A stretch of 64,000 bases of DNA. Source: an uncultured Planctomycetota bacterium. Its GTDB lineage: Bacteria; Planctomycetota; Planctomycetia; Gemmatales; Gemmataceae. The stretch spans positions 320,001 through 384,000 of the forward strand of contig CAWKHF010000005.1 in NCBI GenBank assembly GCA_963849325.1. Direction: 5' to 3'. A model generated the notes under the pieces. The model made no database searches, had not been told where the DNA came from, and was given only the letters and a program-made list of their open reading frames with translations. Position numbers and translations under genes: made by a program. Numbering within the stretch: the first letter of the stretch is position 1; the number at the start of each line of letters is the position of its first letter. Of this stretch, positions 1 to 64,000 are shown one piece after another.

Positions 1-494
1 ACCGCGACCTCAAACGCGAGATGCAGGACAATCGCTTTCGCAAGGACCTCTTTTTCCGGCTGGGCACGACCATCCACGTGCCGCCGCTGCGCGAACACCT
101 GGAGGACGTTCCGGCGCTGGTCGAGCACTTCCTGGGGCGGCTGTCGGTCGAGTATCGCCGCCGCCTGAGCATGTCGGAGCCGGCCATGCAGCGCTTGCAG
201 ACGTATTCCTGGCCGGGCAACGTGCGGCAGCTGCGCTCCGTGCTGGAGACGGCGGTGGCGACGACGGAAGGCAGCGTCCTGCCGGCGCGCAGCCTGCACC
301 TGCTGGACGAACCGGCCGAGGCGGCGCCGGAGCAGTTACCGACGTTGAACCTGGAAGAGCTGGAAGCGCGAGCCATCCGCCAGGCGCTGGAGCAAACCGG
401 CGGCAACAATACGCAGACCGCCCGCCTGCTGGGCATTCATCGCGACACGCTCATCACGAAGCTGAAGAAGTACGGAATTGATCGCAAGACATGA
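1..494 (+). CDS. Sigma-54-dependent (NtrC/Fis-type) transcriptional regulator, C-terminal part, 5'-truncated by window
   Basis: FRKDLFFRL, WPGNVRQLRSVLE and C-terminal Fis HTH (ALEQTGGNNTQTARLLGIHRDTL); frame open from window start. Confidence 0.9.
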   Translation, partial: RDLKREMQDNRFRKDLFFRLGTTIHVPPLREHLEDVPALVEHFLGRLSVEYRRRLSMSEPAMQRLQTYSWPGNVRQLRSVLETAVATTEGSVLPARSLHLLDEPAEAAPEQLPTLNLEELEARAIRQALEQTGGNNTQTARLLGIHRDTLITKLKKYGIDRKT

Positions 495-512
495 AAGCCG
501 CGTGATACGAAA

Positions 513-586
513 TGGCGAGCGGGGGGCGTCAGCCCCCTGTTGCTTCTAGCAGGAAGCAACAGGGGGCTGACGCCCCCCGCTCGCCA
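513..586. repeat. REP-like palindrome family 1 (GGCGAGCGGGGGGCGTCAGCCCCCT...)
   Basis: 34-bp perfect inverted repeat with 6-nt loop between convergent genes; related copies at 13855-13922 and 19251-19316. Confidence 0.85.
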
Positions 587-602
587 GGAGACGGCGCGGC
601 GT

Positions 603-836
603 TTACACGCGGCCCGTCGAGTCGGCGGGTTTGTTCAGGACAACGGTCGCCGGGGCCGGCGGTTCGCTGGAGTTTTTGCCGTGAATGGCATCGTAGACCT
701 CCTGGCGATGGACCGGTACTTCCTTGGGCGCGACAATGCCCAGGCGGACTTTATCGCCGCGAATCTCCACCACGGTCACGATGATGTCGTTGTTGATGAC
801 GATACTTTCGTTTTTTTTCCTGGACAGTACTAGCAT
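603..836 (-). CDS. csrA: Carbon storage regulator CsrA
   Basis: MLVLSRKKNESIVIN...VRLGIVAPKEVPVHRQEVY is the CsrA consensus; AAGGA SD upstream. Confidence 0.95.
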   Translation of the reverse strand: MLVLSRKKNESIVINNDIIVTVVEIRGDKVRLGIVAPKEVPVHRQEVYDAIHGKNSSEPPAPATVVLNKPADSTGRV

Positions 837-1329
837 CGCCGCCTATCCTTTTCAAAGTCGTGAGGCCGGGCTTGGTTTGGTTGCGGCTTGCTGGTGGGCC
901 GAGATTGGCTACACTACCACGCTCCAAAGCCTCAACGGGGTTGGAGGAACTTCGCAAGACACGCCGGTGAAGATCCCCTTCCCCTGCTGGAGCCAGCCGC
1001 GGGTCTCGGCAGAGGGGTCCGTCCGTCGATCCACCCGGCCGGATTGCAACCCCTGACTGCGCCGAGAGTTCATCACATTTCAATCTATCCGTGCGCGCCG
1101 AGGCCGTCAAGGGGCTGTCACCCTTCTTTTTTCATTTTTTTCTCGTTTTGGCATGGCAGCTGGTCGGGCGCGGGAGGGTTCGACACGGGTTGCTCTTGTC
1201 CGCGCCGGCCCAATCGTTATCGTGGGAACGTGACCCGCGCTTCGCTGGAGGCGTTGGCGGGCCGCACGCCCGGTCCAGGAGGAGCAGGGATGCCGCCAGC
1301 GGAAGCAAAATACCCAGGCCGAGTCCTTT

Positions 1330-1821
1330 ATGCCGCTCGTGGCCGGCCTGACGATCCTCCAGGGCGGATGTCTGCTGGCCCTGGCGGGCGTGGCGGCCAC
1401 CGGCGCCGCCACCGGCTACCTGTACTGCAAGGGCCGCGTCTACCGCGATTACCCCGCTGCCCTGCCCGACGTCCGCAACGCCGTCCACGCCGCCCTGCTC
1501 GATCTGCACTTTCTCATCTTCACCGAGGAAGCCAAGGACGGCAAAGCGTTCCTCGTCACCAAGACGACCACCGGCAAGAAGGTGCGCGTTTATCTCGACT
1601 GCCTGAGCAGTCCCATTCCGGCCGAGGGGTTGGTCACGCGCGTGTCGATCCGGGTGGCGGCCTTCGGCGACGAGGCCGTCAGCGTGCGCATTCTCGATCA
1701 GGTCGGTTGGCGCCTGGCTCATCCGCCGGTGATCGTAGCGCCGCCCGGTCCCGCTCCCATCCAGCAGACCTCCGCCGTCGAACCGCCGCTCGCGCCGCCG
1801 CAGCCGCTGAAAGCCAAGTGA
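1330..1821 (+). CDS. Putative lipoprotein, DUF3568-like
   Basis: Hydrophobic N-terminus with lipobox-like GGC, then AATGAATGYLY.KG and ...TRVSIRVAAFGDE; true start may be ~1289 across a frameshift. Confidence 0.6.
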   Translation: MPLVAGLTILQGGCLLALAGVAATGAATGYLYCKGRVYRDYPAALPDVRNAVHAALLDLHFLIFTEEAKDGKAFLVTKTTTGKKVRVYLDCLSSPIPAEGLVTRVSIRVAAFGDEAVSVRILDQVGWRLAHPPVIVAPPGPAPIQQTSAVEPPLAPPQPLKAK

Positions 1822-1870
1822 GTCTCGTTAAACCCTTTCCTCCCGCGAACGGCCGCGATAGGATCGGGCT

Positions 1871-2430
1871 ATGAGCCGAGCACCGACCGTCGCCGCGCCG
1901 CCGCGCCCTCTCCTGGTCGATTACGTTTTCCTCCTCGTCGGGGGCAGTCTCTCCCTGTATCTCCTGCGGCTCAGTCCGCTGCTCGTCAAACCCGCCCACG
2001 CTGGCTCGTCCTCGTTCGTGCGCGAGTTCGTGGCCTTTCTGCCGTCGGCGATGCGTCTGCCGGAAGGCATCGTCCTTATGGGGCCGGTCTTTTACCTCAT
2101 CCAGCTCGTTCGGCGACGCGCACAAGGGCTGACGGCCCTGGAATGGCTGTGGCTGCTCAACGGGCTCGGCGTCGCCCTGTTGACGGGCCTGGCCGTATGG
2201 GAACGCTCGGGTACCCTGCCGGACTTCGCGCGGACTTATGCCTCGACACCGCGCCATTTGTGGTATCTGATCTTCGCGCCGTCGATGGCGGCGCTGGCGG
2301 TCGTCCTCGGCATCCTCGGCGTGCTGCGGCGCGGCGTGTCTCCCTGGACGCACACGTTGAGCCTGGCGCTGACTGACCTGGCCGGTGCCGCCGCTGCTGG
2401 GCATCCTCAGCCTCGGGAAATTCGCGTAGA
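1871..2430 (+). CDS. Hypothetical membrane protein (probable frameshift near 2375)
   Basis: Several hydrophobic segments; the shifted frame ends WPVPPLLGILSLGKFA* just before the next SD (GGAGG). Confidence 0.55.
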
Positions 2431-2441
2431 GGGAGGACGGC

Positions 2442-3431
2442 ATGCCGGCGGTGCTGGGATTGGACATTGGCGGCGCCAACCTTAAGGCCGCGCACAGCGC
2501 CGGCCACGCGCTGAGCATACCGTTCGCCCTGTGGAAAGAGCCGGCCCTGTTGCCGCACGCGCTGCGCAAACTCCTGTGGACGATGCCCGCGACGGACGTG
2601 CTGGCCGTGACCATGACCGGCGAGCTGTGCGATTGCTTCGAGAGCAAGCGGCAGGGCGTCCACGCCATCCTCGACGCCGTGGCGGAGGCGGCCGGGACAA
2701 CTCCGGTGCGCGTGTGGCGCAACGACGGCCGTTTCGTGGACATCGCCGCGGCGCGGGAGTCGGCCCTGCAAGTGGCGGCGGCGAACTGGCTGGCCCTGGC
2801 GACCTTCGCGGGACGCTACGCGCCGAAGGGGCCGGCCTTGCTCATCGACATCGGCTCGACGACCACTGACATCGTGCCGTTGCGCAACGGACGGCCCACC
2901 CCGCGGAGGCGCACCGATCCGGAGCGCCTCCGCTGTTGGGAGTTGACGTACACGGGCGTTCGCCGAACGCCTTTGTGCGCCCTGCTCGGCGGCGATGGCG
3001 CGGCGGAATTCTTCGCCACGACGCTGGACGTGTACCTGCTTCTCGATTTTCTTCCCGAAGATCCGGCGGATAACAACACGGCGGATGGACGGCCGGCGAC
3101 GAAGGCCGCCGCCGAGGCGCGGATCGCGCGCATGCTCTGCGCCGACCTCGAAACCAGCACGGCCGAGCAGCGCCGTCGCCTCGCGGAACTCGTCATGGAC
3201 AATCAGGCGCTGCTTCTGGGCCTCGCCTTCAACCGCGTGGCGGGCCGCTTGCTCGCGCCGCCGCAAACCGTCCTGTTCGTCGGCGAAGGCGAGTTCCTTA
3301 TCAAAGCCGCCCTCGAACGCCAACAGGACATTCCGCCCTGCCGAGTCGTGTCCTTCCGCAGCGCGTTGGGTCCGGCCATCTCGCGGGCCGCCTGCGCCTA
3401 CGCCGTGGCGATGCTGGCGGCAGAGGAATGA
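2442..3431 (+). CDS. mfnF: Hydantoinase/oxoprolinase-family H4MPT-linked C1 protein, MfnF-like (methanofuran biosynthesis)
   Basis: GLDIGGANLK, TMTGELCDCF, AAANWLA, IDIGSTTTDI, ELTYTGVRRTP, TADGRP; adjacent to an MfnE-like kinase. Confidence 0.8.
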   Translation: MPAVLGLDIGGANLKAAHSAGHALSIPFALWKEPALLPHALRKLLWTMPATDVLAVTMTGELCDCFESKRQGVHAILDAVAEAAGTTPVRVWRNDGRFVDIAAARESALQVAAANWLALATFAGRYAPKGPALLIDIGSTTTDIVPLRNGRPTPRRRTDPERLRCWELTYTGVRRTPLCALLGGDGAAEFFATTLDVYLLLDFLPEDPADNNTADGRPATKAAAEARIARMLCADLETSTAEQRRRLAELVMDNQALLLGLAFNRVAGRLLAPPQTVLFVGEGEFLIKAALERQQDIPPCRVVSFRSALGPAISRAACAYAVAMLAAEE

Positions 3432-3435
3432 CCCG

Positions 3436-4071
3436 ATGGCTCCGTCTCCCCTCGCCGCCGTCGTCAAGGTCGGCGGCAGTCTGTTCGAGCTGCCCGATCT
3501 GGCGACGCGCTTGCGCGACTGGCTCGCGGCGGAGGGGAACAGCGGGACCGGCGTGCTCCTCATCCCCGGCGGCGGCCGCACGGCCGACGTCGTGCGCGAA
3601 CTCGATCGCCGTCACGGACTCGGCGAGGAGTCGTCGCACTGGCTCGCCCTTCGCGCCCTGTCGCTCAACGCTCATTTCCTGGCCGCGCTGCTGCCGTCGG
3701 CGTGCGTGGTCGAGGACGCGAGCGCTTGCAAGCAAGCCTGGAATAAAGGCATTATACCGATCCTCGAAGGTTATGAATTCGCGCGCGGCGATGAGGGCCG
3801 TGCCGGCTGTCTGCCGCACTGCTGGGCCGTCACCAGCGACGCCCTGGCCGCTCGCGTCGCCCTGGTCGTCCGTGCTCGTTCTCTCGTCCTGCTCAAGTCC
3901 ACGTCGATCCCGGCCGGTGTGGATTGGAGGGAGGCGGGACGGAGAGGGTTGGTCGATGACGTGTTCGCCGAGGTTCTGCGGCAGGCGCCGGCGGACTTGC
4001 GCGTACGCGCCGTCAACCTGCGGACGTGGGGAGCCCGAACCAGCGAGTTGTTCTCCGAGCCTGAAGCGTAA
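3436..4071 (+). CDS. mfnE: Amino-acid-kinase-family protein, MfnE-like
   Basis: VVKVGGSL, IPGGG.TADVVR, SHWLAL, LPHCWAVTSDALA, LVLLKS; operonic with mfnF. Confidence 0.75.
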   Translation: MAPSPLAAVVKVGGSLFELPDLATRLRDWLAAEGNSGTGVLLIPGGGRTADVVRELDRRHGLGEESSHWLALRALSLNAHFLAALLPSACVVEDASACKQAWNKGIIPILEGYEFARGDEGRAGCLPHCWAVTSDALAARVALVVRARSLVLLKSTSIPAGVDWREAGRRGLVDDVFAEVLRQAPADLRVRAVNLRTWGARTSELFSEPEA

Positions 4072-4108
4072 GCGAAGAGCATCTCTTCGCTTACGCTTCA
4101 GGCTCGGA
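4054..4108. repeat. REP-like palindrome family 2 (GAGCCTGAAGCGTAAGCGAAG...)
   Basis: 26-bp inverted repeat that contains the mfnE stop codon; copies at 7441-7498 and 51273-51321, relative at 56271-56328. Confidence 0.85.
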
Positions 4109-4135
4109 CAGATGAGATGGCCGCTGGTGCTGGCC

Positions 4136-7129
4136 CTAGGAGCCTGGATGTCGGGCGTGCGGTGGCGTGGGCGTCGGCGTCGGTGTGGGCGTCGGTGTCG
4201 GGGTTGGAGTAGGTGTCGGCGTTGGCGTTGGTATCGGTGTGGGAGTGGGCGTCGGTGTTGGAGTGGGAGTGGGCGTCGGCGAGCCGGGATGTCTGGCGTG
4301 CGGCGGCGGCGTGGGCGTAGGAGTGGGCGTCGGTGTCGGAGTCGGAGTGGGCGTCGGTGTCGGAGTAGGAGTTGGTGTCGGAGTCGGTGTGGGCGTCGGA
4401 GTCGGAGTGGGCGTTGGGGTCGGTGTCGGAGTGGGCGTCGGTGTTGGGGTTGGCGTCGGCGTGCTCGTGGCTCCGGAGATGTTGGGGTCGGTGGCGCTGC
4501 CGCCGACTCCCGCCATCCCGTCCGAGCCGAGGATCCCTTCGCTGGCCGCTTGCCCATCGCTGCCGGCTTTTCCGGCACCGCCCACATTGCCGTTCGGCTC
4601 TCCGGGTCCCGCCGGTCCTCCCGCGCCCGCTTGGCCGCCGTGTCCCCCCGGTGCGGGAGTACCCAGGGCGGCGACGGCGCCTCCCTTGCCTCCCTGGCTG
4701 GCGGAGACCGTATTGTTGGCTACCGTGGTGCTGGACAGGCCGGCGACAAGGCCATTGGCGAGATAGAGTCCGCCGCCCTGGGCGGCTCCGCCAGTGCCGC
4801 CGTCGCCGCCGTTGCCATGAACCCCGGCTTGGCCGCCATCGCCGCCGTTGCCGCCCGAGCCGCCCTGGCCGCCGTTGCCGCCCGTTCTCAAATGGTAGCT
4901 GGTATTGCCGGCGCCGCCGCCGCCTCCTGTACCGCCTTTGCCGCCGTGGGCGCCGGCGCCTCCCATGCCGTCGACATAAGCGTTGCCATAAAGATCGGAA
5001 GTGCCGGCGTGCCCTCCCGCGCCGCCGTTGCCGCCCGTTGCCGAATTCTGTTCGACGCTGGAAGCGGTCAGATGGAGAGAGCCTCCACTCTGATACAGAC
5101 CGCCGCCCTGAGCGAGACCGCCACTGCCGCCGTTGGCGGCGTTTTCGCCATTGCCGCCATTGCCGCCGTTGCCGCCGTTGCCGCCGTCACCACCGTTGCC
5201 GCCGTCGCCGCCGATGCCGCTCTGACCCGAGTGCTCGAAGCCAGCTCCTCCCTGTCCTCCACCGACGCCGGCGCCGCCGTAGGCTCCGTAGCTCGAACCC
5301 GCGGCCGGTCCTCCACCGCCCGTGCCGCCGTAGCCCGCAAACCCGCCGTTCCTTCCGATTCCTCCATAGACGGCATTGAACGAGATTGTCGATTGCTGAA
5401 TGGTGACCGTGCTGGAAACGAGGTAAGCCCCTCCGCCTTCGGCCGTGCCTCCATTGCCTCCATCTTCCGGTTTGCCGCCCTCGCCGCCATCCCCGCCGTC
5501 TCCGCCATTTCCCGCTTTACCAGCCTTGCCGCCAATGCCACCATCACTCCCCACCCCGCCAGGGCCGCCAGGGCCGCCATGGCCGCCAGGACCACCTGCG
5601 GCCCCGAAACCTCCCGCTCCTCCTCCTCCTCCGAAACCTCCTCCGCCTGCCGCGGCGACATTTCCCGCCGTACCGCCGAGGGTGGACGATTGCAGCAGCA
5701 GGTTTGCGTTGCTGACGAACAATCCTCCTCCCTGAGCGGAACCGCCGTCGCCGGCCTTGCCGCCATCTCCGGCGTTGCCGCCGTCGCCGCCGTCGCCGCC
5801 CTGGCCGCCGCTGCCGCCGTCGCCGCCCTTCTTCCCCGGACTGAAATAGAGGGCGGGTTCTCCGATGTGGGTCGCACCATGTCCTCCTCCGCCGCCATTG
5901 CCGCCGGCGCCGCCCTGGCCCCCAAAATTGCCGCCTCCTCCACCCGCGCCGGCGCCGCCGCCGCCGCCGTAGCCCGAGGAGGCGCTGTTCCCTTCGATCG
6001 TCGAATTGTTCTGGATGGTGAGGGTGCCCTGACTGAGGTAGATGCCTCCGCCCTGGGCGTCGCCGCCATCGCCGCCATCGCCGCCATCGCCGCCATCGCC
6101 GCCGTCGCCGCCTTTGCCGCCCTCCTCTCCCGGCCGGCCATTCGATCCGGATACCCCTGTCTGGCCAGCTTGGCCGTCCTCACCAGGGGCGTTGTCGCCG
6201 CCTCGTCCGCCTCGGCCGCCATACATGCCACCGCCGCCGTAGCCGCCCTCACCGCCCTCGGCTTCGTTGTCCGAGATGGTACTTTGGATGAGGGTGAGGC
6301 TGCCGTTCTGGACATAAATGCCTCCGCCGGCGGCATCGCCGCCCTTGCCGGCATCGCCGCCCTTGCCGCCCTTGCCGCCGTCTCCTCCCTCCGTCCCCTT
6401 GCCGCCGTAGGTGAAATTGCGGTTCGTGGTATGCTCCACCGCTCCGCCGCCGCTGCCGCCCGCGCCGCCCGCGCCGCCCCAGCCGCCTTTGCCGCCATAA
6501 GCCTGGTTGTTCGACACCGTGCTTCCCTGGAGAACGAGCGTTCCGCCGCTGAGGAAGATGCCGCCGCCCTGACCGTCGCCTCCGGATAAACCATTCAAAC
6601 CGTTCTGCCCACTGCCGCCGGCGGCGCCGGCGACGGTTGCCGCTTGGCCGTTGGCTCCATTCCCTCCGTTGGCTCCGGCCGATCCCTGGGCAAAGCCCTG
6701 GGAAATGATCACATCGTCCAGCGTGACGTTGGCGCCCGCGCCGACATCGAGAATGCGAAACTTCGGCGTTCCCGCCGTGGTGCCGCGCTCGATGGTGGCG
6801 CCGTGGCCCTGGATGGTCAGGTTGGACGAGGTGATGACCGGCAGACCGTTGGCGCCGTCGGTGGTATTGTTCACCGTCGTCAGCTGGTAGGTGCCGTTGG
6901 TGGCCAGGACGATGGTGTCGGCCTGACCGTCTCCGTTGGCCGTTTGGATGGCGCTCGCCAGCCCGGCGACATCGCCGTTGCCGAGGGTGAACGTCGTCGG
7001 CGTCGTGCGGTCCTCGAGCGTTTCGAGCATGGGCCGAATGGAGCGACGCCGTTTCGCCGACCCGGCGCGGGTGTAGGGAGAAATGCCGTGCTTACCGAAC
7101 CATCGCTGCCGCAATTGCGTGAGCCACAT
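4136..7129 (-). CDS. Gly-rich secreted protein A (997 aa): LEDR leader, beta-solenoid coils with GGx tracts, PT linker, HARHPGS tail
   Basis: Start MWLTQ with GGAG SD, matching paralogs B and [16 protein letters not shown]; repeated GGG(I/L)(Y/F)..G.LT...ST...N.A units; ends (PT)[10 protein letters not shown](PT)[10 protein letters not shown]. Confidence 0.85.
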
Positions 7130-7139
7130 CGTTGGGATA

Positions 7140-7305
7140 CTCCGCGGGTAAGGAGGCGTGCCGGCCGCCTGCGGGATGGTATTGCCGGCGTCGATGTTTG
7201 CCGTAATCCGTCCGCTGAATCGACGTTGAAGACGACGGGAGCGAGGCGATTTCCCAGTCGTTCCAAGCCGGATCGCGCAATTTCTTCCGGGATGGCAGGG
7301 GCCAC
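7140..7305 (-). pseudogene. Degenerate 5' remnant of a protein D paralog
   Basis: [21 protein letters not shown] / [12 protein letters not shown] aligns with [22 protein letters not shown]...[17 protein letters not shown] similarity extends into the promoter. Confidence 0.75.
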
Positions 7306-7343
7306 CCTGTTGGGTAGGAGAATTCATGGCGACTTAGCGGGCC

Positions 7344-7372
7344 AGCCTAAAATGTCTAATTCGCCCTGTCAA
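7344..7372 (-). promoter_or_regulatory. Sigma70-like promoter for gene A
   Basis: TTGACA-N17-TAGGCT on minus strand, homologous to the promoter at 19176-19204. Confidence 0.7.
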
Positions 7373-7440
7373 GCAACCTGAAGAAGAATTAATTTTGGCG
7401 GGATGTCTCGTCCTGGACTCGCTGGCGCAAGACCGTCTCT

Positions 7441-7498
7441 CGGAGCCTGAAGCATAAGCGAAGGAATGTGCTGTCCTTCGCTTACGCTTCAGGCTCCG
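7441..7498. repeat. REP-like palindrome family 2
   Basis: Near-identical to 4054-4108, in the same position relative to the 3' end of paralog B. Confidence 0.85.
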
Positions 7499-7519
7499 TA
7501 AGTGGATCCCTGATTGGAA

Positions 7520-10500
7520 CTAGCCGCCTGGATGTCGGGCATGAGGCGGCGTGGGCGGCGGTGTTGGAGTCGGCGTGGGCGTCGGTGTTGGCGTGGGCGT
7601 TGGAGTCGGGGTTGGTGTCGGCGTGGGAGTGGGCGTCGGTGTCGGAGTGGGCGTGGGCGTGGGCGTCGGTGTCGGCGTGGGCGTCGGCGAGCCGGGATGT
7701 CGGGCGTGCGGCGGAGTCGGCGTGGGCGTCGGCGTAGGCGTTGGAGTGGGCGTGGGCGTCGGAGTGGGTATTGGTGTAGGTGTCGGGGTTGGAGTAGGCG
7801 TCGGTGTCGGCGTGGGCGTCGGCGTTGGAGTCGGTGTCGGCGTCGGCGTGGGTGTTGGAGTCGGTGTGGGCGTTGGTGTCGGCGTGGGCGTCGAGGTCGT
7901 GGCCCCGTAGATGTCGGGGGACGTGCCGCTCCCGTGTACGCCCGGCGTCCCGGCCGAGCTGGTGGAGCCTTCGCTGGCTTGCTGCCCATCGCTGCCCGTT
8001 TTTCCTGGACCGCCCGGGCTGCCGTTGTAGACACCGCCCCCTGCCGGTCCTCCGGCGCCCGGCTGGCCTCCATGCGCCGCCGCGAGGAGGAGGAGCCAGG
8101 GCGGAGACGATGCCGCCCGAGCCGCCCTTGCTGTCGGAGACGGTATTGTTGGCCACCGTGGTATTGGAGAGGCCGGCAACCAGTCCGTCGGCGAGATAGA
8201 GACCGCCGCCCTGGGCGGCACCGCCGGTACCTCCATCACCGCCCTTGCCCTGAGCACCACCCTGGCCGCCGTCGCCGCCGTTGCCGCCCGAACCAGCCTG
8301 GCCGCCGTTGCCGCCCGTCCTGCCGTAGCCGCCTCGTCCACCGTTGCCGCCGCTGCCGCCCAGGCGCCGGCCCCTCCGCCTCCGCCAAAAACGTAGGCAT
8401 TCCCTCCATCGGTGGCGTTCCCTCCCGGGCCGCCGTTGCCGCCCTGGGCCGAATTTTGCTCGACGGTGGAAGCGGTCAAGTTGAGGGAACCCCCACTCTG
8501 GTATAACCCGCCGCCCAGGGCCACTCCGCCACTGCCTCCCATGCCGGCATTTTGCCCACTACCGCCCTTGCCGCCGTTGCCTCCATTGCCGCCGTCCCGC
8601 AGGCGGCCACGCCCCCTTGCCCGCCTCGATAGCTGCCCGCATATCCGCCATTGCCTCCCCCTCCACCGACGCCTCCAATGGCTCCCAGAGGCGCCGTCCG
8701 AGGAGGCCTGGGCCTGACCGCCCCTGCCTCCATAGCCGGCGGCCCCACCGCCCCCACCCGCCCCGCTATTGGCCTCATTGAACGAGAGGATCGATTGTTC
8801 AATGGTGACGGTGCTGGAAACCAGATAAGCTCCTCCGCCTTCGGCGTCGCCTCCATTGCCGCCATCTTCCGGCTTGCCTCCATCGCCTCCATCTCCACCA
8901 TCCCCGCCATCTCCGCCTTTGCCCCCTTTGCCCCCGAAGCCGCCAATCGTCCCCGCTCCCCCATTGCCGCCTGTTCGCCCTGCTCCGCCTGCACCGCCCT
9001 GGCTACCCGAATCCACCGACACCCCCTCCGCCCGCATATCCGCCTCTGCCTCCCTGGGCCATGTTTCCTTCGTAGGCGGTATCCGCCAATGCGTGGAAGA
9101 CTCCAGAAGAAAGCGATCCGTTGGTGACGAATAAGCCGCCTCCCTGAGCGGCGCCCGCATCGCCGGCCTTTCCGCCATCTCCTGCCTTTCCTCCCGCGCC
9201 GCCCTCTCCACCATTGCCGCCACTGCCGCCATCGCCGCCCTTCTTTCCCGGACTGACCCACCAGTAAGGCGGGATTCCCAGCATTCGGGTTGGTTGCGCC
9301 ATTTCCTCCTCCCCCTCCATCACCCCCAGCCCCGCCATTGCCGCCCGGGCCGCCGAAGTCGCCGCCTGCACCACCTCCACCGCCGCCGCCATAGCCGGAG
9401 TAGGCGGTATTCCCTTCGATAGTCGAATGGTCCTGGATGAGGAGTGTGCCCTGATGGAGGTAGATGCCTCCCCCTGTGCGTCGCCGCCGTCGGCACCGTT
9501 GCCGCCATCTCCGCCATCCCCGGCGTCGCCGCCCTTGCCTCCTTCTTCACCGGGCCGACCATTCGCTCCGGATACTCCGGTCGCACCATTCATGCCGCTT
9601 TCGCCGCGAGCGCCATCGCCCCCTCGTCCTCCCACGCCGCCAATGCCCCCTGGGCCGCCATAGCCGCCGTCTCCGCCCTCCGCTTGGTTGCCGTTGATCG
9701 TGCTTTGGATAAGGGTGAGGCTTCCGTTTTGAACATAGATGCCACCGCCGGCCGCGTCGCCGCCCTTGCCGGCATCGCCTCCCCGGCCTCCGTTGCCGCC
9801 GGCTCCTCCCTCGGTCCCATTACCGCCGTAGAAGCCGAAGTTGCTGGTATGATAAGCAGCCCCGCCTCCCCTGCCGCCGTTGCCTCCGGCTCCGCCGCCG
9901 CCGCCGATGCCGCCGAGGGCCATATTGAATTCCAGCGTCGCTCCCTGGAGAACGAGCGTTCCGCCGCTGAGGAAAATGCCACCGCCCTGACCATCGCCGC
10001 CGTCCGACCCGTTCTTGCCGTCGCTGCCGTTTCCGCCAGCACCGCCGGGAGCGGTCGCTGCCTGACCGTCGGCGCCGATGGCTCCGTTGGCTCCCGCCGA
10101 TCCTTTGGCTAGACCGTGGGAGATGATTACGTCCTCCAGCGTGACGTTGGCGCCGGCGCCGACATCGAGGATGCGAAACGCCGGCGTCCCCGCCGTGGTG
10201 CCGCGCTCGAGGGTGGCGCCGTTGCCCTGGATGGTCAGGTTGGACGACGTGATGACCGGCAGACCGTTGGCGCCGTCGGTGGTATTGTTCACCGTCGTCA
10301 GCTGGTAGGTGCCGTTGGTGGCCAGGACGATAGTGTCGGCCTGGCCGTCTCCGTTGGCCGTTTGGATGGCGCTGGCCAGCCCGGCGACATCGCCGTTGCC
10401 GAGGGTGAACGTCGTCGGCGTCGTGCGGTCCTCAAGCGCTTCGAGCATGGGACGAACGGAGCGACGCCGTTTGGCTGCCCCGATGCGGGTGTGCGGAGAA

Positions 10501-10550
10501 ACGCTGTGCTTGCCAAACCATCGCTGTCGCAATTGCGTGAGCCACATCAT
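7520..10550 (-). CDS. Gly-rich secreted protein B (paralog of A; several frameshifts, assembly error or pseudogene)
   Basis: [13 protein letters not shown]...LEALEDR; collinear with A across ORF fragments; ends PPHARHPGG*. Confidence 0.75.
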
Positions 10551-10818
10551 TGGGAACTCCCGGACAACGGTATGATCGATGCTCGTTCTCTCCTCATCCC
10601 AATCCCTCTCCCCCGAAACGGGAGAGAGGAATTGGGGAACAGACCCTCCCTGTGAAGAAGTACGAGCCGGTAAGCCTGATTCTTACGGCAAAAAAGACAG
10701 CCTGCAACATTTTTTTTGGATTTTCCGAACTGCGAGCGCGGGCGTGCGAGAAGCGGCCCGCGAGCGGATGTGCTCGCGGGCCGGCTGGCGACATTCGCCG
10801 AGCGAAGAGGACGTCCCT

Positions 10819-13799
<2,981 letters not shown>

Positions 13800-13854
13800 G
13801 GGAGGACTCCGGGTCGAAGGGTTAGATCCGTTCACCTATCGCAACGGATTCTCG

Positions 13855-13922
13855 CCCTGAGCGGGGGCGTCAACCCCCTGAGAATGGCGGCACTCAGGGG
13901 GCTGACGCCCCCCCGCTCAGGG
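13855..13922. repeat. REP-like palindrome family 1
   Basis: CCCTGAGCGGGGGCGTCAACCCCCTGAG...CTCAGGGGGCTGACGCCCCCCCGCTCAGGG. Confidence 0.8.
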
Positions 13923-14007
13923 TGCGAAACCACGGCTAACCCAAAGTACGAAGCGAAAGAATGGAACCTGTCGCGCGACGGGAATTTTTTTCCGAACTGC
14001 GTCGCGG

Positions 14008-16173
14008 CTAAACGAGGGCCGCGAACAAGGCGCCCAGGTGGGGTTCGTAATTCCGCCAGCGTCCGGCCGAGCGCGTGTACAGCGGTTGACGTACCTGCAT
14101 GACGCTGGCGGTGCGCACCGGCTGCTTGCCCTCGTGGAAAGCCAGGCAGGCCGGCTCCCACTCCAGGCCGCACCACGCCACCAACCGCCGCGCCACGCTC
14201 TCCAGGTCGGCCACCGTCTCCTCGTAATCGATCTCCAGCAGCGAAACCGGCAACACCGTCCGCCAATGCGCCATCAAGCGCTGATATTCTCGGAAGCGCG
14301 CGGCGATGTGCTTGGGATCGTTGGCCCAGCGAATGCTGCGGAAGTTGGTCATCCAGCACGACACGGCCACGTCGCGCAGGTCGCGGCGGCAGTGGATGAA
14401 CTTCGCTCGGGGAAACAGCAAGGACAGCAGGCCAAGGTACAGATAGTTGTCTGGCATCTTGTCCACGACGCGCGCGGCGGTGGGATTCAGGCTGCGCAGT
14501 TGGCCCAAATGCTTCTGCGCCAGGCGGCGGGCCGCGTCGCGCTGGAGTCCCGGCAGCGCCTCGAAGGCGCTTGCTTCCGTTGCGTCCGCTCCCAGGGCCA
14601 GGAAATCCTCGCGGGCCTGGCGCAGCTCGCCGGCGCCGAAGACCTGCGAATGACCGGCGAGAATTTGCTCGGTCAACGTCGTGCCCGAGCGCGGCAAACC
14701 GACGATGAACACCGGCCGCTCCGTCTCCAGGCCGAAGCCGCGCACGCGCTCGAAGAACGCTGGCGTGAAGACGGTCATCATGTTGTCGATAAAACGAGTA
14801 AATTCATCGGGATCGTAGCTCTGTTTATTCTCGACGCGCAGCGCCAGCTCCAGGGCGTTGGCCTGTTGCAGATGGGCGGCGGCCTGTTCGTAGTTGCCGT
14901 CGGCGTCGCACACCTGGGCCAGGCCGAAGAGCAGACCGGCGCGGCCGGCGTCGTTCAGCTCCGGCTCGGCCAGGCGCTGCTCGATGACCGTGCGGTCGGC
15001 GGCCGGCAGCTTGCCGCGCAGCAGCGTCGCCAACTGCGACAGGGCGGCGGCGTGGCGCGGATAGTCGCGCAGCACCTCTCGATACGCCTGCTCCGAAGCC
15101 GCGAAGTCGCCCAGTTCCTGAAGCACCAGGCCGAGGTTGCAGCGCGCGGCCGGGAAGTCCGGCTGCAAACGCAGTGCGGTCTGATAGCGCTCCAGCGCCT
15201 CGGTGAAATAGCCTTGTTCGTGCCGGACCCAGCCGAGGCGATTGTGCGCCGCCGCGTAATCGGCATCGAGCCGCAAGGCCAGCTCGTAGCGAACGAGGGC
15301 TTCTTCGTAGTTCTCTTGCTCCTCGAAGACGCTGGCCAGGTAGCAGTGCAGGCGCGGCGAGTTCGGCTCCAGTTGCAGCGCCTGTTCGTACCACGAGACG
15401 GCCTCCGACAGTTTGCCTTCCTCTTGCAAGGCCTGGCCCATGTTGCCGTAGGCCAGGGCCAGGTCGGGATTGAGGTGCATGGCCTCGGCGTAGCAGGCGC
15501 GGGCCTCGGCCAACTGACCGCGCTCGCGCAGCACGTTGCCGAGGTTGTTGTGCGCCTCGGCGGTGTTCGGCCGCAGGCGAACGGCTTCACGGCAATGGTG
15601 CAGGGCGTCGTCCAGCTCTTGTTGTTCCAGCAGGATTTGTCCGAGATTGCTGTGAGCGGCCGCGAAGTTGGGATCGCACTGCACGGCCTGGCGAAAGTGC
15701 GCGATGGCCTGTTGGCGATCGCCGAGAAGACGGTAGGTGTCGCCCAGGTTGTTATGGGCCTCGGCGAAGTTGGGCTTGAGGCGCAGGGCGGCCTGAAACT
15801 GAGCGATGGCGGCCTCGCCCTTGTCCTGGTCGCGCAGGGCCAGGCCGAGATTGATGTGGGCTTCGGCGAGGCTGGGTTGCAACCGTAGGGCGGTGCGGCC
15901 GCAGCCGACGGCTCGGTCCAACTCGCCCAGGGCGCGGTACGCCTCGGCCAGGTTACTGTGAAAGGCGGCGGCGCCGGGCTTGTGGGCGATGGCCTGGCCG
16001 ATCAACTCCACGGCCGCCGCATGGTCGCCCTGCTGATGACGCAGCACGCCCAGCAAGTGCAGGGCATCGGCGTTCCGCGGTTCCTGGGCCAACAGTTTCT
16101 GATAGAGCTGAGCGGCCTCTCTCAGCTGTCCCGATTGATGCTTTTCGATGGCGGCCGTCAACGTGTCTTGCAT
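14008..16173 (-). CDS. TPR-repeat sulfotransferase (Sulfotransfer_3-like), 721 aa
   Basis: Start MQDTL with AAGGA SD; about a dozen TPRs (AEAHNNLG...); PAPS motif PVFIVGLPRSGTTLTEQIL, DKMPDNY, FPRAKFIHCRRD, VRTAS.MQVRQPLY. Confidence 0.92.
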   Translation of the reverse strand: MQDTLTAAIEKHQSGQLREAAQLYQKLLAQEPRNADALHLLGVLRHQQGDHAAAVELIGQAIAHKPGAAAFHSNLAEAYRALGELDRAVGCGRTALRLQPSLAEAHINLGLALRDQDKGEAAIAQFQAALRLKPNFAEAHNNLGDTYRLLGDRQQAIAHFRQAVQCDPNFAAAHSNLGQILLEQQELDDALHHCREAVRLRPNTAEAHNNLGNVLRERGQLAEARACYAEAMHLNPDLALAYGNMGQALQEEGKLSEAVSWYEQALQLEPNSPRLHCYLASVFEEQENYEEALVRYELALRLDADYAAAHNRLGWVRHEQGYFTEALERYQTALRLQPDFPAARCNLGLVLQELGDFAASEQAYREVLRDYPRHAAALSQLATLLRGKLPAADRTVIEQRLAEPELNDAGRAGLLFGLAQVCDADGNYEQAAAHLQQANALELALRVENKQSYDPDEFTRFIDNMMTVFTPAFFERVRGFGLETERPVFIVGLPRSGTTLTEQILAGHSQVFGAGELRQAREDFLALGADATEASAFEALPGLQRDAARRLAQKHLGQLRSLNPTAARVVDKMPDNYLYLGLLSLLFPRAKFIHCRRDLRDVAVSCWMTNFRSIRWANDPKHIAARFREYQRLMAHWRTVLPVSLLEIDYEETVADLESVARRLVAWCGLEWEPACLAFHEGKQPVRTASVMQVRQPLYTRSAGRWRNYEPHLGALFAALV

Positions 16174-16222
16174 GGGCGAAAAATCCTTTCCGTTGCGTCG
16201 TCGAGCCAAGAGGGAAGACCGT

Positions 16223-19132
16223 CTAGGAGCCTGGATGTCTGGCGTGCGGCGGCGTCGGTGTCGGGTTCGGTGTAGGCGTCGGGTTCGGTGTGGGCGTCGG
16301 GTTTGGTGTGGGCGTCGGGTTTGGCGAGCCGGGATGTCGGTTGTGCGGCGGCGTCGGCGTGGGATTTGGAGTCGGCGTCGGCGTTGGTGTCGGCGTTGGT
16401 GTCGGCGTCGGCGTCGGCGTTGGTGTCGGCGTCGGCGTCGGCGTGACGTTGACAGTGAAGGCGCCAGGGTGCCGGTGGCGGTCGCGTTGCCGGCCAGGTC
16501 GGTCGGCGGATTGGAGACGAGGTTGATCGTGTAGGTGCCGGTCGGCGCATTGTCCCAGGAGCCGCCGGGCGGCGTGATCTGATAGGTGACGGTGATGGTT
16601 TGGGCGTCGCCCTGTCCGTCCTGCGCTCCCGACAGCACGGTGTTGATCGCCGTGGCGGTGATGGGTGAACCGCTGGGCGGCTGCACCTGGACGACAGCGC
16701 CGCTGATGCTGCCGCCGTTGACCATCACGGGATCGGAATAAGCGACCGTGAAGGTATATGGATTTAAGGTATCCTCGTTGGCGTTGGTGACGTTGGCGGC
16801 GTTGAGGTTGGCCGTGGGCGGCGTGGTGTCCGAGCCAACGGCCCCGAAGACCGTGTCGCCGGCGCTGGTGCCGTCCGACGCCGGGCCGGCCCTCAAGCCC
16901 GAACTGCCCAAAGCGCCGTCGTTGCCCTCCGCGCCGTCTTTGCCGTCGGCACCTTCGGGATCGCCGGGGCCGCCCTGGCCTGCTAATCCTCCGTTGCCGG
17001 CGTCGCCGCCCGCGCCGCCCGCGCCAGCGCGCCGACACTGCCTGCCTTGCCCCCTTGTGCGGTGCCGCTCAAGGTAGTGCCGTTCAGAGAGGCGGAAAAT
17101 CCGTTGGCGACGTAGATGTCTCCACCTTGACCGTCGCCGCCGTTGCCAGCGTGGCCGGCGTTGCCGCCGTTACCGCCCGGCCCCCCGGAGCCGCCGTCGC
17201 CCCCGTTGCCGCCATGCCCGCCAGCGGCGATGTGGGCGCCGTTGGGTCCGTAGACACCGCCGCCGCCGCCGTAGCCGCCGAGGTTGCCACCGCCACCCTT
17301 GCCACCCTCGCCGCCTGGACCGGCCGCGCCGCCGTTGCCGCCGTTGGAGCCGAGCGCGGAATCCTTGGCGAAATCACCGCGGACGATAGTGAGGCTGCCA
17401 CCGGCCTGGTAAATGCCGCCGCCCAGGCCATCGCCGCCTTTGCCGCCATCGCCGGGGTCGCCGCCGTCGCCGCCCTTACCGCCTTGTGCTCCGTTGCCGG
17501 CGTCGCCGCCCGCGCCGGCGTCGCCACCCTTGCCGGCCGAGTTGACGTAGCCGTCACCACCGTTGCCGCCGATTCCGCCGTAGCCGCCAGCGCCACCTTG
17601 GCCGCCCGCGCCACCTTGGCCGCCCGCGCCACCTTGGCCGCCAGCGCCGCCCGTGATTCCCTGACCGCCCATTGCGGTGTTGGAAGTGAACGTCGTGGCG
17701 ATAAGGGTAGCCGTGCCGTCCTCCAGGTAAAATCCGCCGCCCTTGGCGTCGCCGCCGTCGCCACCGTCGCCACCCTTGCCGCCATCGCCGCCGTCGCCGC
17801 CGTCGCCGCCCTCACCCCCGTTGCCGGCGTCGCCGCCCACACCCGCGGCGATGCCGGGGATGCCGATGGCGCCGCCGCCGGGGCCGCCGTTGCCGGCGTT
17901 GAAAGCACCGCCTCCATCGCCGCCGTCGCCGCCATCATCGCCACTAATGCCCGCCCCACCGTCACCAGCCGTCGCCGCGTTGCTCGTGACGGCGGTGGAC
18001 ACAACCGTCAACTTTCCGGAGGCCAAGTACAGTCCTCCGCCCTCCGCGTCTCCGCCGTTGCCGCCCTTGCCGCCATCGCCGCCGCCCACGGCATCGCCGC
18101 CTTTGCCGCCCGCGCCGCCCATTCCTCCTTTGCCACCCGCGCCGCCTTTGTAGCCTGCGGGGCTGGACGCAATTCCTAAGGTTCCGCCACCCGCGCCGCC
18201 GGCGCCGCCCGAGCCGCCCGCGCCCCCCGCGAATCCGCGGTCCTGGGACACCAACACACCGGAGGCGCTCGAGAGGTGGTGGCCGGGTCCGCCGCCGTCG
18301 CCACCCGCGCCCCCCGGGCCGCGTTGTTCAGGACGGTCGTGTTGATAAGGGTCAATTGCCCGGACGCTACATAGATGCCGCCGCCTTTGGCGTCGCCGCC
18401 ATCGCCGCCATCGCCGCCAGCACCGTTCTTCAGCGAAGCCGCCTGGGGACCGTCCTGGCCGTCCCCGCCATCGCCGCCATCCCCTCCCTCTCCTCCGGGA
18501 GCCGTGGCATCTTTGCCTACGGCTCCCTTCTGTCCCGTCAGGTGCGCGCTCGGGGTGGGAGCATAATGGGTAAGTTGATTGCCCCCCGCCCCTCCTGCCC
18601 CCCCTTTACCGCCGCTAACGCTGTTGCCACGGACGGTGACGTTGGTCAGGGTCAGACTTCCCGAAGCCAGGTAAATGCCGCCGCCCTCGGCCTCGCCGCC
18701 CTTACCGCCGGCGCCGCCGTTTTGACCGCTCACCCCCGCCGCGCCGGCCGACCCCGTGGCTCCCACCACGTTGCCGCCCGTGATGGTTAGGTTCTGAATC
18801 CGTACCGTCAGATTGCTGTTGCCGATGATCTCGAAGATGCGATTGGTCGCCTTCGATCCGCCGGTGAGGATGGTGGTGTTCTCGGCCGCGCCGACGAGGC
18901 TGAGCGTGCGGGCCGTGTCGGGCTGGTCCTGAATCAACAGTTCCACGCCGGCGCTGAGCGTATAAGTGCCGGCCGCGAGGTTGATGGTATTGCTGGCGTC
19001 GCTGTTGCCGTCGGCCGCCTGGATGGCGGACTGCAAACCGCTCGCCGAGTTGACGTCGAAGATCGCGGGAGCGAGACGATCTTCCAGTTGTTCCAGACGC
19101 AGGAAGACGCGCGATTTCTCCCGAGATGACAT
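16223..19132 (-). CDS. Gly-rich secreted protein D with C-terminal Ig-like domain, PT linker and HARHPGS tail (frameshifted)
   Basis: [12 protein letters not shown] leader; GGGIY/GGx repeats; DTTPPTA...FTVAYSD...TYTINL..TDLAGN domain; ends PPHNRHPGS-(PNPTPT)[10 protein letters not shown]. Confidence 0.75.
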
Positions 19133-19175
19133 GCGGCCACCGCATTGTGGGTGAGAATGGGATATTTAGCGGATC

Positions 19176-19204
19176 ACTGTAAAACTCATAATTCGGTCTG
19201 TCAA
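19176..19204 (-). promoter_or_regulatory. Sigma70-like promoter for gene D and the sulfotransferase
   Basis: TTGACA-N17-TACAGT with an AT-rich tract upstream. Confidence 0.75.
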
Positions 19205-19250
19205 GTACCTAACGAATTATTAATTTTTTGTGGGAGGCACTACCCAAATA

Positions 19251-19316
19251 GGCGAGCGGGGGGCGTAAGCCCCCTATTGACGGCGACAAACAGAGGGCTT
19301 ACGCCCCCCGCTCGCC
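19251..19316. repeat. REP-like palindrome family 1
   Basis: GGCGAGCGGGGGGCGTAAGCCC...GGGCTTACGCCCCCCGCTCGCC. Confidence 0.8.
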
Positions 19317-19446
19317 AAAAAGTTACCGCTTCTGAAGAGCAGATTGGATGCCAAAACAAGAGCCTCACACAAATTCGCAAAGAACGCCAGGAATTGAAAA
19401 AAAAGACGGGATGAAAGGATCGTAGGATCGTGTCACCGTAAAACCA

Positions 19447-19493
19447 ATCTCCCGTTTGGCATCGGCTGGGCGAGCCGGCACCAAACGGGAGAT
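19447..19493 (-). terminator. Probable intrinsic terminator of gene E
   Basis: ATCTCCCGTTTGG...CCAAACGGGAGAT stem ~20 bp after the stop, followed by TGGTTTT on the minus strand. Confidence 0.55.
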
Positions 19494-19514
19494 GTGGGGG
19501 GACACCACTTATGG

Positions 19515-22500
19515 TTACAGGGCCGCTATAAACGACTGATAGGCGTGCAACTCGGTGGCGAAGAACTGGAAGTTGGCACTCAACATACTATTGGCGGCGA
19601 AAAGGGCGTCCGCCATCGCCTGATTGGCCTGGTTCTGTTCCAACTGCACCAGTTGCGTCAGTAGGCTGCCGACAGACTGGAGGAGATCCTGCTGTACGGC
19701 CACATTCAGAGACTGATAATCTTGCAGCGCGTCCATGACGGCGACGAGATTGCCAGTCAACAAGCCTTGCGTCAACGAGACGAGGGTCTGAAACTCCTGC
19801 TGAATCAGTTGCGGGAGGGTCGGTGTCGGGGTCGGAGTGGGCGTTGGTGTCGGCGTCGGCGTCGGCGTTGGCGTCGGCGTCGGGGTGGGCGTGGGGACAG
19901 GCGTGGGACTGATGATGATGTTGGCGGTGACCAGACTGTCGCTGGGTCCGCCGGGGGTCGGCAGGGTCAGAACGGCGTTGGTGCCGGCGGCGTTTTTGAT
20001 CGTGGCGCCGTTGAGGGCCAGCGGCACCAACGGAGTGTAGTCCAGCGCCTGGCCGAACGAGGTGTCGCCGGGCTTGACCGTGTAGGTGAAGATCAAGGTG
20101 TTGCTGCCGCTGCCGCTGCTGTAGTTGGCCATCTGGCCATTGGCCAAGGCCAGCGTCGGTGTGCCCGCGCCTGCGACAAAGACCTTCTCGCTGAAGGTCA
20201 CGTCGATGACGATCGTGTCCCCTGGCCCGTAGGTGCCCGAGGCGGTGGTCGTGCCCACGCCGGTCACGGCCGGCGTGGTGGCGTCGATGATGATGCCGGT
20301 GGTCTTGAGCGTATCGCTGGCCGCGCCGGGGGCCGGCAGCGACGCGAGGTTGGCCGCCATGCCGCCAGCGTTCGCGATCATGCCGCTCAGCCCGCCGGCG
20401 GTGTAGTCGAGGTTGGCGCCGTTGGTGGTGTCGCCAGCCTGCGTCGTGTAGGTGAAGACCAGCGTATTGGTGCCGGTGCCACTGAGGTAGCTGGCCGTCT
20501 TGCCGTCGCTGAGCGTCAAGGTCGGCACGCCGGTGACATTGACGTTCTCGCTGAAGGCCACGTCGATGGTGACCGTCGCCCAGTCCCGAGTGCCGGCGGC
20601 GGTGGTCGTGCTCACGCCCATCACCGTTGGCGTGGTGGCGTCGATGATGATACCCTTCGGTTCCAAACGTATCGCTGCCCGAACCGGGCATCGGCAGCGT
20701 CAGAGTAGCCGCCGTGCCGGCCGCGCTCTTGATCGTGCCGCCGCTCAGCGAATTGATCGCCGCATAGTCGATATTGGCGCCGGAGGTGGTGTCGCCGGAC
20801 GGCACCGCGTAGGTGAAGGTCAGCGTGTTGGTACCGCTGCCGCTGCTGTAGTTGGCCGTGCCGCCGTCGCTCAGCGCCAGCGTCGGCGTGCCGGTGACGG
20901 TGACGTTCTCGCTGAACGTGACCGTGATGGCGATCGGCGCCCCCGTTCCGAGGGTGCCGGCGGCGGTGGTCGTGCTCACGCCCGTCACCGTCGGCGTGGT
21001 GGCGTCGATGATGATGTTGTCGTCCTGGCTCAGCGAATTCGCCGCGCCGGCGCACGGCAGCGTCAGAGTGGCTGCCACGCCGCCCACATTCTTGATCGTG
21101 CCGTTCAGCGCCGTGGCCGACGCCTCATCGAGATTGGCGCCGTTGGTGGTGTCGCCATTGGCCACCGTGTAGTTGAACACCAGCGTGTTCGTGCCAGTGC
21201 CGCTGACGTAGGTGGCCGTTTTGCCGTTGCTCAGGGTCAGGGTCGGCGTCCCGGTGACATTGACCGCCTCGCTGAAGACCACATCGACGGCGATCGTGGA
21301 CCCGCCCGCATAGGCGCCGTCGACGGTAGTCGAGTTGACCTTGGTCACCGTCGGCGTGGTGGCGTCGATGATGATGCCGGTGGTCTTGAGCGTATCGCTG
21401 GCCGCGCCGGGGGTCGGCAGCGACGCGAGGTTGGCCGCCACGCCGCCGGCGTTCGCGATGGTGCCGCCACTGAGACTCAGCCCGCCCGCGCTGTAGTCGA
21501 GGGCGGCGCCGCTGGTGGTGTCGCCGCCGGCAACCGTGTAGGTGAAGGTCAGGGTCTGGCCGCCGCTGCCGCTGGTGTAGCTGGCCCTGCTGCCGTCGCT
21601 GAGCGTCAAGGTCGGCGTGCCGGTGACATTGACGTTCTCGCTGAAGGTGACGGTGATGGCAACCGGCTGAGTGGGACCGTAAGTGCCGGCGGCGGTGGTC
21701 GTGCTCACACCCGTCACCGTCGGCGTGGTGGCGTCGATGACGATGCCCGTGGTGCCAAACGTATCGCTGCCCGAACCGGGCGTCGGCAGGCTCGCCAAGG
21801 TCGAGGGCATTGTCCGCCGAGTCGAAGATCGAGCCGCCGTTGAGGCTCAGCCCGCCCGCGCGGTAATCGAGGTTGGCGCCGTTAGTGGTGTCGCCGCTGC
21901 CCACCGTGTAGGTGAAGACCAGCGTGCTCGTGCCGCTGCCACTGGAATAGTTGGCCTTTTGGCCGTCGCTCAACGTCAGATAGGGTGTGCCGCCGGTGGT
22001 ATCGACCGTGACCGGCTTGCTGAGGTTCAGGTCGATCGTAACCTGGCCGGTCCCGAGGGCGCCGGCGGAGTTGGTCGTGGAAACCGTCGTGATGGTCGGG
22101 CGACGCCGTCGATCGTGATGTTGTCCGTGTAGAGAATATCGTTGGCCGAGGCCGGTCCCGGTAAGGACGACGCCGGCAGGGTGAGGTTGGCCGCCAAACC
22201 GTCCGAGACATCGTTGATGGTGCCGCTGTTGAGGACGAGCGCGCCGGTGCCCGTGTAGTCGAGCGGGCTTTGCTCCTTTATTCCCCGAAATGGCAATGTG
22301 GTGAAGCCAGGCAGCTTCCCAATTTTGCTATCTTGCCAGTTTCAGGAATAAAGGAGCAAAGCCAGTCGAGCGGAGTGGCGGTGTCGCCGGCGGGCACGAC
22401 GAGGTTGAATTGCAGAGCACTGGTGCCGCTGCCGCCGACGTAGGCGGCCTTCTGAGTCAGGCTATCGTTGAGGGCCAGCTGAAGGTCGCATTGCCTCCCG

Positions 22501-23044
22501 CCGTCACCGTCTGGTTGCTCGGTTGCGTCGTGATGGCCGGTACGTTGCCGTCAACCGTGATGTTGTCGGCGGCGAGATAGTCAAAATTGGCCGTGGCGGG
22601 AGTCTGTAAGGTGAGGGTGGCCGCGGCCGCGTCGGAACGATCGTTGATGCTGCCCCCGGATAAGCTGAGCGCGGTGGTGTCGAGGTAATCGAGCGGACTG
22701 GCGCTATCCGGAGTGGGGACGATAAACGTGAATTGCAGCGAGCTGGTGCCGCTGCCTCCGCTGTACTGGGCCAGCGTGGTTGCGCTATGGTTCAGCGCCA
22801 GAGTCGGCGTGCCGGTGACGGTGACCGCCTGGCTGAAGTCCACGTTGATGGTGGCCGTCTGCCCAGCGTTGAGGGTGCTGTTGGGGGTCAGCGTCGTGGT
22901 CACGTCCGTCACGGTGGCGTTGAGCAGCGTGCGGTCCTCTAGGACTTCGACGTAGAGCATGCCGCGTCGGGGATCTCTCACGACGCGCGTCCGTCGAGCC
23001 TTCGAGACCTGTTTTAACCACGTCCATATCGGCGACCGAAACAT
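19515..23044 (-). pseudogene. Ig-like repeat surface protein E, disrupted by a MITE, an internal deletion and frameshifts
   Basis: VEVLEDRTLL leader; tandem repeats TPTVTGV...VTFSENV.VTGTPTL.LSDG..A.YSSGSGT.TL.FTYTV..GDT...LDY; PT linker then helical tail. Confidence 0.75.
22266..22363. mobile_element. 98-bp MITE with 19-bp TIRs and 9-bp target duplication (IS5/IS903-like ends)
   Basis: GGCTTTGCTCCTTTATTCC ... GGAATAAAGGAGCAAAGCC flanked by AGTCGAGCG at 22257-22265 and 22364-22372; removal restores ATPLDYTGT. Confidence 0.9.
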
Positions 23045-23242
23045 GCGGGAGCACTCCATAGTCAAAGGGAATGAATGTTGGCGGGGACGCACATCGTTGT
23101 GTTGTCGCCGGTACGAGGGCGGCGGGTGGGAGAGAAAGGTATCGCAGGGGCGAACCGACCTCGCCGACCCATGCCCTCCGCCGGCCGTGCAAGGCGGGAA
23201 GGTTGCGGGACAGTCCGAACCGGCCACGCGGTTAAGGTGCTG

Positions 23243-23271
23243 AATCTTGCGCCGAAGCCGGCACTTGTCAA
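23243..23271 (-). promoter_or_regulatory. Possible sigma70-like promoter for gene E
   Basis: TTGACA-N17-AAGATT on minus strand. Confidence 0.5.
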
Positions 23272-23398
23272 GCGGCCTCGGCGAACGAGAAGATAAATGG
23301 GCAAGTGACGGTGCCGAAAAGGACGGCGGTGCGGCCAGCAACGGCTTCACGAAGGGATTCCGGGATGTGCCCTACGGAGATTCGCGCAGCGAAAGATA

Positions 23399-23455
23399 CC
23401 GAGCCGCGACCGTTAGAGAGCGGGGGAGCACCACTCCCTAACGGTCGCGGCTCGG
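23399..23455. repeat. REP-like palindrome (CCGAGCCGCGACCGTTAG...)
   Basis: 18-bp perfect arms extending imperfectly, ~25 bp after the stop of gene F. Confidence 0.75.
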
Positions 23456-23479
23456 ACAGCGGCTTGCGCTACGCGGGAC

Positions 23480-34316: not shown

Positions 34317-37300
34317 ATGGCGGTCCGGATCGACAATCAGGCCGAGCCAATTCCCGGCTACAAGCTCATCGAGCGCCTGGGCGGCGGCGGCTTCGGCGAG
34401 GTCTGGAAGTGCGAGGCGCCCGGCGGCCTGCACAAGGCCATCAAGTTCGTCTTCGGCGATCTCGGCGCCGCCGGCGAGGACGGCCATCGTGCCGAGCAGG
34501 AACTGAAGGCCCTCAGCCGCGTCAAGACCGTCCGTCATCCATACATCCTGTCGCTGGAACGCTACGACATCGTCGATGGTCAGCTCATGATCGTCATGGA
34601 GCTGGCCGACCGCAACCTGTGGGACCGCTTCAAGGAGTGCCGGGCCCGCGGACTGCCCGGCATCCCCCGCGACGAGCTGCTCGGCTACATGGAGGAGACG
34701 GCCGAGGCGCTCGATCTGATGAACAGCCAGTATCAGCTGCAACACCTGGACATCAAGCCGCAGAACCTGTTCCTGGTTTATCAACACGTCAAGGTGGCCG
34801 ATTTTGGCCTGGTCAAGGATCTGGAGGGCATGCAGGCGTCGGTGACGGGTGGCGTCACGCCGGTGTACGCCGCGCCCGAGACGTTCGACGGCTGGGTCAG
34901 CCGCTTTTGCGATCAGTACAGCCTGGCCATCGTCTATCAGGAATTGTTGACGGGCCAACGGCCGTTCAACGGCAGCAACATACGTCAGCTGATCTTGCAG
35001 CACTTGCAGGCGCCGCCCAACGTCAGCTCGCTGCCGCCGGGCGAGCAGCCGGCCATCGCCCGCGCCCTGTCCAAGACGCCGGGCGACCGCTTCCCGACCT
35101 GTCACGAACTGGTCGAGGCGCTCAAGAACGGCGGGGCCGGCGGTGGCGCCGCTTCCGAGACGGCGCCCGCGGTGGAAGCGATCGCCCCCTCGCAGGTGAG
35201 TGGCCTGGTCGCCTCCGTGGGAAGACTCACCGACAACCGCACGGACAGCGCGGAAGAGTTCACCGATGACACCGCGGTGACAGCGAGCCTCCGTCAACTC
35301 CGCCGCCCCGACTCCAACCCGTGTACCACGGACGCTCTCCGCGGCGAAGGTGCCGCCCCGTCGGGCACGGCCGCCGAGCCGCGCAAGGCCCCGCCGGAGG
35401 TCAACGGCAACGGCGTCCTCTTTCCCGCCCTGGTCCTCGGTCTAGGCCAGCTCGGTCTGAGCGTGGTGCAGCGGCTACGCCAGCGTTTGCACACGCGCTT
35501 CGGCGGCCTGGAATGCCTGCCACACCTGCGGTTGCTGGTCCTCGATACCGACCCGGAAGTGGTCCGCACCGCCGGCCGCGCCGCCGCCGCCGCCCGTCTG
35601 TCCGAGGCCGAAGTATTGCTGGCCCCGCTGAATCGTCCCAGCCACTACCTCAAACCGCGCGACGGCCGACCCGACATCGACAGCTGGCTCAATCCGCGCA
35701 TGCTCTACCGCATCCCGCGTTCGCAGGTGACCACCGGCGTCCGCGCCCTCGGCCGGCTCGCCTTCTGCGACAATTATCGTCTCATCACCCTTCGCTTGCA
35801 GGCCGAGCTGAACGCCTGCATGGACCCCGACGCCCTGGCCTCCGCCGTCCATCAGACGGGGCTGGGCCTGCGCACCAACCGCGTCCGCGTCTACGTCGTC
35901 ACCAGCCTGGCCGGCGGCAGCGGCGGCGGCATGTTCCTCGATCTGGCCTACACCCTCCGCGCCCTGCTCAAGCAGGCTGGCTACGAGCAGCCCGACGTGG
36001 TGGGCGTGTTCCTGCTGCCCGGCGTCGATCGCAACCGCACGCGCGTGCTGACGCTGGGCAACGCCTGCGCCGCCCTGCGCGAGTTGAGCCACTTCGCCCG
36101 CCCCGGTACGACGTTCACCGCCCGCTATCACCAACGCGAGGCGCCCGTGCAGGACAGCGAACCGCCGTTCAGTCGCTGCGTCATGCTGCCGTTGCCGGAG
36201 GAGACCGACGAGGCGTCCACGCGCGAGCTGGTCGAGCTGACCGGGCTGTTCTTGTCGCGCGATTTGTGTTCGCCGCTGGGCCGAGTGGCCGACCTGGGCC
36301 GTGGCGGCGTGACCGGCCTGCCGTGGGATTCGCGCGGCCTGTTCTATCAGACGTTCGGCCTGTATCCGCTGTCCTGGCCGCGCCACGCCCTGCTTCGCAC
36401 CGTGCGCGCCGCCTATGTCAGCGCCTGATCCAGCGCTGGATGAGCAAGGATAGCAAGCCGCTCCGCGAGTCGGTGCGGGCCTGGATGCAGGAGCAGTGGA
36501 CGCAGCAGGAGTTCGGCTCCAGCATCCTGATGGAACGACTCAACGAGGCCGGCCGTCAGGCGCTCGGCCGCGACCCGGACGACGTCTTCCGCGGCCTGAC
36601 CGAGCCGCTGCTGGAACGCCATGCCACCGTTCTGAATCCGCCTTCGAAGCGGGGCGGCGCCGCCGTCGAACCGCATTTGCCTCCTGAAGAGATCGCCGAA
36701 GTCCTCGAGCAGTTCGAGCAACTCCTGGGCAAGCCGCAGGACGATGGCCTGTCCGAGACGCCGGCACGATTGGTCGTCGCCCTGCGCGAAGCGGCCGACC
36801 GCCTGGTCCACGAGTGGGGCCAGAAGTTGGCCGAACTGCCGGTGCGCCTGATTGAGGAGCCGGAGTTTCGCCTGGCCGGCGCCGAGGAGATCGTCCGGCA
36901 GATGGTGGCGTCGCTCGAGCAGGCCTTGCAGCATCACGAGCCGTTGTCCAAGGAGTTGACCAACCGCGCCGTCGAGGCGTACACCCGGCTGCAAGCGCTG
37001 GCCGTGCCGTCCGCGGAGAAGGCCGGCGCCTCCGGCGTCTTCCGCAAGGTCGGTTCTCGCGGCGGCCATCGCCCGATGGCCGTCGAGGCGGTCGAGTTGC
37101 TGCGCAGCTATCCCAAGTCGCTGTACCAGAGCCTGGTGCTGCGCCAGGCCGGCAATGTTTTGCTGACGCTGCGCGGTCACCTGGCCGACGAGATGCGCGA
37201 GATCAACTCCTGCCGCGTCCGTCTCGGCGAGCTGTTGCGCAAGCTGGAGGAGCCGGCCGACTCCGCCGTGTCGTCGGCGGCGCAGGCGGCGATCGGCAAA

Positions 37301-37903
37301 CACATCTTCCCCACCGGCTGCAAGGACTTCGCGGAGACGGCCACCTACTTCGAGGACCGCCTCGGTCCCGACGCGCTGCTCGTCCTGGATGGCCGCATGG
37401 AAGCGATGCTCAAGAAGCAGTTCACGGCGTTGGTCAACGTCTGCCTGACCAGCGGCAACGTGCTGAAGAACGTCGAGACGGCGATGCTGCAAACGGCCGA
37501 GCGCTTCGTCGCCGAGCAAGTAGGCGAGATCAACGTGGCGGAGATGTTCCGCGATCACCACCCCGACGCGGCGCAGGCGTCTCAGGAGATCGTGGGTTAC
37601 TTCGACGACGCCGCTCCCGAGCTGCCGGCCGAGCGTCGCGGCAATGGCGCCGAGCTGTGCGTGCTGGCGACGCCGGCCGGCCCGGCCGGCGATCACTTCC
37701 GCGAGTTGGCGGCCACGGCCTTACCCGACGTCGAATGGCACGCCGCCCCCGGTGACGAGGACATCGTACTCTACCGCGAATTGACCAACCTGCCGCTGTC
37801 CGACCTGCCGCAGCTGGGACCACTCGGTCAAGACGCATACCGCCAGATGAGCGCCGCCGAACATTTCACGCCGCATTGCCGCTGTGACGTTGATTTCAGC
37901 TGA
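34317..37903 (+). CDS. Ser/Thr protein kinase fused to a tubulin/FtsZ-like domain (frameshift near 36405)
   Basis: LGGGGFGEVW, AIK, HLDIKPQN, DFGL, YAAPE; then LVLGLGQLG, LDTD, RALGRLAF and SLAGGSGGGMFLD tubulin-like signature; long helical C-terminus. Confidence 0.85.
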
Positions 37904-38283
37904 TTTCGCCAATCATCATACATTGCGAAATCGCAAGAATACTTCCTGTCTTAAATTAACATTCGTTAATATTTCTTTCCGCTCTCTCATCTTCTCCCGC
38001 TTGCCGTTAATATATTTTGATCCGCAAGTCTCGTATATCATTGGACTTGAGAAAGCTGAAGAAGAAGTAACGGAACTTCTTGTCCGATTTCGCGCCGATT
38101 TCGATGGAATATATAGGGGGCGTTCTGCCTCCTGAATCCCTCACAGGTAAAAACGACTGCTCTTCGAGCCGTCAGTGGGAGCGTGCCGCGTTCCAGCGTG
38201 CGCATCCTCGCGGCTGGAACGCGCAAATTTTTATCTGTGCGGGGATCTCCAAATGGTCCTGCCCATCGCCCGAGGAGATCCGC

Positions 38284-38889
38284 ATGAACGCGCAACAAGG
38301 CGGGCCATTCAGCGATGACGAAGACCTGCATCGCGACGATACACGAATGGTCCGGGACGACAATACCTTTCCTGGCCTGGCCGAGCATATCCGGCGGTGT
38401 CTGCACGAAGTCGGGTTGACGCCGGAGCAAGTGGAGAGGGTAACGCAGCAGGTATGGCTGGCGCTCCTGGAGAACAGGCACCTCTTTGAGGGAGAGCACG
38501 CGGAGCAACAACTGCACGCCTGGGTTGATCGCGTCGCCCACGGCAAAGCAATGGACGAACATCGCCGGGCACGACGCGAGCGGCGACTGTTTCGCGCCCT
38601 GGATGCCTTGCGGGCGGAGCCGAAAGATCGGCGAGAGGATGCGGCCGAACAGGCGGAAGTCACGCAGCACTGGTGCGAATGGTTGCGCGAAGGGATGGAG
38701 GAGATGCGCGTCCAGCATCCGCTCAATTATCGCTTGTTGTACGGCCACTACATGGAGGGGCGTAGGGCCAAGGATCTGGCGAAGGAGGAGGGTTTGAGTG
38801 TGAACGCGGTGTACCAGCGTCTTCGCTGGGCGAGGGCGTGGCTCCGAAAGCGGATGACGGAAGGAGGCGATTATGGAAGCCTGCCTTAA
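38284..38889 (+). CDS. Divergent ECF-type sigma-70 factor
   Basis: GAGGAG SD; region 2-like VTQQVWLAL...LHAWVDRVAHGKAMDEHRR; region 4 HTH YMEGRRAKDLAKEEGLSVNAVYQRLRWAR. Confidence 0.7.
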   Translation: MNAQQGGPFSDDEDLHRDDTRMVRDDNTFPGLAEHIRRCLHEVGLTPEQVERVTQQVWLALLENRHLFEGEHAEQQLHAWVDRVAHGKAMDEHRRARRERRLFRALDALRAEPKDRREDAAEQAEVTQHWCEWLREGMEEMRVQHPLNYRLLYGHYMEGRRAKDLAKEEGLSVNAVYQRLRWARAWLRKRMTEGGDYGSLP

Positions 38890-39054
38890 TGCCGTCCCGG
38901 AATGTGAGGAAATAAATCTATTTTTTCATCACAGATTTTGGGGGGTCGAGCGATTACTATGGATAGAGGCAGAAAAAGGCGAATGCGGAGAGGAAGGCGA
39001 TCCTTGCGTCCGGTTCGGCGTGCGCCCGGAGGGTCGCCAAGGGAGGGACAATCC

Positions 39055-39321
39055 ATGCGCGGCTTGCTGGCGGCGCTGCGCCGCAAACTGAGGCTGATCC
39101 GCTGTAGGGGACGGATCGATTTCGTGCCGCCGGAGGCGGACGAGGGCTCGTTCACCTACTACGACGGGCCTTCCTTCGTTTGGACGGAGGCGGGATTTGA
39201 AGAGTCGGGTAAACCGACTCTCTGCGGCGACCGGCCGCGAACGAAGCCTGGCAATCTTCCGGTCAGCGCTCCGCTGGTAGAGGAGCCACCGGCAGAACCA
39301 TCGTGGTGCTATTGCATCTGA
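39055..39321 (+). CDS. Small hypothetical protein (88 aa) ending in WCYCI
   Basis: GGGAGG SD; 22 bp upstream of the next gene. Confidence 0.5.
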   Translation: MRGLLAALRRKLRLIRCRGRIDFVPPEADEGSFTYYDGPSFVWTEAGFEESGKPTLCGDRPRTKPGNLPVSAPLVEEPPAEPSWCYCI

Positions 39322-39343
39322 GGACTCACGCGGAGAACGTGTC

Positions 39344-40777
39344 ATGTCCGCAACGCGGATTGTCCGGGTAGGGCATTGTGCCGTCATTCTCGGCTGTGCA
39401 GCCCTGCTGGGCTTTGCGGCGAATGCCCATGCTGATCCCAAGCCGCTGTCGAAGGCAGAGCAGGCCAAGGTCGATAAGGCCATCGAGCGTGCCGTGGCGT
39501 TCGTCAAAAAGACGCAGAAGGAGACGGGAGAGTTTGGCGAACTGAAACTCCGACTACCGGGGCTGGTTTTCAACCGCGGCTATTTCTTTTTCCCTGCACT
39601 GGCGCTCCTGGAAAGCGGCGTTCCGGGGTCCGATCCAGCCATCCAAAATGCGGCTAAGATGGTCCGCGCCTGGGAATCCCAGATGGATCGCACCTACGGC
39701 GTGTCCGTGGCTATCTTGTTTCTAGATCGATTGGGCGACCCAAGAGACAAGGAGATCATACGCAGCCTGGCTCTGCGATTGATTGCGGGGCAGACCTACA
39801 CTGGGGGGTGGGGTTATTATTGCCCTACACTCAGCGAGCAAAACCAGAACCTCCTCTGGAAAACTCTACTTGCCTTGCACGCCCACAACAATCCTCCCTC
39901 CGAGCCACGGGAGGGAAAAGCGCCAAAGTCTCCTAAGATAGCGAAAACCAACCCATCCATCCCTGTGATTTTGAGGAGCTTGGCGATCTTTCAGGATCCG
40001 ACGCGCCTTTTCAAACGCCGGGAAATTCTAATCCCTGAGGGGGCACCTCCTCCGAACCTGAACTCGCGTTTTTTGCTTGGGACCACGGATAATTCCAATA
40101 CCCAGTTTGCTGTATTGGCCCTATGGGCGGCGAGCCGGCATGGTATTCCCGTTGACCGGACCTTGGCTCTCGTCATCAAACGCTTCAGGGCGAGTCAAAA
40201 CGAGGACGGCACATGGAATTATCGTTATGGGTTCACCGGAACAGATCGTGGAAAATGGGACGGGCTGGGACCGAACAACACGGCGGCCGCTCTTATCGGA
40301 TTGGCAATGGCGTACGGGGTGCGCCAACCGCATCAGGAGAGCGTTGATCCTGATATTCGTGAGCGGATTATCCGAGGCTTGGCAGTCTTGAGCAAGACGA
40401 TTGGCACACCGACAGGACAGATGGATCGACAAGTGCCTATGGCGGACTTGTATACCTTGTGGACCATAGAGCGCGTGGCTACCCTGTACAATCTTTCGGT
40501 GATCGACGGGAAGGACTGGTATCGATGGGGCGCTGAAATTCTCGTGACCAATCAGACAGATGACGGAAACTGGATTCGCACAGCGTTACATGCCAACGTA
40601 GTGATTCGCCCGTCCTTTGGTTTACTGTTCTTGAAACGAGCGAATTTTACGAGAGATTTAACGGCGAAATTGCCCTTCACAGCGAAGGAGTTGAACGAGG
40701 GAATCGCACGCCTACGGTCCAGCGATAGCCGCATGGAACGATCGATCGCCACTCCAAGCCGTAGCACAAAGCCCTAG
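39344..40777 (+). CDS. Secreted prenyltransferase/squalene-oxidase-repeat (alpha/alpha barrel) protein 1
   Basis: Signal peptide (AHA-D); VDKAIERAVAF, Q..TGGWGY, DNSNTQFAVLALWAA, QNEDGTWNY, DWYRWGAEILV.NQ..DGNW. Confidence 0.75.
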   Translation: MSATRIVRVGHCAVILGCAALLGFAANAHADPKPLSKAEQAKVDKAIERAVAFVKKTQKETGEFGELKLRLPGLVFNRGYFFFPALALLESGVPGSDPAIQNAAKMVRAWESQMDRTYGVSVAILFLDRLGDPRDKEIIRSLALRLIAGQTYTGGWGYYCPTLSEQNQNLLWKTLLALHAHNNPPSEPREGKAPKSPKIAKTNPSIPVILRSLAIFQDPTRLFKRREILIPEGAPPPNLNSRFLLGTTDNSNTQFAVLALWAASRHGIPVDRTLALVIKRFRASQNEDGTWNYRYGFTGTDRGKWDGLGPNNTAAALIGLAMAYGVRQPHQESVDPDIRERIIRGLAVLSKTIGTPTGQMDRQVPMADLYTLWTIERVATLYNLSVIDGKDWYRWGAEILVTNQTDDGNWIRTALHANVVIRPSFGLLFLKRANFTRDLTAKLPFTAKELNEGIARLRSSDSRMERSIATPSRSTKP

Positions 40778-40831
40778 CGTTGATCGGAGGAGCGGTTTCT
40801 CATCACCGATTCGCCCCTTGCGAGGAAAGCC

Positions 40832-42279
40832 ATGTTTCTGAAGCTGCGCATGTGCTTGCGAAAGGTCGCTCCTCTCCTCGGCTGTGCAGTCGTGCTTGGG
40901 TTCGGCATCGCATCCACGCCGATCTCAAGCCGCTGTCGAAGGCGGAGCAGGCCAAGGTCGATAAGGCCATCGAACGGGCCATGGCGTTCGTGAAAAAAAC
41001 GCAGAAGGAGACGGGAGAGTTTGGAGAGCTTCAAATCCGACTACCGGGTCTGATCTTCAACCGCGGCTATTTCTTTTTTCCGGCTTTGGCGCTCCTGGAA
41101 AGCGGAGTTCCAGCGACAAATCCAGCCATCCAAAAAACGGCTAAGATGGTCCGCGCCTGGGAACCCCAGATGGATCGCACCTACGGCGTGTCCGTGGCTA
41201 TCTTGTTTCTAGATCGATTGGGCGACCCAAAAGACAAGGAAATTATACGCAGCCTGGCACTGCGTCTGATCGCGGCGCAGACCTACACTGGGGGGTGGGG
41301 CTATTATTGTTCGACCCTCAGCGAGCAAAACCAGAAAATCCTCTGGAAAACTCTGCTTGCCTTGCACGCCAAAGACTATCCTTCATCCGACTCGCGGGAT
41401 GGAAAAGCGCCAAAGTCTCCTCAGATAGCGAAGACCAACCCATCCATCCCCGCGATTTTGAGAACCTTGGCGATCTTTCAGGATCCGACGCACCTCTTCA
41501 AGCGCAGAGAAGTTCTGATACATGAGGGAATGCCTCCTCCGAACCTGGACTCGCGTTTTCTGGCCGGGACCACGGATAATTCTAATACCCAGTTCGCTGT
41601 GCTGGCCCTGTGGGCGGCGAGTCGTCATGGCATTCCCGTTGACCGGACCTTGGCCCTTGTCGTCAAACGATTCACATCGAGCCAAAACGAGGACGGCACG
41701 TGGAATTACCGTTATGAGTTTACCAGAAGAGGTCGTGGAAAATGGGATGAGCGAGGGATGTGCAACACGACAGCCGCTCTTCTTGGATTGGCAATGGCGC
41801 ATGGGATGCGCAAATTGCCTCAGGACGTTACGGCTGCCGATATTCAGGAGCGGATTATCAAGGGCTTGGCGGTCTTGAGCAAGGAGATTGGTACTCCAAC
41901 AGGACAGATGAATCGGCAAGTGCCCATCAAGGACTTGTATTTCTTGTGGTCTGTGGAGCGTGTTGCTACACTGTATAACCTTTCCTTGATCGGCGAGAAA
42001 GACTGGTACCGCTGGGGCGCTGAAATCCTCGTGACCAATCAGAAGGATGATGGGAACTGGTTTGGCACAGGGTCCTATTTCAACGTAGCGGTCAGCCCGT
42101 CCTTTGGCTTGCTGTTCTTGAAGCGGGCGAATTTCACGAGAGAACTGACAGCGAAATTGCCTCTGATGGGCCGAGAACTGAACAAATCCATCATCGCTCA
42201 TTTGCGGTCGAGCGGAACGCCGACTTCTCCATCGTTGGAAAGTCGAGGAGCAACTTCCGAGTCCAACAGGGGACCCTGA
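40832..42279 (+). CDS. Secreted prenyltransferase-repeat protein 2, tandem paralog (frameshift near 40912)
   Basis: GAGGA SD then MFLKLRMCLRKVASLLGCAVVLGFG; remainder collinear and highly similar to protein 1. Confidence 0.75.
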
Positions 42280-42459
42280 TCCCTGAAGTAGATGATGGTG
42301 TCTGCCGCAAATATTGCCCCCGAATGATCCAGCGATTCACGCGAGAACGCGCTGACGCTCTATGCCACTTGCTCCACGATCAACGGGCATTGCGCACATT
42401 CCATCGCATCGCCCGCAAGGATAATCCGTGTCGCCCTTTACTCGCAAAGGAGGTCTGCT

Positions 42460-44484
42460 ATGTTGTCTACCGCGATCCGCCTGTACCGATGGTTCTCCGC
42501 ACCCGGCCAGACGAGGAGCCTTCGCCGCCATCCGCACTTCTTCTGTCCCAGGCTCGAAATCCTGGAAGATCGGCTGGTCCCCGATGCGATGACGTTTGTG
42601 AATCCGATTACAGGTCTTCCCAGCGTTGGGTCCTACACGGTGCTCGGGAACTGGACCGATCTGGGCCTTCTAGGAGGGCCTGGGCCCGCGAAGGCATTGC
42701 CTGGTGCCAACGACACGGCGGACATCCCCGTCGGAGCGAGTTGCACCCTTAGCAGTCTCAACGAACAGGGTCTCGCCGGCTTGACCGTGGAAGGCAGCAT
42801 GGCCGTTGCCTCGCCCCTGAGCGTCAGCGGCAACGCCACCATCTCGGGCAGCGCCGCCATGACCGTCTCCTCGCAACTGAGCGTCAGCGGCACCACCTCC
42901 CTCACCGGCAGCGCCACCCTGCTCATCGGCAGTTCCAGCGATCCCAACGCCGAAGCCTCCCTCGACACCGACACCTTCGATATGGACAGCACCGCCACCG
43001 CTACCGTCGGCGGACCCAGCGGCGGCAGCAACGGCTCCATCGACGCCACCTTCGCCACCCTCGGCGATTTCGCCCTCCTCAACCTCGGCGACCCCGGCAC
43101 CGGACTGGGCGGCAACATGGACGTCTCCAACACCATGACCATGAACGGCGGCACCCTCATCGTCGGCGGCGCCGGCGGCAGCGGCTCCGTCCTCGACGTC
43201 TACACCCTCAACGCCGCTGGCTCCAACGCCACCACCGTCAACAGCGGCGGCGAGATCGATGTGAAGAACACGGCCCTCTTCGGCGGTCCCAGCACGGTCT
43301 ACGGCGAGATCAAGGCCGAGAACGGCGGCGCCTTCGATGGCGGCAGCGTCGTCCTGGGCGGCACCGGCACCGTCAGTGGCGCCAACGGCAAGCTCGTCGC
43401 CGAGATCAACGGCTCCTTCACTTTCTTCAACGGCTCGACCTGGACCATCGGCGCCGGCAATCCCGTCGGCAGCGCCCTCAACGACGGCCAGTTCTTCATC
43501 GGTGGCACGCTGAACGTGAACACCGCCCTCAACCCCGACGGCGACATCACCCTCGACTCCAGCGGACTCCTCGCCGGCAGCGGCAGCCTCGACGAGTGGC
43601 ACGATTTCACCTGGAACGGCGGCACCCTGTCCATAGCCGGCGGCACCACCATCGAGCCGTCCAGCGACTTCAAAATGATCAACGGCGGCACCCTGGCCAG
43701 CAATCTCACCAACATCAGCTCCTACACCGAATTGCAGGGCGGCAGCAGCTTGAACCTCACCAATGGCGCCATCTTCGACAACGCCTTCGGCACCACGGCC
43801 GTGTCCATTCCCAACATTGTCACCTATGGCGGCGGCACCTTCATCAACGATGCCAACGGCACCCTGGAGGTGCAGACGCCGCTCACGATTTTCAGCCCCT
43901 TCACCAACACCGGCACCCTGGACGTGTCCGGCGGCTCGTCGCTGACGCTGAGTCCCTCCAGCGGCGCGGACGAGTTGGATGGCACGCTCGACCTGGAGGG
44001 CGTCATGACGCTGCTGGGCACGTTCGTGTCGTCCAATGGGCTGATCGTCAATGGCAGCGAGGCGCTGCAGGTCGGCGATGACAGCGGCGACAGCGGCAGT
44101 CTGGCCTTATCGCAGGGCGCCAACATCTTCGGCCACGTGGAAGTGACCGGCAGCGGCACGCTGACCAGCGATGCCCAATTGAGCAATGAGGGTACGCTGA
44201 CGCTGGACCTGGGCGGTGTGAACAGCCTGGCCTCTTATCAGCAGGCTTCCTACGGGACGCTGGAGCTGCAGCAAGCGCCGTCGGCGTTCACGACGCTGTC
44301 GGTCACGGGCAGCGCGGCGTTGGCGGGCACGGTCGATCTGCAATACGTGGACGGTTACACGCCGTCGTCGGGGACCGCGTTCACGGTGGTGACGGCCGGC
44401 TCGATCGGCGGACATTTCGATGTCATTCCCGACGGCATGACGGCGACCTACAATCCCACCAACGTCATCCTCACTCAGAATTGA
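42460..44484 (+). CDS. LEDR-leader secreted beta-helix (autotransporter-passenger-like) protein G
   Basis: AAGGAGG SD; RLEILEDRLVP; G/N/T/S-rich beta-strand repeats; ends LAGTVDL...FTVVTAGSIGGHF...YNPTNVILTQN with no beta-barrel and no PT tail. Confidence 0.75.
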   Translation: MLSTAIRLYRWFSAPGQTRSLRRHPHFFCPRLEILEDRLVPDAMTFVNPITGLPSVGSYTVLGNWTDLGLLGGPGPAKALPGANDTADIPVGASCTLSSLNEQGLAGLTVEGSMAVASPLSVSGNATISGSAAMTVSSQLSVSGTTSLTGSATLLIGSSSDPNAEASLDTDTFDMDSTATATVGGPSGGSNGSIDATFATLGDFALLNLGDPGTGLGGNMDVSNTMTMNGGTLIVGGAGGSGSVLDVYTLNAAGSNATTVNSGGEIDVKNTALFGGPSTVYGEIKAENGGAFDGGSVVLGGTGTVSGANGKLVAEINGSFTFFNGSTWTIGAGNPVGSALNDGQFFIGGTLNVNTALNPDGDITLDSSGLLAGSGSLDEWHDFTWNGGTLSIAGGTTIEPSSDFKMINGGTLASNLTNISSYTELQGGSSLNLTNGAIFDNAFGTTAVSIPNIVTYGGGTFINDANGTLEVQTPLTIFSPFTNTGTLDVSGGSSLTLSPSSGADELDGTLDLEGVMTLLGTFVSSNGLIVNGSEALQVGDDSGDSGSLALSQGANIFGHVEVTGSGTLTSDAQLSNEGTLTLDLGGVNSLASYQQASYGTLELQQAPSAFTTLSVTGSAALAGTVDLQYVDGYTPSSGTAFTVVTAGSIGGHFDVIPDGMTATYNPTNVILTQN

Positions 44485-44569
44485 GCTTCTATTCATCGGC
44501 GGGCGGGGTCGCGCCCGCGCCTCGACATTGCTCTGGACAGCGTTGCGCCGGCTGCGATAGGCTGCCAGG

Positions 44570-45325
44570 ATGTTCGCCGGCACGCACTCCGATTATCTCG
44601 TCGATCTCGACACCTTTCGCGGCCCGCTCGACCTGCTGCTCTACCTGGTCAAGCGCGACGAAGTGGACATCCGCGACATCTCCATCGCGCGCGTGGCCGA
44701 ACAATTCCAGACATACCTCGACGCCCTGCAGCTGATCGATGTGGAAGGGGCCGGCGATTTCCTCGTCATGGCGGCGACACTGCTGGAGATCAAGAGCAAG
44801 ATGCTGCTGCCGCGGCCGGAGGAGTCGGCCGAGCCGGAGGACGATCCGCGCCTGGAGCTGGTCAAACAGTTGGTGCAGTACAAGAAGTTCAAGGACGCCG
44901 CCGCCCTGTTGGAAGCACGGGCCGAGCAACAGAGCCAGCGTCTGCCGCGCCAGACCGCGCCGCCGCCGGCCGGCGCCGCGCCGCCGCCTCTGAAGCCGGT
45001 CGAGCTGTGGGACCTGGTCAGCGCCTTTGGCCGGCTCATGCGCGAGACGCTGGCGCTGCAACCGCAGACCATCGCCGTCGATCAGACGCCGCTGCACGTC
45101 CACATGGAAGACATCCTTCGGCTGTTGCGCGAGGCGAAGCGCCTGCCGTTCTCGGCCCTGTTCACGCCGCCGCACACGCGCGGCCGGCTCGTCGGCCTGT
45201 TCCTCGCCATCCTCGAATTGACCAAGACACGGCGGATCGTCCCGGAACAGTCCGATGCGTTCGGTGACATCTGGGTGTCAATGGCGGAGAATCAACCACA
45301 GATGAACACAGATGAACACGGATAA
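44570..45325 (+). CDS. scpA: Segregation and condensation protein A
   Basis: FRGPLDLLLYLV, FLVMAATLLEIKSKMLLP, EDDPRLELV, FLAILEL...Q..AFGDI. Confidence 0.92.
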   Translation: MFAGTHSDYLVDLDTFRGPLDLLLYLVKRDEVDIRDISIARVAEQFQTYLDALQLIDVEGAGDFLVMAATLLEIKSKMLLPRPEESAEPEDDPRLELVKQLVQYKKFKDAAALLEARAEQQSQRLPRQTAPPPAGAAPPPLKPVELWDLVSAFGRLMRETLALQPQTIAVDQTPLHVHMEDILRLLREAKRLPFSALFTPPHTRGRLVGLFLAILELTKTRRIVPEQSDAFGDIWVSMAENQPQMNTDEHG

Positions 45326-45399
45326 AGAAAAGACAAAAAAGATGAAGAAACGATAGAATTGTATTATCCGTGTTTATCTGTGTTCATCCGTGGTTGATT
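45290..45399. repeat. Inverted element with tandem 10-mer (CACAGATGAA) arms
   Basis: 36-bp arms at 45290-45325 and 45364-45399 around an A-rich spacer. Confidence 0.8.
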
Positions 45400-46100
45400 T
45401 CCATTCGCCCCACACGTCCGGCAGCGGGGCCGTCACCGTCAGCGGTTCGTAGCGGATCGGATGCAGAAACGTCAGACTGCGGGCGTGCAGGGCGATGATG
45501 CGATCGCGCGGCAGCTCGGCCGGCGGCCCGAACGGCAGACGCGAGCCGTACAGCACGTCGCCGCGCACCGGCCAGCCGCGCACCGCCGCCTGCACGCGGA
45601 TCTGGTGCATCCGTCCCGTCTCCGGCTCGATCTCCAAGCAGCGCTCCATCCTCCCGCTCGCGCAAGCGCCGAAAGCGCAACACGGCCCGGCGGGCGCCCG
45701 GAGTGTCCGCCGACACGCGCTCGCTGCGGGACTCTTCCTTCACCTTCAAGAGCCAGTCCTCCCACGCGCCCTCGGTCGGCGGCGGAGCGCCGTCGGCCGA
45801 CAGCTCGACCACGGCCCAGTAGACCTTGCGCACCTGGCGATTTTGAAACTGTTCCGCCAGTCGCCGCGCCGCCTTGGTGTTGCGCGCGAACACGACCACG
45901 CCGGAGACCGGCCGATCGAGACGGTGCGGGATGCCGAGGTAGACGTTGCCGGCCTTGTGATAGCGTTCCTTGAGGTAGGACTTGACCATCGCCTCCAGCG
46001 TCGGAATGCCGGGCGGCACTCCCTGCGTCAACAGCGGCGCCGGCTTGGCCACCGCCAGGCAATGGTTGTCCTCGAACAGGATGTGCAGCGGGTCGGACAC
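45374..46100 (-). CDS. RluA-family pseudouridine synthase (frameshift near 45650)
   Basis: ILFEDNH, KPA.LL, HRLDRPVSGVVVFA, KVYWA; second frame ETGRMHQIRVQ, GDVLYG, LHARSLTFLHP. Confidence 0.88.
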
Positions 46101-46150
46101 GGGATGCTCTGGCGACTCCGCTGCGCAGTCGCGGCGAAACGGGATTGCGG

Positions 46151-47551
46151 TTACGCATTCCCCATCGGCGGCAGCACGGCGGCGGCGTCCGTTTTGTCGA
46201 TCTCCTTCTTGAGGTGCTCGACCGCCTTTTCCAGCACGCGATCGACGAACGGCTTCTTGTCCTTGCCGTCCTTCTTGTTCGCCGCGACCGGCTTCGGCTT
46301 GCCGCGGACGATGTCGCGCTCGGTGCGGTAAATCATGTACTCCAGCCGCTCCTCGTCCTTCATCGACACCTCGAAGCCGGCGTCCGGCTTGACGCCCCAG
46401 TCGTCGGTCTCCTTGCTGTCGGGGAAGCGGTGGATGTTCTTGCCGCTGGGCCGCCAGTAGCTGGCCGTCGTCAGCTTCAAGGCGCTGCGGTCGTCGCCCT
46501 CGTGCATCTCGATGATGTTCTGCACGCTGCCCTTGCCGTAGCTGCGTTCGCCGACGACCACCGCCCGCTTGTGGTCCTGCAGCGCCGCCGACAAGATCTC
46601 GCTGGCGCTGGCGCTGTACTTGTTGACCAGCACCGCCATCGGATACTTCTCGGCCGGCAGCAGCAGCGTGCCGTCGGCCTTGGCGTCGTAAACCTCTTCC
46701 TTGTGGTTGCGGCCCTTGGTGCTGACGATACGGCCCTCGCTGAGAAACAGATCGCTGATCTCGACCGCCGCCTTGAGCAGACCGCCGGGATTGTTGCGCA
46801 GGTCGATCACCAGGCCGCGGATGCCCTCATGCTGCAATTCCTCGATGGCGTCGCGCATCTCCTTGGCCGCCGTCTTGCTGAAGTTGGTCAGACGGATGTA
46901 GCCGATCTTGCTGTCCTTGTCGAGCACGAAGTCCCAGACCTTGGGAGCGTCGGCCTTGCGGCGGTCGCCGAGCACGCTGGGCACGACGATGATGGCCCGC
47001 GTGATGGCCACGTCCACCGGCTCCTTGGTGCCTTCGTGCAATACCGTCAGCGTCACCGCTTGCCCCGGCTCGCCCTGGATCAGATCGACGGCCTCGCTCA
47101 TGCGCAGGTTGTCGGTCGATTTGCCGTCGATTTTGAGAATGAGGTCGCCGGCCAGGATGCCGGCCTCGTAAGCCGGCGTGCCCGGCATGGGACTGATGAC
47201 GGTCAGCTGACCGCGGTTCTGACGGTCGAAGCCGACCTGGATGCCGACGCCGCCGAACTTGCCCTCGCTGGTCTTCTCGAACTGCTTGTACTCGCGCGGC
47301 GGGATGTAGGCCGAGTGCGGGTCGAGCCGCTCCAGGCCGCCGTTAATCATGTCCTCGACCAGCTTGCGCTCGCGCGAAGCGTCGATGTCCACGACGTAGC
47401 GCTGCCGAACTTCGTGCAGCACGTCCACCACCAGGCGGACCAGCTCGTAATCCTTGTCCTTCTCGCGCGTCGGGGCGCTGTAGGAGACGGTCAGTCCCAG
47501 CAGCGATACCCCGGCGATGCCCAGCAACCAGCCCAGGTTTCGACGCGACAT
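46151..47551 (-). CDS. S41 carboxyl-terminal processing protease (CtpA-like)
   Basis: LDPHSAY, PDZ (FGGVGI, GTPAYEAG), DLRNNPGGLL, SASASEI, GERSYGKGSVQ, GVKPD. Confidence 0.92.
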   Translation of the reverse strand: MSRRNLGWLLGIAGVSLLGLTVSYSAPTREKDKDYELVRLVVDVLHEVRQRYVVDIDASRERKLVEDMINGGLERLDPHSAYIPPREYKQFEKTSEGKFGGVGIQVGFDRQNRGQLTVISPMPGTPAYEAGILAGDLILKIDGKSTDNLRMSEAVDLIQGEPGQAVTLTVLHEGTKEPVDVAITRAIIVVPSVLGDRRKADAPKVWDFVLDKDSKIGYIRLTNFSKTAAKEMRDAIEELQHEGIRGLVIDLRNNPGGLLKAAVEISDLFLSEGRIVSTKGRNHKEEVYDAKADGTLLLPAEKYPMAVLVNKYSASASEILSAALQDHKRAVVVGERSYGKGSVQNIIEMHEGDDRSALKLTTASYWRPSGKNIHRFPDSKETDDWGVKPDAGFEVSMKDEERLEYMIYRTERDIVRGKPKPVAANKKDGKDKKPFVDRVLEKAVEHLKKEIDKTDAAAVLPPMGNA

Positions 47552-47791
47552 GTTCGAGCAGTCCTCCGGCAAGACGAGACACCGCTGGCGGCTTGGCGTC
47601 AAACCGCTGGCGTCAACCTCCGGATTATACTGGGCGGCCCGCTGTCAAGCGAGGGGAGAAAAAGACCGCCCTCCGGCCCGCATTTCGCCTCGTCAAAACC
47701 TCATTTCTCCTGCGGCCCAGGTCCGCAGGTCCGTTTGCGCCGATAGTATCGTTAAAAATTGTGCATTCTGCCGAAATATCCCAGATTGCCT

Positions 47792-47820
47792 TTGACGCCG
47801 GGCCATTCGCTTCTTATGGT
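47792..47820 (+). promoter_or_regulatory. Sigma70-like promoter for the Cys-rich gene
   Basis: TTGACG-N17-TATGGT about 100 bp upstream of the ATG. Confidence 0.6.
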
Positions 47821-47918
47821 CTAAGCAGGAACAGATCGGTTTTGCCGAGAAGGCACAGATTGCCTCTCCGGGCGGCTGGAGAGGTCCGCACGATTCTTTC
47901 AGTGAGGAGGTTCCGGGC

Positions 47919-48848
47919 ATGTACAGTCTCGTTCTGGCCACCATGTTGACGGCGGGCGGCGCCGCTCCGGACTTCGGCCACGGTTGCCACGGTTGCCACG
48001 GTTGTTACGGCTGCTGTGGCGGCTGCTATGGCTGCTATGGCTGTTGCGGCGGTTGCTACGGTTGTTACGGCTGTTGTGGTGGCTGCTACGGCTGCTGGGG
48101 TGGCTGCTGGGGCAGTTGCTACGGTTGCTGCGGCGGTTGCTATGGCTGCTGGGGTGGCTGCTGGGGTAGCTGCTATGGCTGCTGCGGCGGTTGCTACGGT
48201 TGCTGGGGCTGCTACGGTTGCTGCGGCGGCTACAGCGTCGCGGTCGCTCCCGTCGTCGGGATGCCGGTCGCGCCGACCGCGCCGGCCGCGCCGGAGAAGA
48301 CGCTGCCCTCCACGCCGAAGAAGACCTCTGTCTCCCTGGGCAATACGGCGGCCGTGGTCCTCAAGGCCCCCACGGACGTACAGCTGTCGATCGACGGCCG
48401 GGCCATCGCCCGCACGTCGGCCGAGGAAACCTTCCGCACGCCGGAGCTGGAGCCGGGCTACTCGTACACCTACGTGTTCAAGGCCGAGTTCGTCCGCGAT
48501 GGCCGGCCGGTCGCGCTGACCAAGGAGGTCCACGTGCGGGCCGGAAAGACCTCCGAGGCGGACTTCACCAAGCTGACCACGGTGAGCAAGGAGGTGGCGC
48601 GCGTCACGGTCAAACTTCCCGCCGACGCCCGCCTGTACGTCGATGGCGTACCCTGCCCCTTGACGTCGGCGACGCGGTCGTTCAACACGCCGGAGCTGGA
48701 GACCGGCCGCAGTTACTATTACACGCTCAAGGCCGAGTTCGTCCGCGACGGCGCGCCGCACACTCTCAGCAAGCGCGTGACCGTCGAGGCCGGCAAACAG
48801 GTGACGGTCGAGTTCAAGGAGGAGGCGGTACAGGCCGTCAGCCGCTAA
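47919..48848 (+). CDS. Planctomycete TIGR03000-like domain protein (two domains) with a Cys/Gly-rich N-terminal repeat
   Basis: [22 protein letters not shown] leader; (GCYGCCG)n; two domains of type V.LPADA.LYVDG.....TS..R.F.TPELE.G..Y.Y..KAE..RDG. Confidence 0.8.
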
Positions 48849-48951
48849 TCCACCGTTCCCGCATGACGACCCCGTTTCGCGGCGGTTCCCAGGACCGCGC
48901 GACCCTGTGAGCCGCCGCGAAACCAAAGCCACTTCTACGCCGATTGCACTG

Positions 48952-49001
48952 CAAGCAAAGGGGCCGTCTCCGCCAGCTAGCGGGAACGGCCCCTTTGCTT
49001 G
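48952..49001. terminator. Hairpin between convergent genes
   Basis: CAAGCAAAGGGGCCGT...ACGGCCCCTTTGCTTG. Confidence 0.55.
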
Positions 49002-49030
49002 TTCTTCTCTCTCGATTGGAGCTGAACGAT

Positions 49031-49228
49031 TCAGTTGGGAGACGGGACGGTCGCAGTCTGAGTGCCTTCCTGGTCCCTCTGTCTGGACTCGTCGCGGCCG
49101 AACAAGACCTCACCCTTGTCGTCGATCACTCCCCCGGCGATCAGTTGCCGGAACTGCTCTTCGGGTGGCAACGCGCCGAATTCCGCCAGTGCTTTGCGGG
49201 TTCGTTCCACCATTTCGCGCTTCGTCAT
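49031..49228 (-). CDS. Small hypothetical protein (65 aa)
   Basis: Strong SD AAGGAGG before ATG; MTKREMVERTRKALAEF. Confidence 0.5.
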   Translation of the reverse strand: MTKREMVERTRKALAEFGALPPEEQFRQLIAGGVIDDKGEVLFGRDESRQRDQEGTQTATVPSPN

Positions 49229-49275
49229 GTCACCCTCCTTGCGGTCCATCGCCATGCAATGGGGCGTTCCGCGGA

Positions 49276-50745
49276 TCAGCTGGATCGTCGCCAGGCACTG
49301 CCGGCGGCATCGCTAGGAACGGCGCGCCCTTCGCGCTGGAGTTTGTGCAGACCGGCCAGCACCTGCATCTCGGCGTAGCGCATCAACTCCGCTGGCAAAC
49401 CGCGATACATCGCCACGGCCAGCTCCGGCACCGTTTGCGGTTCCGCACCCAGGAATTGCAACAATTGCTCCTCGCGCTCACGGCGATGGGCCAGCGATTG
49501 CTCGATGACGAAGGCCGGCCGGGCGCTGGGCGAACCGTGCGCCGGTAGCAATAGCCGGGCCGGAAACGTTTGCAAGCGCCGCAGTGAATCGAGATACACG
49601 GACAGGTCGCCCTCCGGCGGCGGCGGAATGAGCACCGACGACAGCATCGAGATCATGTCACCGACGAACAATAAGCGATAACGCGGCTCGTAAAAGGCGA
49701 GATGTCCCGGCGCGTGGCCGGGCGTATGCACCGCCTGCAAGTGCCAGCGGCCCGCGCCGTCGGGCGCCGGTCCCAGGTCGAGACCATCGCCGTCGTTCAG
49801 ATAGCGATGCACCTCGACACGCCCGCGCAGCGCCTCCGCCGTCAGCGGATGAGCGAGGATCGGCACTCCGTAGCGGCGGGCGCAGGCGTTCGCCGCGCCG
49901 ACGTGGTCGGGATGATGGTGCGTGAGGACCACGCCGGCCGGACGCCGGTCGCCGAGCACGGCGAAGAGCCGTTCCTGTTCGGCGGGGTCGGCCGCGCCGG
50001 GATCGAGCAAGTAGGCCGGGTCGGTGCCGACGAGGTAAGCGTTGGTGTGCGTGCTCGGTGGCAGGCCGTGCGAGAACAACGGGACCATCTGCACGGCCGG
50101 GCTGAACCAGATCGGCGCATGCGGCGGAGCGTGAAACCGTCCGGGCAACTCCTCGACGGGCCGGCCGCGGATCGCCTCCAGCAGAGAGATGGTCGGCGGT
50201 GACACCAAGATGTCACCGGAAGTCCAGTCGGCCAGGACGCGCTCGGCGCTGCGCCAGGATCCCTCGGTCAGCTCGCCGGACCAGACCTCGGCCGTCTGTC
50301 CGGGGGGCAGCACGGCGACGAAAAAGGCGGTGTCGAAGCGGATCGGCGAAAACGACGGCGTCACGAGGGAGCCGGCGAAGGCCAGGTCGTCCGGCCGCAG
50401 GTGCAACTCGCGCTCGGCCAGCAGGTCGTTGAAGGAGATTTGCTCCGCCATCAGTTCGCGGCGCAGGCGGATCAGTTCGTCGGGCGGCGGGTAGGAACCG
50501 CGCTCGTCGCGGGCCAGGAGGATGCCGATCTCCTCGAACAGCTCGCGGACGGCGGCGACGTGCTGGGCGGTCAGGCCGGGCGTGTGCTGGGCAAGGGCGG
50601 CGTCGCTCCGATGGACCTTGCCGCCGGGGAAGGCGAGGAAGCCACCCAGGAAGCGCAGGGCAGCGGAGCGCGCGACGACAAAGACCTCGTCCGATCCCCG
50701 GCCGCGCGCGAGCAGCACGCTGGCCGCCTGGGGGATGGCGCTCGA
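49276..50745 (-). CDS. NUDIX-like plus metallo-beta-lactamase (LACTB2-like) hydrolase
   Basis: AASVLL, FPGGKV, AAVRELFEE.GI, RFDTAFF; LTHHHPDHVG, HTPGHAPGH, GD, LLPAHG; in frame with the upstream receiver in this assembly. Confidence 0.8.
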   Translation of the reverse strand, partial: SSAIPQAASVLLARGRGSDEVFVVARSAALRFLGGFLAFPGGKVHRSDAALAQHTPGLTAQHVAAVRELFEEIGILLARDERGSYPPPDELIRLRRELMAEQISFNDLLAERELHLRPDDLAFAGSLVTPSFSPIRFDTAFFVAVLPPGQTAEVWSGELTEGSWRSAERVLADWTSGDILVSPPTISLLEAIRGRPVEELPGRFHAPPHAPIWFSPAVQMVPLFSHGLPPSTHTNAYLVGTDPAYLLDPGAADPAEQERLFAVLGDRRPAGVVLTHHHPDHVGAANACARRYGVPILAHPLTAEALRGRVEVHRYLNDGDGLDLGPAPDGAGRWHLQAVHTPGHAPGHLAFYEPRYRLLFVGDMISMLSSVLIPPPPEGDLSVYLDSLRRLQTFPARLLLPAHGSPSARPAFVIEQSLAHRREREEQLLQFLGAEPQTVPELAVAMYRGLPAELMRYAEMQVLAGLHKLQREGRAVPSDAAGSAWRRSS

Positions 50746-51156
50746 TTCGTCCTCGTCCTGGTCCTTGGCCTGGGGGTTGTCGCTGTCCGGGCCTTGCAGG
50801 CCGCGCTGGACGGCTTCGAGCAGGCGCTCCATGGCGAACGGCTTACGGATGTAGTCGATGACGCCGAGGTATTCGGCGTAGGCCTTGTGCCGGCTGCCCT
50901 CGTTGGCCGTAATCATGATGATCGGCGGCGCATCGGGCTTGTTCTTAAAGTGCTCCAGCACCGGATAGCCGCCCATGCGCGGCATCATCATGTCGAGGAT
51001 GACGAGGTCGGGCCGCTGCTGATACACCATCTGTTTGCCGTGCTGGCCGTCGCGGGCCTGGATGACGCGAAAGCCCTGCCGTTCCAGCACCACGCGCAGG
51101 CCGTCGCTCAGCTCGACGTCGTCGTCCACAATGAGGATCGTTTTGGGGTTCGCCAT
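50742..51156 (-). CDS. Response regulator receiver (CheY-like)
   Basis: ILIVDDD, PDLVILDMMMPRMGG, IMITA, YIRKPF. Confidence 0.88.
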
Positions 51157-51272
51157 GAGATAATCCTTCCGTCAAGCGCGCACCGCGGATGAATCCGCCG
51201 GGCAGGAGTTTGAATCATACCAGCCCGCCGCGCCTGCCACAAGAAAGAAGCGACCAGCCGCGAACTCTCTCC

Positions 51273-51321
51273 GAGCCTGAAGCGTAAGCGAAGGGAATTC
51301 CTTCGCTTACGCTTCAGACTC
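51273..51321. repeat. REP-like palindrome family 2
   Basis: GAGCCTGAAGCGTAAGCGAAGG...CCTTCGCTTACGCTTCAGACTC. Confidence 0.8.
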
Positions 51322-51349
51322 CGAAAGAGGGTCGCGGCTCGGTAGGCCC

Positions 51350-52325
51350 TCAATAATCCGTGCGCGCAAAGCGCCGGGCGGATAGGACCAGGACGAGGAC
51401 GGTGAAGACGAGAGAAGTCAGGATCGACGCGGCCAGGTGGACACCGCCATCGCGCAGGGCGCTGTAATCGAGCAGCCGGCCGAAGTAGTGGTCGGCGCGT
51501 AGCAGGTCGAAGAGCAGCCAGCTCAGGTCGGCCGGCTTGGGCAGCAGCCAGTAAGCGATCGACAGGCCGGCCGAGGTCTCGCCGGCCGAGGCGGCGTGCC
51601 AGCCGTGGTTGACGCACCAGCACAGCATCCAGAACAACAGCGAACCGGCCAGGCAGACCGTCGTGCTGCGCAGTGTACACGGCCAGCCAGGCGGACAGGC
51701 CGAAGAAGACGGCGAAGTGCAACAGCAGTACCGGCAGGCACAGCAGGTACAACGGCGCCCAGACGCCGGTCGCCAATCCCAGCGCCAGCCAGGTGCCGGC
51801 CACGAACAGGCACGCTTGCAAGGTCAGGAAGGCCAGCACGCCGAGATACTGGCCGGCCAGCAAGACGCCGCGCGGCGTCGGCTTGGTCAGCAGCACCGCC
51901 GACCGCGCCGGGTCGAGGAAGCTCGGCAGAAAACCCGCCGTCCAGATCAGCGCCAGCAGCACGCCGGCGGTATCGGCCACGAAGCCGGCCAGCAACAGCT
52001 GCACGAAGATAATGGCGTCCTCGGGATAGTGGCGGTAGTGAACGCGGACCAGGCCAAACAGGAAGCTCACCTCGCTGGAGGCCACGTCCACGCCCTCGGC
52101 GCGCGGCGAGGCCAGCCGCTGCGCCTCCTCCAGCGGCAGGCGCATGCGCGCCTCGCCGCGCTCGACCGGCAAGGGCGGCTCGCCCGAGATGCGTATGCCC
52201 AGGCAGAACACCACGCAGACACCCGTCACCAGCGACGTCGCCGCGAACAGGCGCGACGACACCGCCTCACGGAACGTCGTGTACACGACCCAGCCGATTA
52301 GCCGCAGTAACGTGGGGGAGTTCAT
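51350..52325 (-). CDS. ABC-2-type transporter permease (frameshift near 51670)
   Basis: TFREA, DTAGVLLALIWTAGFLPSFLDP, LLTKP.PR..LLAGQYLGVL, YWLLPKP; paralog of 57303-58218. Confidence 0.75.
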
Positions 52326-52349
52326 GCGTTTCTGTCTCCAGGGGATGCG

Positions 52350-55022
52350 TCAATCGATCAGGGATATTTGCACGCCGCTTTGCATGATGCGCGACATGGC
52401 CTGCTGAATCAGGTTGATGCGCTGCTGATAGCCGCCGACGATGAGCTTGAACGACTGCGTGCCGCTGGTGTAGCCGCCGCTGGCCGGCGTGACGCCGTCG
52501 CCGCCGCTGGTCGGCGTGCCGGGATAGCCCCAACAACTCTGGATGGTGTCCGTAGTCGGCGACGTGTTGCCGACCTGCTGAATCTTGAGCAGGAATTGCA
52601 GGACGCATTGCTGCATCGGGCCGGCGGTGGGGTCGTTGGTCATGGACGGCTCCATCAGCTGGCCGAAGGCCAGGCAGTGGATGCGGGCCGGCTGCCGGGC
52701 CGTCGAGTAGCCGCCCGCCAACGTCAGGTTGCACAGCTGCTGCGCCACCGTGTACGTCATCGTCTTGGCAGACGAATTAGGGTCGGAATTGACGGTCTCG
52801 CTGTTGTCGCTGTTGCCGATTGTGTAGTAGTTGTTCCAGGGACTGACCGTATTGAGAGAGTAAGTGAACTGGTCGTGCGTGACGCCATCGGTCTCCAGGA
52901 TGACCATCTTGACGGCGCCGCAGCGGCCGCTGAAGCCACGGCTGCTATTGGAACTGAACTGATTGTAGGCCACGGCCAGGCCGGCCGACGAATCGGTGCC
53001 GCCGTTGGCATTGGGCACGTTGCCGCTGGTCGTGTCGTTGAAATTCGTGTCATACGGCCGGATCGTCCCGCTGACCGCGCCGGTGGACGAATTGATCAGG
53101 CTGTAAGGATACCACAGGGCGTTGGTCAAATAGGTATAATTCTGTCCCATGGGCACGCGGGCCGTGTTGTACGCCGAGTTGGAGGAGAAGTAGATCAGGG
53201 AGGCGCAATCGTTGGGATGGTTGGTCTGGATGTCCTGGATGGCCGACTGGATGCCGGCCTTGAGCTGCCAATCGTGGGCCTCGTGACTGGTGCCGGGGTT
53301 CCAATTGCGGCCGTACTCCGGCACGCCGACCAGGAACGCCATCATCGTCAGCGGCCCGAACCAGAAGTGCAGGCGCGGATGGATGGGAGCGTCGGTGTAA
53401 CTCATGTAGGCGCCGTTCGCCGGTGGGCTGGTGATACTCGGCGTGGGACCGAAGGTTTGGCCGCCAAAACTGTTGGAGGAGTTTTGACCGTACAAGGTGT
53501 TGATCGGATTGTACGTGTTCGTCTCGGAATTGTAACCGAGGACGAAATCGATGTATTCCTTCCAGAAGCGCTGGTCCAGGTTGCTGGTATAGCTGGAGAC
53601 GTCGCTGGGAATGGAACTGTAGTAGACGATGCGGCCGGATTGCAGGTTGGGCGGCAGCGTCTGTGGACCCGACTGGATCCAGGCCAACACGTTGGCATAG
53701 TTGATGGTGCCGCCGTTCTGGATCCATTGGCCGGAGCTGTTCCACAACACCGTGTTGTCCGTGACCGGCGTCACGCCGTCACTTTTGAAGAAATAGCGCT
53801 GTCGCCAATCGCCGGCCACGTAACCGCCCTGGCCCGGTGTGCTTACAGGGGTGCGTGGGTCGGGCGGCCACGTGTAGAAAGTCTTGCCGTAGTAACCTGG
53901 ACCTACCGTGTAGCCTTTGAAGAGGCCCGCCGTCACCTGCCATTTATTCTTCGCGGTGTTGTAGTTATAGTCGTAGCCGTTCTGCTTGAAATTTTTGTCG
54001 ATGGTGTTTGTGCTCTTCACGAAAGCCTGGCCGAGATAGTCCTGAACGTCGCCGGCGTAATCGCTGGGGCTGGCGGCGCTGGTCTTGCCTTTCTTCAGCG
54101 GCCACGGATCGCCGTCTATCGGGGTGGCGAGATATAAGTTCGTGGACGGCGTGGGCGTCACCACCGGCGTCAGATTGGCGTTGTAGCTCGACGGATTGCC
54201 GACGACGAAGGCGTTGACGTAGTTGCCGCTGCCGGTGGTATCGCACAGGTAGTCGCCGACCATGGCCGGGCCGTTGCTGGTGGCCATCGTCAGGTTGCTG
54301 GGAGCGTGCGACTCGCCGTGCAAGTCACCGTAGGCGTCCAGGCTCATCATGGGATTGGGGTTGCCCGCCGTGACGTTGGACGAGGGGAAAATCGACCACG
54401 GACCGAACTGCGGATACGTCGGGTCCGGATTCATCGAGCCGGCGGTGGGATCGCTGGTGCTCTCGTTGACGCCGCGGATGTTGACGTTGCTGCCGTACTG
54501 CATCGACGTGGAGAAGTCGAGCACGATGGCAACGTCGCGCGGACGGTGTACGGCCACGGCCAGGGCCCCGACCGAGATCGGGCTGATGCCGAACACCTGG
54601 GCGAAGTACGTCGGCTGTTGCGTCTGCACCTGTACCTGCATCGCCGTCCACGATTCGTTGGCACCCTTGGTGCCGCTGAAGTCGGCGGCGAACTGCTGCG
54701 CCGCGCTGTTGTAGCGATAGACGCCGGTCGTGATGGTGATCTGGGCCAACGTCAACGCCGTGGACAGGACGTTGTTATTGGTGGCCACGGTGGTGGCGAA
54801 ATTCTGGGCGGCGGTGAGGTTGTTGTTGACGGCGTTGCCGTTGAGCAGACGGGCGCCGGCCAGGGCGGCGAGGTCCGCCGCGTTCTGGCACTGCGTCCGC
54901 GCCACCGCCACCATGCCCAGATCGACCCCCAGGGCGATCAGGCCAATCAGGGCGATCAAGGAAACCGCTACCATCGGTAAGATGGAGCCGCGGCGGCGGA
55001 CGGCGGCGTCACGGAATAACAT
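52350..55022 (-). CDS. TadG-like pilus-associated protein with vWA domain and large insert
   Basis: RRRGSILPMVAVSL...VDLG...QNAADLAALAGA; RDVAIVLDFSTSM; GGT...GL; VILETDG. Confidence 0.8.
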   Translation of the reverse strand: MLFRDAAVRRRGSILPMVAVSLIALIGLIALGVDLGMVAVARTQCQNAADLAALAGARLLNGNAVNNNLTAAQNFATTVATNNNVLSTALTLAQITITTGVYRYNSAAQQFAADFSGTKGANESWTAMQVQVQTQQPTYFAQVFGISPISVGALAVAVHRPRDVAIVLDFSTSMQYGSNVNIRGVNESTSDPTAGSMNPDPTYPQFGPWSIFPSSNVTAGNPNPMMSLDAYGDLHGESHAPSNLTMATSNGPAMVGDYLCDTTGSGNYVNAFVVGNPSSYNANLTPVVTPTPSTNLYLATPIDGDPWPLKKGKTSAASPSDYAGDVQDYLGQAFVKSTNTIDKNFKQNGYDYNYNTAKNKWQVTAGLFKGYTVGPGYYGKTFYTWPPDPRTPVSTPGQGGYVAGDWRQRYFFKSDGVTPVTDNTVLWNSSGQWIQNGGTINYANVLAWIQSGPQTLPPNLQSGRIVYYSSIPSDVSSYTSNLDQRFWKEYIDFVLGYNSETNTYNPINTLYGQNSSNSFGGQTFGPTPSITSPPANGAYMSYTDAPIHPRLHFWFGPLTMMAFLVGVPEYGRNWNPGTSHEAHDWQLKAGIQSAIQDIQTNHPNDCASLIYFSSNSAYNTARVPMGQNYTYLTNALWYPYSLINSSTGAVSGTIRPYDTNFNDTTSGNVPNANGGTDSSAGLAVAYNQFSSNSSRGFSGRCGAVKMVILETDGVTHDQFTYSLNTVSPWNNYYTIGNSDNSETVNSDPNSSAKTMTYTVAQQLCNLTLAGGYSTARQPARIHCLAFGQLMEPSMTNDPTAGPMQQCVLQFLLKIQQVGNTSPTTDTIQSCWGYPGTPTSGGDGVTPASGGYTSGTQSFKLIVGGYQQRINLIQQAMSRIMQSGVQISLID

Positions 55023-55075
55023 GGTTGATGTCTCCTCGCCCGGCGCGGGCGTGCCCTCAGAACTTGTCCGGAAAG

Positions 55076-55186
55076 CCCCTCTCCCCCGGTACTCCGGGGG
55101 AGAGGGGTTGGGGTGAGGGGGCGGATCTACTCGGGTCTCTCACCCCCTCACCCCCAACCCCTCTCCCCCGAAGCGGGGGAGAGGGG
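55076..55186. repeat. REP-like element (CCCCTCTCCCCCG...GGGGGAGAGGGG), double hairpin
   Basis: Nested inverted repeats between tad-like genes; degenerate relative at 10592-10637. Confidence 0.75.
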
Positions 55187-55204
55187 AGTGTATCGAACCG
55201 ACTC

Positions 55205-55699
55205 TCAGTTCGCTTCACTATTCATCATCGCCGTCACCGAGATCGGCAAGGTGTTCCCCATGAGCAAGAACGACGGCAAGATCGGTCGATACGTCCCGGT
55301 GATTTGCACCACGATGGGACTGCCGAAGGTGGCCGAGTTCCAGCTGGAGCCGTTCAGCGCCTGAATCGTGGGCGGATAAATGGCCGTTGCCGTGCTGCTG
55401 TTGTAAATGAGGGTGGGATCGGCCGAGAACACGTTGACGGTGTACCCCTGGATCTGGGCGTCCACGCCGGCCATCTTGGCGTTGACGACGCCGATCACCT
55501 GGCCCTGCGTGGTGCCGTCGCCGGTGTGGGCCACGGCGTAGCGCACGCCTTCGCGGGCCGCGTTGTTGGTCGTGTGCAGCACCATCAGGTAGCGGCCATA
55601 TTCCAGGATGCCGAACAGAAACAGCATGGCGATGCCCAGGACGAAGGCCATCTCCACCGTGCTGGCGCCGCGGCGCTGGGGCTGCTGGGAAAGCCTCAT
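55205..55699 (-). CDS. TadE-like pseudopilin
   Basis: RRGASTVEMAFV...LFGILEYGR...AAREGVRYA; GAGGAG SD. Confidence 0.88.
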   Translation of the reverse strand: MRLSQQPQRRGASTVEMAFVLGIAMLFLFGILEYGRYLMVLHTTNNAAREGVRYAVAHTGDGTTQGQVIGVVNAKMAGVDAQIQGYTVNVFSADPTLIYNSSTATAIYPPTIQALNGSSWNSATFGSPIVVQITGTYRPILPSFLLMGNTLPISVTAMMNSEAN

Positions 55700-55723
55700 C
55701 GTTGCCACTCCTCGGTCCCACTA

Positions 55724-56242
55724 TCAGGGCGACCAACCGGGAATCGTCGTGTTGACGGTGAACGGTGTATCCACCAGGATCACCCAGGTCGTTTGCGCCG
55801 TCAGCGTGCCGCCGAGAGGGATCGGCGTCCAGTTGACGTCCTGCGCCGGCAGCGCGACGGTGACCAGGAAGCGCTCGCCCTGCAAGCCCTGGTAGGGGTC
55901 GGTGCGCGTCAGGTCGCCGTCGAGGAACTGAAACGTCACCTGCACGTCGTTGACCTGGCTGGCGCCGACGACGCCGGCGGCGACAAGGTACTCGCGCACG
56001 GTGTCCTGGACGTTGGGCAGGCCGCTGGAGGCGTGGATTTGCGTGAAGGCGCCGACTTGATTGATGATCTGCGCCTGCGAGGCCAGCCGCGCTCCCTCGC
56101 GGGCGGCATTGTCCATCAGCTGCATGACCTCGATGATGCGGCCCACCTGCAACAGTCCGAACAACAACAGCAGCAGCAGCGGCGCGAGAAAAGCGAATTC
56201 CACGGCCGCCACGCCGCGGCGCCTTCGCCGGCGACGAAGCAT
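55724..56242 (-). CDS. TadE-like pseudopilin
   Basis: RRGVAAVEFAFLAPLLLLLLFGLLQVGR...AAREGARLAS. Confidence 0.88.
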   Translation of the reverse strand: MLRRRRRRRGVAAVEFAFLAPLLLLLLFGLLQVGRIIEVMQLMDNAAREGARLASQAQIINQVGAFTQIHASSGLPNVQDTVREYLVAAGVVGASQVNDVQVTFQFLDGDLTRTDPYQGLQGERFLVTVALPAQDVNWTPIPLGGTLTAQTTWVILVDTPFTVNTTIPGWSP

Positions 56243-56270
56243 GGGAGCAAACTCCCCTCTTGTCAACAAG

Positions 56271-64000: not shown

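Follow-up and report, generated by a model that had tools for sequence, protein, structure and literature searches.

To our knowledge, protein sulfation in bacteria is known essentially only from RaxX and its sulfotransferase RaxST, encoded in a cluster whose raxA and raxB genes specify a type I secretion transporter. In this Xanthomonas system the tyrosine sulfotransferase gene adjoins the gene of the exported protein that it modifies, RaxX being a 60-residue peptide precursor encoded in the cluster raxX-raxSTAB (PMC6637879 and PMC4646787). A comparable arrangement is TibC-TibA, in which a cytoplasmic enzyme decorates a beta-helix surface protein with heptose before export. Aah and AIDA-I represent a further autotransporter adhesin with a dedicated cytoplasmic modifying enzyme. 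The tyrosylprotein sulfotransferases (TPSTs) are Golgi-lumenal membrane enzymes that act on acidic tyrosine sites.

The locus described here is apparently a tandem array of large, leader-bearing, exported proteins with one TPR-sulfotransferase inside it. It occupies positions 4136–32170 of the window (the whole stretch of planctomycete DNA analysed, 64,000 nucleotides in length) and consists of six large genes, all on the minus strand, plus the embedded enzyme gene and nothing else. Gene A (4136–7129, starting at 7129) encodes the sole intact Gly-rich protein, of 997 residues from MWLTQ. Gene B (7520–10550, starting at 10550) is a paralogue of A that shares its leader and tail and forms a tandem paralogue unit of 3.25–3.43 kb; gene C (10819–13799, starting at 13799) is another paralogue of A. 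The TPR-sulfotransferase gene (14008–16173, minus strand) is one intact ORF encoding 721 residues, and is followed in the map by gene D (16223–19132, starting at 19132), gene E (19515–23044, starting at 23044) and gene F (23480–32170, starting at 32170), the last of which would encode an RHS/YD giant of ∼2900 residues if read through.

As in RaxX-RaxST, a sulfotransferase gene lies beside genes for apparently exported proteins, a likeness in gene arrangement. In contrast to that system, the partners are beta-helix proteins of 600–2200 residues, the enzyme carries TPRs, and the array holds neither a short RaxX-type precursor nor an adjacent type I transporter gene (the ORFs scanned showed no transporter domain). 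The pairing of a beta-helix surface protein with a cytoplasmic enzyme also recalls TibC-TibA, with the differences that sulfation, rather than heptosylation, is proposed here and that the leader is of a non-Sec type. Scans of ORF pieces from the window proteins with Pfam and NCBIfam found no C-terminal translocator barrel or autotransporter domain.

The spacer between D (stop codon at 16223–16225) and the enzyme gene is 49 nucleotides long, and no terminator-like site was found within it. A sigma-70-like sequence upstream of D (TTGACA-17-TACAGT at 19204–19176 on the minus strand, a consensus match only, at 10 of 12 positions) was the only such site that a consensus search returned on that strand within 13500–19600. 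The enzyme gene is thus probably co-transcribed with D, judging from the sequence. A GC-rich palindrome recognized by eye (13855–13922, assigned to neither strand) lies in the 205 nucleotides that separate C from the enzyme gene, and may mark a transcript end or boundary. A preliminary description of this DNA had reported six co-oriented large genes, an intact TPR-sulfotransferase gene ∼50 bp after D and an apparently shared promoter for the two, all of which our mapping bears out. The same account had described every large gene as ending in a PT linker, which needs correction, and had missed both the frame changes and the differences among the passengers.

Only A is a continuous ORF. Reading through the others requires three frame changes in B, one in C, three in D, three or four in E and three in F, for a sum of 13–14. 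A tblastn comparison of B with A passes through frames −3/−1/−3/−1, the break in C near 12830 corresponds to a 1-nucleotide gap against both A and B beside a G run, and all three changes in D are in the direction of 1-nucleotide losses. So many breaks within ∼28 kb, in a window where genes with strong Pfam matches between 38 and 64 kb were scanned as single ORFs, could mean that the array is a set of decaying pseudogenes in which only A and the enzyme are functional, with no working system. Against this, a neighbouring, non-repetitive housekeeping gene (4HFCP synthase) is also cleanly split, at profile position 129/130, and the sulfotransferase genes of two related loci from metagenome-assembled genomes (MAGs), L001 and L004, are likewise divided into overlapping ORFs. 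GC3 phase is coding-like throughout all the pieces (in the Gly-rich genes, GC3 by itself fails to tell true ORFs from spurious ones). These splits, the gap at the G run and the GC3 phase fit indel errors in the consensus better than decay, and we consider the pseudogene explanation quite improbable; the frame breaks are likely sequencing or consensus errors.

All six genes carry the motif [LMV]E.LEDR, located 20–45 residues into a basic leader. The leader, comprising a Trp-containing helix, a basic spacer and LE.LEDR, does not look like a Sec signal. The relaxed pattern [LMVIFC]E.LE.R has eight six-frame matches in the window, seven of which are leaders, and the reversed motif has none, so the motif is not a product of chance. 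The seventh leader belongs to a protein encoded on the plus strand at 42328–44481, outside the array. In the five leaders measured (A, B, C, D and F), the first 45 residues contain 5–15 Arg plus Lys, no 10-residue stretch has a Kyte-Doolittle mean above 0.95, and no stretch of more than nine residues is uninterrupted by D, E, K, R, H, Q or N; inspection of the printed E leader revealed no hydrophobic stretch either. The proposed absence of a hydrophobic Sec core is therefore upheld, as is the motif. Trp is present in every leader but that of D.

The leaders had also been likened to the planctomycete-extracellular motif. The corresponding model, PF07595 (Planc_extracel), describes an LE.LE.R-type motif at the N-terminus of planctomycete proteins and is handled as a signal-peptide model in PMC10952558. 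The match is weak: none of the six leaders reaches its gathering score of 25.5 bits, F alone matching below the cut-off (17.9 bits, E = 0.0024) and those of A, B, C, D and E giving no match at E ≤ 10. The leaders from this array and from 75 related loci instead form a recognizable profile of their own, captured in a leader HMM. A literature search on planctomycete LEDR leaders, judged by title, returned nothing relevant among the papers listed.

At the opposite end of the proteins, PPH[ATN]RHPG[SG] follows a PT run nine times and forms the C-terminal end in A, B, C, D and F. The tail of A has two PT runs with PPHARHPGS after each, that of D has PT/PNPT with PPHNRHPGS and then a terminal PPHARHPGS, and that of F has a PT run ending in HARHPGSS. 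In E, ∼100 further residues lie beyond the PT run, which is therefore not terminal, so that a PT ending is found in five of the six genes. No PT run of at least five units occurs in the 75 related loci, and the PT plus PPHARHPGS tail is lineage-specific.

Between leader and tail the passengers differ. Those of A–D are Gly-rich (32% Gly in A), with rungs that carry A-Q-G-G-G-[ILV]-[YF] and long GGxGGx loops between the rungs; D has in addition an Ig-like segment before its PT/PNPT tail. A model of residues 1–560 of A (AlphaFold2; mean pLDDT 70.3, pTM 0.73) consists of regular three-strand rungs at high pLDDT and low-confidence Gly loops. Foldseek returned only beta-helix matches for this model, right-handed and weak (one at E ≤ 0.001; TM 0.14–0.23 among those listed), including TibC-glycosylated TibA (4q1q). 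Homologues of the N-terminal 300 residues of A are annotated as choice-of-anchor Q or right-handed beta helix proteins, or else contain the domains PF13229 and PF02415, the latter in 3 of 93. The repeat GGGxY...L.L...T...N.A of A–D resembles the GGA[ILV]/FxxN pattern of the chlamydial Pmp proteins. A–D differ from the choice-of-anchor-Q and Pmp proteins in their long additional loops, their C-terminal tail and the lack of a model match (none in Pfam at E ≤ 0.01 or in NCBIfam at E ≤ 0.1, including PF02415 and TIGR01376). We take A–D to be putative Gly-rich right-handed beta-helices of the choice-of-anchor-Q or Pmp-like kind; no paper on choice-of-anchor Q was found in a literature search.

Genes E and F have only the leader and tail in common with A–D. 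E contains at least six tandem repeats of ∼120 residues each (a 360-nucleotide period) that are Ig-like in appearance, with only a weak CopC-like match in Pfam, followed by its PT linker and non-PT tail. F contains CARDB, PPC, DUF6531, RHS/YD repeats and DUF7619 (PF05593 RHS_repeat, E = 2.9e-86 over 14 stretches; TIGR01643, E = 5e-71).

In the embedded enzyme, a TPR region of ∼400 residues and a helical linker accompany a C-terminal PF13469 (Sulfotransfer_3) domain, which contains a PRSGTT loop and matches its model over profile positions 1–216 of 216 (E = 7.3e-42; 144.5 bits, cut-off 27). No N-terminal signal is visible, and the enzyme looks cytoplasmic. Its closest solved sequences are TPSTs, which share with it PF13469, the PRSGTT 5'-phosphosulfate loop, the Glu of G-E, a Lys and RD...S; the likeness of TPST1, TPST2 and the tick TPST is remote (E = 3.7e-5 to 5e-3, 18–21% identity). 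In the alignment to tick TPST (8w5z, E = 3.7e-5), GLPRSGTTL, the Glu of GAGE, the Lys of DKMP and CRRDLRD..S are matched; we take the catalytic and PAPS-binding roles of the Glu, Lys and loops to be those described for TPST2. A model of the domain (AlphaFold2, pLDDT 90.9) again matched TPSTs best in Foldseek (TM 0.59–0.63, E down to 3.5e-9); 12 of the 14 matches listed at E ≤ 1e-6 are TPST chains, the other two being the OLS and CurM sulfotransferase domains (TM 0.53–0.55), and mycobacterial Stf enzymes rank lower than these. In both sequence and predicted fold, the catalytic domain is thus closest to the TPSTs. Unlike the enzyme here, TPSTs carry no TPR array and are not cytoplasmic, and the GGGxY proteins contain no conserved acidic Tyr site of the kind that TPSTs use.

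The TPRs invite a different account, in which the pairing is real and the TPR protein's chief task is to hold the unfolded Gly-rich protein in the cytoplasm or to escort it to export, its sulfotransferase domain being regulatory or acting elsewhere. Both the length of the TPR region and sub-threshold matches to TPR chaperone models (such as LcrH/SycD, which scores 85 bits where 104.8 are required) are compatible with such a role, as is the lack of a Sec-type core in the putative substrates, which may consequently need a dedicated route. The chaperone matches, however, represent generic TPR similarity. No variation is seen at the PAPS-binding and catalytic positions in alignments of 15 and of 22 homologues, and the catalytic domain is 60–80% identical among close homologues, which argues for retained catalysis. 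We give the escort account little credence, and favor a catalytically active enzyme.

We examined what that enzyme accompanies elsewhere in a sample of 75 loci (1.36 Mb from 40 MAGs), representing the best 80 of 452 confirmed relatives. The loci were picked by the enzyme, so the counts describe its neighbours and not all Gly-rich LEDR proteins. A protein with the LEDR leader (as judged with inclusion of the leader HMM) adjoins the enzyme in 20 loci from 18 MAGs, spanning Gemmataceae, Thermoguttaceae/Pirellulales and Planctomycetaceae, and in the majority of cases this protein is of the Gly-rich GGGxY type. It is upstream and co-oriented in nine loci, downstream and co-oriented in ten and convergent in two (locus L075 belongs to both latter sets). 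In the upstream cases the neighbour ORF ends ∼20–200 nucleotides before the sulfotransferase match. At least three GGG[ILVFAM][YFW] motifs occur in 18 ORFs from 16 loci, against none for a reversed-motif control; 17 of the 18 lie within 2 kb of the sulfotransferase gene, and the remaining one is the tandem partner of one of these.

Not all of the relatives share this context. Over half of the sulfotransferase entries (54 of 95) form a separate clade of tandem paralogues with heterogeneous surroundings and no Gly-rich LEDR neighbours. No recurrent partner was seen among 50 neighbours scanned of this clade's 84 rank-1 ORFs (the 34 shortest ORFs and TPR fragments having been dropped by eye), some being sugar enzymes (Kdo transferase, UDP-glucose dehydrogenase, PMT_2 and TPR-GT41). 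In the 36 loci outside that clade, the Gly class accounts for 19 of 67 direct neighbours and 9 of 264 genes at ranks of two or more (Fisher p = 1.1e-8). The three nearest relatives of the window enzyme in the tree (L001, L004 and L022, all from one MAG) lack a Gly-rich neighbour.

The neighbours themselves are divergent (30–55% identity over 80–430 residues, L021/L023 excepted, with stretches of 60–79% over 89–165 residues among L005, L065 and L007), and their C-terminal domains vary (DUF11, He_PIG, TIG, Laminin_G_3 and Big_3_5). The other flank of the enzyme is occupied by genes that bear no relation to one another, and there is no third conserved gene; neither an RHS nor an Ig-repeat-only protein recurs beside the enzyme among the neighbour ORFs of related loci scanned. 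The linkage to Gly-rich LEDR proteins, whose absence had been named beforehand as grounds for abandoning the proposal, therefore does recur: the enzyme type is found directly beside, and co-oriented with, LEDR-leader proteins across the Planctomycetia, most of them Gly-rich GGGxY proteins. This recurrent pairing suggests that the enzyme may sulfate these surface proteins.

The acceptor might instead be a glycan, polysaccharide, lipid or small molecule, the two genes being paired because both serve one surface structure. The wider family is consistent with this, as it is huge and taxonomically broad (7139 of 8000 scored candidates at E ≤ 1e-10). A search of proteins longer than 1262 residues with a sulfotransferase domain (335 at E ≤ 1e-20, 120 of them listed) found multi-domain forms under the names Bradyrhizobium, Acidisphaera and Acetobacteraceae, among others. 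Long forms occur in fusion with glycosyltransferase domains (PF00535, PF00534, PF13692, PF01075 and PF13844) and a methyltransferase domain; no fused beta-helix, DUF11, Pmp or Planc_extracel domain appears among the domains listed for the 120. The sugar enzymes near the separate clade point the same way, as do the CurM and OLS domains that follow the TPSTs in the fold comparison and act on acyl intermediates. On the other side, TPR arrays typically bind extended peptides, the best fold matches are protein-tyrosine sulfotransferases, and the Gly-rich LEDR protein is the only recurrent neighbour in the 36 loci outside the clade. The scan of these loci covered 56 ORFs, of which 54 belong to the 67 direct neighbours and two are Gly-rich ORFs past a small ORF, and it found neither a glycosyltransferase gene nor one for polysaccharide export. 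We regard a non-protein acceptor as unlikely, though well worth keeping in mind. Given its size and breadth beyond these proteins, the TPR-sulfotransferase family as a whole is not dedicated to them; a literature search found no described function for it.

Two sites of modification had been put forward under the reading that we prefer, in which the enzyme sulfates its protein neighbour. The PT linkers cannot be a conserved target and were rejected, since PT runs are absent from all 75 related loci. The Tyr of GGG(I/L)Y is weakened as a candidate: the aromatic residue is Phe in 25–29% of repeats, and acidic residues at −7, −10 and −13 relative to it are confined to the window proteins and absent from their homologous neighbours. 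Position −1 is hydrophobic, unlike the acidic contexts of TPST sites, and counts of Tyr contexts gave no decisive pattern. Neither proposed site is thus supported.

The best explanation of the locus as a whole, to which we assign an even chance of being right, is an exported-protein array with a TPST-like TPR enzyme that O-sulfates its Gly-rich protein before export. A–D and the other leader-bearing proteins would be surface proteins exported via the non-Sec-looking LE.LEDR leader. The TPR arm would capture the still-unfolded Gly-rich protein in the cytoplasm, the catalytic domain would O-sulfate it in a PAPS-type reaction, and export would follow. What the analysis establishes is the anatomy of the locus, the family and predicted fold of the enzyme, and its recurrent linkage. 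It is our inference that the paired protein serves as substrate, that sulfate is transferred to one of its residues and that this happens ahead of export; sulfation, its timing and an 'adhesin coat' are likewise putative. The original reading of the locus as a surface-protein system with a dedicated enzyme survives in its array and its linkage, and the likeness of the catalytic domain to TPSTs supports it. It is weakened on the PT target, on the Tyr of GGG(I/L)Y, on the PF07595 assignment and by the far wider reach of the enzyme family, and it extends to E and F only through their leader and tail.

A broader proposal, which we put forward tentatively and think rather more apt to fail than to hold, is that the Planctomycetia own a dedicated protein-sulfation module, comprising a cytoplasmic, TPR-armed, TPST-like enzyme and Gly-rich beta-helix proteins exported by a non-Sec LE.LEDR route. 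If true, it would set the first bacterial precedent for enzyme-encoded sulfation of large surface proteins with a structural role, and would provide a function for part of the very large and uncharacterised family of TPR-sulfotransferases, which number in the thousands of proteins. Should the acceptor prove to be a glycan or small molecule, the pairing would still mark a conserved surface-structure module. The pairing offers a handle on planctomycete surface chemistry and on the unexplained LE.LEDR export leader.

The array occupies positions 4136-32170 of the window (G+C ~66%) on the minus strand. In order of transcription it comprises gene F (32170-23480), gene E (23044-19515), gene D (19132-16223), the TPR-sulfotransferase gene (16173-14008), gene C (13799-10819), gene B (10550-7520) and gene A (7129-4136). 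Only 49 nt separate D from the enzyme gene, and the sole promoter-like site (a consensus match) is upstream of D, so the two are probably carried on one transcript, in agreement with the preliminary description, which had placed the enzyme close behind D, apparently under the same promoter. In the 205-nt spacer that separates C from the enzyme gene is a GC-rich palindrome of ~68 nt (13855-13922).

The Pfam matches in the window suggest planctomycete DNA: they include DUF3568, Tad pilus genes, a 4-HFC-P synthase and an ORF (34215-36428, plus strand) in which a Ser/Thr protein kinase domain (Pkinase) is joined to a tubulin-like domain (Tubulin_2). The array is flanked on one side by a Hydantoinase_A-like gene and an amino-acid-kinase-family gene (2442-4071) and on the other by the 4-HFC-P synthase (MfnB-like; 32988-34189, minus strand). 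These flanking genes may be methanofuran/H4MPT-type C1 genes, in which case the 28-kb array would look inserted into that neighbourhood. Further along, G+C drops to 0.54-0.59 (38000-42300), and SQHop_cyclase_C is matched weakly by a pair of neighbouring ORFs at 39344-40777 and 40780-42279.

All six large genes open with a basic leader containing [LMV]E.LEDR, with a Trp close to the N-terminus in five. For the five leaders measured, the best 10-residue Kyte-Doolittle mean was at most 0.95, and no stretch lacking D/E/K/R/H/Q/N exceeded 9 residues; inspection of the E leader indicated the same non-hydrophobic character. The proposal of an LEDR leader lacking a hydrophobic Sec h-region therefore holds. 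The regular expression [LMVIFC]E.LE.R gave eight six-frame matches in the whole window, seven of them leaders, and the reversed motif none. The seventh LE.LEDR protein (42328-44481, plus strand; 718 aa stop-to-stop, 15% Gly) has no GGGxY motif, no Pfam match and no sulfotransferase beside it. Assignment of the leader to the planctomycete-extracellular type is weakened: the N-terminal LE.LEDR motif itself is present, but F alone matches the Pfam family Planc_extracel, at 17.9 bits, below the 25.5-bit cut-off.

The motif PPH[ATN]RHPG[SG] occurs at nine sites (4136-24700, minus strand), each preceded by a PT run; A, B, C, D and F all terminate in it. The suggestion that every gene ends in a PT linker is thus correct for these five but not for E, in which ~100 more residues follow the linker. 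The motif might serve for sorting or processing, as a tag peculiar to this lineage.

Only A and the enzyme gene are continuous ORFs; frame changes are required in B (3), C (1), D (3), E (3-4) and F (3). The array could accordingly be viewed as decayed, with genuine pseudogene damage. Breaks of like kind, however, are present in the 4-HFC-P synthase, a non-repetitive housekeeping gene just outside the array that is split between two frames (Pfam profile positions 1-129 and 130-227); in C, where alignment with A and B places a 1-nt gap next to a G run; and in the sulfotransferase genes of two related loci (L001:9968-11798 and L004:7634-11982), which are likewise split into overlapping ORFs. Consensus indel errors are therefore the probable cause of the breaks, with decay less likely. 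The observation of six co-oriented large genes is largely real, but the picture originally drawn of them was too tidy, as five are frame-broken and their passengers are of unlike kinds.

Gly makes up 19-39% of each ORF piece in the passengers of A-D, which have A-Q-G-G-G-[ILV]-[YF] repeats; E contains at least 6 repeats of ~120 aa each, and F carries CARDB, PPC, DUF6531, RHS/YD and DUF7619 domains. Of 8000 candidates scored against residues 1-300 of A, 93 are related at E<=1e-5; some bear the name choice-of-anchor Q or right-handed beta helix, and PF02415 is present in three. A 38-row alignment gave the repeat consensus GGGxY..G.L.L...T...N.A.GG.GG.GG. In an AF2 model of A residues 1-560 (mean pLDDT 70.3, pTM 0.73), three-strand rungs are predicted with high confidence and the Gly loops between them with low confidence. 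The model's Foldseek matches in the PDB are weak and exclusively right-handed beta-helices (TM 0.14-0.23 among those listed), with one, AlgE4, at E<=0.001; Rhombotarget A and an entry titled as TibC-glycosylated TibA are also among them.

The enzyme is 721 aa long, of which ~400 aa are TPRs, with no visible signal sequence and a PF13469 match at E 7.3e-42. The solved sequences closest to its catalytic domain are tyrosylprotein sulfotransferases (TPSTs) and the CurM/OLS sulfotransferase domains (E 3.7e-5 to 5e-3), with which the PRSGTT loop, a Glu, a Lys and an RD...S segment align; these positions are invariant across homologue alignments. The AF2 model of the domain (pLDDT 90.9, pTM 0.90) is matched best by TPSTs (E down to 3.5e-9, TM 0.59-0.63), then by CurM and OLS (TM 0.53-0.55) and then by mycobacterial Stf enzymes. 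Both the enzyme family and the fold are established, and the enzyme resembles protein sulfotransferases. Its family is very large: of 8000 candidates scored, 7139 have E<=1e-10, and hundreds show 70-80% identity over the domain; the closest relatives are almost all from Planctomycetota MAGs. Records named Bradyrhizobium, Acidisphaera and Acetobacteraceae include long proteins in which several sulfotransferase units are fused to glycosyl- or methyltransferase domains. Among these, proteins P0214-P0333 (1263-3386 aa, several units each, many in Bradyrhizobium-named records) include fusions to GT9 (PF01075), GT41 (PF13844), GT2/GT4 or methyltransferase domains; no beta-helix domain was found among the long fused proteins listed, which counts against a link of the enzyme to the passengers.

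A search of genome contigs confirmed 452 relatives of the enzyme, the best 80 of which define 75 loci (L001-L075; 1.36 Mb, 40 MAGs). Being centred on the enzyme, this survey measures partners per sulfotransferase, not sulfotransferases per Gly-rich LEDR protein. LE.LE.R matched 35 times, 27 of these N-terminally placed, whereas the reversed motif matched 10 times and never in that position; the LE.LE.R matches fall in 22 of the 75 loci, and a leader HMM found more. At least three GGGxY motifs were present in 18 ORFs from 16 loci (reversed-motif control, 0), 17 of them within 2 kb of a sulfotransferase gene. Both criteria, with gene-map inspection, gave pairs at 20 loci in 18 MAGs, assigned to Gemmataceae, Thermoguttaceae/Pirellulales, Planctomycetaceae and one bin labelled Alcaligenaceae. 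The paired neighbours lie upstream co-oriented (9), downstream co-oriented (10) or convergent (2), L075 counting in the latter two sets, and are mostly 13-34% Gly with GGGxY repeats; those at L016 and L037 have one motif each and that at L063 none. The partners have diverged, with identities of 30-55% over 80-430 residues; exceptions are the L021/L023 pair and some short stretches at 60-79% shared by L005, L065 and L007. Their C-terminal domains vary. The genes on the enzyme's other side are unrelated to one another.

A tree built from 95 sulfotransferase domains sets apart a 54-row clade (SH-aLRT 97; 39 loci, 10 MAGs, mostly tandem arrays) that has no such neighbours; 17 of the remaining 41 rows, which include the window enzyme, were flagged by the strict criterion. 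By gene rank in 36 non-clade loci (L036 and L066 dropped, no sulfotransferase gene being called), proteins of the Gly-rich class were 19/67 of direct neighbours versus 9/264 at ranks 2+ (Fisher p = 1.1e-8); in the clade they were 0/84. The linkage survey that the preliminary description had called for was therefore positive, and linkage to Gly-rich LEDR proteins is real and specific. Against the reading of a dedicated enzyme, more than half of the sampled paralogues are partnerless, in heterogeneous gene contexts. Nor do Gly-rich partners accompany the sequences closest to the window enzyme in the tree (L001, L004 and L022, from one MAG), and a close homologue at L022:8494-13968 lies between phage terminase large subunit and portal genes. 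A few Planctomycetia MAGs have 2-5 paralogous TPR-sulfotransferase genes in tandem (loci including L038, L062, L012, L034, L041, L043, L044, L054 and L068).

In TibC/TibA, a cytoplasmic modifier acts on a beta-helix surface protein. The window likewise pairs a seemingly cytoplasmic enzyme, the proposed modifier, with a predicted beta-helix surface protein, but the ORF pieces scanned show no translocator barrel and the leaders are not Sec signals. In RaxX/RaxST, as two reports describe (PMC6637879, PMC4646787), the sulfotransferase is encoded beside its own exported substrate; the window enzyme also adjoins an apparently exported protein, but without a short precursor or, among the ORFs scanned, a transporter. 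The array shows the defining features of neither system. Outside subscription journals and preprint supplements, our literature search turned up no account of the pairing described here.

The interpretation that the enzyme sulfates the passengers is partly supported, by the linkage and by its likeness to protein sulfotransferases; the acceptor sites proposed for it are not supported. The Tyr of GGGxY is replaced by Phe in 25-29% of repeats (Tyr in 71-74%), and the Asp-rich positions preceding the aromatic are confined to the window proteins, absent from homologous neighbours. PT runs, like PPHARHPGS, are absent from all 75 related loci, which argues against the PT linker. A non-protein sulfate acceptor is one rival, less likely explanation, against which the TPST likeness counts. 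Another is that the TPR protein would be an escort for the Gly-rich protein, which its long TPR array favours and its invariant PAPS-loop, Glu, Lys and RD...S positions speak against. The decayed array is a third. That the neighbour is the substrate, which residue takes the sulfate, when this happens and any part in adhesion are inferred. The best-supported reading is of a two-gene module, a TPST-like enzyme with a Gly-rich protein predicted to form a beta-helix, in which the TPR arm of the cytoplasmic enzyme would hold the unfolded Gly-rich protein and the enzyme would O-sulfate it ahead of export via the LE.LEDR route.

Follow-up and report, generated by a model that had tools for sequence, protein, structure and literature searches.

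The window, which is the whole 64,000-nt stretch of Gemmata-like planctomycete DNA analyzed here, harbors on its minus strand five genes (A, B, C, D, and F) that each start with a LEDR-type leader of exported proteins and finish with a Pro-Thr (PT) tail. Gene A (4136..7129), the sole tail gene with a single unbroken frame, encodes the leader, a Gly-rich body reminiscent of a β-helix, and the tail; its ORF is open to 7327, and translation probably begins with the Met at 7129. Genes B (7520..10550) and C (10819..13799) are paralogs of A with a tail as in A, and each displays one frame break, near 8919-9007 and near 12825-12837, respectively. Gene D (16223..19132) also exhibits a LEDR-type leader and a Gly-rich β-helix-like body, followed by one Ig-like domain and the tail, with at least three frame breaks, one of which (at ∼16460) lies directly ahead of the PT run. 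Gene F (23480..32314), spread over at least four frames, is composed of a LEDR-type leader, CARDB and PPC, an RHS/YD-repeat core, DUF7619, an FN3-like end, and the tail. Frames are broken in four of the five tail genes in the current assembly and, if these breaks are real, the tails of B, C, D, and F would be untranslated. Apparent frame breaks also affect gene E (see below) and a 4-HFC-P synthase gene, all of them, like those of B, C, D, and F, in the stretch of 7.5-33.6 kb.

A, B, C, and D constitute one protein family, characterized by its LEDR-type leader and β-helix-like Gly-rich body. While an earlier note on this DNA had counted five genes of three architectures, and five genes there are, the kinship of A to D means that they really represent two unrelated bodies and one domain variant. 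Pfam returned 0 families for A to D, and NCBIfam none at E ≤ 0.01. The NCBIfam scan covered the tail-bearing ORFs of A, C, D, and F, all but the 3′ piece of B (7523-9232), and gave no match for them. As for F, matches of its body in Pfam/NCBIfam to RHS_repeat (E = 2.9e-86) and YD_repeat_2x (E = 5e-71) identify it as an RHS/YD-repeat protein, which is not an equivalog since its score for NCBIfam RHS_core, 186, does not come near the cut-off of 2000. The peptide ...NNPIGLIDPTGL, readable in one frame upstream of the F tail ORF, contains PxxxxDPxGL, which we take to be the end of the RHS core. A DPLGL near the F tail was considered as an RHS DPxGL cleavage site and rejected: it resembles the end of an FN3-like domain, and the textbook RHS end is farther upstream.

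Two further genes lie among the tail genes. Gene E (19515..23044, minus strand), with a LEDR-type leader and 360-base Ig-like repeats, is a contrast case outside the motif set: its PT linker (19818-19907), the sixth in the window, is without the motif described below and is followed by a helical end domain. A TPR and sulfotransferase gene (14008..16173, minus strand), whose ATG is 50 bases past the D stop, is by its position a candidate for a functional link.

Architecture of the tails

The tail order in the five genes is (PT)n-motif-(PT)n-motif-stop, the first motif of F being only partial, and each motif copy is preceded by a PT run 7 to 29 dipeptides long. In gene A the tail corresponds to (PT)25, 10 protein letters, (PT)19, and 13 protein letters. 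A six-frame scan and codon print-outs revealed, on the minus strand, nine full P-P-H-[A/T/N]-R-H-P-G-[S/G] copies, within PT runs and in all five genes, which bears out the number given in the earlier note. The DNA pattern CCNCAYNNNMGNCAYCCNGG, representing the motif core, likewise occurs 9 times in the window, where 100 shuffles average 0.01 matches.

The copies, all on the minus strand and delimited here by their nine motif codons, are as follows. Gene A has PPHARHPGS twice, internally at 4280-4306 (CCC GGC TCG type, with AGA for Arg) and terminally at 4139-4165 (CCA GGC TCC type), then TAG. Gene B pairs an internal PPHARHPGS (7688-7714) with a terminal PPHARHPGG (7523-7549, then TAG), and gene C an internal PPHARHPGS (10987-11013) with a terminal PPHTRHPGS (10822-10848, then TAA). 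In gene D, a 99-base tandem unit covers both the internal PPHNRHPGS (16325-16351) and the terminal PPHARHPGS (16226-16252, then TAG). Every full copy, that of F included, was seen in the six-frame scan, the codons, and the DNA pattern. The terminal motif of F, TPHARHPGS (23486-23512), is followed by one extra Ser, then TGA, and a partial copy, SNHPGT (23636-23653), is found where the domain meets the PT run. This partial copy has CAT CCC GGC and the next CCG ACG as in the internal motif type, with no resemblance 5′ of the CAT. All five tail ORFs stop 0-1 residue past a motif copy, and the terminal positions listed previously (4136, 7520, 10819, 16223, and 23480) agree with these data, each marking the lower end of a stop codon. 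An apparent extra copy, RHRHPG at 16463-16474, was rejected because it is not in frame; it lies shortly 5′ of a frame break.

The tails are built exclusively from P, T, H, A, R, G, S, N, and I. As had been claimed before, and as is evident from the sequences, no hydrophobic stretch or transmembrane helix and no Arg cluster or basic tail is present in them; what comes after the second PT run is the nonapeptide and a stop, with no folded domain. Two ideas about the motif were discarded. An antisense AGGAGCC TGG ATG in terminal copies might be taken for a gene start; the internal copies are without it, and the frame consists of Arg/Gly/Val repeats only. A 2A-like NPGP skipping sequence is a misfit, the motif reading HPGS or HPGT.

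Codons, copying between genes, and constraint

Synonymous codon variation among the copies, reported in the earlier note, is present, but not at every position. The second His is CAT in all nine copies, when the window reference genes use CAT for 24% of their His, and the motif Arg is either CGA or AGA in all nine, when these codons together make up 6.7% of Arg codons in the same genes. Such invariant rare codons indicate that the copies have nucleotide ancestry in common as well. The remaining synonymous bases are linked. The CCC GGC TCG type is found in the internal motifs of A, B, and D and the terminal motif of C, and the CCA GGC TCC type in the terminal motifs of A and D and the internal motif of C; the terminal motif of B has CCA, and that of F has CCT GGC TCC. 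Since these linked bases track position (internal vs. terminal) and not gene, the double-motif unit was copied whole.

The terminal motifs of D and A differ at 2 of 27 bases, and a tblastn of A against D found no match of at least 45% identity in the body, such a match being restricted to the tail. On these alignments, the tail is recently common to distant or unrelated bodies (D vs. A, and F as an RHS protein). The copies are not old, as the invariant rare codons indicate, and shared descent accounts for part of their identity. DNA 3′ of the A, B, C, D, and F stops is dissimilar, except for a palindrome common to A and B, so homology ends at the stop. At its other end, the tail occupies, as judged from two relatives, a natural domain border at which close homologs bear arrays of Ig-like domains. 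Over residues 2-383, P0121 shares 64% identity with A, and the Ig-like domain of D is matched at 61% identity by P0121 residues 891-995. P0121 then goes on with Ig-like domains and bears no PT run and no motif. P0144, 47% identical to the N terminus of D, is tail-less too.

Could the motif then be a passive hitch-hiker, that is, a 27-base core that neutrally interrupts the PT-coding DNA, carried along by tail duplication and gene conversion and encoding a functionless peptide? Several observations fit. The uniform rare codons are as recent copying predicts, the two motif types track position across genes, F apparently received the cassette with a junction within its first motif, both D motifs sit in a tandem duplication, and the motif is limited to five genes within 20 kb, with none found in the genome and protein searches below. 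The pattern of substitutions argues otherwise. In the six codons of the core P-H-x-R-H-P-G, the minimum changes are 5 synonymous and 0 non-synonymous (P 0.0018-0.0032), when ∼70% of random changes in these codons would be peptide-altering. The three variable positions (1, 4, and 9) have, in contrast, 2 synonymous and 5 non-synonymous minimum changes (core vs. variable, Fisher P 0.028). Moreover, noncoding DNA past the A, B, and C stops has diverged beyond recognition whereas the motif has not, and in-phase comparison of the PT codons adjoining the motif shows 6-12 differences in 36 bases. The motif core appears to be under peptide-level constraint, as first suggested in the earlier note, with a signal of five events only among copies that exchange sequence. 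We consider a pure hitch-hiker unlikely, if deserving of some weight. That note had named two joint signs of passive copying, a motif confined to the locus and synonymous divergence no greater than non-synonymous; the former is seen as far as public data reach, while the core (5 vs. 0) contradicts the latter.

Searches outside the window and a possible sorting signal

We scanned 185,579 species genomes for the exact DNA pattern [PT][PT][PT]PH-x-RHPG, with x restricted to codons RMN. The result was 81 single matches, from unrelated taxa, approximately the number expected from composition by a rough estimate, and the window's own copies were not among them. None of the 81 is in a PT context (at least three consecutive PT dipeptides), and none has both at least 100 open codons upstream and a stop within three codons. 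A word-indexed protein search with the 65-residue tail produced 440 matches among longer proteins; the motif is in 0 of the 120 listed, all of which are PT-rich, and the query was not returned. Homologs of gene A, searched with the query again not returned, include among the matches listed 81 of 120 with a LEDR-type leader, 0 of 120 with the motif, and 0 of 120 with at least six consecutive PT dipeptides. Some of these homologs, from Gemmataceae and Isosphaerales, are named "Choice-of-anchor Q domain-containing protein" by NCBI. They share with A to D the leader and the N-terminal β-helix-like Gly-rich region but, in the 120 matches listed, have Ig-like or other domains at the end, where A to D have the PT tail and motif.

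A profile of the nine copies, run against 1.84 billion protein representatives, gave one match, to the PT part only, and the best score for the 110-residue tail in the ESM Atlas (0.80) is at noise level. The protein collections include the window CysS; exact look-up found 0 of 10 window ORFs, and start-codon choice may explain some of these misses. Because the window's own tail proteins are missing from these collections, the protein-level negatives are weak, and the scan of species-genome DNA weighs most. In the full-text literature, no relevant paper was found for RHPGS, HARHPG, PHARHP, HTRHPG, or HNRHPG, and passages of PMC8567305 hold nothing relevant. Together with the lack of any Pfam/NCBIfam family for the tail-bearing parts scanned, this agrees with the peptide being undescribed. 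As far as public data go, the motif appears confined to this locus, the scope within its own genome being the window, and the previous description of it as a tag of planctomycete surface proteins finds no support in the genome scan, the two protein searches, or the profile.

These results weigh on the possibility of a true C-terminal sorting or processing tag, through which a dedicated peptidase, transpeptidase, or anchoring factor would cleave or attach surface proteins without a membrane helix. Such a tag would suit the ends of the five ORFs, which fall at the motif despite differing stops and dissimilar downstream DNA, as well as the peptide-level constraint on the core and the exported-protein leader on all five carriers. 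The window also encodes an S41 C-terminal processing peptidase with PDZ domains (46151-47602), but this is 22 kb from the tail genes and would be a candidate at most; as a reader of the motif, it was set aside, the sequences being unsuited. Known tags are common to many proteins and genera, along with their enzyme, whereas here 0 of 81 species-genome matches have the context, 0 of 120 listed A homologs have the motif although 81 have the same leader, and the profile recovered no motif. Each gene, furthermore, has an internal copy and a further PT run, which would be needless for a strictly C-terminal signal, and Pfam found no sorting-enzyme family among the window ORFs scanned, nor any candidate enzyme adjoining the tail genes. 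We therefore regard a sorting tag as improbable. The absence of the peptide from every other organism searched makes a locally copied tail module likelier than a general sorting signal. A dedicated sorting system limited to one lineage and five adjacent genes would be possible but is unlikely. A variant to which we lend little belief is a very young tag of this Gemmataceae lineage, in which PPHxRHPGS on its Pro-Thr stalk would be read by a lineage-specific peptidase or transpeptidase, or by a metal-dependent envelope receptor, so that LEDR-led proteins are trimmed or tethered without a membrane helix. If true, it would represent a sorting signal at birth, still spreading by cassette transfer among a few clustered genes.

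A constraint on the DNA or mRNA itself, such as a rare-codon pause (CGA/AGA then CAT) or a site for recombination during tail exchange, strikes us as very improbable: MGA CAT is invariant in nine of nine copies despite a strong genomic preference for CGC/CGG and CAC, and the tails are full of rare A- or T-ending codons (GC3 ∼0.54-0.71 over the five tails, with G and C shares summed, vs. 0.84-0.92 in eight reference genes and 0.74 in the A body), but three codons vary in their third position and the Arg codon in its first, fitting peptide constraint, the motif has no palindrome or structure, the copies are all direct repeats, so that site-specific exchange would mean gene loss, and Pfam detected no recombinase among the window ORFs scanned. 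An RNA element was dropped since Rfam gave 0 matches in the whole window and all 100 shuffles fold more stably than the tail RNA (z = +4.3).

Proposed nature of the tail and its known parallels

The explanation that we find best, at slightly below even confidence, is a lineage-private tail cassette under peptide-level constraint, made of two Pro-Thr spacers, each capped by PPH(A/T/N)RHPG(S/G), with the second copy C-terminal, and probably acting as a cationic knob of His and Arg borne by an extended stalk. This cassette would have spread over five neighboring genes encoding LEDR-led secreted proteins by duplication together with recombination or gene conversion, its junction in gene F presumably falling inside the first motif. 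The PT runs would form the extended stalk, which is probably glycosylated. Interrupting and capping this stalk, the short cationic knot of His, Arg, Pro, and Gly may, by analogy, act as a small element that binds either a metal ion or an anionic envelope polymer; it would then provide non-covalent attachment or spacing, with no dedicated sorting enzyme as reader. This putative binding role is proposed from composition and analogies.

If the tail cassette is as we propose, it exemplifies the making of low-complexity tails and their transfer among the surface-protein genes of one bacterium, in which cassettes are copied, Ig-domain arrays replaced, and codons scrambled. It is also a caution, in that a striking repeated peptide may be private to a single genome. 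Its importance would be greater if the peptide binds metal or envelope polymers or is processed, as a short mutable tag on proteins with a recognizable leader would then offer an experimental handle. To our knowledge, almost nothing is known about how planctomycete surface proteins are retained.

The tails share with the LPXTG, PEP-CTERM, GlyGly-CTERM, and PGF-CTERM signals (sortase, exosortase, rhombosortase, and archaeosortase, respectively) a short C-terminal peptide on exported proteins, often past a Thr/Pro-rich spacer. They differ from these by having no hydrophobic helix and no basic tail, by an extra internal copy, and by no spread across genomes. The combination of motif, hydrophobic helix, and basic tail that defines an LPXTG signal is absent, with no NCBIfam match, as are the helix and Arg cluster of PEP-CTERM/exosortase and GlyGly-CTERM/rhombosortase substrates, again with no NCBIfam match (A, C, D, and F). 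The folded β-sandwich of ∼70-100 residues typical of a Type IX secretion CTD is missing too, with no Pfam/NCBIfam match. RTX Type I substrates possess GGxGxDxUx repeats (HemolysinCabind) and no N-terminal leader; here, Pfam gave 0 matches for A to D, and all carriers have LEDR-type leaders. The presence in many unlinked proteins and several related genomes that is expected of a general sorting tag was not seen in our searches, which within its own genome covered the window only.

An architectural parallel is found in secreted bacterial enzymes, for instance the Cellulomonas fimi cellulases, whose Pro-Thr linkers ("PT box") join two folded domains. Like these linkers, the tails consist of long Pro-Thr runs that come behind a folded extracellular domain; the synonymous codons are scrambled, and an extended, possibly glycosylated spacer is expected in both cases. 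Tandem dipeptides are indeed present (7 to 29), but instead of lying between two folded domains, the runs terminate the protein and are interrupted and capped by a conserved nonapeptide. For the nonapeptide itself, a parallel is the vertebrate histidine-rich glycoprotein, in which GHHPH repeats between Pro-rich regions bind Zn2+ and sulfated glycans. There is no homology between the two, and the tails have two units per protein, for which binding is putative. The resemblance, as an analogy only, lies in short His/Pro/Gly units set within a Pro-rich, glycosylated, and extended sequence.

Six minus-strand genes and the tail of five of them

The window is GC-rich (G+C of 0.54-0.70 in 2-kb steps). 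The source organism is a Gemmataceae planctomycete, since several proteins, some of them named as Gemmataceae, share 88-91% identity with the CysS of the window. Between 4.1 and 32.3 kb lie six large genes, all on the minus strand, with N termini at 7129 (A), 10550 (B), 13799 (C), 19132 (D), 23044 (E), and 32170-32314 (F). The charged leader of all six ends in LE-x-LEDR (LETLEDR in A, LEALEDR in B and C, LEQLEDR in D, VEVLEDR in E, and LERLEDR in F). These leaders are basic, show no evident hydrophobic core, and finish as LE-x-LEDR-(T/L)-x-P/L; the literature terms tried returned nothing matching them.

A six-frame scan of the window reveals nine copies of P-P-H-[A/T/N]-R-H-P-G-[S/G], all oriented the same way and read in the frame of the Pro-Thr runs, which confirms, coordinates included, the earlier note's nine copies in the Pro-Thr tails of five genes. 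The core DNA pattern has nine matches in the window vs. 0.01 expected. The motif is carried by A, B, C, D, and F, which have a common layout, that is, a folded part, a PT run of 7 to 29 dipeptides, the motif, a second PT run, the motif again, and the stop. The tails span 4139-4459 (A), 7523-7888 (B), 10822-11133 (C), 16226-16441 (D), and 23486-23635 (F), where the first slot of F holds only a partial copy, SNHPGT, beyond the nine full ones. Since the tails are made only of P, T, H, A, R, G, S, N, and I, they have neither a membrane helix nor a basic tail, in line with the earlier note. The PT linker of E (19818-19907) lacks the motif and is followed by a helical domain. This end domain, of ~100 residues, has no family match, and the Ig-like repeats of E are encoded by a 360-base unit present in 5.2 tandem copies (71% matches; 20077-21978, minus strand).

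Carrier genes, frame breaks, and neighbors

A is a single open frame. B and C are its paralogues (57-74% identity per aligned piece in tblastn with A), each with one frame break, and D combines the same kind of leader with a Gly-rich β-helix-like body, one Ig-like domain ahead of the tail, and at least three frame breaks. Pfam and NCBIfam assign no family to A-D; those relatives of A that bear an NCBI name are "choice-of-anchor Q domain-containing protein" from Gemmataceae or Isosphaerales. F belongs to the RHS/YD-repeat proteins and also contains CARDB, PPC, and DUF7619 domains; its reading runs through at least four frames. Its RHS core finishes with ...NNPIGLIDPTGL, which we take to be the textbook end of such a core, followed by a Gly-rich stretch, a frame break, DUF7619, an FN3-like end, and the PT tail (23480-25230, minus strand), with no recognized toxin domain after the core end.

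Single-base frame breaks affect B, C, D, E, F, and a 4-HFC-P synthase gene (8919-9007, 12825-12837, ~16460, 16900-18260, 19515-23350, 24700-25230, 27665-27686, and 32985-34078). They are probably assembly indels, not decay confined to this gene cluster, because the conserved synthase gene at 33 kb is split too, with Pfam positions 1-129 in ORF 33041-34078 and 130-227 in ORF 32985-33539. CysS, an S41 peptidase, and other genes of the window are whole. Indels persisting in repetitive, GC-rich DNA are the likely cause, while real pseudogenes or phase variation are a possible alternative.

A 721-residue protein with TPR and Sulfotransfer_3 domains is encoded at 14008-16173 (minus strand). Its start lies 50 bases beyond the D stop, the gap contains no hairpin, and the two genes are thus probably co-transcribed. 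The gene is an intriguing neighbor of D; that its product acts on surface proteins, or on a glycan of the envelope, is conjectural. Farther away, a Ser/Thr protein kinase domain (residues 49-292) and a "Tubulin like" (Tubulin_2) domain (406-728) share one plus-strand ORF (34215-36428). A stretch of lower G+C (0.54-0.59) at 38000-42300 includes an ECF sigma-factor-like ORF (38080-38889) as well as two paralogues side by side (39344-40777 and 40780-42279), which give weak squalene-hopene-cyclase C-terminal matches.

Spread of the tail and probable constraint on the motif

P0121, the best homologue of A, shares 64% identity with it across the first 383 residues, while P0121 residues 891-995 are 61% identical to the Ig-like domain of D and are followed by more Ig-like domains; P0121 has neither PT run nor motif. 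P0144, a homologue of D with 47% identity to its N terminus, ends in Ig-type domains. Together with the start of the PT run, directly after ...DPNISG-x-T in A-C and directly after the last Ig-like strand in D, these architectures indicate that the tail occupies the site of domain arrays in relatives.

The tail came to be shared recently, also between genes with unrelated bodies. The synonymous type CCC GGC TCG occurs in the internal motifs of A, B, and D and the terminal one of C, and CCA GGC TCC in the terminal motifs of A and D and the internal one of C, while the terminal motif of B carries CCA and F carries CCT GGC TCC. Motif type hence tracks position, not gene, and the double unit was copied whole. 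The terminal motifs of A and D differ at 2 of 27 bases despite the distant body of D (tblastn of A against it gave no match of at least 45% identity), and the body of F is unrelated to those of the other carriers, which requires tail transfer or gene conversion. In F, likeness of the partial copy to the internal type begins at CAT CCC GGC, with none upstream, which suggests that recombination joined the sequences within the first motif. Homology among the tail genes stops at the stop codon, and the 3' DNA differs save for a palindrome common to A and B. This element, with inverted 21-base arms (GAGCCTGAAGCGTAAGCGAAG) and a 7-12-base loop, has three copies in the window, at 4057-4105 (after the A stop), 7443-7496 (after the B stop), and 51273-51321; its arm pattern has six matches vs. 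none expected, and it looks like a terminator or REP-type repeat.

Over the nine copies, the core codons P2, H3, R5, H6, P7, and G8 underwent at least five changes, all synonymous, where ~28-32% synonymous would be expected from random changes (P = 0.0018-0.0032), while at codons 1, 4, and 9, two changes are synonymous and five nonsynonymous (Fisher P = 0.028 vs. the core). All ten motif slots are accounted for, so ascertainment bias is absent within these genes. This supports constraint on P-H-x-R-H-P-G as a peptide, in line with the peptide-level conservation proposed in the earlier note (five synonymous vs. no nonsynonymous core changes).

The motif copies are also not old, as their codon usage shows. 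The second His is CAT in all nine copies (24% of His codons in reference genes of the window), and the Arg is always CGA or AGA (together 6.7% of Arg codons there). GC3 is ~0.54-0.71 in the five tails vs. 0.84-0.92 in eight reference genes and 0.74 in the body of A. The tails are rich in scrambled, rare A- or T-ending codons; ACA, ACT, and CCA are common, and ACC accounts for 11 of 180 Thr codons vs. 53% elsewhere. A codon-level pause is conceivable. No RNA element is seen, since Rfam returned nothing on the window and the tail RNA of A, the only one modeled, has a predicted fold weaker than that of 100 of 100 shuffles (z = +4.3).

Distribution and possible role of the motif

Scanning 185,579 species, each represented by one genome, with [PT][PT][PT]PH-x-RHPG, we obtained 81 single matches in unrelated taxa, the window's own copies not being recovered; none has three PT dipeptides in a row alongside, or a long open frame upstream plus a nearby stop. 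The nearly alike flanks of three (L003, Brevibacterium; L005, Nostocoides; L012, a Lachnospiraceae bin) suggest a conserved noncoding gene or contaminant common to these assemblies. Among proteins, the 65-residue double tail gave 440 matches in a word-indexed search of 5.8 billion clusters, with the motif in none of the 120 listed, and a profile of the nine copies gave one match among 1.84 billion cluster representatives, in the PT part only. Of 303 homologues of A, none of the 120 listed has the motif or a run of at least six PT. By contrast, the LEDR-type leader is widespread, occurring in 81 of these 120 (Gemmataceae, Isosphaerales, and others). These protein collections include the window's CysS but not its tail-bearing proteins and are partly blind for the motif; judged from the window, the species genomes scanned, and these collections, it appears private to this locus. 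Full-text searches for HARHPG, PHARHP, HTRHPG, and HNRHPG found no match, the RHPGS matches appear unrelated, searches of the planctomycete and Gemmata literature on sorting signals, linkers, and leaders brought up nothing of relevance, and the consulted passages of PMC8567305 do not mention such tails.

Each of the five frames stops just past a motif copy despite different stop codons, which is what a tag of a dedicated sorting system would predict. Such a system nevertheless seems unlikely because the motif has not spread to other proteins or genomes in the databases searched, has an internal copy, and lacks a helix, and because no enzyme was found in its neighborhood. The motif's distribution, in species genomes and protein collections alike, lends no support to the new planctomycete sorting signal of the earlier note.

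The feature, a Pro-Thr spacer capped by a private motif, is real and undescribed. Our data fit a tail cassette that is private to the lineage, has spread among the clustered genes, and is maintained at the level of the peptide; it is of modest value as an example of how tail cassettes evolve, here with a short motif under constraint. As for mechanism, we favor PT runs that would form an extended stalk bearing a small cationic His/Arg knot, which may bind metal or an anionic envelope polymer, judging by the composition and by two analogies: the stalk would resemble the PT boxes of cellulases, and the knot the His-Pro-rich region of histidine-rich glycoprotein.
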